This document shows, one piece after another, positions 1 through 44,580 of a DNA stretch of 44,580 nt (within the stretch, counting starts at the first letter, position 1; each line of letters begins with the position of its first letter). Both the position numbers and the translations under genes were made by a program. The stretch lies in the IMG/VR virus record IMGVR_UViG_3300037310_000278, positions 1-44,580 of that record. The stretch is one strand, 5' to 3'. Origin of the DNA: a virus. Taxonomy: Duplodnaviria > Caudoviricetes. The notes below the pieces were generated by a model. That model ran no database searches and had not been told where the DNA came from. It saw only the letters and a list, made by a program, of their open reading frames with translations.

Positions 1-87
1 TGGCGTCGGTGTTGGTGTCGGTGTTGGCGTCGGTGTTGGCGTCGGTGTTGGCGTCGGTGTTGGCGTCGGTGTCGGTGTCGGTGTCGG
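1..87 (-). repeat. Pro-Thr linker repeat, left version (mainly 12-bp unit ccgacgccaaca on the - strand)
   Basis: Visible tandem repeat encoding PTPT. Confidence 0.9.
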
Positions 88-1203
88 GATCACTTCCGTG
101 GTGACGTCCTCGCCAACCGGATTGCCGACGGCATTGTTCCAGCGCGCCGCGAAAATGCCCTTGATGCCGGTCGTCGCCAGGAGCGCGCTGACGTACAGCG
201 TTTCGGCTTCGGTTTTCGTCAGCGTCGCGCTTTGGGTTGGCGCCAGGCGAAGGTCAGGCGAAACGAAATCGAAAGCCACCCAATTTGACGGCGCGTCGCC
301 ACCCGTTGCGCGCACCGCAAAGCGCACGCTGCGCGACCCCTTGCAGGTAATCGTCGCGCTTGTCGCCGTTGTTGGTGTCGGGTTGCTGTAGTCGGGCGTC
401 GTCGGACTGGTGACGACATACTCGTAGCCCGTGGTCGGCGAACCGCCGCTGGACCAAGTCGCATTGCCCGTGACATTGACGTTGTTGGCCGCGACCGACG
501 ACACGTTGACACCTGTCGGATCAGGAGAGACCGTGGAGCCACCGGCAACGACAGCGAACGGCACAACGAACGTCAGGCGCCGCGAGCCGGCAGTCGCCGA
601 ATTGGTGAAATCCTCGACCGTGGTATCGGCGATGCGGAACGCCGAAAGCATCGAGGTCTCGTCGGAGCCACCGGGGTTGGACGTTGTGTTGGCAACGACA
701 GCCGACAGCGGGTCTGGTGTGATCGACGTGTCGGCGGTCGCGCTTGTCGTTTGTGCCGCCGCATTGATCAGCGCGCTGCCGACGGTAAGGCCGCTGGCGC
801 TCATCGCGATAGCGTCAGTCAGCGACTGCATCACTGGCGTTTGCGTTTGGTTGAGGCCGTCGATGACGAAGGCGTGGACAATACGCCGATAGCTGGCACC
901 GTCGACGGTCACGACGATGTCCCCGGTCGGTGTCGTGTTGCCGAGGGGCAGCACGAACATAGTCAGCGCCGTGCGCGGCGTGCTGCCTGTCGTGGTACTG
1001 TCCAGCTCCGCGCCAACGCGCGTCATCGCAGTGCCGGCAAAAGTCGCTCCCGTAATGTTGAGCGCTACCGACGCCGTCTTCCGGCAGCATGCCACGACCA
1101 CAAGGAATTTGTCAGCGCCGGCGGGCACCGCGTAACCGGCAATCGTGCTCGTCGTCGCGGAAGAGCCGGAAGCAGACGTTTGCGGGTTGAGCACTGAGGC
1201 CAT
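1..1203 (-). CDS. N-terminal part of a large Ser/Thr-rich modular protein (beta-rich and FN3-like segments, then a PT linker); runs off the left edge and joins 42567-44580 in frame (~1008 aa if circular)
   Basis: Absent from the ORF track because it has no stop in the window. Manual translation from ATG at 1203 (TGATG overlap with the upstream gene): MASVLNPQTSASGSSATTSTIAGYAVPAGADKFLVVVA...TWSSGGSPTTGYEYVV...VRFAVRATGGDAPSNW...EVIPTPTPT. Joined length 3027 nt is divisible by 3. Confidence 0.85.
   Translation of the reverse strand, partial: MASVLNPQTSASGSSATTSTIAGYAVPAGADKFLVVVACCRKTASVALNITGATFAGTAMTRVGAELDSTTTGSTPRTALTMFVLPLGNTTPTGDIVVTVDGASYRRIVHAFVIDGLNQTQTPVMQSLTDAIAMSASGLTVGSALINAAAQTTSATADTSITPDPLSAVVANTTSNPGGSDETSMLSAFRIADTTVEDFTNSATAGSRRLTFVVPFAVVAGGSTVSPDPTGVNVSSVAANNVNVTGNATWSSGGSPTTGYEYVVTSPTTPDYSNPTPTTATSATITCKGSRSVRFAVRATGGDAPSNWVAFDFVSPDLRLAPTQSATLTKTEAETLYVSALLATTGIKGIFAARWNNAVGNPVGEDVTTEVIPTPTPTPTPTPTPTPTPTPTPTPTPTPTP
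65..190. repeat. 126-bp direct repeat, left copy (identical to 44455-44580)
   Basis: Direct comparison: gtcggtgtcggtgtcggtgtcgggatcacttccgtg...gagcgcgctg occurs at both ends with offset 44390; first mismatch at nt 64 vs 44454. Confidence 0.95.
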
Positions 1204-2036
1204 CAGCTTTGATCCTGAAAAAAGAAATCCAGCGTCGTGTTGTTGGTGACCGTGGTATCGCTGCCAACCTGATAGTCCGTCAGGTTGAGGCCGACATTCG
1301 CTGTCGTTTCCTGGACGACTTGCAGCGTGCGCGCCGTGATGGCCGGCGCCGCGCCTTGGGCGATGGTCACCGTGACGACAATGTCGTCGTTGCCGCCAGG
1401 ACCCTCGGCGCGCAGCGTCAGCGGGCCGGTCACCGCGCCGGTATCGCCACCCGCTTCACCGGCGAGCAAAGGCAAATCGGCATAAGCGAACGTGTCATTG
1501 ACCGCGAGCAGCGTAGGTGTTGGATCGTCGATGAAAAATTGGCCTTTGTCGGGCAGTGTCGTGACCCTGATCGTCGTCGCGTTGGCGACCGCGAGCAACG
1601 TGCCGAGGTTGCGTGGCAGCGACACCGGAAGCTCGAAGTCGAATGCATTCACCGACCAGTCCGGCGCTGGCGTGGCGACGTTGACCGTGGCGGTAGCATT
1701 GACGACGTCGGCACCAACCGAATTGGTTGCCGTCAGCGCCAGCGTGACTGTGCCTGTGCCCGGCGCGGAAGCGCGTAGCCTTATGTTGTTGGCCGATGCC
1801 CGTGCGATTGAGGCAGGCAGCGTCACCTCGACGTCGTCGACGAAGATTTCGACGTTTGCCGGTAGTGTGCCAGACAGCACGTGCGCCGGCATCGGATAGC
1901 CGCCAGCCGGCACAAACGGCACCGGGTAGTCGACGTCCTGTTGCGTGATGGCCGGTAGCGCGCCGGGCTCGCTGGCGAAAACCGGCATAGAGGTTTCGCG
2001 CGGACCTACCGACCCGCCAGCCCGATTTCGAAGCAT
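1203..2036 (-). CDS. Beta-rich Ig/cadherin-like protein, putative virion accessory
   Basis: 277 aa, rich in V/T/A/P; segments such as GTVTLALTATNSVG and TIRVTTLPDKGQF resemble Ig/cadherin-like folds; tightly coupled to neighbours. Confidence 0.6.
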   Translation of the reverse strand: MLRNRAGGSVGPRETSMPVFASEPGALPAITQQDVDYPVPFVPAGGYPMPAHVLSGTLPANVEIFVDDVEVTLPASIARASANNIRLRASAPGTGTVTLALTATNSVGADVVNATATVNVATPAPDWSVNAFDFELPVSLPRNLGTLLAVANATTIRVTTLPDKGQFFIDDPTPTLLAVNDTFAYADLPLLAGEAGGDTGAVTGPLTLRAEGPGGNDDIVVTVTIAQGAAPAITARTLQVVQETTANVGLNLTDYQVGSDTTVTNNTTLDFFFQDQS

Positions 2037-2336
2037 CTAGATGCCGTCCCCTTCCGTCAGGTAGACCGTGCCCGTGCCTGCATCCAGAACAAGCTGGATG
2101 GCCGGCGCCGTGCCTTTCTCGAAGCTCTCGACGCCGCCCGGCGGGATGGCCACGGCGTTCGTCTCGTTGGCTTCTTCGCCGGCGCTGCCAATACGCATGA
2201 AGACGACGCCGTCCGTCGCGTTGTAGACGCGCACGGAAGGCCAAGCCGCGCTGACGAGGACTTCGACGCTTGTCGTGCTGGCGGCGACCGTGTGGTTGAC
2301 GCCGACGGCCATCGGCTTTGCTTTTCCAGAGCTCAT
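2037..2336 (-). CDS. Small beta-rich hypothetical phage protein
   Basis: 99-aa ORF with ATGA overlap on the terS stop. Confidence 0.7.
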   Translation of the reverse strand: MSSGKAKPMAVGVNHTVAASTTSVEVLVSAAWPSVRVYNATDGVVFMRIGSAGEEANETNAVAIPPGGVESFEKGTAPAIQLVLDAGTGTVYLTEGDGI

Positions 2337-2776
2337 TCAGCTTTTTCCTTCAAGTGTCGGGCCTCTTCGAGAAGCGCGGTAATGCGCAAAGCGATGTCCT
2401 GGGGCGAAGCCGTCAGCTCCTGGCCGTTGGGGCCGGTGAGCTCGTTCTGCACGCGCTGTTTGTAGCGATCGGCCCGGTGGCCATCCAGCAGCTTGGCCAG
2501 CAGCGCGTCGCTGTACTGGTGCTCGCTGCCAACGATATTGCCCTTGAACCATACGGCTTTCTCGACGCCGTCGCGGGCACGACGCACGGCCTCCTCTTCA
2601 AGCGTGTCGGCGAACGCCTCGCGCGCGTCGGCTTCGGCTTCGGCAAAAGCAGGGTCCTCGCGCCAGCGCTTGACGGTAGGCGGCGACACATGCGCGAATC
2701 GCGCCGCCGCCGACATCGTGCCGCAGCGCGACAGGGCGTCCAGATAGGCTTGTCGATCGTCGTCTGTTTTGGCCAT
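2333..2776 (-). CDS. terS: Terminase small subunit
   Basis: N-terminal HTH (MSAAARFAHVSPPTVKRWR), typical EAVRRARDGV...YSDALLAKLL motif and ELTGPNG C-terminal motif. Confidence 0.8.
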   Translation of the reverse strand: MAKTDDDRQAYLDALSRCGTMSAAARFAHVSPPTVKRWREDPAFAEAEADAREAFADTLEEEAVRRARDGVEKAVWFKGNIVGSEHQYSDALLAKLLDGHRADRYKQRVQNELTGPNGQELTASPQDIALRITALLEEARHLKEKAE

Positions 2777-2782
2777 GCACGC

Positions 2783-2813
2783 CCTCTAGCACGGGCGCTA
2801 GGTGCTCAAGTTC
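2783..2813 (-). promoter_or_regulatory. Putative late promoter motif (GAACTTGAGCAC) upstream of terS
   Basis: Variant of a motif repeated before five late gene blocks. Confidence 0.55.
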
Positions 2814-3216
2814 ACTCGACGCGAAGGGTATGATTCCGACGCTCGAAGCCGATCAGCATGGCGACGTAGCGCGCCGTGACGCCGAAGCGTTGGGCCAGGC
2901 GCCGCGTTGTCCAGCGCCGACGGCCGTCGTCATCCAGCTCGCCGAGCTCGTACAGCGAGCGGATGACTTCAACCTCGTCGTCCGTAAGCCGAGCGCGTGG
3001 ATGATCCGCGTTGATCAGCCGTCCGGTCTCGTTCTGTTGGCGGGGCCTTGCGCCAGCGGAAAGCAGTCGGCCAATGTGTTGCCGGCTGACGCCGAACAGC
3101 GCTGCGATTTCGGCATGTGTGTGTTTGCGCCGTCCATCCGCCGTCCGGGCCGCCGCCAGCCCGCGCACCGTGGCGGCGTAGCTCTTTTTTGAAAATATCA
3201 AATTTCCGTTTGCCAT
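2812..3216 (-). CDS. Tandem helix-turn-helix DNA-binding protein, candidate late regulator
   Basis: Two HTH motifs: THAEIAALFGVSRQHIGRLL and TTRRLAQRFGVTARYVAMLI; ATG at 3216 is preferred over the longer AT-rich extension. Confidence 0.7.
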   Translation of the reverse strand: MANGNLIFSKKSYAATVRGLAAARTADGRRKHTHAEIAALFGVSRQHIGRLLSAGARPRQQNETGRLINADHPRARLTDDEVEVIRSLYELGELDDDGRRRWTTRRLAQRFGVTARYVAMLIGFERRNHTLRVE

Positions 3217-3285
3217 ATTTTGAATTTCCCCAAATTTCTGATTTTTCATTTTTTGGATTTTCCGAAAATCAGTAACCGTTTGGTG

Positions 3286-3644
3286 TCGGTGATACCTTTT
3301 TTTTTTCGGTGATACCTTTTGTGCTCGACAACCCATTGAAATCATTAGAGGCGTGATACATGCAAAAATCTTAAGTCGTTGATTTCAGGGCGTTGTGATA
3401 CATTCGGCTATTTTTGCTCAATTCCCCCTAGGAAAATGGGTTATCCACAGGTGTATTAGTGTAGTAATACACCGGGGCACTTAGGGCCCTGTTTTATGCT
3501 CCCCCTATTAATAGAGATATACGTAAAAAGGTATCACAACGCTTTAAAATCAATGGCTTCTGCATCACCGAATGTATCACCGTCTTACACGCCCCCAATA
3601 AAATCAATGGGTTCTCCATCACGCTTTTTTGCCGATTGTATCAC
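3286..3644. other. Candidate replication origin: inverted iteron arrays around an AT-rich core with a DnaA box
   Basis: GTGATAC at 3289, 3309, 3353, 3395; its complement GTATCAC at 3531, 3574, 3638; TTATCCACA at 3441-3449; located at the strand-divergence point. Confidence 0.6.
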
Positions 3645-3656
3645 GCAATTTTTCCC

Positions 3657-3743
3657 CAAATTTTCGGTTTTCCAAATTTTGGCTTTTTCAAATTTTCGGT
3701 TTTCCAAATTTTGGCTTTTTCAAATTTTCGGTTTTCCAAATTT
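3657..3743. repeat. 16-bp-period A/T-tract tandem repeat (alternating caaattttcggttttc and caaattttggcttttt), about 5.4 units
   Basis: Units start at 3657, 3673, 3689, 3705, 3721, 3737. Confidence 0.9.
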
Positions 3744-3779
3744 CCCTCCGAATTTTGAATTTCCCCAGAAACCTTTCGG

Positions 3780-3808
3780 TTGACACTCGATAACCGTTGG
3801 GTTACGGT
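3780..3808 (+). promoter_or_regulatory. Sigma70-type promoter with embedded operator
   Basis: TTGACA-N17-TACGGT; TAACCGTTGGGTTA at 3791-3804. Confidence 0.7.
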
Positions 3809-3847
3809 TTGCCCTCCCCTTCACTCTTTTTCGAAAAGGACGGCGCC

Positions 3848-4162
3848 ATGGTCTATCGCTTCAAACCAAACTGCGCGCAGCGCAATGTCTATATCCGGAA
3901 GATGCGGGCACTGGAAGCGTGGCTTGCCGGCGAAGGCCGTCCGCTGCATGCCGAAAGAGCGTCAACCGGAACGGTGTATTTTACAATCGGCGGGCAGCGA
4001 TATCGCGTTGCAAGACACGCCCCGGGGTTCAACGCCTCGGGTGACGTCATCAGCTTCCACGCCGCCCCGACACGCGCTCCCGAAATCGCCGCTGCGATCC
4101 TCGCCGGCAAACGTGTCGACCGCCGGGGCGCGGTGCGCGGCGAGCATGCACCCGGCGCTTGA
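3848..4162 (+). CDS. Hypothetical early protein
   Basis: AAAGGA RBS followed by ATG at 3848 (MVYRFKPNCAQ...), 104 aa. Confidence 0.7.
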   Translation: MVYRFKPNCAQRNVYIRKMRALEAWLAGEGRPLHAERASTGTVYFTIGGQRYRVARHAPGFNASGDVISFHAAPTRAPEIAAAILAGKRVDRRGAVRGEHAPGA

Positions 4163-4187
4163 CAATCGGTAACCAACCGGTTATATG
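4159..4187 (+). promoter_or_regulatory. Sigma70-type promoter with embedded operator
   Basis: TTGACA-N17-TATATG; TAACCAACCGGTTA at 4170-4183. Confidence 0.7.
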
Positions 4188-4197
4188 CTCTTTTGTT

Positions 4198-4227
4198 GAC
4201 GCTCTTTCAGGAAGGAACAACACCATG
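4198..4227 (+). repeat. 30-bp leader repeat, copy 1 (identical to 4646-4675)
   Basis: gacgctctttcaggaaggaacaacaccatg. Confidence 0.9.
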
Positions 4228-4635
4228 GCACGTTCAGTCAGCTACCCTCGCAACGCCGTCGTTGCGTTCGACAGTTTCGACCCCGACCCGGAATTCGGCT
4301 TTGAGGATTTCCAGTTGCTCGTCGAAGATTACTGCCACGCGCTCTCCAAGGCGTACCCGGCGGGTTCTCCCCGGGAAAAATGGCTTGGGCGGGAGGATCG
4401 CGTGGTGTTTGCCAACGCCCTGGTCTATTTCGGCATCAGCGAATACGGCGGCACCATCGCCTATTGGGCCGTCGTGCGTGACGACACCGACTACCCGGCG
4501 CTCGCGGAGAGCTATCTGAAACGTATTGCGCCGAATTTTGAGGCCAGGTTCGGCACGCTGCGCCGGCTTGGTGCCATGAGCAACGGCGAAGTCGTGTACG
4601 CGAGAATCGGCGGCGGCGGCGGTCTCGTGGCCTGA
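4225..4635 (+). CDS. Hypothetical early protein
   Basis: Strong RBS and ATG at 4225 (MARSVSYPRN...), 136 aa. Confidence 0.8.
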   Translation: MARSVSYPRNAVVAFDSFDPDPEFGFEDFQLLVEDYCHALSKAYPAGSPREKWLGREDRVVFANALVYFGISEYGGTIAYWAVVRDDTDYPALAESYLKRIAPNFEARFGTLRRLGAMSNGEVVYARIGGGGGLVA

Positions 4636-4645
4636 CGCCCCGCCC

Positions 4646-4675
4646 GACGCTCTTTCAGGAAGGAACAACACCATG
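4646..4675 (+). repeat. 30-bp leader repeat, copy 2
   Basis: Identical to 4198-4227. Confidence 0.9.
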
Positions 4676-5104
4676 TTCGGATCAAAATCAACCCCGGCGC
4701 CTGCACCCGCCAACCCGCAGATGGACAAGGCAGTGACTTGGTTCCGACGGCGTACGCTGTCGACCGCTGTCGACCACATAACGGCTATTGCCATTGTCAT
4801 GGACGCCGTTGCCCCCGGGGAGGGATGGAACACGGTCTACGACGTCGCTCTCGAGCTGACACACTACATGTACTCGAAGGACAGCCCAATGCCGCGCGTC
4901 ATTCAGCTTTATGAGGCACTGGAGAAGGCGCGCAAGGTGCCGCTGCCGCCGCTCGCCGAGGAAGCCGCACTCGTGCTCAACATGGCACTCGCCGCCGGCA
5001 TGAGCGGCGCCGGCCTGCCCGGCGCGATAGCCGCCAACGGGATCATGCAACAGGTCATGAAGGTTGGCATTGCCGTGCAGGATCAGCTCGCGAAACCTCG
5101 CTGA
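4673..5104 (+). CDS. Hypothetical helical protein
   Basis: 143-aa ORF following the repeated RBS leader. Confidence 0.75.
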   Translation: MFGSKSTPAPAPANPQMDKAVTWFRRRTLSTAVDHITAIAIVMDAVAPGEGWNTVYDVALELTHYMYSKDSPMPRVIQLYEALEKARKVPLPPLAEEAALVLNMALAAGMSGAGLPGAIAANGIMQQVMKVGIAVQDQLAKPR

Positions 5105-5123
5105 AATTGAAAGGCTGACGATC

Positions 5124-5822
5124 ATGTCGAAAGCAACACGAACCGCCGACCGCTACGCAACCCCGGAGCGCTGCGCTGAAGCCGTAGCGCAGGATGGGTG
5201 GCGCCTCTGGCACGTCCCGGAGCATTTCGTGACCCACGAGCTTTGCCGGGTTGCTGTAGCGCAGAACGGGTTGGCCTTGGGCGTTGTTCGAGAGCAGTTT
5301 CTCACACCTGAAATTTGCCTCGCGGCCGTAAAGCAGAACGGGAACGCTCTTGCCCATGTTCCCGATCATATTAAAACGGCCGAGATTTGTGCTGCTGCGG
5401 CAGCGCAAAATGGCTGGTCGGTGTGCTATGCCCCTGAGCGTTTCCAAACGGCCGAGCTCTGCACCCTCGCCGTAAAGCGAAACGGATTGGCAATACGTTG
5501 CATCCCCAACCATCTTGTGACAGCCGACCTGTGCGCTATCGCCGTTCAGGAAGATGCTATGGCGTTGTTTCTGGCGCCAGTGCGTTTCTGGACAGATGCT
5601 CTCGAGGCGCTGGTCGGCGAAGCCATAGCCTGTCACCACTACACGCTCTACCGTAGGCCGAACGGCCTGTACCAGGCTGGATGCCGCAAGCATCTGACGC
5701 TTGCGCAGGCGCTGGCGCATTGGGGTCCGCCACGAACCGATAAACGCGCGCAAGTTTTCCATGCCGCGCTGTTGGGGGAACAGCGAAGGCTGGCGGATCA
5801 AGACGCGGGCCAAGCGACATGA
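5124..5822 (+). CDS. DUF4116-like helical repeat protein
   Basis: Six ~25-aa repeats of the form T-E-C--AV-QNG-AL--VP; ATG at 5124. Confidence 0.8.
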   Translation: MSKATRTADRYATPERCAEAVAQDGWRLWHVPEHFVTHELCRVAVAQNGLALGVVREQFLTPEICLAAVKQNGNALAHVPDHIKTAEICAAAAAQNGWSVCYAPERFQTAELCTLAVKRNGLAIRCIPNHLVTADLCAIAVQEDAMALFLAPVRFWTDALEALVGEAIACHHYTLYRRPNGLYQAGCRKHLTLAQALAHWGPPRTDKRAQVFHAALLGEQRRLADQDAGQAT

Positions 5823-5836
5823 GGGTTCTTGTCCGT

Positions 5837-5895
5837 CCTTGACGTTGCTGTAGCCGCACGGTTATGTTTCATTTTTCAGGAGAACCACCATGACA
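5837..5895 (+). promoter_or_regulatory. Promoter-operator-RBS unit (near-duplicate of 7501-7558)
   Basis: TTGACG, TAGCCGCACGGTTA (5851-5864), TATGTT, then TTTCAGGAGAACCACCATG. Confidence 0.75.
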
Positions 5896-6945
5896 AAAGA
5901 TTTTACGCCCGAAATGGAAGCCGCGATCTCGGCTCATGTCGACAAATGGATCGGCATCGGCCTGTCGACCGAACGCGCCGACTTCGACGCGGCGGAAGCG
6001 GCAGCGCTGGCCTGCTATGACCTCATTGGCTGCCCACGCCCGGCCGTCGTGCTGCGCATGGGATCGCCGTTTGCCTGTGTGCTTGGCGGTGCCGTCGCGC
6101 ATGCCGTGCTTGAAGACATTGGGTATTTCGCCGAACGGCAGGTCGGGCCGCCGGTCGAGCATCAGGTCGAGCATCGGGTCGCGCAGCGGGTCGGGCAGCA
6201 GGTCTGGCGGCAGGTCGGGCCGCAGGTCTGGCAGCAGGTCTGGAAGCAGGTCGCGCAGCAGGTCGGGCAGCAACGTGTCGTGCAGCAGGTCGGGCAGCAA
6301 CGTGTCGTGCAGCAGATTTATGCGCAGATCGAAACAAAAATTGAACGGCGAATTAAACAATACATTCAAGATCAGTTCAAGAGTAAAGCCCGATGGAAAG
6401 TCGAGAATGAATTTCGGCTAAATGTTTTGCAAAAGGTCGGGGAACAGGTTGGGCGGCGGGTCGAGCATCGGGCCAAGTGGCAGACCTTCACGCGTGTCGT
6501 CCATCAGGTCGACCTGTTCAAGACTGTCGACCGGCACGAGCTGTCGAATGCTCACTATCGCGGCTCGCAGCTATGGGCTGCGTGGCATGCCTACGTATCG
6601 TTTCTCGTCGAGCAAGGCCTGCTTGAACCATCGCCCGCCGTGGAGGCGTGGCGGCTTGACGAGACGCTTGCAAAAACCAGCGGCTTTACCTGGTGGAGCC
6701 GCGACGTGCTGTCGATCAGCGACCGGCCCCTGTTCATCAAGCGCGATGCCGAAGGCAAGCTACACAGCGACACCGGCAACGCCATCGAATACCCGGACGG
6801 CTGGGGCATTGCCTGCTGGCATGGTGTGCAGATACCCGTGGAATGGGTTTCTGGTGCGCCGCCGGCGCCCGTGGACGCACTGGCTTTGGAAAACGTCGAC
6901 CAGCGCCGCGCGGCGATCGAGATTATCGGCTGGCGCGACGAGTGA
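5890..6945 (+). CDS. DUF6745-like protein with QV-x-Q low-complexity repeat
   Basis: C-terminal ISDRP...RDAEGKLHSDTGNAIEYPDGWGIACWHGV...ENVDQRRAAIEIIGW motif; QVGQ/QVWQ repeats including an exact 27-bp duplication at 6255-6308. Confidence 0.75.
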   Translation: MTKDFTPEMEAAISAHVDKWIGIGLSTERADFDAAEAAALACYDLIGCPRPAVVLRMGSPFACVLGGAVAHAVLEDIGYFAERQVGPPVEHQVEHRVAQRVGQQVWRQVGPQVWQQVWKQVAQQVGQQRVVQQVGQQRVVQQIYAQIETKIERRIKQYIQDQFKSKARWKVENEFRLNVLQKVGEQVGRRVEHRAKWQTFTRVVHQVDLFKTVDRHELSNAHYRGSQLWAAWHAYVSFLVEQGLLEPSPAVEAWRLDETLAKTSGFTWWSRDVLSISDRPLFIKRDAEGKLHSDTGNAIEYPDGWGIACWHGVQIPVEWVSGAPPAPVDALALENVDQRRAAIEIIGWRDE

Positions 6946-6987
6946 TGGGCCGGCAACCCGGACGGCGGCAACAGGATTGGAAGACCG

Positions 6988-7506
6988 ATGAAGTACAAGC
7001 TGACTGGCAAAACGCGCAAGTTTCGCGGCGTCAAGCTGTACCGCATTAAGGCGCTGCGCGACATTCCGCTGCACGGCGTCAAGGCTGGCGACCTTGGCGG
7101 TTGGGTCGAGGGCCTGCACAACCTTTCGCGAGCTGGCGACGCGTGGGTGTCCGGCAACGCCAAGGTCTATGACGCGGCTTTGGTGACCGCGACCGCTCGT
7201 GCTGGTGGCAATGCCATCGCCAGAGGCCACGCACGGATCACGGGCGGCGCCTTTGTTGGCGATCATGCCGTCGTCGAGGATCACGCCGTGATGAGCGGTT
7301 ACGCCTGGGCGGTTGGCAGGACCAGGATTGGCGGCCGGGTTCGCGTGTCCAAGACAGCCATCGTCAGTGGCCGTGCCGAGGCCGACGGCGACGCCACAAC
7401 CACCGGCGCTGCGTGGGTCGGCGGCCGCGCACGGATCAGCGGGCGCCAGAAGATTACTGGAGGTGCCTGGTCAACAGGTTGCTACGGCACTGTCTCCGGC
7501 CCTTGA
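6988..7506 (+). CDS. Hexapeptide-repeat (left-handed beta-helix-like) phage protein
   Basis: KYKLT...LYRIKALRD...GDLGGWVE...NLS followed by AWVSGNAKVYD-type hexapeptides. Confidence 0.8.
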   Translation: MKYKLTGKTRKFRGVKLYRIKALRDIPLHGVKAGDLGGWVEGLHNLSRAGDAWVSGNAKVYDAALVTATARAGGNAIARGHARITGGAFVGDHAVVEDHAVMSGYAWAVGRTRIGGRVRVSKTAIVSGRAEADGDATTTGAAWVGGRARISGRQKITGGAWSTGCYGTVSGP

Positions 7507-7558
7507 CGTTGCTGTAACCGCACGGTTATAGAGTGTTTTCAGGAGAACCACCATGACA
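7501..7558 (+). promoter_or_regulatory. Promoter-operator-RBS unit
   Basis: TTGACG, TAACCGCACGGTTA (7515-7528), TATAGA, TTTCAGGAGAACCACCATG. Confidence 0.75.
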
Positions 7559-7747
7559 TCACCACCCTTCTCTCTTACCCGCTGTGTCGACGAGGCGCGC
7601 ATCGACCAGGTCAACCTCGTCTGCGCGCGCCGCAGTGACGCCATGTTCGCTGCCATCGAGGCCCGCGAGGCCGCCAGGCGCGCTGGCAGGGCGCGTCCCT
7701 CCCGGCTCGCCTCCCGGATCAGCGCCTGGTTGGGGCGCGCGGCATGA
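7553..7747 (+). CDS. Small hypothetical protein
   Basis: Strong RBS, 64 aa, ATGA overlap with the next gene. Confidence 0.7.
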   Translation: MTSPPFSLTRCVDEARIDQVNLVCARRSDAMFAAIEAREAARRAGRARPSRLASRISAWLGRAA

Positions 7748-7965
7748 CCGGCAGGCAGCCTACCGGCATCGAGCGCGCTATTGTGGCAGCAGGCGGCACC
7801 GTTGCGCTGGCGACCCTGCTAGGCGTCACCAGCCCGGCCATCAGCAAGTTTCACGCGCAAGGATGGGTGCCGATCAGCCGCGCCCGCGCCATCCACGCCA
7901 TGTACCCGGACATTCCGCTCCGGGACCTGGTCAGGCCAGATATCGCCGACATCCTGCTGGTTTGA
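7744..7965 (+). CDS. Cro-like HTH regulator
   Basis: IERAIVAAGGTVALATLLGVTSPAISKF..GWVP..RA pattern, 73 aa, directly upstream of the primase. Confidence 0.8.
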   Translation: MTGRQPTGIERAIVAAGGTVALATLLGVTSPAISKFHAQGWVPISRARAIHAMYPDIPLRDLVRPDIADILLV

Positions 7966-7971
7966 CGCGCC

Positions 7972-10233
7972 ATGGACTTTGGCGCGTCCCCGGCCGTGTG
8001 GCAGCACTACGCCGGCGAGCTGGGTCTGTGTGAGGACCTGCTCCCCGTCGTGTCGAACCCGGATGCCAGGTTGAGCCCTGACAGCCGCATCAGCCGCCTT
8101 GGCAAGACCCCGACCCGCTACAACTACCGAGGCTTCGTCGCCGGCATCAGGAGCTGGGTCGACTTCCGCGCCGCGCCGCGCGACATCGGCGACTGGTCGG
8201 CGGTGCCCGACTACGGCATCTGCGTGCAGACCCGGCGCGTGCGCGCCTTCGACATCGACGTCGCCGACGTCGCCACGGCGCGGCGGATTGTCGCCGCCAT
8301 CGAGACCGCCACCGGCTTCCGCTTCCCGCGACGCTATCGCCGGGGCACCGGCAAGTGCCTGTTGCCGTTCCGCTACCCGCCGCCGCTGACCAAGCGCGTT
8401 ATCCCGGTCGACGGCGGCATGATCGAGGTGCTGGCGACCGGTCAACAGTTCGTCGCCGAGGGCACCTATATCGACGCCTCCGGCAAGGCTGCCGGGCGTT
8501 ACCTGTGGACCGACGGCCTCCCCGGCGCGCTGCCGGAGCTGTCCGAAGACCAGTTCAACGCGCTGTGGGTGGCGCTGGTGACCGAGTTCGCCACCGACGC
8601 GCCGCGCATTGCCCGCCAGCGCAAGGCCGTTTCCAAAGAGCGTGTACACGAGGCGCGCGGGCGCGACGATCAGGCCGACTATCTGATCGAGACCGCGACC
8701 ATCTACGACGTTGGTGAGGACGGCAGGCTCTATCTGGAATGCCCGTTCGCCAGCGAGCACAGCAGCGCAGGGCTGACCAGCACGGTCTATTTCCCGGCCA
8801 CGACGGGCGGCTACGCACAGGGCCACTGGGTTTGCCTGCACGCGCATTGCATGGACCGTGATGAAGCCGATTTCCGCGACGCCTGCGGCTACACGCTGGA
8901 CGGCTTCGAGGACCTGACCGAAGCGCCGCCGGAGCTGGCTCCGGTGCCGGCTGTCAGTCCCGAGGCGCGCGTCCTCCTCGACAAGGGGGCCACGCCCCTG
9001 CTGCTGCGCCCCCGCCGCAACAGCGAGCCGGCGCGCATCCTGCGCGACGCCAAGGGGCGGCCGGAAACCACCATGGACAATCTCATCGAAGCGCTGGAGA
9101 ACCCTGGCTTCTGCCAGCACGTGCTGGCCTTCGACGCCTTCCAGCATGATGTCGTCTGGTGCCCAATGACCGACCCGGAAGGCGAGGAGCAATGGGCGGC
9201 GTTCGACGACACCAACTACGCTGACCTACAGCGCATCCTCGAACGTCGGGGCTTCCGGCAGATCGGCATTGAGATGCTGCGTCGGGCGGTGCGCCGCGCG
9301 GCGCGCGACAACCCGGTCGACACCGCGCAGATATGGCTCATGCGCCAGCAATGGGACGGCGTTTCCCGCGTCTCCGGTTTCTTCGAGCAAGCCTTTGGCG
9401 TGCCGGCCAGCGACTACGCGACAGCGGTTTCCCGCTATCTGTGGACGGCGCTTGCTGGCCGCGTCATTGCGCCAGGCTGCAAGGCTGACATGGTCGTCAC
9501 GCTGGTTGGCCCACAGGGCCTCTACAAGAGCACGGCGCTCGAGCAACTGGTGCCGCACACCGACTTCTACTTGCAGGTCCACCTTAAGAACAAGGAGGAC
9601 GACATCGCGCGGCTCATGCGCGGGCGCATGGTCTACGACATCGACGAGCTACGCGGGCTGCGTTCGAAGTCGGCCGAGGAAATCAAGGCGTTTCTCAGCC
9701 GGCGCTACGACACCTGGGTGCCGAAATTCATGGAGACGACGACGCGCTTCGCCCGGCGCGGCGTGTTCGTCGCCTCGACCAACGAGGATGACTTCCTCGG
9801 CGACGCCACCGGCGAGCGGCGCTGGCTGCCGCTGTCGGTGAATCACGCCGATGTCAGGTGGATCGCCGCCAACCGCGATCAGCTATGGGCGGAAGCCGCC
9901 AACCTCTACGTCCTCGACGGCATCCTGTGGCAGGACGCCGAGCGGCTCGCTGTCGTCGAGCATCCACGCTACAAGGCCGAGGACGCCTGGGAGCTGATCA
10001 TCGCGCGCTGGCTGGAGGACCGCGACGTCACCGGTGAACGGACCAACGCCGACAATCCGGAAGGCTTGCACGCCAGCGAGGTCGCGGCCGGCGCCCTCGG
10101 CCTGTCGCTGCGCGATATGGATAACTCTGTGTACGGCCGGGTCGGCCGCGTGCTGCGGCGCTTCGGCTTCGTGCGCGGCCAGGGCCGCCGTCGCAACCGC
10201 TGGTTCCCGCGTAAGGAGGAAGCATCGTCATGA
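7972..10233 (+). CDS. Primase-polymerase fused to a VirE/VapE-type helicase
   Basis: N-terminal AFDIDV prim-pol motif, CPF..EH/C.HAHC zinc motif, Walker A GPQGLYKST, and FVASTNEDDFLGDATGERRWLP typical of the VirE family. Confidence 0.88.
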   Translation: MDFGASPAVWQHYAGELGLCEDLLPVVSNPDARLSPDSRISRLGKTPTRYNYRGFVAGIRSWVDFRAAPRDIGDWSAVPDYGICVQTRRVRAFDIDVADVATARRIVAAIETATGFRFPRRYRRGTGKCLLPFRYPPPLTKRVIPVDGGMIEVLATGQQFVAEGTYIDASGKAAGRYLWTDGLPGALPELSEDQFNALWVALVTEFATDAPRIARQRKAVSKERVHEARGRDDQADYLIETATIYDVGEDGRLYLECPFASEHSSAGLTSTVYFPATTGGYAQGHWVCLHAHCMDRDEADFRDACGYTLDGFEDLTEAPPELAPVPAVSPEARVLLDKGATPLLLRPRRNSEPARILRDAKGRPETTMDNLIEALENPGFCQHVLAFDAFQHDVVWCPMTDPEGEEQWAAFDDTNYADLQRILERRGFRQIGIEMLRRAVRRAARDNPVDTAQIWLMRQQWDGVSRVSGFFEQAFGVPASDYATAVSRYLWTALAGRVIAPGCKADMVVTLVGPQGLYKSTALEQLVPHTDFYLQVHLKNKEDDIARLMRGRMVYDIDELRGLRSKSAEEIKAFLSRRYDTWVPKFMETTTRFARRGVFVASTNEDDFLGDATGERRWLPLSVNHADVRWIAANRDQLWAEAANLYVLDGILWQDAERLAVVEHPRYKAEDAWELIIARWLEDRDVTGERTNADNPEGLHASEVAAGALGLSLRDMDNSVYGRVGRVLRRFGFVRGQGRRRNRWFPRKEEASS

Positions 10234-10297
10234 CTCGCACCCGCCGGTTTCCGTTCGCGCCTGTGGACATGGTTGCAAAGAATCGGTATACCCAAGC

Positions 10298-10490
10298 ACA
10301 GGCAACAGCGCGTCGCCGGCCGGACTGGAAACGCACTGTTGTTCGCGTACCCTCGCGGGAAGGCCCGTGCGGGGTGGCGCACCTCCTTTCCTCCGGGAAG
10401 GCTCCACACGTTCCGGGCAAGGAATGTCGTGCGGAGCAAGGGGATTCGAAACGGCGGTTGCTCATGAAAATGGGTCAACCGCCGTTTTCA
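10298..10490 (+). ncRNA. Candidate structured small RNA 1
   Basis: TGGACA-N17-TATACC promoter at 10264-10292, four consecutive hairpins, ACCTCCT at 10381, and a closing long GAAA-loop hairpin with TTTT. Confidence 0.45.
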
Positions 10491-10504
10491 GTCAGGATAC
10501 CACT

Positions 10505-10678
10505 ATGACCCGCATCAGTCAGCGGGCGCACCGCTACACGCTGACCTGCCGTAGCCCGGCCGGAAAACAGGTCCTCGAAGTGTACACGTCCGGCGAGCCT
10601 GCCGTGTTCCACGCCCGCGCCCGCGTCGGCGAAGGCTGCACCGACGTTGTCATCCGCGTCGAACCCATATTGACATGA
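10505..10678 (+). CDS. Small hypothetical protein (57 aa)
   Basis: CAGGA RBS and ATG at 10505 (MTRISQRAHRYTLTC...). Confidence 0.55.
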   Translation: MTRISQRAHRYTLTCRSPAGKQVLEVYTSGEPAVFHARARVGEGCTDVVIRVEPILT

Positions 10679-10704
10679 CGAAGGCTTTGGGCTATTTGGC
10701 CTTC

Positions 10705-10844
10705 CGTTCTCCTGAAAGAACAGGCGGTTCCGGTGTCGACCTACCTCGGAGCCGCCTACAGGAGGACGCTTGGCTATGCTGTTCGTTTCGTGTGGAGCTA
10801 AACGAACAACTTGAAGGCGCCCTGCTTCGGGCGCCTTTTTTTTT
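10705..10844 (+). ncRNA. Candidate structured small RNA 2 with anti-RBS 5' end
   Basis: TTGACA-N17-TATTTG promoter at 10670-10698, nested stems, intrinsic terminator; 5' GTTCTCCTGAAA is complementary to phage RBS motifs. Confidence 0.55.
10814..10844 (+). terminator. Rho-independent terminator
   Basis: aaggcgccc-tgcttc-gggcgcctt followed by a T run. Confidence 0.9.
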
Positions 10845-10864
10845 GCCAAAATCCAAAAACCATA

Positions 10865-10893
10865 TTGACGGCCCGTTACCTGTCAGTTACATA
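10865..10893 (+). promoter_or_regulatory. Promoter of the replication operon with a degenerate operator
   Basis: TTGACG-N17-TACATA; TTACCTGTCAGTTA at 10876-10889. Confidence 0.6.
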
Positions 10894-10936
10894 ACCCGTG
10901 ACGCGCTGGCATGGCGCGCCGATCAGGAGAACAACG

Positions 10937-11395
10937 ATGAATTTCACGATTACGGTTGACATTCCGGCGCTCGACCGGCTTTCAGCGGCGATACTGGCGC
11001 TCGCCGGCAGCGTAAGCGGCGCACAGGATGCCCCGGGCGGGCAGCCGGCTCCGGCCAAACCGAAGGCCGAGAAGCCAGCAAAGACCCCGCCAGCGGCCAA
11101 GCCTGAACCGGACGCCAAGCCTGAACCGGACGCCAAGCCTGAACCGGACGCCAAGCCTGAACCGGACGCCAAGCCTGAACCGGACGCCAAGCCTGAACCG
11201 ACGGCCGAACCCGCCGACGCGTCCGGGCCAAGCGATATCGATTTGCGCACGGCCGCCATCAACTACGCGCAGAAGAACGGCAAGGAAGCGCTCATCGCAC
11301 TGCTTGAGCGCGAAGCCGGCGTACGCAACGTGTCGGGGATCGCAGCGGCGAAGCGCGGTGACGTGTACACGGCGCTGTTGGGGAAGGCCGGCTGA
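10937..11395 (+). CDS. Hypothetical protein with an AKPEPD repeat linker, at the usual position upstream of the DUF2800 gene
   Basis: CAGGAG RBS, ATG at 10937, 152 aa; N-terminal LDRLSAAILALA and a small helical C-terminal domain. Confidence 0.8.
   Translation: MNFTITVDIPALDRLSAAILALAGSVSGAQDAPGGQPAPAKPKAEKPAKTPPAAKPEPDAKPEPDAKPEPDAKPEPDAKPEPDAKPEPTAEPADASGPSDIDLRTAAINYAQKNGKEALIALLEREAGVRNVSGIAAAKRGDVYTALLGKAG
11096..11200 (+). repeat. Perfect 18-bp tandem repeat gccaagcctgaaccggac, about 5.8 copies
   Basis: Seen directly. Confidence 0.95.
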
Positions 11396-11577
11396 TGTTG
11401 GGTCTGCCGAACATTCACTCGCAGAGCATCTTCGCCATTGCGAAGCAGGCGCACGTCGACCTCTATCAGTTGGCGTACCGCGTCGCCGAGAACGAGGACG
11501 TACCCGACCCGCTGCGCGAAACCGCGAAGGCATTGATCGAACGCATCAAGCAGCAGGCCCTGGGGCCGGCGGCTTGA
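11395..11577 (+). CDS. Small hypothetical protein
   Basis: 60 aa, TGATG coupling with the upstream gene. Confidence 0.65.
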   Translation: MLGLPNIHSQSIFAIAKQAHVDLYQLAYRVAENEDVPDPLRETAKALIERIKQQALGPAA

Positions 11578-11644
11578 TCGGGAGGCGTCGATTTCGACCC
11601 CTTTCCGACGCCTTCCGCCTTTTCATTTTCAGGAGAACAGCATC

Positions 11645-12961
11645 ATGACGACAGAGGGCAAACGGCACGCTTTGCTTGGGCCGAGCGGCGCGCAGCGCTG
11701 GTCGACCTGCGCGGCATCCAGCGTCTACCATGACGGCGTGCATTCACCGTCGTCGAAATACAGTCTTTGGGGCGTTGCCGCGCATGCGGTTCTTGAAATG
11801 TGTTTCGCGGACCCTGCGCGCCCGGCCAACGCCGAAGCCTTTGTCGGCCACATCGCCGAGGCCGAAGGCAATGAAATCACCGTCGACATGGAAATGGCCG
11901 ATTGCGTCAACACCTGTGTCGAACATATCGAAGCGCTGACGGCGACGGCCACGTACCGCGTTTTTGAAACCGAGGTCGGCATCGAGCACATCACCGGCGA
12001 GACCGGCGCCGTCGGGACGGCCGACCATATCGCCATCGTGCCGCTGGCCAACGGCGGCGACGAGCTGGTTGTCGTCGATTTCAAGGCCGGCGCCGGAGTG
12101 CTTGTCGAGGCCGAAGGCAACCTGCAACTAGCCATGTACGCGCTTGGCGCGCTCAACACCCTGGATGTCGTCTACGATATCCGGAGCGTGCGTCTCGTCA
12201 TCGTGCAGCCGCGCATGCACAACACCGGCGAATGGGTGCTGCCGGTCGACGCGCTGCGGCAGTTGGAAACCAAATTGCAGCACGCCGCGAAGCGGTCGCT
12301 GGAGCTGGTCGTCGAAACGCGCCAGCACGGCACTTTGCCAGCGGCCGAGCACTACCAACCTTCCGAGAAGGCTTGCCGGTTCTGCGTGGCGAAGGCGTCC
12401 TGCCCGGCGCTGCGCGGCTTTGTGCTCGACGCCGTCACCATGGGCGCCGCCAGCGCGGAGGACTTCGCAAACCTGGTTGAGGAGAAAGGCTCGCTGCCAA
12501 AGGCGCTGTCGGCAACGGTCAACACCGGCGCTGACATCAGCGACGCCGACCTCGGCCAGGCCATGTCCTGCACCGGCCTTGTCGAGACCTGGATCAAGGC
12601 GATCCGGGCCGAGGTGGAAAGCCGGCTGCTTGACGGCCGCGCCGTCCCTGGCTGGAAGCTGGTTGCCGGCCGGCGCGGTGCGCGTCGCTGGACCGACACC
12701 GAGGCGGCCGCCAAGGCGCTGACCACCTCCGGCCGGTTGAAAACCAGCGAAGCCTATGTGTCGGAGCTGATCTCGCCGACCGTTGCCGAGAAGCTGCTTG
12801 CCGACCGACCGCGCGTCTGGGCCAAGCTTGAACCGCTGATCACGTGCAGCGAGGGCCGGCCAAGCGTGGCGCCTTCGTCCAGCTCAAGACCGGCCTGGAC
12901 GCCGATTTCCGCAACCGACTTCGACGCGGTGGAGGACAGCGCCGCGTCCGAGACTGACTGA
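11645..12961 (+). CDS. DUF2800-type PD-(D/E)xK Cas4-like exonuclease
   Basis: HALLGPSGAQRWSTC, GTADHI, VVDFKAG, NLQLAMYALG, CRFC..K..CPA. Confidence 0.85.
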   Translation: MTTEGKRHALLGPSGAQRWSTCAASSVYHDGVHSPSSKYSLWGVAAHAVLEMCFADPARPANAEAFVGHIAEAEGNEITVDMEMADCVNTCVEHIEALTATATYRVFETEVGIEHITGETGAVGTADHIAIVPLANGGDELVVVDFKAGAGVLVEAEGNLQLAMYALGALNTLDVVYDIRSVRLVIVQPRMHNTGEWVLPVDALRQLETKLQHAAKRSLELVVETRQHGTLPAAEHYQPSEKACRFCVAKASCPALRGFVLDAVTMGAASAEDFANLVEEKGSLPKALSATVNTGADISDADLGQAMSCTGLVETWIKAIRAEVESRLLDGRAVPGWKLVAGRRGARRWTDTEAAAKALTTSGRLKTSEAYVSELISPTVAEKLLADRPRVWAKLEPLITCSEGRPSVAPSSSSRPAWTPISATDFDAVEDSAASETD

Positions 12962-12982
12962 CTGTCCTGACAGGAGACATCC

Positions 12983-13534
12983 ATGGCTACCGTTATGCTC
13001 AAAGACGTTCGACTTGCCTTCCACCGGGGGCTGTTCAACGCGATTGCTTTCGCCGGCGACGGCAAGGCGGACTACAATTGCAAATTCATTTTTCCGCCGG
13101 ATCATCCGGCGACCGAGCTGATCGAAGCCGCCGAGGCCGAGGTCGCCAAGGAGAAATGGGGCGCCAAATGGGGGAAGGAGCTTGCCATCATCCGCAGTAC
13201 CGGCAATGCCGTTGTCCACGATGGCAACCTCCAGCGTGCTGACGGTTTCGAGGGCAACCGCTACATTAATGTGAGGTCGCAAATCCGCCCCGGCGTTTTC
13301 AACCGGGACCGTTCGCCGCTGACCGAAGCCGACGGCGTCATCTATTCAGGGTGTTTTGTCAACGCCAAGATCGAGGTTTGGGCGATGGACAACCAGTACG
13401 GCAAGAAGATCAACGCCCAATTGCTTGGCGTGCAGTTCGCCCGCGACGGCGACAGCTTCGGCGGCGGCAAGCCGTCGGCGACCGCCGACGATTTCGAGGA
13501 CGTTGCCGATAACGGCGAAGACCCGTTCGCCTGA
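12983..13534 (+). CDS. DUF2815-type single-stranded DNA-binding protein
   Basis: VRLAF, IYSGCFVNA, LLGVQFARDGDSFGGG and an acidic C-terminus ending DPFA. Confidence 0.85.
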   Translation: MATVMLKDVRLAFHRGLFNAIAFAGDGKADYNCKFIFPPDHPATELIEAAEAEVAKEKWGAKWGKELAIIRSTGNAVVHDGNLQRADGFEGNRYINVRSQIRPGVFNRDRSPLTEADGVIYSGCFVNAKIEVWAMDNQYGKKINAQLLGVQFARDGDSFGGGKPSATADDFEDVADNGEDPFA

Positions 13535-13593
13535 GCCGGGCGCCGCTGGCAGACCGGCCATTGTCTGCCTTTTGCTTTTTCAGGAGAAGAGGC

Positions 13594-13770
13594 ATGGTCG
13601 ACATCGATATGCGCGTCACGGGGCCCGAAGCCGAAAAGGTTGTCGATTACATATTCGAAGCCCTCGGCAAGTCAGGCTTCGAGCATTACATCGTCGCTTC
13701 CATTTTCCGGGGGCTAAGCAACGGCGAAGAAGACTTCTGCGACTATCGCACGGCGCTTCATGTTCGCTAG
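13594..13770 (+). CDS. Small hypothetical protein (58 aa)
   Basis: TTTCAGGAGAAG RBS and ATG at 13594; overlaps the polymerase start. Confidence 0.65.
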   Translation: MVDIDMRVTGPEAEKVVDYIFEALGKSGFEHYIVASIFRGLSNGEEDFCDYRTALHVR

Positions 13771-15742
13771 GACGCTCTATCTCGATATCGAGACCTACTG
13801 CGAGACGCCGATAGCCGTTGGCACGCACCGCTACGCCGAGGACGCCGAGATCACGGTGCTGGCGTGGGCGCACGACGGCGGCGAGGTGCGCGTGCAGGAC
13901 ATGACCCGTGATAGCACGCTGCCGAGCGATTTGCTCGTGGCGCTCGCCGACGGCGGTACCGAGGTCGTCATGCACAACAGCGCCTTCGACCGCACCGTGC
14001 TGCGACACGCCTACGGCCTCGACATCCCGGTATGGCGTGTCACCGACACCATGGTGCAGGCGCTCGCGCACGGCCTGCCGGGCGGTCTCGACAAGCTCTG
14101 CGACGTATTCAAAGTTCCGGCCGAATTTCGCAAGCTCGACACTGGGCGCGACCTCGTCATGCTGTTCTGCAAGCCCCGGCCAAAGGGCCACAAGCTGCGG
14201 CGTGCGAATCGTGATTCACACCCGGAGCGCTGGCAGGAGTTTCTAGAATACGCCAAGGGCGACATCCGTTCCATGCGTTGGCTGCGCACGCGCTTGCCGT
14301 CGGTCAACTATCCGACGAATTTCGTCGAGCGCGACGTCTGGTGCCTCGACCAGGCCACCAACGACCGGGGTTTCGCCGTCGACGTGGAGCTGGCCGGGAA
14401 AGCTGTCCAGCTCATTGACACCACCAAGCAAGACCTTTCCGGCCGGCTCATGGAGCTGACCTGGGGCGAGGTCGAAACCGCCGGGCAGCGCGACCGCCTG
14501 CTGGGGCACCTGCTGTCCACGTTTGGCGTGTCGCTGCCAGACCTGACGGCGTCGACCCTGGAGCGCCGCGTCAACGACGAGAACCTGCCCGAACCCGTCC
14601 GGGAGATTCTCGCCATCCGGCTGGCGGCATCGGGCTCGTCGACGAGCAAGTACCAGGCTCTGCTGCGCGGCGTCTCCTCCGACGGCCGGTTGCGCGGCAC
14701 GATCCAGTACTGCGGCGCGTCGCGCACCGGTCGCGACGCCGGCCGCCTGTTCCAGCCGCAGAACCTGCCAAGGACACCCGACAGCTTCGACGCCGCTGAA
14801 CAGGAAGCCGCCATCGCGGCGATCAAGGGCGGCGTCGCCGACGTGGTCTACGACTCGCCGCTGTCCGTCGCCTCGCACTGCCTGCGCGGCGCCATTGTCG
14901 CCAGCCCCGGCCGCAAGCTGGTTGTCGCCGACCTGTCCAACATCGAGGGCCGGGTGCTGGCCTGGTTGGCCGGCGAAACGACCAAGCTGGCGGCGTTCCG
15001 GGCCTACGACGCCGGCACCGGGCCGGACGTGTACACGGCCACGGCGGCCATGGTGCTGAACAAGCCGGTCAAGGATATCACCAAGGCCGAACGGCAGACC
15101 AGCGGCAAGGTGCCGGAGCTGGCCTGCGGCTATCAGGGCGGTTCCGGGGCCTTCTCGTCGATGATGCAGCTCTACGGCCTCGACCTGACGCCTGGCGAGG
15201 TCGACAGCATCGTGCGCGGCTGGCGCGCCGCCAACCGCCGTATCGTAGCCCTCTGGTACGACGTGGAGAGGGCCGCCAGAAGCGCGATAGCGACGCCGGG
15301 GGTAAAGATACCCGTGAACTCCCTCATTACGCTTGTGCGGGCCGGAGACTGGCTCCGGATACGCCTGCCGTCGGGGCGTCAGCTCTTCTACATGTCGCCC
15401 CGGCTTGGCGACCGGCGGGAAGGCGGTGCGCTCAGCTATTACGGCGTCAACAGCTACACCCGCCGCTGGGAGCGCATCGAGACCTACGGCGGCAAGCTGG
15501 TGGAAAACATAACCCAGGCCGTCGCGCGCGACGTGCTCAAGCATAACGCGCTGCTTGCCGAAGCGGCAGGCTATCAAATCCTGCTGCCCGTGCATGATGA
15601 GCTGATCACTGAAACCGAGGACCTTCCCAAGTTCACGGCGGCTGGGCTGTGCGAGCGGCTGAGTGCCTTGCCGGACTGGGCCGACGCGTCGCTGCCGCTG
15701 GCCTCGCACGGTTTTGAAACCTACCGCTACCGGAAAGACTGA
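13760..15742 (+). CDS. Family A DNA polymerase with 3'-5' exonuclease
   Basis: LDIET and HNSAFDR exonuclease motifs; SRTGR, ADLSNIEGR (motif A), R...K..ELACGYQGG (motif B), VHDE (motif C). Confidence 0.92.
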   Translation: MFARTLYLDIETYCETPIAVGTHRYAEDAEITVLAWAHDGGEVRVQDMTRDSTLPSDLLVALADGGTEVVMHNSAFDRTVLRHAYGLDIPVWRVTDTMVQALAHGLPGGLDKLCDVFKVPAEFRKLDTGRDLVMLFCKPRPKGHKLRRANRDSHPERWQEFLEYAKGDIRSMRWLRTRLPSVNYPTNFVERDVWCLDQATNDRGFAVDVELAGKAVQLIDTTKQDLSGRLMELTWGEVETAGQRDRLLGHLLSTFGVSLPDLTASTLERRVNDENLPEPVREILAIRLAASGSSTSKYQALLRGVSSDGRLRGTIQYCGASRTGRDAGRLFQPQNLPRTPDSFDAAEQEAAIAAIKGGVADVVYDSPLSVASHCLRGAIVASPGRKLVVADLSNIEGRVLAWLAGETTKLAAFRAYDAGTGPDVYTATAAMVLNKPVKDITKAERQTSGKVPELACGYQGGSGAFSSMMQLYGLDLTPGEVDSIVRGWRAANRRIVALWYDVERAARSAIATPGVKIPVNSLITLVRAGDWLRIRLPSGRQLFYMSPRLGDRREGGALSYYGVNSYTRRWERIETYGGKLVENITQAVARDVLKHNALLAEAAGYQILLPVHDELITETEDLPKFTAAGLCERLSALPDWADASLPLASHGFETYRYRKD

Positions 15743-15746
15743 CAGC

Positions 15747-16031
15747 GTGCGGACGTTGCGGGAAGCCGATATCGAAGCCTATTTCTGCGCGATGGTCGCC
15801 CGTGCCGGCGGCGAGCAGCGCAAGGTACGCTGGACCGGCCGGCGCGGCTGCCCGGATCGCTTTGTCTGGTGGCCTGGCACCAGCCGCCCGCCGGCGTTCG
15901 TCGAGTTCAAGGCACCGGGTGGGGCGGCGCGCGCCGAGCAGGCGAGGGAGCATGACTTGCTGCGCGCCGGCGGTGTCGCGGTGTTGGTGCTGGACACGCG
16001 CGCCGGCGTTGACGACTACATAGGCGCCTGA
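15747..16031 (+). CDS. VRR-NUC domain nuclease
   Basis: READIE...GCPDR...FVEFKAPGG...Q; GTG start at 15747. Confidence 0.85.
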   Translation: MRTLREADIEAYFCAMVARAGGEQRKVRWTGRRGCPDRFVWWPGTSRPPAFVEFKAPGGAARAEQAREHDLLRAGGVAVLVLDTRAGVDDYIGA

Positions 16032-17401
16032 TGATACCGAAATACCGGCCATGGCAGGAACCAATGGGCGCGCACCTGGCGCGCTGGAACCGCTGCGCGC
16101 TGTTTGCCGGCATGGGCTCCGGCAAGACGCTCGTCACCCTCGACCTGCTGTCGCTGGGCGGCCAGCTCGACGAGGCCCCGGCGCTAGTCATCGCACCGAA
16201 GCGGGTGGCGCAAACGGTCTGGCCGCAGGAGGTCGGCAAATGGCCGCACCTGCGCGGGCTCAAGGTCGAGTGCGTGGTCGGCAGCGAGAGCCAGCGGCTC
16301 GCAGCCCTGTCGCGGCGGGCCGACGTGTACTCGGTCAACTATGACGTGTTGCCGTGGCTGGTCATGCACTACGGCGCGAAGTGGCCGTTCCGTACCATCA
16401 TCGCCGACGAACTCACCCGCTTGCGATCGTACCGCGCCCGGCAGGGCGGCAGGCGGGCGGCAGCGCTGGCCCGCGTTGCGCACACGCCGACGGTGCGCAC
16501 CTTCGTCGGCCTTACCGGAACGCCGACGCCGAACGGCATCCTGAGCCTGTGGGGGCAGATGTGGTTCGTCGACCGGGGCGAGCGCCTCGGCCGGACGTTC
16601 TCGGCGTTCGCGCAGCGCTGGTTCTACCCGGATCAGAGCGGCTATGGCCTAGTGCCGGTGCCGGGGGCGCAGGAGGAAATACAGGAGCGGATCAGGGATA
16701 TCTGTCTGTCGGTCAACCCGCGCGACTACATGGGCATTCCGGAGCCGATCGTCACCGACATCCGTGTCGAGCTGCCGGCTTCGGCCCGCAAGGTCTACCG
16801 GGAAATGGAGCGCAGGCTTTGGGCCGAGCTGTCCGACGGCACGATGCTGGAGGCCGTGCACGCGGCGGCGCGCTCGATCAAGTGCCTGCAAATCGCCAAC
16901 GGTACCGTGTACACGGACGAGGAAAGGTCTGTCTGGCAGGCCCTGCACGGCGCCAAGATCGAAGCGCTGGAAAGCATCGTCGAGGAAGCCAACGGCATGC
17001 CGGTGCTCGTCGCCTATCAATTCCGCCACGACCTGGCGCGGCTGCTGAAAGCCTTTCCCGGCAGCGTCGATTTCGGCAGCACGCCGGACGCCGAGGCGCG
17101 CTGGAACGCCGGGCAAATTCCCGTCATGTTCGTCCATCCGGCCAGCGCCGGCCACGGCTGCAACCTGCAATGGGGCGGCAATATCCTGGCGTTCTACGGG
17201 CACTGGTGGAACACCGAGGAACGCGAGCAGGTTATCGAACGCATCGGTCCGGTGCGCCAGTTCCAGGCGGAGCTGCACCGACCGGTCTTCATCTACAACA
17301 TCGTCGCCGACAAGACCGTCGACGACATTGTGCTCAGGCGTCACGCCACGCGGCGGGACGTGCAGGAGCTACTCATCGAAACCTTGAAAGGAACCGTCTG
17401 A
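16031..17401 (+). CDS. SNF2-family helicase
   Basis: MGSGKT, IIADE, LTGTP, SAGHGCNLQ, QVIERIG..RQ. Confidence 0.9.
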   Translation: MIPKYRPWQEPMGAHLARWNRCALFAGMGSGKTLVTLDLLSLGGQLDEAPALVIAPKRVAQTVWPQEVGKWPHLRGLKVECVVGSESQRLAALSRRADVYSVNYDVLPWLVMHYGAKWPFRTIIADELTRLRSYRARQGGRRAAALARVAHTPTVRTFVGLTGTPTPNGILSLWGQMWFVDRGERLGRTFSAFAQRWFYPDQSGYGLVPVPGAQEEIQERIRDICLSVNPRDYMGIPEPIVTDIRVELPASARKVYREMERRLWAELSDGTMLEAVHAAARSIKCLQIANGTVYTDEERSVWQALHGAKIEALESIVEEANGMPVLVAYQFRHDLARLLKAFPGSVDFGSTPDAEARWNAGQIPVMFVHPASAGHGCNLQWGGNILAFYGHWWNTEEREQVIERIGPVRQFQAELHRPVFIYNIVADKTVDDIVLRRHATRRDVQELLIETLKGTV

Positions 17402-17402
17402 C

Positions 17403-17687
17403 ATGAACACCGAACACATTATCAGCAAACGCCAGAACACGCACGGTTCTTACGCCGTGTCCGCGAACATGGCTGACGCGATCACGCTGACAATCGAGAA
17501 GAGCCCCAATTGGTCAAGCATGCCGGCGGGGGTACGCAACGCGTTTCGCATGATCGCCGTCAAGCTGGCGCGTGCCGCGTGCGGAAACTGGAAAGAGAAA
17601 GACCACTACGCGGATATCAGCGGCTACGCGGTCCTGGCGCTCCGCTCCTTGCCCGCAGAACCGGGCGTTGACACTCCGGAGAGCTAA
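17403..17687 (+). CDS. DUF6378-like protein
   Basis: RQNTHGSY...MIAVKLAR...DHYADISGYAVL. Confidence 0.7.
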   Translation: MNTEHIISKRQNTHGSYAVSANMADAITLTIEKSPNWSSMPAGVRNAFRMIAVKLARAACGNWKEKDHYADISGYAVLALRSLPAEPGVDTPES

Positions 17688-17992
17688 GGCTGTCGCGGCG
17701 CCGGACAGTCGAAAGGCAACGCGCCGCCAGCGTCGACAATCCACCGACAGAGGCGTGCCCCGGCGGCGCTGAGGCGCTGACCCCACAGCTCGATTTCAAT
17801 GTCGTAAAGCGCGGCGGCTTGCTCGCTGGTCACGATATCAGCAGGAGCCACCGGCTTGGGTTCAACGAGCGCTTTAACGTCCGCCGCAGCCGGGAATATC
17901 GGCTGTATCCGTTCCTTGCTCGCGCAGGCGCTGACAGCCAAGGCGAACGCGAACAGCACTAGGTACCGTGTCGGGAGTTTCGGAGACTGCAT
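17684..17992 (-). CDS. Outer-membrane spanin lipoprotein (Rz1-like)
   Basis: ATG at 17992, signal peptide with lipobox LAVSA-C, proline-rich, overlaps the i-spanin 3' end. Confidence 0.65.
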   Translation of the reverse strand: MQSPKLPTRYLVLFAFALAVSACASKERIQPIFPAAADVKALVEPKPVAPADIVTSEQAAALYDIEIELWGQRLSAAGARLCRWIVDAGGALPFDCPAPRQP

Positions 17993-18254
17993 CGATAAGC
18001 CTTTCTTTGGTCGCGGCTTCTTCCACCATGTCGGCGACACGGTCGAGACTCGCCCGCTCGTCGGCATTGCTTTTCGTTTCGAGGGCGGCGGCGTTCGCCA
18101 GTGCACGGGCGGCGTCGGCCCGTGCGCGCTCCTTGGCGGCGCCTTGCCATAGGCCGATCACGATGCCGAGCGCGAAGCCGACACCAAACCCGGCGAGCGA
18201 CGGCCACCAGTTTCGCAGAAACGCCGTGGCACCGGCTACGAAGGGAAGTACCAT
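17874..18254 (-). CDS. Inner-membrane spanin (Rz-like)
   Basis: N-terminal TM helix, Ala-rich coiled coil, C-terminal Cys residues, downstream of the endolysin. Confidence 0.7.
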   Translation of the reverse strand: MVLPFVAGATAFLRNWWPSLAGFGVGFALGIVIGLWQGAAKERARADAARALANAAALETKSNADERASLDRVADMVEEAATKERLIDAVSETPDTVPSAVRVRLGCQRLREQGTDTADIPGCGGR

Positions 18255-18255
18255 G

Positions 18256-18546
18256 CTACTGGCCTTTCAACCGTTGGACTTTTGACGTGACGGTGCTTCC
18301 AAACCAGAATCCGGTGACCATGGTAGCAAGGCCAATCCACGCCTGGATGATGGCACCACGCGTCTCGGCCGTTATACCATGTATGCCGAGGATGTAGAAA
18401 GATACGCAGGCAAAAGCCGAAATGATGGCGACCGACAGCCACAGCAACGGCTGGTAGCCGATGACCTGCGACGCCGGCGAAGGCGGCGCCTGGGTCGGGG
18501 TTGGGGCCGGAGCCGGCGCCGGAGGGGTTTCTCCGGGGACGATCAT
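18256..18546 (-). CDS. Holin-like two-TM membrane protein
   Basis: Two hydrophobic helices, GFWFGS motif and basic tail, within the lysis cassette. Confidence 0.65.
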   Translation of the reverse strand: MIVPGETPPAPAPAPTPTQAPPSPASQVIGYQPLLWLSVAIISAFACVSFYILGIHGITAETRGAIIQAWIGLATMVTGFWFGSTVTSKVQRLKGQ

Positions 18547-19127
18547 TCCGGCACCGCTGGGGTCGCCACGCGATGCAGCAACCAGCCGAAGGCAAAACTT
18601 TCGTTGCTACCCCGGCTCTCGATCAGGGTGAGGTAGCGCACTGCCTGGGACGAATTGAGCGCGGCGACGAGGGCCTTCTCCCCCGGCGCGCCGCGCTCTT
18701 TCAGGAACGCCCCCAGCGCTCCCAGGGTCGCTGGCCCGATACGCCCGTCGACACCGATATCGCGATAGCTCTTCCCCTGCCGGTTGAGTGCGTTCAGCCA
18801 GCGCTGCAACCAGTAGATTGGGCCGTCGAGCGTCTTGGCGTTGCCGGCACCCATGTTGACGTAGCTGTCGATCAGCTCGGCGGCGACAGGTATCGAGTGC
18901 TGCGCAACGCCGTCAAGGTTCGGCCCCGACACATAGCTCTTCCAGTAAATGGAAAAAGCCACGTCGCGGGGCAAGTCCTGCATCCGCCCCGTGTAGTTGT
19001 GCGCCCGCGCGACCCGCTCGGTAATGCCGTACTTGGTCGCGCCGCCGGGATCGTTCGGATGATCGACGTAGCCGCCCTCCCGGTCGATGATGCCGTCTAT
19101 GATTGAAGCAATCGGATTGTCACTCAC
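18543..19127 (-). CDS. Endolysin, glycoside hydrolase family 108 with peptidoglycan-binding domain
   Basis: EGGYVDHPNDPGGATKYGIT, VDGRIGPATL, ESFAFGWLLHRV; GTG start at 19127. Confidence 0.9.
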   Translation of the reverse strand: MSDNPIASIIDGIIDREGGYVDHPNDPGGATKYGITERVARAHNYTGRMQDLPRDVAFSIYWKSYVSGPNLDGVAQHSIPVAAELIDSYVNMGAGNAKTLDGPIYWLQRWLNALNRQGKSYRDIGVDGRIGPATLGALGAFLKERGAPGEKALVAALNSSQAVRYLTLIESRGSNESFAFGWLLHRVATPAVPE

Positions 19128-19327
19128 CGGAGCATTTCCTTCACGACAAGCCAGGCACCCGATACGCCGGCGGCCAGCCCCGACACCCATTTGACGAATT
19201 TGCCAAAAACACTGAAACTACGCCAGAGGGCAAGAAGTTCCTCGACGTCTTCGGACAATTTGTGTACACGATCTTCAAGCAACACGAGCTGGTTGTGCAC
19301 CACTTGAATGTCGGGAATTTTGTCCAT
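19124..19327 (-). CDS. Coiled-coil plus single-TM protein (holin/antiholin-like)
   Basis: Heptad stretch followed by a C-terminal hydrophobic helix; GTGA overlap with the endolysin; start may extend to 19354. Confidence 0.55.
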   Translation of the reverse strand: MDKIPDIQVVHNQLVLLEDRVHKLSEDVEELLALWRSFSVFGKFVKWVSGLAAGVSGAWLVVKEMLR

Positions 19328-19371
19328 CTCGCTTTTTTCCTTTTTACTGAACACAATGCGACCCTCCGGCG

Positions 19372-19779
19372 CTATGCCGGTGCTACTCCGGCCAGCACTT
19401 GCGCCGCCCGACCGGCGCCAATGAGGCCAACACTTTCGAGATAGTTGACGCCGGCTATCGTAACCTCGTGCGTGAGGTCGATATCGGCTGCTATTTTTGA
19501 TAGCTCTATGAAATCCTGCACCATGGTGTTCGTGCTGCCCCGGATGGCTGTGCGCTCGGCCGCCGTGAAGAGGAGCTGGAATTTCAGCCGCGAGACCGGC
19601 ACGGCATGAGGCGTGTCGACGAAGCCCTTGAGCGACGGCGACCAGATGGTGAGCGGCGGCGTCGTCATGGCGGACGCGGGGACCACGGCCACGCCCTGAC
19701 CGCCAGCCGGCGAGGGTTCTGTCGTGTGCAGCGCGCCGATTTGCGCGCCCGTTGTCGTGTCGAAAAGTAGCCAGGTCAT
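19372..19779 (-). CDS. Tail fibre assembly/chaperone-like protein
   Basis: ATG at 19779 overlapping the fibre stop; KFQLLFTAAER...GVNYLESVGLIGAGRAAQVL C-terminal motif typical of post-fibre genes. Confidence 0.6.
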   Translation of the reverse strand: MTWLLFDTTTGAQIGALHTTEPSPAGGQGVAVVPASAMTTPPLTIWSPSLKGFVDTPHAVPVSRLKFQLLFTAAERTAIRGSTNTMVQDFIELSKIAADIDLTHEVTIAGVNYLESVGLIGAGRAAQVLAGVAPA

Positions 19780-22685
19780 ATCGAAACGAAACTTTCTGCC
19801 GGTGTCTGCAACCCGCTGTTGCTGTTGCTCCTGATGATTGTCGCGCGCACTTCGGCCGTCAGCGGCAGCGTAGTGGCGTTGGACACGTAGACCTCGTGTG
19901 TTGGCGCTGCTGGCTCCCCGGGGCCATACACTTCCGCAGGACCGTTGGACGCGGTCCACGCGCCTTCCGAGTACCGCCATTCGATTTGAATATAGGCCGT
20001 GCCGATACCGACAGGGGCGTCAAGCCGTGCGCGCGCTGTCACCAGCCGGGACGATCCGGCCGGCAGCACGAAGCCGAGCGGGGTCGACGGCGCGAACGCT
20101 ATTTTCTGGAAGTCGCCGGTGGCCACGCCGGCGATGGCCTCCACGCGGATAGGAAGCTGGAAAACGCGATTCGCCGTAGCCGATGCCTTGGTCCAATAAC
20201 TCGCCCACATGACCTCGACGCCGCCGGGGACGTCCGCCGTACTTTCGTACCACCCCGCCGGCGTTCCCGTGCCTGGCGGAGGGGTTGTCGGCCGGATGGT
20301 GGCCCGCTGGTAGACAGCGCCGTAAGAGCTGCCGTCGATGCCGTCGACACCATCGACGCCATTGGTGCCGTCGGTGCCATTGGTGCCGTCGGTGCCGTCG
20401 GTGCCGTTGGTGCCATCGGTCCCGGCCGCTCCCGCTGGGCCGAAACCGATATCGAGAAACCGGCAGCCCGGCGTCAACAGGCTACAATCGAAATAGAATT
20501 TCAAATTGGCAGCGGCGGGGATGGTGCGCTCGACGACACCGTTGCGCAGGTAGCGGATCGTCTTGCCGTCGTAGACCACGGCGAAAACGGTGTTCGTATC
20601 GCAGGGATAGCCCGTCGCAACCGGAACGCCGCTCTCATAGATTGCGCACGTTCCGTTGTTGTCGATGAACCAGGCATGATCGAGGCTCGTGTAACTACTG
20701 TCAGTACCGGGGTCGCTATTCAATCCAGCCATCAATTGCGCGTTTGTCTGGCCGGCCCGGAACGAACAGAAAGCCCCGCCAACCCAGGCTTCGGTCGAAT
20801 AGCAATCACTGTTCCAATCATAGCTACCGCCGTTCTTGATAACGCTGTTGCTGGCGACGACGGCGAAGCCCCTGGGGAAAAGCCCGAACGGCGCCGGCCC
20901 TCGATACGGCGACCAGACATAGTCCGCCGGGTTGGTGCTTTCGGTTGGAGACAGCCTGTTGTTGGCGATGCCAATATAGGCGCGCGTCCCCGGAGCGGCA
21001 GTGGTGAAGTCGACGACACCGTCAGGGGAATTGGCGTAGGCGAACCACGTGTAGAAAGAGGCGCCGTCGACGCCGTCGATGCCGTCGGTGCCGGGCACCC
21101 CGACGATCCGGAAAGGCGCGGTCCAAGTAGCCCCGCCATCGGTCGAGAACCGCGCATAGAGGTCGTTGCTGGCGAAAATAGCGTGCCAGCCGTCGACCCC
21201 GTTGACACTGTATTCGGCTTGTGTGGACAGGCCGTCGGCGCCTTTTACGCCGGTCAGTCGCACCGGGTTCGACCAGACAGACAGCAGCGCGTTATTGGCG
21301 CCGTTGGCGCGCGCCTGTGACATCCAGACCGGGTTGGACGGGTTGACCGGGGGCGCCGTGCTCCAACCTTCCGGCGGGGCGTTGCCGGTGCCCCCCGTCG
21401 GGGCCCCTGGCGCCGTCGGACTTTCCCTGAAAATGAAGCTGCGATATTCGCCTGGCAGGCCGTCGCCATCTTCGCCGACAATCTTGAACGGCAGGGTCCA
21501 CGTCAGGCCGTTGTCGGAAGAGAATTGTGCGTAGATATCCCCCGGCGTGAATACCGGATGCCAGGCCGTGGCGCCATCGACGCTGTAGCGCACCGCTGTC
21601 GACACGCCGTCCGCCCCGTCGACGCCATCGACGCCCGTGATTCGCAGCGGCGGCGACCACGCCGACAGTAGGGCGTTGTTGGCGCCACTGGCGCGCGCCT
21701 TGGAGAGCCACCATACCGGGTTGCCCGGAACGCCGGAGGGGCTGTCCACCCAACCCGCCGGTGGGGCATTGCCGGTCCCCCCGGTCGGTGTTTCCGGCTG
21801 CGTATCGCTAGCCCTGAAAATAAAACTTATGTACTCGCCCGGAATGCCGTCGCCATCCTCACCGACAATCTTGAACGGCAGGGTCCACGTTACGCCGTCG
21901 TCGTTCGAGAACCGCGCGTAAATATCCCCCACGGTGAACGCCGGATGCCAGGCCGTGGCGCCGTCGACGCTGTACTGGATGATGACCGAATTGCCGTCGG
22001 CGCCATCGAGGGGCGCGAAAAGCGTCCAGATGTAATCCTCAGGATTGCTGCTTTCGACCGACGTTGTCTTGTTGAAGGCCCAACCGATATAGCGGCGCGG
22101 GCCGGGTTCGCCGGTGGTGAAATTGATCAGGCCGTCCGGACTGTCGGCGTAGGCGACCCAAGTGTAGTTGAACGCGACGGGGCCGTCGCCGCCGCCGCCC
22201 GTTACCGCGATGGGATTGCCGTTGGCATCGAACCCCAAAATCTTATTCGCGCGGTCGGGCTTCAACGGCAGTTCGCCGAGGCTTTCCCCGAAAGCCACGC
22301 GCAGGCTGCGATTGATCCGGGCGAGCAATTGCTGGTCGTCGATAACCAGCTTGTCGAGCACTTGGTTGAGGGTGCGCGGGAAAAAGCCGCCGGTGTTGGT
22401 GAACACTGCGCTTTGCAGCATTGGCTGGTCGGTGGTGATACGCAGCACTTCACCCGTCGGCAGCGGCACCGACAGCGTCACGATACCGCCTGGATTGACG
22501 TCCTGGTCGCCGTTGAGCGACACGGTGAAATCGGCGCCGTAGACCAGGATCGACGAAACTTCGTTCTTCACCTTGACGGCGACAACGTCCGTTGGTGTGA
22601 ACGCCACGAATTCGAAGGGGAACGTGGTTTGCAGCCCCGTGCCGAGGTAGTCTGGTGAAACCCGAACGGTTGTCGATATGGCCAT
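19776..22685 (-). CDS. Tail fibre / host-specificity protein
   Basis: T7-like N-terminal adaptor (GTGLQTTFPFEF...LDKL), internal duplicated modules and collagen-like GxD repeats. Confidence 0.85.
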   Translation of the reverse strand: MAISTTVRVSPDYLGTGLQTTFPFEFVAFTPTDVVAVKVKNEVSSILVYGADFTVSLNGDQDVNPGGIVTLSVPLPTGEVLRITTDQPMLQSAVFTNTGGFFPRTLNQVLDKLVIDDQQLLARINRSLRVAFGESLGELPLKPDRANKILGFDANGNPIAVTGGGGDGPVAFNYTWVAYADSPDGLINFTTGEPGPRRYIGWAFNKTTSVESSNPEDYIWTLFAPLDGADGNSVIIQYSVDGATAWHPAFTVGDIYARFSNDDGVTWTLPFKIVGEDGDGIPGEYISFIFRASDTQPETPTGGTGNAPPAGWVDSPSGVPGNPVWWLSKARASGANNALLSAWSPPLRITGVDGVDGADGVSTAVRYSVDGATAWHPVFTPGDIYAQFSSDNGLTWTLPFKIVGEDGDGLPGEYRSFIFRESPTAPGAPTGGTGNAPPEGWSTAPPVNPSNPVWMSQARANGANNALLSVWSNPVRLTGVKGADGLSTQAEYSVNGVDGWHAIFASNDLYARFSTDGGATWTAPFRIVGVPGTDGIDGVDGASFYTWFAYANSPDGVVDFTTAAPGTRAYIGIANNRLSPTESTNPADYVWSPYRGPAPFGLFPRGFAVVASNSVIKNGGSYDWNSDCYSTEAWVGGAFCSFRAGQTNAQLMAGLNSDPGTDSSYTSLDHAWFIDNNGTCAIYESGVPVATGYPCDTNTVFAVVYDGKTIRYLRNGVVERTIPAAANLKFYFDCSLLTPGCRFLDIGFGPAGAAGTDGTNGTDGTDGTNGTDGTNGVDGVDGIDGSSYGAVYQRATIRPTTPPPGTGTPAGWYESTADVPGGVEVMWASYWTKASATANRVFQLPIRVEAIAGVATGDFQKIAFAPSTPLGFVLPAGSSRLVTARARLDAPVGIGTAYIQIEWRYSEGAWTASNGPAEVYGPGEPAAPTHEVYVSNATTLPLTAEVRATIIRSNSNSGLQTPAESFVSI

Positions 22686-22691
22686 GGAATG

Positions 22692-22721
22692 CCATTACTC
22701 CCTAGCTGTGTGCACAAGTTC
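22692..22721 (-). promoter_or_regulatory. Putative late promoter upstream of the tail fibre
   Basis: GAACTTGTGCAC-N12-TAATGG. Confidence 0.6.
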
Positions 22722-22722
22722 T

Positions 22723-25700
22723 CTATTCAAGCGGCGGACCAACCAGCGGAGCCGCCGCGCCAGCCTCGCCTTCGGCCAGTGCCACGCTGCCCCGCAGCGA
22801 CCGGTCAAGCTGCCCTGCCGGGTAGTGCAGGAAGATGCCCGCCGTGCTGTTTAGCGACCGCAGCAGCGCTTCGTCCACCTCGCCCTGCCGGGCCTGCGTG
22901 ACCAGCTTGTCGGCTTCTGTAAACAGCCGCAAGCCGGCCGGCCCCGTATAGGTGACTTCGGCGTCGACCGCGACGCCAAGCTCGCGGGCTCCGACAAACA
23001 GGCCGAGCATGTACGCAGCATTGGCTTCGACAAGGTTGCGAGCCACGTCTTCGGGTTCGTCATCCCCGCCGCCGCGAAGCGCCTGTTTCATCAGCTCGCC
23101 AAGCGTCGCCGGCAGGAAGGTGAGCAGCATGACGTTGGCCGCGAACAAGGGCAGCTTGCCGCTGCGCTTGAGGTCGGCGTACTCGTCGGCAAGCAGATTC
23201 ATTGTCGCCGAGAAATAGCTGTAGAAATTGGTGAACAGCCGCATGTACGGCGTACCGCGCTGCACGCCGGCCAAATCCTTAATTTGCCCGCTGCCCTGCG
23301 TGTCAATGACGGCTTGGTCGGCAAGGGCTACTGCCTGTTCATGGGCGTCGCCCGCTTCGATCCTCGCTTCGTATTGGCCGAGCCAGGTCGGTATGTCCGC
23401 GATAAGCTGCAATTTAAGGATGAGGTAGAAATAGCTGTGCAGCACGGCGTCGGTGACGGGCTCCGGGATGACTCGCTCGATCGCCTTGCGTACCGGTGAC
23501 TTGTCCGTCACCGTGGCCATGATTTCCGCGATTTCGCGGTTGAAGGTCTTTCCGCGCAGCCGCATGAATGACGACTGCTGGTATATCCATTTGACCTTTT
23601 CGTTGATTTGCGCCGGCGCGCCCAACCACGCATGCAAGCCGCGCAGCACGGCTTTCGGACCGATTCGCGCCGCCGACTGCATGAGCCCGAGCGGTTGCAG
23701 CAACGCCGTCGACAGGTTCCATCCGAGGAAGGCAATCGTCACCCCGGACCGCACGTGGTTGGTGATTGCTTCCAGCGCAGTCATCGCAGGAATGTCGCCC
23801 ATGGCGATATCGCCAAGCGCCCTGCGCATCCAGCGCAGCATCTCCGGGCCGTAATGCCGGCGGATGGCATCGTCGACCTTCTCGCTGCGGATAATGCGGT
23901 TCGCGTCGATCAGATACTCATGCCAGGACAAGTCATGTATGACCTGGGCGACGTGTTCGAAGATGACCCCGAAGTCCTTGCGCACCGGGCGGTTGACTGC
24001 ATCGACGCGCTCCTTGACGTGCCCCCGGCGCGTTGTGGCGCGCGTCCGCAGTCCGCGCTGCATCTGCTGCATGACGCTGGTGGCGATATCGGCTTCGGCA
24101 CGCGACGACCGGTCGGGGTCATAGCTGATCGGATAATAGCCGCCGCGCAACAGCCGCAGCTCCCCGTCGGGCAGAACGACCTGGAACGGTTCGGCCTGCA
24201 CCTTCTGCGGCACGATGCCGCTGACGCGGCGCTCCTTGGCTTCCACCAGCGGCCAATAGCTATCGAGAAAGCTCCACACCGCTTCGACGAAGTCCCATTG
24301 TCCGGCGGTAAGCGGCGCGATGATCGCCTGGATTTGCGCGTCGTCGAAATTGTCGCCGCCAAGAACACGCTGGCGGTTCTGCGCGTTGCCGAGATTGAGC
24401 GCGACGCCAAGCCGGTCCTCCAGGCTGTAGCTCCTGCCGATTTCCGGTATGTACTGCCGGCTATGCGTGTCGCGCGGCAGCATGGCGAAGAGCTCGCGAA
24501 GCCTGACGGACGCTTCCTCGTTCATGCGTGCCTGCTTGTCGCCGGCACGGTTCATCGGCTCGATCAGATACCGCCATGTCGCGCCGCCGGCTTTCCCCCG
24601 CCCGCCGTCCATCATCTGCGCGACGTTGGCCAGCTTGCGATGCTGCGCGAAGTAGTCTCGGCCCTTGGTAGCGACTTTCTCGTACCAGTTACGTGTCGCC
24701 GTGACTTCCGGAACGGTCTTGTAGGCGTTCGACACAATGGCCGATTCGATACCCGCCACGGCATCGGCAAGTTGCGTGTCCTTGAGCGCCGTCAGAAGCT
24801 GCTTGGACAGCCGGCCGAGATGTTCAATGTTGCGCACCGCGTCGACCAAATCGCGAAAAGCCGCCACCGTCATTTCGCGGTATGGCAGCCGTCGCGCCTC
24901 GTCCAGAAGCTCATCGGCAAGCGCCGGTTCGAAACCCATTTCGCGCTGGGCTTCGATCCAGTCACGAAGCCGGGCGCGCCTGTCGGCGTCCTTGTTGCTT
25001 GTCGGGCGAAGGTCGAAGCGCTCCAGCAGGGCGTCAATCTGATCCATGTAGTCCGGATCAATCGCCTTGCGCACGCTGTCCTTGTCGAATTTCTTCAAGT
25101 ACTCGACGCCCTTGTCGACCTCGCCGCGCGCGGCAACAGTGCTCTTCGCGGCGTAGAAATGCAGAAGCTGTGCCCGCTTGGCGCTGGCCACACGTGCCCG
25201 ATTGCCTTCCGCCAGCGCCTTCCGGGCGTCGGCGGCGGCCTTGCGTTCGGCGCGTTCGTGCAGGGAAGGCAGCAGATGCCGGATATGGGTCTTGCCGATT
25301 TGTTCCTCGGCGTTTTCCCGTGCGGCCCTGGCAAGCGCGCGCCGCAGCGCCGGGGTGGCTTTTTCCGCCGCCAGCTCGGTGGCGACGATAGCCCCCCGGA
25401 CGTCGTTGTGCACGGCTTCGGAAACCGCAGCTTTTACCTGTTGGTCGCTGTTGAGGTCGCCGTACCTTTCGTTCATGCGCTGATCGGTTTCAGCTTCCAC
25501 CGCGTCCTTGAAGCTCGGCGTCAACAGCAACGTCTGGATGAAATGATCGGCCGAGGTGAAACCGAACATTTCCGCGTACTGTGTCGCCGATATGCCTTGC
25601 TTGGCGACCAGACCGCGCAGCCGGCGCGCGACCGCCGGGTTGGCCCGGTAGGTTTCCAGCCCCTGCTCGGACAGCTTGTAACGGCCCTCGAAAGGCGTAC

Positions 25701-28700
25701 CGTCGAGTTTGCCCGTTGTCATCAGGCGAAGCGCCCGGAATACGGGTTCTTTCCTCAGCTCCGCTTCGACCTCCGCCCGCACGGCCTTGCGCTTTTCCGC
25801 GACATCCCGGTGATAGACGCGCAGCGCCTTGTCGACCCGCCGCTGCACCAGCATCATGTTGCGCAAAGACCGCTGGTCCAGCGAATTGATCGCCTCTGCC
25901 GTGGCGTCGGCGCCAGTGGCCTCGTACTCGGCCCAAGCCCTGGCATCCATCCAGTCGGGCTTGGTCTCGTACAACGGGCCAAGGCCAAGGTCCGCCTGCG
26001 CTTCGGCGATTTCGGCGTCGGTCGCCAGCATGCGGTCGAAGAAACCCCGCACGCTGTCCGTAAGCTCGACGTTCAGTTGGCTGAGACTGGTGTACACGTT
26101 CAGCAGCCATTGCCGGAATTTGCGGAAAACCTGCTTCAGGCCAAGCGAGGGCGCTTTGCCTTCCATGGCGTAGGCTTCGAACCCTCGCGCGAATTGCTCG
26201 TGGTAAAGTGACTGGATAGCGGGCGGCAACGCGTACCAGTCGGCCAGTGAAGGCACGCCGAACCAGTCAAGCAGCGACCGCATGTCGGCGACGATTTCAG
26301 CCGGTGCGTTTGGCTGGCTGGCCGCGTGCGCGGTGACTTCGAGAAAGAAATGCCCGGCCTCGTGGATAAACGTCGACCGGTCGGCGCCGCGCAGCAGGGT
26401 AAGAACCGTCGGCGTGCGCGTTATGTTGCGGCCAAAGCGGATTTGCCCGCGCGCCTTGCCGGTGTCCTGCCGCAGCAGCCTGCCGGCGCCGAGGCTGGTC
26501 GCCAATTTGTCCGGGAACGTGAAGCCGGTCAGCTCCTGCGCGTTATCCCCTTCACGCACGTTATCCCCTTCACGCACGTTGAACGTCACGAGCGGGGTAC
26601 GGTAGCGGTCGGCCAAAGCGCGCAACGCCTCGACGACCTCCGGTTGCTGTTGTGCGGCGGGGGAAAGCGCGACGCGTTCGATGCCAAGATCGTCAGCGAA
26701 ACGCAGCGTCCGTTTCAGCGCCAGCGCCAACCAGAAGGCCGAACCCGTATCATCGGTCTGGCGAACGTCAAGCAATACCGTTTTGCCGCCGTCTTCGGCG
26801 TTGACGACACCGACCGGGGCGCGCAGGACTTCGCTTCCGTCTGGCAGCGAGACGACCAGTTCTTTTTTGAAAACGCCGCGTGTTGTGGTCTCTGCGAACC
26901 GGACATTGCTGACGAAACCCTCGACGTTTTCCCGCGAAAGCGCGATGCCTTTGGCTTCCAGCCCCTTGAAGTACTCGGTGAACCCCGACCAATCCATTTG
27001 GTCACCGGTGATGCCCGAACCACGGAGCAGCGCCGCGCGCCACTGCGAGGCGCTACCGGCAAAACCTTCGGGCAATGCGCGTGCGGCCTGGACCAGCGCT
27101 GACAGCACGTTGCCGTTGGTGAAGAAACTTTCGGCGGTCGGCGCCGGAATACGCGTGTCGAAATCGATATCCATCGCGAACGCGACATTGAATTGCGGCA
27201 GCAGGCTGTAGAAATCCTGCGGCTTCTCGTCGAACACTGTCAGGCCCGTCGCCGGGACAATGCTGCCGTCCTGGTAGACAAAGCCCTTGTTGGTCAGCGC
27301 CGCCTGCTGCCCGTATTTACGGCTTAGCGCGAGCGCGATTTCCGTGGCGTCCTTGCCCGGCGTCAGCACAGCGAACCCGTTCTCCGTGGCGCCCGTGTAC
27401 ACGCCGACAGTGAACGTCGCCGGCAGCATCAGCGCTTCCAGGTCGGCGCGCAGCCGCGAGGTTCGCTGCGCGTTCTCCTCGGCGGAAAAAACAATGTCTT
27501 CCGGGTTTTCCGCTGTCAGGATGAACCAATCGTCATGTTCCAGCAAAGAGCCGATATTGCCGGGGCCGAAGCGCTCTTCGATCAGTTCGTGGTACGGTGA
27601 AGCCTCTTCCGACACCCATTCCGGAAGCAACCCTATCTTGGTTCCAGATGCCTCGCGGTTTTTGCCAAAGCTGAGCCAATTGTTCCGGCCGCGTGTTTCC
27701 ACGGTCATGGCGCGCCGGGCAAAAGGCGAAAACATCATGGCGTGAACGCGCCAGGCGTTCTCGTCACCGTCGACACCCGACCCGATACCGTCTTTCGCGT
27801 GACCGAAAAAGGCATGCGCGACACGGAACAAATCGCGGTAAGTGAGTTGCCGGTCGCCGATGCTTTCCCCCGGCACCGGTTCGGCAAGCGGGTCGTCGAT
27901 GGAACCGCCGGCGTCGCTTTCAGCAGCGGCAAGCTGAAAACGATTGTTGCTGACGATATCCGCCACGGCCTGTTGCGGATCGCCCGCATAAGGATCGCTG
28001 CCCTCGGCGAAGTCGACGACAAGCCCCGCCTCCTTGATGCTCTGCCATTGCGCAAGCGTCTCCGCCTTCATGGCTTCATAGGCCGCGCGCACGGTCTCGT
28101 CGCCCGGAGCATGCGGCATGCTTTCATAGGCGTCCGCGATACGCGCACCGCGTTCCCTGTCCGCCCTGGCGTACCGGGACGGCCGAAGGTAGACGGAACC
28201 CTTGCGTTCCGCGTACCGGCGAGCCGCCTCCAGCGCCGGCCGGTGTACACTTGCCGAACGCGGCAGGCCCGGCATCGGCGCTTGCGGGTCGGGTTGCGAA
28301 AGCAGCTTGCCTTTGAATTTGGCGCGGTCTTCGGCTTCAATGTTGAGCGGATAGGTCGCAAACGCTTCGCTCGGGCTTTTGCCGAGACGTGTAGCCAACG
28401 TGCTGTAGAATGACGACACCAACGCCGCGTAGGCTTCATTCTCCTGCCGGGTGAACCGGCCGGTAGCCGTGAGTTGTTCGAAAAGCCCGGCGCGAATGTC
28501 GGCGGCTTCCTGCTCAAATACCGCGCCTTCTGTAGCGCCCGCCACGGCCTGCGCGATTTCGGCGTCGAAGGTCTGCTTGACGTCCTGAAAGAAGGTTTTC
28601 GCTTCCGCTGCCGACAGCTCTTCGGGATCGATCCTCAGATGCTCGATAAGCGCTTGCCCGACGGGCGTGCCCGCCAGCCTTGCCGCGAATTTCTCGGCGG

Positions 28701-30159
28701 GGATGATGATATCGCCACCGATATCGGCAGCGCTGCCGATATCTTGCGCCGAAACGCCAACCAGCTTTTCGGTTTCCAGCGGATCGACGCCGGATTGTTC
28801 GAGCACTTTGACCAGCTCCGAGGCGTCGACGTAAAGCTCCTGCACGGGACCGCTGTCCGCTGCCGCGCGCATGAAGTCCTCGAAACTGTCAACGTCGCGA
28901 CCGCGCAGCGCTGACGCAGCCGCCAACTGTTCGACCCTGGCCAGCGTGTCGGCGCGAAGGTCGGCCATCTCGGCACGCTTGGCCACGGCGCCAAGGCGCT
29001 GCACGACTTGCTCCACGCCAACAACCGTTGCGTTGACGGCGCCCGTGGACACGGCAGTCTGGACCGCTGTCGAAAAAGCGGCATCCGGCCGTTCCGCCAG
29101 ATAATCCGCGAAGGTTTTGCCTTGCCTGACGCCGACAAAGCCGAGCTGGTTGAGGTCTCCGGCGAGCGTTGCGACCTGTTCGCTGACCTGCTCGTCGAGC
29201 ATGTTGGTCAGGAACCGCTCGCCGGCTTCTCCTGTTCCGCGTGAAATGAAACGCCCAAGCGGGCCGACTTCGGTAGCAACCTCAATACCACCGGCGATGC
29301 CGCCATACAACAGCCTTTCGGTCGGGCTAAGCCCGGCTTCCTTGCCTTCGGCAGCGGCCTCCCCGGCCGCCGGCGCGGCGATGACTGCGGATGCCAGAGC
29401 GGGATTGCGGGTGGCGAACCCGACACCGACCGCCGCCAGTGTGTTTGCCGTGTTGCTGACGCCGCCGTAGACGTCGCGTAGAAGCGCGTTGTCAGTCTTG
29501 GGGGTAAGAGCTGCCGCCAGCGCTTCAAGCCGCTCACGCGCCCTCCTGGCACGCAGGGCGGCCCCCATGTCGATGCGGGTCGCCATGCTGCGCGGATCGC
29601 GGCCCTCGGCATTGGCTTCCAGCACGCTTTCAGCGGCACCGAAAAATCCGGCGCCAATGCGCGCCGCGCCTGCCCGGAAAGCCCGCGCCGCCTCACCGAT
29701 ATCGAAGTCGCGCGGCAGGTTGCGAAGCCCTTCGCTGATTTCCGGCCGGCTCGTCAGATAGGCGGAAAAAGCCGTCCCCAGCGCCGCCAGCGGCGACACT
29801 TGGGAAAGCGCACGCTGGGTAGACCCGGCGGCAGCGGCGCGAAGCGTGACGTCCGTGTCCGCCAACCTGGGCAGATCGTCCGAAGCAATGGCGGCGTTCT
29901 GTTCGCGCACCGCCAGCCATTGCTGCAACGCCGGCGACCGTTCGATATCGGCCGTGGCTTTCGCCGCCACGCCGCGCGCCCGAAAAGCATCCGGATCGGC
30001 GGCAACCATTGCTGGCGACACGCCCAACTGCCGGGACAGCCGGAGGTGTTCGGCTGCGCTTTCGGGGGCAACGTCCGCAGCCGCCAGCGTGTTGACCTTG
30101 GCGGCCGCCGCATGTTGGCGCTCGCGCGCCGCCAGCGACTGGGTAAGGAAATCGCTCAT
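22723..30159 (-). CDS. Giant internal virion / polyvalent protein (2478 aa)
   Basis: Last of the internal virion genes; HEAGH zincin motif with downstream HEQFARGFE; additional inserted domains. Confidence 0.8.
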   Translation of the reverse strand: MSDFLTQSLAARERQHAAAAKVNTLAAADVAPESAAEHLRLSRQLGVSPAMVAADPDAFRARGVAAKATADIERSPALQQWLAVREQNAAIASDDLPRLADTDVTLRAAAAGSTQRALSQVSPLAALGTAFSAYLTSRPEISEGLRNLPRDFDIGEAARAFRAGAARIGAGFFGAAESVLEANAEGRDPRSMATRIDMGAALRARRARERLEALAAALTPKTDNALLRDVYGGVSNTANTLAAVGVGFATRNPALASAVIAAPAAGEAAAEGKEAGLSPTERLLYGGIAGGIEVATEVGPLGRFISRGTGEAGERFLTNMLDEQVSEQVATLAGDLNQLGFVGVRQGKTFADYLAERPDAAFSTAVQTAVSTGAVNATVVGVEQVVQRLGAVAKRAEMADLRADTLARVEQLAAASALRGRDVDSFEDFMRAAADSGPVQELYVDASELVKVLEQSGVDPLETEKLVGVSAQDIGSAADIGGDIIIPAEKFAARLAGTPVGQALIEHLRIDPEELSAAEAKTFFQDVKQTFDAEIAQAVAGATEGAVFEQEAADIRAGLFEQLTATGRFTRQENEAYAALVSSFYSTLATRLGKSPSEAFATYPLNIEAEDRAKFKGKLLSQPDPQAPMPGLPRSASVHRPALEAARRYAERKGSVYLRPSRYARADRERGARIADAYESMPHAPGDETVRAAYEAMKAETLAQWQSIKEAGLVVDFAEGSDPYAGDPQQAVADIVSNNRFQLAAAESDAGGSIDDPLAEPVPGESIGDRQLTYRDLFRVAHAFFGHAKDGIGSGVDGDENAWRVHAMMFSPFARRAMTVETRGRNNWLSFGKNREASGTKIGLLPEWVSEEASPYHELIEERFGPGNIGSLLEHDDWFILTAENPEDIVFSAEENAQRTSRLRADLEALMLPATFTVGVYTGATENGFAVLTPGKDATEIALALSRKYGQQAALTNKGFVYQDGSIVPATGLTVFDEKPQDFYSLLPQFNVAFAMDIDFDTRIPAPTAESFFTNGNVLSALVQAARALPEGFAGSASQWRAALLRGSGITGDQMDWSGFTEYFKGLEAKGIALSRENVEGFVSNVRFAETTTRGVFKKELVVSLPDGSEVLRAPVGVVNAEDGGKTVLLDVRQTDDTGSAFWLALALKRTLRFADDLGIERVALSPAAQQQPEVVEALRALADRYRTPLVTFNVREGDNVREGDNAQELTGFTFPDKLATSLGAGRLLRQDTGKARGQIRFGRNITRTPTVLTLLRGADRSTFIHEAGHFFLEVTAHAASQPNAPAEIVADMRSLLDWFGVPSLADWYALPPAIQSLYHEQFARGFEAYAMEGKAPSLGLKQVFRKFRQWLLNVYTSLSQLNVELTDSVRGFFDRMLATDAEIAEAQADLGLGPLYETKPDWMDARAWAEYEATGADATAEAINSLDQRSLRNMMLVQRRVDKALRVYHRDVAEKRKAVRAEVEAELRKEPVFRALRLMTTGKLDGTPFEGRYKLSEQGLETYRANPAVARRLRGLVAKQGISATQYAEMFGFTSADHFIQTLLLTPSFKDAVEAETDQRMNERYGDLNSDQQVKAAVSEAVHNDVRGAIVATELAAEKATPALRRALARAARENAEEQIGKTHIRHLLPSLHERAERKAAADARKALAEGNRARVASAKRAQLLHFYAAKSTVAARGEVDKGVEYLKKFDKDSVRKAIDPDYMDQIDALLERFDLRPTSNKDADRRARLRDWIEAQREMGFEPALADELLDEARRLPYREMTVAAFRDLVDAVRNIEHLGRLSKQLLTALKDTQLADAVAGIESAIVSNAYKTVPEVTATRNWYEKVATKGRDYFAQHRKLANVAQMMDGGRGKAGGATWRYLIEPMNRAGDKQARMNEEASVRLRELFAMLPRDTHSRQYIPEIGRSYSLEDRLGVALNLGNAQNRQRVLGGDNFDDAQIQAIIAPLTAGQWDFVEAVWSFLDSYWPLVEAKERRVSGIVPQKVQAEPFQVVLPDGELRLLRGGYYPISYDPDRSSRAEADIATSVMQQMQRGLRTRATTRRGHVKERVDAVNRPVRKDFGVIFEHVAQVIHDLSWHEYLIDANRIIRSEKVDDAIRRHYGPEMLRWMRRALGDIAMGDIPAMTALEAITNHVRSGVTIAFLGWNLSTALLQPLGLMQSAARIGPKAVLRGLHAWLGAPAQINEKVKWIYQQSSFMRLRGKTFNREIAEIMATVTDKSPVRKAIERVIPEPVTDAVLHSYFYLILKLQLIADIPTWLGQYEARIEAGDAHEQAVALADQAVIDTQGSGQIKDLAGVQRGTPYMRLFTNFYSYFSATMNLLADEYADLKRSGKLPLFAANVMLLTFLPATLGELMKQALRGGGDDEPEDVARNLVEANAAYMLGLFVGARELGVAVDAEVTYTGPAGLRLFTEADKLVTQARQGEVDEALLRSLNSTAGIFLHYPAGQLDRSLRGSVALAEGEAGAAAPLVGPPLE

Positions 30160-32270
30160 CGGTCTGACGCCATGCGGGTCAGGATGAAGTATTCGTCGCG
30201 TACCGCCTTTTCTGATGGTGCGATGCCGCGCCGCTGCAAGCTGGCGGCAATCTGCTGCCGCACCGGCAAGGGTATCGACGCCAACGGCAGCAACGGGTTT
30301 TTCAGCTCATAGCCCCGTTCGGTGCCGAACCAGCTATCGAGGCTGTCGCGGGTTTCAGCGAGCAGCGAGACTGCTATCTTGCGGCTCTCGACGTCGCTAA
30401 GCGCCTTGCCTTTCAAGCGTTCGGCGGCCTCCAGTTGTTTGATAAGCGCTGTCTGGAACGCCGCGAATTCCCTGCTCTTTGCCTTGTCCGACGCAGAGAC
30501 GACAATGCCGGCGGCGGCCATTTCACCTTTCACGAAGCTAAGCGTACGCCGCACGTTGTCGAGGCTGTCCAGCTTGTTCCTGTCATCCGAGAGCACGCGG
30601 CTGAGGTCGTCGCTGAGTTGCTTGAATTCCGAACGGGTGACGGACTGCTTGTAGCGCAAAAGCTCTTCCGGCCGTGTCAAGTCGCCGTTCGTGATAGCCG
30701 TTTTGGCTTGCAGGTAGGCTTCCGGATTGGCTTCGCTGGCGCCATGCCTGACGGCTTTTGCAAAAGCCATCAGCGAACCGAGGTTCCGCTGCGGCACGGC
30801 CGCGCGCAACGACGCCGGCATGGCCGCCATGTCGCCGTTGTTCTGGTCAAGCCAGCGGTAGGCGTCATCGAGGGTTTGTTCCTCGGCCGCCCTGCGCGCT
30901 TCCTTCTCCGCAGCGTAAGCCGACTTGACTTGCGCCAGCGCGTTGTTGATGCGCCGTGGATCGCCGCGCAGCCGGGGGTCGCTGCGAACCTGCGCTTCAA
31001 GATCGGCCAAGGACAGCGCCGCGCCACGCGCGCTTGTCTGGTTGCGGCCCAAAGGATCGATAGCCACGCCGTTGCGCCGGATTTCGTAATGCACATGCGG
31101 ACCGGTCGACCGCCCGGAGCTGCCGCTTTTGGCGAGTACCTGGCCTTGGCTGACGTCATCGCCGGTTTTCACGCCGATGGCCCCCAGGTGCGCGTAGCGG
31201 GTCTCGTGACCGTCGCCGTGATCGACGATGACGATATTGCCGTAGGAACCTTTCTGCCCGGCAAACTTGACCTTGCCGCTGGCTGACGCCGATACCGCCG
31301 TGCCCTTCGGTACAGCGATGTCTATGCCGCCATGCCGGTGCGTATCGCGGTCGACCCCGAAGCGCGACGACACATTGCCACGAACTGGAAGAATGAAGTT
31401 TTCGGGCGTCGACATGGCCCGGCTGGCAACGCCCTGGGCGAAAACGTCGTTAGCGACATCGGTGGCCGCCATGCTGTCGAAATGCTCGTCGACTGCCCGC
31501 TCGACGGCGACAATGTCGTCGGCATTCATGTCGGCCCGGTACTTGTCGAGGTACTGGCTGGCGAAATGGGCATCGCCGTCGTCGACCGCCGAAAGGATAG
31601 CGAGGCGATGGCTGTCAGACAGCATGTCGCGCGCCCGTGCTTCTCCCCAGTCCGCCGACCGGCCGAGCAAGCGACGCTGCCGGTCGACCTGCGCGCGAAT
31701 CGAAACGGTCGCTTCCTCGACCTTGGCAGGGTCACGATAGCCTAGCGCGATGACCTGTTGCTGGTTGGCGATGACACCTTCCGCGACGGACTGCGCATAA
31801 TTGTCGAATTCGCGGGCTTCGTGCGCGGCCAAGTCTTTCTGAAAAGCCCCGTACATGTTCGCCGAGGCTTCGCCAAACAGCCTGCGCTGCGCGTCGTTGC
31901 CAAGGCTTTCGGAAATTTCCCGGATACGCGCCTGGTACAGCTCGCCGTACTCGTCCCCCAGGCTCTTGTTGAAAGGCCGCTCCAGCGCAGCGTTGCCCTT
32001 GAGCCGGGTGTAGCCCGCACTCTCGCCGAACGTAAGGTCGAGGGCGTGTTCGCGCAACCGGTTGAGCGCGTCGTCGACGCGTATCTGGTTGGCCTGCCGC
32101 AGCTTGTCGACATAGATGGACGACACGACACCACCGACGCCCTGCACCGCGCGTCCGAAATCCGCCAATTGCTCGCCGCTGACGTTGCGGACTTCCGGCG
32201 CTGCGGCGCGAACGTCAGGCAGTGGCGCCGGCGCAACCGAGAAGCCGTCAAGGGAAGGGACGCGCGGCAT
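30156..32270 (-). CDS. Internal virion protein with an M23 peptidase domain
   Basis: HGGIDIAVPKGT, TRYAHL, GRSTGPHVHYEIR within a helical protein. Confidence 0.85.
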   Translation of the reverse strand: MPRVPSLDGFSVAPAPLPDVRAAAPEVRNVSGEQLADFGRAVQGVGGVVSSIYVDKLRQANQIRVDDALNRLREHALDLTFGESAGYTRLKGNAALERPFNKSLGDEYGELYQARIREISESLGNDAQRRLFGEASANMYGAFQKDLAAHEAREFDNYAQSVAEGVIANQQQVIALGYRDPAKVEEATVSIRAQVDRQRRLLGRSADWGEARARDMLSDSHRLAILSAVDDGDAHFASQYLDKYRADMNADDIVAVERAVDEHFDSMAATDVANDVFAQGVASRAMSTPENFILPVRGNVSSRFGVDRDTHRHGGIDIAVPKGTAVSASASGKVKFAGQKGSYGNIVIVDHGDGHETRYAHLGAIGVKTGDDVSQGQVLAKSGSSGRSTGPHVHYEIRRNGVAIDPLGRNQTSARGAALSLADLEAQVRSDPRLRGDPRRINNALAQVKSAYAAEKEARRAAEEQTLDDAYRWLDQNNGDMAAMPASLRAAVPQRNLGSLMAFAKAVRHGASEANPEAYLQAKTAITNGDLTRPEELLRYKQSVTRSEFKQLSDDLSRVLSDDRNKLDSLDNVRRTLSFVKGEMAAAGIVVSASDKAKSREFAAFQTALIKQLEAAERLKGKALSDVESRKIAVSLLAETRDSLDSWFGTERGYELKNPLLPLASIPLPVRQQIAASLQRRGIAPSEKAVRDEYFILTRMASDR

Positions 32271-32271
32271 G

Positions 32272-32820
32272 TCAGCCGGTGCGCCCCGATGCCGGGCCGC
32301 TGCCGAAACCCTCCCTGCGCAGCGCGTACCAGGATTGCGCGACCTGCCCGGCCGCGTTGGCGAACGAACCGAAAGCCGACAGGAACGGGCTTACCGACGA
32401 GGCCGACGCGCGCAGCCCGGAAGCGTAGGAACGCAGGTTGCCGGCTTCGGTGCGCCGCCCCCAGGCCGCCTGTATGGCATTGGCGCGCGCCGTGTTGGCG
32501 TCGACTTCGGTGATCAGGTCAGTGCCGACAAGCGCGGCCTGCGCGGTTTCGCTGGTGAGGTCGATGCCGTTGGCTGCGTAGCGCGCACGTTGCGCCGATT
32601 TCAGCCGCGCGCCTTGCAGCCGGATGTTCTCTTCCTGACGCACGCCCCGGTGGATTTCCTGCCGCGCCGCCGCGTCCGACATGCGCGCATTGATTTCCGC
32701 AATGCGCGCCTGCGAGCGATAGGCAGACCGCTGCGAGCGCGCCGCGAACAAGCTGCCAACGGTGGAAGCTCCAGCGCCAAAGCCTTGCGCGCCGACGGCG
32801 GCCAGTCCGGGGTCACACAT
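32272..32820 (-). CDS. Internal virion protein (T7 gp14-like position)
   Basis: MCDP start, Ala-rich coiled coil, QRARYAANGIDL motif. Confidence 0.7.
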   Translation of the reverse strand: MCDPGLAAVGAQGFGAGASTVGSLFAARSQRSAYRSQARIAEINARMSDAAARQEIHRGVRQEENIRLQGARLKSAQRARYAANGIDLTSETAQAALVGTDLITEVDANTARANAIQAAWGRRTEAGNLRSYASGLRASASSVSPFLSAFGSFANAAGQVAQSWYALRREGFGSGPASGRTG

Positions 32821-33286
32821 GGCTACGGGCCTTTCGGAACATATGAAAAAGACGCCCTTCTACCCCAAATGGCATTGCCGGCAGCAATTCGAAACCAAGT
32901 CGGCGCAACCACGCTACGCTGGCCCCGTTCCTGGCGTCCACGAAATTGACCAGCAAGCCATGGCGTTGCAACCACAAACCTATGTAACGCGCGGACAGGC
33001 GCACAAGTTCTTTCCTGTGCTGGTCGATAAGGTCGGACGCGAGCAACCACGGCACGCCGCCAAACTCACTAGGGACGCAGCCAAAAAGGGCGATGATCCG
33101 GCCCTCCGGTGTCAACGCCGCCTTGGCGCCCCCGAAGGCAACCCCGGCGCGCAGGGTAGCTTCGACATCGGGACCTCTGGCCGCAATGATTTCCTCCCGG
33201 TCCGCGCGGCGGAGACATCGGGCCAAACGCCTTGCGTCGCGCTGGGTGGCGGGGCGAAGCCTAACCACCGCCGACTGCGATATCAA
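32813..33286 (-). CDS. GNAT-fold virion-associated protein (T7 gp13-like)
   Basis: LRRADREEI...ALFGC...PWLL...NFVDARN..SVAWLRRLGF; true start may be a few codons downstream. Confidence 0.75.
   Translation of the reverse strand: MISQSAVVRLRPATQRDARRLARCLRRADREEIIAARGPDVEATLRAGVAFGGAKAALTPEGRIIALFGCVPSEFGGVPWLLASDLIDQHRKELVRLSARYIGLWLQRHGLLVNFVDARNGASVAWLRRLGFELLPAMPFGVEGRLFHMFRKARSHV
32981..33010 (-). promoter_or_regulatory. Putative late promoter (intragenic) upstream of the internal virion genes
   Basis: GAACTTGTGCGC-N12-TACATA. Confidence 0.55.
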
Positions 33287-35315
33287 GGGTGATCGAGGTG
33301 ATGGTCAAAGGCAGGGGGTCCACTTGCCGGACGCATACTTGCCCCTCGAACCCCCAGCCGCCATCGATGCGAATGTCCGCCGTTCCGGTCACCGGGTTGG
33401 GCGGGGTGCCGGCCGGTTCCGTCGTGCGCTGCTTGAATTCGCGAAGCTCGTCGAAGCTCGGCCCGGCGAAAATGCCACTGCTTTCGTAGACGCCTAGAAA
33501 TACTTCGTTGACGTTCTTCGGCTGGCCTTGTGCGTAGCCGGAAATCTCAAGCGCTATCGGCAATGTCTGCAAGTCGCTGGTGAACGGCAAACCGACGTGG
33601 ACAACGCGCGCCGGATGCTCTAGCTGCACCTTGCCGTCGACAACCACCTGCGTATCCAGCACCGCGCCGTCGGCGAGGATGGCGACTTCCTCGCCATCAA
33701 GCCAGTCGAGGCCGGACACAGTGTTGGCCGGAAGACCCGTGTACACAGCCCCGCAATCGACATGGTGCGCGTCCTTGACCGTCGTCGCACGGGCCAGGGG
33801 CATGCGCTCGATACACCGGTATTTGCGATTCATGAGGTCGCGGCAGACGACAAAATAAAGGACGTCTTCGCCGTTCTCTACCGTCGTCGTGACGTCTTCG
33901 AAAACCCCGGCCGTAGTATGCTGGTGCCAGGCGCCAACCTGTTGTTCCGGCACGTAGGTGAGACCGAGCAGAGCGCCGTTCGACGACACCGCCCATACCG
34001 TCGGATCAGGCGATACCGACATGGCCAACCGGCTGATGGCGCGACCGTCAAACAGGTGCGGCGCGCGGATACTCACGTCACCGCTGACATAGCCCTTGTT
34101 GTTGTCGCTGTAGCCGAGCTCGCGGACATGGCCGCCGCGTGAGGACACGTAAAGCGCAGTGTTGTCGGCGAGCACCGGGGGGACTACCGCCGAACCTATG
34201 CCGCCCTGCTGACGTGCGGATACGGTCAACGGCGTCAGCACACCGTCCTCACCGCCATCGACCCGCCACACGCCGGATTGCGTCAGGACCACCATGTCGC
34301 CCATGGGCAACAGGTGCAGGATCGTGTTCCGCTGCCGCGACGCGATGCGAAATTGGATGCTGTCGGCGTCCTGCGGCGGAATCGAATAATTCAGATTGCT
34401 CTCGGTGCCGGCGCGCGTGAACCATATCTTTTGCGGTTCCGCCAGCGTGCCGGCGAAAACCCGTCGCTGGTCGTGGTAGGACACCGCGCCAGGGTAGTTG
34501 CCCGGACTGTTGAACGCATTGACACCCAAGGGCGGCGTCCGCCCTATGTCCGCTGCGATATTCTCGTCCTTGAAGGTAAGCAAATCCGTCTGGCCAATGA
34601 AGCCGAAAAGCCCGTTGGAGCGCTTGTAGACATTGTACCGCGCGGCGCCGGCCGTGGCAGCCCATGTCAGCGTGTTGAAAGCGCCGTCATCGTAGAGGTT
34701 ATTGCTGACCGAAACCGTTGCGCTGCGCAGGCTTTCGTCACCTTCTTGAGCAAGCGCAGTGATGCAGTACTCCGTCAGGAACGGCGTGCCTGGCGTGCTG
34801 CCCGGCGTTGCCGCACCCGCCACGCCGGTAGGCGGCGGCAATGACGGCGCGAACGCGATATCGACAATCTGCCAGCTATCGGCCGCCAGCCGGCGTAGCT
34901 CGCGCGGCGGATGGTTCCGGTGCGTCAGCGTCACCACGTCGCCGGATTGGGTAATCTGCACGGCCGGGATTTCGGCCTCGAGGTACGGATGGGCCAGCTC
35001 ATAGGGCTGGCCGAAAATGTTCAACACCGTTTGCCCATAAGCGTGGAACCGGAAATACTCGGGGCTGAATTCCACGACCAGCATCTGGTCGAACGAGAAT
35101 TCGAACGTGAACAGCCGAACCCGGAAGGCGCTGTTGCGCACCTCGCGCACGTAGAAGGTGCCGTTGCGGTTACGCACGGGACCATGCGGCCGGACCACGA
35201 AGTTGCGGCACAACGCCAGCCCCGTCTGGTACTTGGCATCGTCGATGCGACCGAAAAATTCGGGTGTTACCTCGCCACCGTTGAAGGCGCGGGTGTGCGT
35301 CCGGAAGTCACCCAC
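33261..35315 (-). CDS. Tail tubular protein B / nozzle
   Basis: FNGGEVTP...GRID...CRNF...GPVRNRNGT N-terminus, YPGAVSYHDQR, and synteny. Confidence 0.85.
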   Translation of the reverse strand: MGDFRTHTRAFNGGEVTPEFFGRIDDAKYQTGLALCRNFVVRPHGPVRNRNGTFYVREVRNSAFRVRLFTFEFSFDQMLVVEFSPEYFRFHAYGQTVLNIFGQPYELAHPYLEAEIPAVQITQSGDVVTLTHRNHPPRELRRLAADSWQIVDIAFAPSLPPPTGVAGAATPGSTPGTPFLTEYCITALAQEGDESLRSATVSVSNNLYDDGAFNTLTWAATAGAARYNVYKRSNGLFGFIGQTDLLTFKDENIAADIGRTPPLGVNAFNSPGNYPGAVSYHDQRRVFAGTLAEPQKIWFTRAGTESNLNYSIPPQDADSIQFRIASRQRNTILHLLPMGDMVVLTQSGVWRVDGGEDGVLTPLTVSARQQGGIGSAVVPPVLADNTALYVSSRGGHVRELGYSDNNKGYVSGDVSIRAPHLFDGRAISRLAMSVSPDPTVWAVSSNGALLGLTYVPEQQVGAWHQHTTAGVFEDVTTTVENGEDVLYFVVCRDLMNRKYRCIERMPLARATTVKDAHHVDCGAVYTGLPANTVSGLDWLDGEEVAILADGAVLDTQVVVDGKVQLEHPARVVHVGLPFTSDLQTLPIALEISGYAQGQPKNVNEVFLGVYESSGIFAGPSFDELREFKQRTTEPAGTPPNPVTGTADIRIDGGWGFEGQVCVRQVDPLPLTITSITLDIAVGGG

Positions 35316-35316
35316 G

Positions 35317-36003
35317 TCAGGCTACCGGCCAGGATAGCAGCCCGTCCGCGTGCTCGTGTACACGGGAACCAGCGATATGGCCGCGTGCGCGAACGGACGC
35401 CGGCGTGTGCGCGCTGGCATGGCTAAGCGTGTCCTGATTGGCGTCCGCGACGGCGGCCTTTGCCACCTCGACGGCGTAGGCTTGCTGCATGGCCGCCATC
35501 GTGCGCGCGCCGGCGACGCCCTTGATCAGTGGTCCCGCCAGATGTGAGGCCAGCAGATAGGAAACCGCGCTGGCAAACAGCGGCGGAAAGAGCGCGGGAT
35601 CGACCACCCGGCGCGAATAATCGAGCCACGCATTGGGCTGATTGGTCGCCAGCACCCTTTCGCCATTGGGCAGCGTCGCCAGGAAATACGGCACCAACGT
35701 AACCGAACCGAAAGGCAGGGTGCAGCCCTGCGACAGGACACCCGCCAAGCGCAGGAAATCGGCCGGCAGGGCATAGACATATTGCCAGTAGGAAAAAACC
35801 GGCGTGTTCACTTGCGCCAGCGGCGCGCGTGTACGGGCAAAGGTCCAGTGGCAGTGCTCCAGCGCGCTGTCACGGGCCATCGGGTAGAAACGCGCGCAAT
35901 TGTCCGCCTGCATGGACCCCTCGGGAGGGTCGATCGACGTGAGGCTGGCCCGGTCGCCAAGCCGGCTTAGCGCGACGTTGCAGATATCTACCGCTGTGGC
36001 CAA
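35317..36003 (-). CDS. Tail tubular protein A / head-tail adaptor
   Basis: VDICNVALSRLG...HCHWTFAR...YALPADFLR...FPPLF. Confidence 0.85.
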   Translation of the reverse strand: MATAVDICNVALSRLGDRASLTSIDPPEGSMQADNCARFYPMARDSALEHCHWTFARTRAPLAQVNTPVFSYWQYVYALPADFLRLAGVLSQGCTLPFGSVTLVPYFLATLPNGERVLATNQPNAWLDYSRRVVDPALFPPLFASAVSYLLASHLAGPLIKGVAGARTMAAMQQAYAVEVAKAAVADANQDTLSHASAHTPASVRARGHIAGSRVHEHADGLLSWPVA

Positions 36004-36014
36004 CGGCGTTTTCC

Positions 36015-36353
36015 TTAGCTGAGAGGATCTTCGTGCTTGCCTGGCGGCTGGGTCACCCGGTTGTCAATAGCGTCGGAAATGGCCGCAACAACCGATTTAC
36101 GCCGGCGAGTTGCGCTTTCCTCGTTAAGCAGCGCGTGCAATTCAGCCACCGAAAGCGTCGACAGCGCCGCCTTGATGTCCGGAATTTTCTGGTCGAGCAG
36201 CTTGTTGCTCGCCAGCTTCTCGTCCTTGTCCTCGGCGGACCCGACGCGCACTGCCCACGACGCCGAGAACGTGTCAGGCGCGGCAAAAATGCTGTCCTTG
36301 GGACGTCGCACCCCGCGATAGAAACCAAGCCGTGTAGCCCTAAACTGTGCCAT
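36015..36353 (-). CDS. Hypothetical structural-region protein
   Basis: 112 aa, between the cement and adaptor genes. Confidence 0.7.
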   Translation of the reverse strand: MAQFRATRLGFYRGVRRPKDSIFAAPDTFSASWAVRVGSAEDKDEKLASNKLLDQKIPDIKAALSTLSVAELHALLNEESATRRRKSVVAAISDAIDNRVTQPPGKHEDPLS

Positions 36354-36379
36354 GATGTGTTTCCCGCTACTAAAGGCCA

Positions 36380-36409
36380 GGAGCCGGGAGGCCGAAGCCT
36401 CCCAGCTCC
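36380..36409 (-). terminator. Stable UUCG-loop hairpin after the capsid/cement genes (terminator or mRNA stabiliser)
   Basis: ggagctgggaggc-ttcg-gcctcccggctcc on the - strand; weak U tract. Confidence 0.6.
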
Positions 36410-36419
36410 CGTTACCACG

Positions 36420-36878
36420 TTAAATCTGGCCAGGAACCAGATTGTCTGCAAAAGCCCGCCAGGTAGAAATGTTCGGCGTGAAGAAAACGTCCACCGAACC
36501 GGCGGTGAACGCCTGTGTGCCGGTTGTCTGGCGGACACCAAGATAGCGCTCGGAGGCAAAGCCCTTGGGCAGCTTGGCCGCGAACAGCGTGGTGCCGCGC
36601 GTGAGTACCGGTACGGCGCGAGCGCCGCCGGACGACACGACGACTGTCGGGGAAGACAGCGCGGCGTTGTCATCGGTGACGAGGTCAAGCACCAGCGTTG
36701 CCGTGCTGGTCGAGCTCGTGGCGTCGGTCGCCATGCGGGCGACGACATAGATTTCCTCGGTGTCCCAAAGCTCGAAAGCCTTGGCCACGTCGATTTGATC
36801 GCCGATGATGTAAGCGCCGGCAGCGCCAGTGTTAAGCGCCAGGCTGTCGGCAAGCGTGGTGAGTTTGTCGATGATCAT
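36420..36878 (-). CDS. Capsid cement protein (Bbp16-like)
   Basis: MIIDK start, beta-rich, ERYLGV...FTAGSVDVF; directly after the major capsid gene. Confidence 0.8.
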   Translation of the reverse strand: MIIDKLTTLADSLALNTGAAGAYIIGDQIDVAKAFELWDTEEIYVVARMATDATSSTSTATLVLDLVTDDNAALSSPTVVVSSGGARAVPVLTRGTTLFAAKLPKGFASERYLGVRQTTGTQAFTAGSVDVFFTPNISTWRAFADNLVPGQI

Positions 36879-36893
36879 GTGCTGAAACTCCTG

Positions 36894-37901
36894 TTAGACG
36901 ATGGCCGCTTCGGTCGACAGCAAACCGTCGACGCGACGGAACGGAATGTCGTCGAAAGCAAGCACGCGCTTGCCCGAGACGGTATCCATGGTGAGCGTCG
37001 AGCCCCTTGTCGCGTTGGTAATCTGCTTGCGCAGGAAAGTCCGCACGCGGCGATTGGAGTAGAACGCGCACCGGCCCATTGATTTGCTGGGCAGCCGTTC
37101 GACAGCATCCGTCAGCAGGTCGATGAGGTCCGGACCGCTGGCCGCGTCCTTCGTCAGGTCTTCCTGGTTGAACTGCACGCGCACGACGTAACGCCAGTCG
37201 CGAACGACGAGGCCACAATCCCAACGGTAGTGCGACCGGTAAGCCTGCATGCGGCCACCAACCGGACCCCCCGGAGCATTTTCAACCGTAACTTCGCCAA
37301 GGTCCGTCATCTGGAGACCAGCCTTGGACCCCTTCGGATAGATGCAATGCACCGTGTTCGGACCCCAACAGACCAGCCACACGCTGGCATTGTCGTTACC
37401 GTCGACGCCAGCCGCCGGCATGACGATGTTGTCGGCGCTTTCCGCCGACAGGCTGTTGAAGCGCGCCGAAAAGCCAGTGAATTCGGCTTCGTCGAGGATG
37501 TCGTTGCCGTAGAACAGCGTCGACGCGAATTCCTGGTTCATGCCTTCGATGTGCGCCGAGTCCTCGGACAGGCGGAACGCGTCGGTGTTGCCATTGAGAT
37601 CAGCCAGCGCCTTGTCGACTTCGCTGTAATCCTCAAGCATGCCGCACGTGTCCGTGACCTGCGCGGTATGGCTCTTGGTCGGCAGGACGCCCTGATACAG
37701 CCGGCGCCATGTCGGCGTCGGGATGCCAGTGCGAACCGTCGACTTGTGGCCGGTCGGGAGGTTGCCCTCGAGCCAGACGGCATCGTCGAGCACTTCGTTC
37801 GTGGCGTTCAGAATTTCAACGATCCGGTCGACTTTGCCGTTGGCGTCGAGGCGCTTGGCGACGTCGAGGAGCGTCGGATGAGTAGTTGCAAGAACAGGCA
37901 T
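36894..37901 (-). CDS. Major capsid protein (Bbp17-like)
   Basis: PTLLDVAKR...EGNLPTGH..TVRTGIP...GLVVRDWRYVVR. Confidence 0.92.
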   Translation of the reverse strand: MPVLATTHPTLLDVAKRLDANGKVDRIVEILNATNEVLDDAVWLEGNLPTGHKSTVRTGIPTPTWRRLYQGVLPTKSHTAQVTDTCGMLEDYSEVDKALADLNGNTDAFRLSEDSAHIEGMNQEFASTLFYGNDILDEAEFTGFSARFNSLSAESADNIVMPAAGVDGNDNASVWLVCWGPNTVHCIYPKGSKAGLQMTDLGEVTVENAPGGPVGGRMQAYRSHYRWDCGLVVRDWRYVVRVQFNQEDLTKDAASGPDLIDLLTDAVERLPSKSMGRCAFYSNRRVRTFLRKQITNATRGSTLTMDTVSGKRVLAFDDIPFRRVDGLLSTEAAIV

Positions 37902-37922
37902 GGGTTATATCTCCGTCATGGG

Positions 37923-38600
37923 CTAGGCAGCTTGCCTGGCACTTTTGTCAAAGAGGATGCTTTCGGTTGTCCGCTGGGTGTCGGTTGGCCGGCCCGTGGT
38001 CACCAAAGTATCCTCGCTCACAGCCTTGCCGACGCGGTACAGGAGGCGGATAACCTCCGGATGGTCGCCAAGGCCCGATGCGTCCAGAAACTCGCGCAAG
38101 GCCGGAGTAGCAAACGTATCGCGGGCCTTTGCCACAACAGCCATCTTGGCTGCCTGCTCGGCGCCCCCGATTTCCGGATCAGCGGTCGCCGTGGCCCGCC
38201 ACTTGTTCCGCGCGGCGTCAACAGCGGCAAGATGCTGCTGCTCCCAGCCTGCGGCGAGTTGCGAAGCGATATCGACGAACCCCTGCGCTTGCTCTTGCGT
38301 GAGGTTGAGCGCCTTAGCCCTCTCCTTGAACGACCCGACAAGATCAGGGTTCAAGGTCACGCCTTCCGGTGTCGTAAAACTGGCGTACTCGGCCGGAGCA
38401 CCGACAGGTGTCTTGGCCGCGTCCGTAGTTTCCTCACCGTTGGCGGCGTCGGTCGCAGCCGACGCGGTTCCGGCTTCCGGGCGAGCAGCCTGCTGGCCTG
38501 CATCCGCGTTCGCGGCCGGCTCCACAACAGCCTGTCCACCCGGATCGAGGGCAGGCGCGGTGTCAGTCTGGCCGCCCTCAGTCTGCGATTGGTCGTTCAT
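37923..38600 (-). CDS. Capsid scaffolding protein
   Basis: Ala/Thr-rich N-terminus, APAEYA, LTQEQAQ, SGLGDHPEVIR...GKAVSED; upstream of the major capsid gene. Confidence 0.75.
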   Translation of the reverse strand: MNDQSQTEGGQTDTAPALDPGGQAVVEPAANADAGQQAARPEAGTASAATDAANGEETTDAAKTPVGAPAEYASFTTPEGVTLNPDLVGSFKERAKALNLTQEQAQGFVDIASQLAAGWEQQHLAAVDAARNKWRATATADPEIGGAEQAAKMAVVAKARDTFATPALREFLDASGLGDHPEVIRLLYRVGKAVSEDTLVTTGRPTDTQRTTESILFDKSARQAA

Positions 38601-38901
38601 TTTGGTTCTGCTCCGTCAGCATGAGCACATATTGCTCGGAAAAATGGCTGTTCAGCACAGCCAGGTACTGAAGTCCGACGTCCCGGCGCCCTTCCCGGAA
38701 AAAGGTTTCGGAATTGCCGGTGAAACTCGACTGGAAAACATGCGTGCGGCCAAGCAACCCCGCCATGAAACGGCGCCCTTCCGGGGACGACATGAGCCAG
38801 CCGACGTTGTTGACGAACGCTTCGCGGGCCACACGCCGTTCGCTTTCGGCTTGCGCACGGGACCGCTCTTGGGCCAGCTTGTCGAAAGGGTCTCTCGCCA
38901 T
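38578..38901 (-). CDS. Bbp19-like protein
   Basis: WLMSSPEGRRF...SSFTGNSETFFREGRRDVGL; ATG at 38901. Confidence 0.75.
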   Translation of the reverse strand: MARDPFDKLAQERSRAQAESERRVAREAFVNNVGWLMSSPEGRRFMAGLLGRTHVFQSSFTGNSETFFREGRRDVGLQYLAVLNSHFSEQYVLMLTEQNQNERPIAD

Positions 38902-38911
38902 AATGCCGGGG

Positions 38912-38941
38912 ACCATATACGTTCGGCTTGCGCACAAGTTC
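38912..38941 (-). promoter_or_regulatory. Putative late promoter of the scaffold/capsid block
   Basis: GAACTTGTGCGC-N12-TATGGT. Confidence 0.65.
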
Positions 38942-38942
38942 T

Positions 38943-40637
38943 CTAGCTGGCAGCCGGCGTCTGGTAGCCGGCGAACAGCGACATGAGGTCAGCGCCGGCG
39001 TTCGAGGTTCCGCCCTGCGTGGTTACCGTGCCTAGCTTGGCCGCGCGATCGGCCGCCGCGTTCGCCTGCTCGGCCAGCGCCGCCGCCTGTTGCTGTTGTG
39101 CCCGCTGCTGGCGAATCAGCGCCACCTTGTCGTCGGCGACGATCAGATTGGGGTCGACGCCAAGCACGTCGGCGTACTTCTCGACCGACCGGTCGAAGTC
39201 ATATTTGTCGATGACTTCCGGCTGCACGTTCGCCAGCACGCCAAGATGCCCGATCAGCCGGTCGACCGAATTCACCGAAACGGCTTTCTGCGCTTGCGCC
39301 AGAACGGAAACGAATTCCACGTTCAGCTCCTGCGCGCTCAGCTCCTCGGGCGGCGGCGGCAGCACGCCAGTCTCGATCAGACGGTCGAATGTGTGCTCGA
39401 TCATCGGCGACAGCATCTCGTTGTGCAGCCGCTCCAGCACCGGGCCAAGCATCAGCAGCTTTTCCTCGTGCCGCTCAGCGACTTCGGTCGCTGTCATCTG
39501 CGTGTTGTCCATGCTCGCCAGCATCAGGAACATGTCGGCATAGAACGCCGAACGAACCCGCTGGCGCACGTCCTGGATATCCAGCAGCAGATGGTTGAGG
39601 TCGAGCCTGACGTCGAAAGCCGAACGAATGCCGCCCTGTGCTGATGTCGCACTGTAGTAGGACACTCCACCGGGCAACAGATTGGCGCCGCCGTTCTTCA
39701 ATTCGACAGGCACCATGACGGGCGGGTCCGCCTGGTAGTCGATGGCCTTGGCCTTGGCGAATTGCTGTTGCTGGAGCTGCAACAGGTCGCCGAGCGCGTC
39801 CATGCCCGGAGACACGCCGTAGCAATCGTTCCAGAGCACGTCCCAGCGCGGCGCGAGCGCCGGGAAGCGCCGGTAGCCGCTTTCGCGAAGCACGCCTTCG
39901 TTGACCTCGGTCGAACCCAAATCGATATAGCAGCTTTCATACGGCATGTTGCGGGCGTCGCGCTTGGTGGCGTCGCGAGACACGCGCGGCTTGACGATGT
40001 GCAGAATTTTCATCGTCGTGCCGTACTCACTGTTGTCGTAAGCGGATTTCATCTGGTACGACAGCTTGTTGTAGCCGAACCACGCGACCGCTTGCGAAAC
40101 CGTGATTTCAAATTCCCGGCCGATGGTGTTGACGACGCCGTTGTGGTCAAGCTCCAGCGCATACTGGCCGAACGTCTGCGGGTGATGGTGCACGATATTC
40201 TCGAAACTGGGTTCGACGAAGGACGCCGCCGTTCCGAACGCCCCCAGCTCGCGATAGATCATGTGGAACGCGTTGTAGGTGTTGGATCGGGCAAACACGC
40301 GCAGCATGGTACTGGTGACGTCATCAAGCCACGCCTTGACCTCAGGCATGCGATTCAGGTCCGGGTCTGGCGTCTCCAGCCGGAACCACGGCCGCGCCGG
40401 GCTGGTCATGCCCGACATGAGGCCGGCGGCGAGCGTGCGCAGCGCCCGCGTACCCTCGCTGTCGATAATCTGCGTGTTGCGGCCCTTGCCTGTCGCACGG
40501 TTGCGGTCCGTGGTTATGAAACGGGAAAGCCTTGGCAGCAGGTTTTCAGCGACTTCACGAACATGCGCGTCGAAGTTGCTGCGTTCGTTCAACAACGAGC
40601 GCCAATGCTTTAGCGCCAATTCCCGTTTTGTGTACAC
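38943..40637 (-). CDS. Portal (head-to-tail connector, Bbp21-like)
   Basis: LAAGLMSGMTSPARPWF, RW......YG.SPG..ALGD, MTATEVAERHEEKLLMLGPVLERL. Confidence 0.93.
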   Translation of the reverse strand: MYTKRELALKHWRSLLNERSNFDAHVREVAENLLPRLSRFITTDRNRATGKGRNTQIIDSEGTRALRTLAAGLMSGMTSPARPWFRLETPDPDLNRMPEVKAWLDDVTSTMLRVFARSNTYNAFHMIYRELGAFGTAASFVEPSFENIVHHHPQTFGQYALELDHNGVVNTIGREFEITVSQAVAWFGYNKLSYQMKSAYDNSEYGTTMKILHIVKPRVSRDATKRDARNMPYESCYIDLGSTEVNEGVLRESGYRRFPALAPRWDVLWNDCYGVSPGMDALGDLLQLQQQQFAKAKAIDYQADPPVMVPVELKNGGANLLPGGVSYYSATSAQGGIRSAFDVRLDLNHLLLDIQDVRQRVRSAFYADMFLMLASMDNTQMTATEVAERHEEKLLMLGPVLERLHNEMLSPMIEHTFDRLIETGVLPPPPEELSAQELNVEFVSVLAQAQKAVSVNSVDRLIGHLGVLANVQPEVIDKYDFDRSVEKYADVLGVDPNLIVADDKVALIRQQRAQQQQAAALAEQANAAADRAAKLGTVTTQGGTSNAGADLMSLFAGYQTPAAS

Positions 40638-40640
40638 GTT

Positions 40641-40949
40641 CTAGAAGCCCAGCAACCTGACACCGCCCAGCGCGCCCGGCAGAGCGCCGGCGGCACCAGT
40701 CAAAAAGGTGCCGCCGACGCCGCCCCCGGCCGCGCGCTTGTTGGACGCGATCAGCCCCGACAAATCTGGCGTCCGCTGGTTGGCGCGATTGAATTGTTCT
40801 TCCTGCGCTTGCGCCTGCCGCGCCGCCGAGGCTTCGGCGGAGGCTTGCGCCTTGCGCTGCGCCTTGCGGGCCTTGCTCGCCGAAATGGCCGACGTGCCAG
40901 CGCCGAGCGCGGCGGCCCCAGCGATGGTTGCGGAAACGGGATCACACAC
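40641..40949 (-). CDS. Small Ala/Gly-rich virion protein upstream of the portal
   Basis: GTG start at 40949 (MCDPVSATIAG...GTFLTG...LLGF), 102 aa. Confidence 0.7.
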   Translation of the reverse strand: MCDPVSATIAGAAALGAGTSAISASKARKAQRKAQASAEASAARQAQAQEEQFNRANQRTPDLSGLIASNKRAAGGGVGGTFLTGAAGALPGALGGVRLLGF

Positions 40950-42570
40950 GGCGTTGTCCTTCGCCAAAAGGATTGTGGCTGCGACGGTCGGAAAACGCCG
41001 CCAGCGGATCATACGCGCGACGCTGGCGCACAAGTTCCTGCCCAAAACTGTTGGATTTCGGCGTGTCCATCGAGGCCAGCAGCACGGCGGAAGCAAGGTC
41101 GGGCGAACGGCCGACGCGTTTGATGAGCTCTTCCCGGCTTTCGACGTAGATGACGCCGCTGCGCACCAGCCATTTCGGCGCGCAGAGCTCGCGCCGCAGC
41201 TCCTCGTTGCGCGGCAGGGCCACGGCCAGGTTGCTGTCCGGGTCAAGCATTTCGCGGAAACGCCACCACAAGGCGCTGCGCTGGTTCGAGAAGCGCAGCC
41301 GGCCGCTCTTGTCAGTGCTGACTGCCGCCTCGCCGACGTTCACGCCGACAGCGTGCAGCCCGGCGGCAACGAGAAAGTCGAACGGACTGGCGCCGACGCC
41401 GATGATATCTATATGCACCGGCGCGCGGTCGCGCGTGGCCGCGACGACGAGGCCAGCCGTCTCGGAGCCGGTCGGCGTCTGCGCGCCGGGGTACTCAAGC
41501 AGCGTGTCGTACCAGTGTCCGTGCCGCCGGCTGATCACCGTACGGTCTTTGCCGCCGCGCGCAACGTCGACACCGAGGCTGTCCATGGTCGGTTTGCGGT
41601 CGCGTTCGGACCAGCGTTGCATGGCTGCGTCGACCCAGTCGGTAGGAATCACCTGCCACGGGTCGTCTTCCATGCCGGCTTTGAAATCGCCGTAGAGCAT
41701 TTGCGAGCGCAGCGGCTCCGGCATGGCCTGAAGCTGGCGCATGTAGCCAGTGTTGACGAGGAACGGATTGTCCGTGACGCGCGACGCGATGAAGGTCCGG
41801 CTCTCCGGCTTGATGATCAGCGTCGCCCGTTCGCCGGTGTAGTCGGCCGGATCGAAATCATAACGGAAATCGCCGTTGACGAAAACGAATTCGCGGTCGT
41901 CGGCGACCTCGAAGTCATCGCCATTGATGATCGCGAAATGGCGAAGCTCGCCAGGCAGCGCCGGCACCGGGTGACTGTTGTCCAGCCACGGCGCGAAATA
42001 GTCGACGACCCAGCGGCCTTCCGCCGTCGTTGGCGGGTTGAAGGTGAGGATGGTCTGTTGCTGTTGGCCGGGCGTAGTGCTGCGTACCCAGCCTTTCAGG
42101 AAGCGCACCTGTGGTTGCAGGAAGTTGGTGGCTTCGTCGATGCCAAGCAGGTCTTTCGGGCGGCCCTGGTAATTCAGCTCGTCGCCGAGGGTCGGCACGG
42201 AACCGAATTCAATGGAACGGCCGTCCGGCAATCGCCATAGCTTTTCCTGGCTGTTGTAGCCGTCGCGCGAACCCATGATTTCCGTCATGCGCTGCACGAT
42301 GCCCTTCATCTGAGTGTACTCGCGCCGGAACAACTGGCTGCGCCGGTGCCTGTTGAGCGCCGCGCCGATCATCAGGTCGGACTTGCCGCCACCCGCCGCG
42401 CCGCCGTAGCCGACGACATGCGCTTCGGAACGATATGCGGCCGACTGCGGGCCGGGGAGCGGGCGCCACAATGCCGTGTCGCGCGCTAGAAGGTCCATGA
42501 GCTCCTTGCGCTTGCCGTCGTCCAAATACGGCAGAAGCTCCTGGATTTCAGCAGCGGAAAGCGGTTTCAC
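40942..42570 (-). CDS. terL: Terminase large subunit
   Basis: GYGGAAGGGKS Walker A, GIDEA Walker B, TFNPP, GVDVARGGKD nuclease motif, GRSPD. Confidence 0.93.
   Translation of the reverse strand: MKPLSAAEIQELLPYLDDGKRKELMDLLARDTALWRPLPGPQSAAYRSEAHVVGYGGAAGGGKSDLMIGAALNRHRRSQLFRREYTQMKGIVQRMTEIMGSRDGYNSQEKLWRLPDGRSIEFGSVPTLGDELNYQGRPKDLLGIDEATNFLQPQVRFLKGWVRSTTPGQQQQTILTFNPPTTAEGRWVVDYFAPWLDNSHPVPALPGELRHFAIINGDDFEVADDREFVFVNGDFRYDFDPADYTGERATLIIKPESRTFIASRVTDNPFLVNTGYMRQLQAMPEPLRSQMLYGDFKAGMEDDPWQVIPTDWVDAAMQRWSERDRKPTMDSLGVDVARGGKDRTVISRRHGHWYDTLLEYPGAQTPTGSETAGLVVAATRDRAPVHIDIIGVGASPFDFLVAAGLHAVGVNVGEAAVSTDKSGRLRFSNQRSALWWRFREMLDPDSNLAVALPRNEELRRELCAPKWLVRSGVIYVESREELIKRVGRSPDLASAVLLASMDTPKSNSFGQELVRQRRAYDPLAAFSDRRSHNPFGEGQRRV
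41008..41037 (-). promoter_or_regulatory. Putative late promoter inside the terL 3' end, upstream of the portal block
   Basis: GAACTTGTGCGC-N12-TATGAT. Confidence 0.65.
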
Positions 42571-44580
42571 AATATCCCGGCCGAGGTGAAGTCAATGGCG
42601 CTGTCCTTCCACGCCAGGGACGACCAGCTTCCCGACGTGGTCGCGGCAAGCTGCGCTTCGAACGCGGCGATAGCCGCGTCGAGGCCAGGCACATCGGAGG
42701 CTTGCATGGCGCCGCGCGCAATGGCGTCCTTGGCGAAGTACTTGAGCCCCGCATACATGCGGAACAGATAGGCACGCTGCGACGACGATATTTCGTTGAA
42801 ATTCAGCGTCGAGAACACGGTGTTGTCGATCTGGTAGTCGACAAAACCGTCCTCGTCGGCGTAGGGGATCGGCACGCCGCTTTGCCGCCATTTGTAGGCC
42901 GACGTCTGCGCGAACGTGCCGTAGTAGCCAAGCGCGCCGCCGATGCGACCAAATTTGAGGATATGCTGCCGCGTCCAGCGGATCAGCATTTTCGGCTTGC
43001 CCTTCAACGCCAACAGGTAGGACAGCTCGCCGCCGTAGCGGCAGTACATGAACCACGAAATGGCGATTGACGCCTGATTGTGGTCAAGCGCGCTGTATAT
43101 CTTGAGCGGCAGGTACTCGTCGCTACCAGGCACACCAAGCGCGTCTTGCGCGTCGATGCGCGCCGCCCAGTCGTTGGTGGTGTCCTCGTACATTTTCAGG
43201 TTGCGGTCTTGCGGCCAAACGATCGGCCCGCTGACATTCAGCGCGAGGTCGCTGGCCACCCAGGCCGCAATCTGGTTGTTGAGCGTGAAGCGCTGGTAGT
43301 TGAAGCGACAGCGATAGCTGACGCCGTTGATACCTTCGTACTGGCCGGCGGCGCCGAAAGCCACGATACCCTGCATGAGGATCGCCGCGCGGGGGTCGCC
43401 GGTGGCCAGCCAATAGGCAAAGCCGTGGTTAAACTGGTGCGCGTTGTCGCGGCCATGCGGATAGTTGCTGGTCGTGTTGGCCTGCAATTCGCTGATGTAC
43501 GGATAATCCGCCGGACATTGCCATTCGAGACCGCTCGTCTGCCAATAGTCCGTTCCCGGTCGCGTGCCGGCCGTCGTGTAGCCAAGGTCGCCGGCAAACG
43601 GGATTTGCGGATCGCGCAGCCGATGATGATTGGCCGAAATCATGGCCATGCGGCCAAGGCTAAGGCCGTAGCCAACGTCCGCGCGGATGCGCTCCAGATA
43701 GACGCCGAAAGCCGTGACGTTGCCAGCCAGCGCCGCGCCGATCAGGCCCATGTCGGTTTGCGAAATCCAGCCGCGCGAGCTGTCATCGTCGCCGGCGCCG
43801 CCGTTGACGTTGCCGATGAAATTATTGAAGCTGGAATTCTTGCCGTAAATCCGGTCCGGCCGGTAGCCGATCGGGTACAGGTCCTTGCGCGTGCCGCCAC
43901 CCGTCGAGCCGCTTGGCGCGCCAGTGCCGAAAGACAGGGTGAAGGGCCAGCCATTGGCCACGGTCGGCAGGCAGGGCAGCGCCCGCTTCGCGGATACCGC
44001 CGCCACAAGCCGGTCGAGCGCGCCGGCCGGGTCGCGCAAGTGCATCATCGTGGCGCACTTGATGGCGCCTTGCGAAACGCGCACCGTGCGGGCGTCGCCT
44101 TCCACCGAGCAAGTGTGCAGGTTCTCCAGAATGCTGGCGGTCGAGGCGTCCGGATAGCGGGCGAACAGAATGTCCCAAGCGTTCTCGTAGCCCGCGCCAA
44201 CGCCTTTCAGTAGGTAGGCTTTGCCGTCGTAAGTTTCGCCCAGGTAGAACAGCGGATAGCTTCCGGATGGTGTGGCGATTTGTTCCAGCGGCTCCGGCGT
44301 ACGCAGCGTGCCGTCGACATAGACCCCTGTCGGCGTCGGCGTTGGCGTTGGCGTTGGCGTCGGCGTTGGCGTTGGCGTTGGCGTTGGCGTTGGCGTTGGC
44401 GTTGGCGTTGGCGTTGGCGTTGGCGTTGGCGTTGGCGTTGGTGTCGGCGTTGGTGTCGGTGTCGGTGTCGGTGTCGGGATCACTTCCGTGGTGACGTCCT
44501 CGCCAACCGGATTGCCGACGGCATTGTTCCAGCGCGCCGCGAAAATGCCCTTGATGCCGGTCGTCGCCAGGAGCGCGCTG
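42567..44580 (-). CDS. C-terminal part of the large PT-linker protein; ~590-aa aromatic-rich globular region, possibly glycan-active
   Basis: Frame is open to the right edge and continuous with 1-1203; GTGA overlap with the terL start; motif RDNAHQFNHGFAYWLATGD. Confidence 0.8.
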   Translation of the reverse strand, partial: SALLATTGIKGIFAARWNNAVGNPVGEDVTTEVIPTPTPTPTPTPTPTPTPTPTPTPTPTPTPTPTPTPTPTPTPTPTPTPTPTGVYVDGTLRTPEPLEQIATPSGSYPLFYLGETYDGKAYLLKGVGAGYENAWDILFARYPDASTASILENLHTCSVEGDARTVRVSQGAIKCATMMHLRDPAGALDRLVAAVSAKRALPCLPTVANGWPFTLSFGTGAPSGSTGGGTRKDLYPIGYRPDRIYGKNSSFNNFIGNVNGGAGDDDSSRGWISQTDMGLIGAALAGNVTAFGVYLERIRADVGYGLSLGRMAMISANHHRLRDPQIPFAGDLGYTTAGTRPGTDYWQTSGLEWQCPADYPYISELQANTTSNYPHGRDNAHQFNHGFAYWLATGDPRAAILMQGIVAFGAAGQYEGINGVSYRCRFNYQRFTLNNQIAAWVASDLALNVSGPIVWPQDRNLKMYEDTTNDWAARIDAQDALGVPGSDEYLPLKIYSALDHNQASIAISWFMYCRYGGELSYLLALKGKPKMLIRWTRQHILKFGRIGGALGYYGTFAQTSAYKWRQSGVPIPYADEDGFVDYQIDNTVFSTLNFNEISSSQRAYLFRMYAGLKYFAKDAIARGAMQASDVPGLDAAIAAFEAQLAATTSGSWSSLAWKDSAIDFTSAGIL
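44328..44477 (-). repeat. (Pro-Thr)25 linker, mainly 6-bp unit ccaacg on the - strand
   Basis: 150 nt encoding 25 PT pairs. Confidence 0.95.
44455..44580. repeat. 126-bp direct repeat, right copy (circularisation overlap)
   Basis: Identical to 65-190. Confidence 0.95.

Follow-up and report, generated by a model that had tools for sequence, protein, structure and literature searches.

The nearest tested mechanism to the one considered here is that of the c4 antisense RNA of phages P1 and P7 (Rfam RF01695), reported to block the RBS region of an antirepressor mRNA in prophage immunity (PMC12197685) and tabulated in PMC2864571. In Cluster K mycobacteriophages, Pope et al. (2011) described the SAS repeats, one inverted copy of which occurs in four phages (PMC3203893). 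The portions of that paper used here allow either an RNA or a protein as the SAS ligand, name no small RNA and do not use the word "antisense"; in papers of 2024 and 2025 the role of SAS is still called unknown or unverified (PMC11373665, PMC12699233). In T4, as given in PMC3014915, the endoribonuclease RegB attacks an extended GGAG motif in the SD regions of early, not late, mRNAs.

The end of early phage expression is known mostly through protein mechanisms of this kind, RegB and repressors. The sRNAs cuckoo/alpha-r14 and AbcR display pyrimidine anti-SD stretches in hairpin loops, with repeated CCUCCUCCC or CUCCCA loops, and have many targets. A literature search over titles and abstract openings, covering few subscription papers, returned no phage RNA antisense to an RBS motif common to many of the phage's own genes.

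We analysed the virus record IMGVR_UViG_3300037310_000278 over its whole length of 44,580 nt (the window); its phage is called W. We describe in it a putative non-coding sRNA. Its 5' seed is complementary to an extended RBS motif, private to the phage, of seven early and replication genes, and the RNA probably blocks ribosome loading in trans.

W is a podophage of the BPP-1/APSE type with 63% GC. Its early and replication genes run rightward (DUF4116, DUF6745, Cro-like, Prim-Pol/VapE primase, DUF2800 exonuclease, SSB, PolA, SNF2 helicase) and its structural genes leftward. The gene labels of the original prediction, made from the sequence alone, all stand, the products concerned being DUF6745, Cro/YdaS-like, Prim-Pol/VapE primase and DUF2800. 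The closest cultured relatives share 40-49% protein identity with W, and relatives from Caulobacter and Brevundimonas only suggest an alphaproteobacterial host; a -10 element without its last T, which we take to be an alphaproteobacterial trait, is a second hint. Neither a tyrosine integrase nor an S24-type CI was found in three complete records. The first and last ~190 bases of the W record repeat, and a long GGCGTT/GGTGTC hexamer repeat at 1-90 and 44290-44480 encodes the Thr-Pro tract of a 638-aa leftward ORF crossing the record ends. The AT-rich non-coding stretch 3200-3780, with repeated TTTTCCAAATTTT and GTGATAC/GTATCAC motifs, adjoins the terminase genes and is probably an origin or packaging region.

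The features of the RNA unit and its surroundings are the following:

7744-7965, + strand: Cro/YdaS-like protein (Pfam match below the curated cut-off, E 3e-7)
10670-10698, + strand: putative promoter of sigma-70 type (TTGACA-17-TATTTG) that lacks the phage operator
10706-10844, + strand: predicted ~140-nt small RNA, probable start 10704-10706 (fold; variant homology)
10706-10717, + strand: seed, exact reverse complement of TTTCAGGAGAAC
10706-10721, + strand: 5' hairpin GUUCU/AGAAC, predicted to form in the nascent RNA (prefix folds)
10715-10721, + strand: unpaired bulge in the full-length fold (MFE), predicted toehold
10722-10757, + strand: 12-bp stem with a variable apical region (fold; variants at 10728, 10746 and 10756 keep pairs)
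10759-10768, + strand: internal RBS-like decoy CAGGAGGACG, pairing in cis with the seed (fold)
10776-10814, + strand: 12-codon mini-ORF, unconserved and judged non-functional (G10778A in 2/2 variant contigs)
10780-10808, + strand: third hairpin (fold; variants)
10813-10844, + strand: intrinsic terminator, hairpin 10813-10838 plus U-tract (terminator scan)
10865-10893, + strand: next promoter, with an operator-like site at 10876-10889, driving the Ala/Pro-rich gene and the exonuclease operon

Direct reading confirmed the promoter-like site proposed originally, TTGACA at 10670-10675 and TATTTG at 10693-10698 separated by 17 nt; the program scan did not list it because its -10 element has no T at position 6. 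The operator TAACC-N4-GGTTA is absent from it, as had been claimed, and lies inside the W promoters at 3780, 4159, 5839, 7503 and, with two mismatches, 10865. The Cro/YdaS-like protein is the likely binder of the operators at 3791, 4170, 5851 and 7515. The fold was also borne out: 10705-10850 reaches -71.8 kcal/mol (z -6.45, equalled by 0/200 shuffles) with all three stems named at the outset, and the terminator, then described as strong, ranks top among 20 terminator-like sites of W 1-20000.

The unit is single-copy in W, and a nucleotide search for homologues among GenBank phages gave no match. The Rfam search suggested alongside the original prediction brought no family to its cut-off for the W unit; a match to Phe_leader reaches 31.5 bits against a gathering threshold of 55 and is due to the hairpin and terminator.

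Close variants were sought in four runs that cover parts of the region, all of them DNA and none recorded as RNA, by alignment to W 10640-10900; run X2 provided three contigs and X3 one, and X4 had no contig over the unit. Record 3 of X2 is 83% identical to W, with 21 substitutions and 3 gaps, and its homology is confined to 10702-10842; upstream, GAC at -35 and TTATC at -10 lie in register and the spacer is wholly changed. Variant changes were compared with the fold by hand, six end-near differences per contig not being in the tool's listing. Changes at seven stem positions (10728, 10746, 10756, 10763, 10791, 10797, 10800) keep their pairs, which is moderate support since transitions often preserve pairs by chance. 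One pair is broken (10804), one is replaced through a register shift, and the others fall in loops or linkers. In the decoy, A10763G retains a U-G pair. In record 4 of X2 (151 nt, depth 2) the 5' loop is altered and does not match the motif, and a small hairpin with UCUCC in its loop stands where W has the decoy; the record may be an error and, if real, argues against a fixed seed.

As originally read, the seed GTTCTCCTGAAA (10706-10717) is complementary to the RBS motif TTTCAGGAGAAC over its whole 12 nt. The motif is exact at 5874, 7537 and 11627 on the + strand, also as stated then, and at 10706 on the - strand; the three + strand copies place GGAG 7-9 nt from a start codon. Weaker sites lie at 13578 (one mismatch), 10921 (two mismatches, 10-nt exact at 10923) and 44121 (- strand, two mismatches). 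The exact 12-mer is expected 0.002 times in the W genome; at up to two mismatches there are 7 matches against a shuffle mean of 2.0, and 7 is reached by 2/100 shuffles. Two target leaders had gone unnoticed, those of the genes at 4225 and 4673, each with a 10-nt match.

We calculated net binding for W gene starts as the duplex energy plus the opening cost, using a home-made procedure. The predicted value is negative at 7/17 rightward gene starts (-1.2 to -5.7 kcal/mol) and at 0/15 leftward (late) ones. The seven predicted targets are (net binding in kcal/mol):

4202-4218, + strand: leader of gene 4225-4635; duplex -18.9, net -3.8
4650-4666, + strand: leader of gene 4673-5104, a duplicate of the 4225 leader; net -3.7
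5874-5885, + strand: RBS of the DUF6745 gene; 12-nt exact match, net -5.7
7537-7548, + strand: RBS of the first gene of the cro/primase operon; 12-nt exact match, net -5.2
10923-10932, + strand: RBS of the Ala/Pro-rich gene directly downstream of the unit; 10-nt exact match, net -2.4
11627-11638, + strand: RBS of the DUF2800 exonuclease; 12-nt exact match, net -4.1
13578-13588, + strand: RBS of the gene preceding DNA polymerase; 11-nt exact match, net -1.2

Promoter/RBS cassettes are duplicated ahead of unrelated genes (5839-5895 resembles 7503-7558, and 4197-4227 resembles 4645-4675), so that the seven targets amount to about five independent sites. In the Ala/Pro-rich gene, an 18-nt tandem repeat at 11098-11200 (KPEPDA) varies among the variant contigs; the annotation of BPP-1 has a variable repeat in a gene at a similar place.

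In the full-length fold the W seed is fully paired (p unpaired 0.00). Prefix folds form the 5' hairpin first; once 10759-10768 is made, the seed pairs with the decoy, an arrangement better by 9.9 kcal/mol that takes 11.5 kcal/mol to open. Because it is buried in this way, the seed would have to act via strand displacement or after unmasking. The unpaired AAAGA bulge is complementary to the U-run preceding the motif, giving 12-14 contiguous pairs with a target. Without the decoy, the predicted net binding of the seven targets would be -8.8 to -13.2 kcal/mol.

Around 240 loci were gathered with exonuclease and polymerase queries. Five related podophages, with exonucleases 37-45% identical to that of W, have a unit of promoter, anti-SD hairpin and terminator at the same locus: G001 (L002:467), G002 (L003:9149), G003 (L004:8815), L556 (at 4360) and G005 (L617). 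In four of them the unit immediately precedes the Ala/Pro-rich gene that lies before the exonuclease gene; in G005 it is displaced one gene upstream. All five were first spotted by eye, those of L556 and G005 by inspecting the predicted place. The anti-SD core follows the -35 element at 39-43 nt in all six phages; G002, G003 and G005 have poorly matching -10 elements. The RNAs of the relatives are shorter (53-71 nt) and carry the anti-SD core in the loop of the 5' hairpin (CUCC unpaired with a probability of 0.63-0.99 in 5/5), whereas in W an internal imperfect decoy hides the seed. Individually, their 5' hairpins are unremarkable (24-148 of 500 shuffles); the combined p is 0.017.

We rejected a leftward RBS as the meaning of the inverted motif: in all six phages the opposite strand has no ORF-opening start codon within the range of an RBS, the nearest lying 15-32 nt away.

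Each relative's seed is different and mirrors the RBS motif of its own phage, weakly so in G002:

G003: seed TTCTCCGGTTGG, RBS motif CCAACCGGAGAA
G005: seed CGTTCTCCAG, RBS motif CTGGAGAACG
L556: seed TTCTCCAGAT, RBS motif ATCTGGAGAA
G001: seed GTCCTCCTGA, RBS motif TCAGGAGGAC
G002: seed CCTCTCCGG, RBS motif CCGGAGAGG

Co-variation of seed and RBS motif had been named as a check of the original prediction. We ran it on the six phages, scoring the 30-nt seed region against 37-115 candidate RBS windows per record, a permissive list with false ORFs among them. Of 720 permutations, the true pairing scores best. Collapsing near-identical windows removed almost none, so that cassette duplicates still count in the matrix. 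G005 and L556 share a motif class and G002 and G003 likewise, which leaves about four independent classes; with one phage per class, the true pairing is the best of 24 permutations. This co-variation supports the trans-antisense reading put forward at the outset. Core-fixed shuffles reach the own-genome score in 0/500 cases each for W, G003, G005 and L556, in 4/500 for G001 and in 12/500 for G002. The two bases that the seed predicts 5' of GGAGA (CA, CC, CC, CT, CT) are the commonest in the own RBS windows of all five phages using GGAGA; G001 uses GGAGG instead. Against its own RBS set the W seed reaches a score of 57, and against 188 other loci no more than 44. The G002 seed reaches 40 on its own set and 43 on that of W, equal to the best unrelated loci.

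A blind scan covered 258 family and 268 unrelated loci and collected 133 units, L002 and L451 being one record; the controls were chance-match loci from five DNA-pattern scans of viral and metagenome contigs (blastn/nhmmer). Six of the top seven rows are units described here, the remaining row being a control scoring 52. Non-cis units with a score of at least 43 number 7/65 in the family versus 1/43 in the controls. A strict unit scan missed the units of W and L003 (overlap with spurious ORFs), and other scans those of L556 (an A-rich gap before the U-tract) and G003. The promoter/seed regions of the six phages aligned too poorly in MAFFT to support a covariance model.

In the polymerase tree, W, G002, G003 and G005 form one clade (support 1.0) with G001 outside; L556 is not among the tips of that clade, having possibly been lost or merged in dereplication. 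The polymerases nearest to that of W in the protein database are those of G003 (first) and G002 (fourth). No unit was found at this locus in Jess A, BL94, SR18, BPP-1, BcepC6B, Xfas53, L376, L382 or L569; L502 and L006, which do not contain the locus, were left out of this count. In all four operator-bearing phages (W, G002, G003 and L556), the RNA promoter is free of the TAACC-N4-GGTTA-type operator carried by its neighbours. The operator itself is kept in promoter spacers of W (3791, 4170, 5851, 7515, 10876), L003, L004 and L556 with polymerases only ~55% identical. Judged by sequence comparison, the unit is real, non-random and conserved as a family.

The seed could instead act mainly in cis: on read-through RNA it would pair with the next RBS or with the decoy and couple termination to translation of the downstream replication operon, as an attenuator does. 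The W seed does pair in cis in the fold, and the directly downstream gene carries the motif in W, G002, G003, G005 and L556; in G005, the terminator is followed by the RBS without a new promoter, and in L575 and L572 a similar hairpin with a weak terminator heads the SSB leader. In W, G001, G002, G003 and L556, however, a strong terminator and a new promoter lie between the unit and the gene that follows. The motif copies that match best are on other transcripts, including the other strand in G003 and G005; a seed acting in cis would not require them. We regard a mainly cis-acting seed as rather unlikely.

The RNA proposed here and c4 are both phage-encoded, have a specificity that differs between relatives, and act in trans to block an RBS of the phage's own mRNA, here by prediction and for c4 as described in PMC12197685. 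Exposure of the complementary stretch in a loop, as in c4, occurs in 5/5 relatives, and in W only in the nascent fold. The differences are that c4 controls one antirepressor mRNA, whereas one seed here matches 5-7 early-region gene starts, and that the RNA here is a simple hairpin with an intrinsic terminator. The c4 model RF01695 has no match at gathering in W; it is absent among the 12 Rfam matches at E<=10 around the W unit, and gave none in L002, L004 and L556. No antirepressor was seen among the 50 W ORFs scanned, the targets being the seven early and replication genes. Our best reading is a c4-like logic that is multi-target and operates in a phage in which no integrase or CI was found.

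Another reading is that the RNA does pair with these RBS motifs but serves mainly to exclude incoming kin phages or to give carrier-state immunity in the manner of c4, or that its anti-SD core directs it chiefly at host mRNAs. At least four classes of seed and motif have arisen, a diversification also known from immunity determinants (compare the heteroimmunity of P1 and P7 given in PMC12197685), and the unit occupies the interval of a CI-type gene in BPP-1, BcepC6B and L569. Against this reading stand the result on integrase and CI in the three complete records and the seed bases outside the SD core, which agree with the phage's own motif rather than with a generic SD. Such a main function seems unlikely to us.

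There is also a small chance that the motif works as a site in the DNA or came about through the duplication of cassettes, the inverted copy being a relic or protein site without RNA function, or that the W copy is locked by its decoy. Two pairs of targets are indeed duplicated cassettes, and the W seed is buried. Yet six phages whose motifs differ all have an inverted copy at one and the same locus, placed 39-43 nt after TTGAC, within a hairpin loop and ahead of a terminator, and close variants keep structure and promoter register.

Least credible is the peptide alternative. The original prediction let the seed hide GGAGG from use by a 12-aa peptide; on this view the unit would be the mRNA of a 12-14-aa peptide whose SD is masked by the 5' end in the manner of type I toxin mRNAs. 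GGAGG at 10761 does pair with the 5' end in the fold and an ATG (10776) and in-frame TTG (10770) are present, but the reading of a 12-aa peptide fails because ATG becomes ATA in both variant contigs covering the codon, X2 record 3 also has a weakened SD, a frameshift and no stop, and the units of the five relatives (53-71 nt) hold no comparable SD and ORF. Type I toxin or leader-peptide mRNA was rejected as an identity, the variants having no conserved small ORF behind a sequestered SD.

Under the trans-antisense reading, which we prefer, the RNA would pair with the early mRNAs, block 30S loading and turn the early programme down as a group. The Cro-like protein would close the operator promoters; as the RNA promoter is the one early promoter free of the operator, the RNA would stay on during this shutdown and silence the mRNAs already made. 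In W, a target leader might invade from the unpaired AAAGA bulge, used as a toehold, and displace the decoy. The decoy would thus set a threshold: binding to an ordinary SD would be cancelled, and only the phage's own motif would pass. From the sequence we infer that the unit is transcribed and that the outcome is repression rather than another; timing at the early-to-late switch is suggested by the operators and the identity of the targets only.

T4 RegB, as presented in PMC3014915, likewise shuts off early translation through an extended SD motif, which for W is a proposal; the difference is between a protein nuclease and, here, a likely RNA reader acting by base pairing. If this is true, the same switch would be thrown by RNA, through one molecule that reads an RBS common to the genes and private to the phage. 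Compared with the cuckoo/alpha-r14 and AbcR sRNAs, the phage units gave no Rfam match and have no repeated CCUCCUCCC or CUCCCA loops; the phage RNA presents a single loop, and its complementarity reaches phage-private bases that change with the phage.

With SAS, as it is characterised in PMC3203893, PMC11373665 and PMC12699233, W shares three traits. Non-structural genes are preceded, at 3-9 nt from their starts, by copies of an asymmetric extended RBS; a single copy faces the other way and belongs to no gene start; and a subset has upstream promoters that contain inverted repeats. The W motif differs from the 13-bp SAS consensus beyond AGGAG, and W is BPP-1/APSE-like, not Cluster K; in its arrangement the W motif is an SAS analogue, not a member. 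In mycobacteriophage Anaya we counted 16 direct and 1 inverted SAS in 32.8 kb. The inverted copy (L621:31871-31883, record 59870-59882) maps to the coding strand between gp96 and gp97, is predicted to lie in a hairpin loop and is a candidate anti-SAS RNA in a cultured phage.

More tentatively, many phages may carry a private extended RBS code on their early regulon together with one small RNA reader as an RNA-only master switch, the two co-diversifying. W would add a decoy, yielding a toehold-gated reader that tells phage from host RBSs, and the same scheme could explain the Cluster K SAS. If true, it would give a testable answer for repeats unexplained in cultured mycobacteriophages since 2011. 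The six natural seed/RBS pairs are a ready orthogonal set for reporter tests and synthetic translational control.

Similar units were seen at other places. In L575 (11131-11250) and, after the exonuclease, in L572, a strong TTGACA-17-TAAACT promoter, a CUCUCCGG hairpin and a weak terminator stand ahead of the SSB gene; these contigs belong to MAGs labelled Methylococcaceae and carry the same device at a different locus. In L575 seven early genes use CCGGAGA (score 47, 1/500 shuffles). L382 has a promoter, a UCUCUCCC hairpin and a strong terminator after the helicase (17814-17925); its own RBS windows carry GGGAGAG, and the score of 37, highest at home, is not significant alone. Units of ~57 nt with a promoter, a CCUCCC stretch and a terminator occur at L612:15977-16068 (the cultured Caulobacter phage RW) and L004:5019-5110; their seeds are unlike the main RBS motif of the phage, and they are possible anti-SD RNAs with host or single targets. 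In Xylella phage Xfas53 (L010:6500-7535), repeated structured leaders precede three antirepressor genes and contain stretches complementary to their RBSs.
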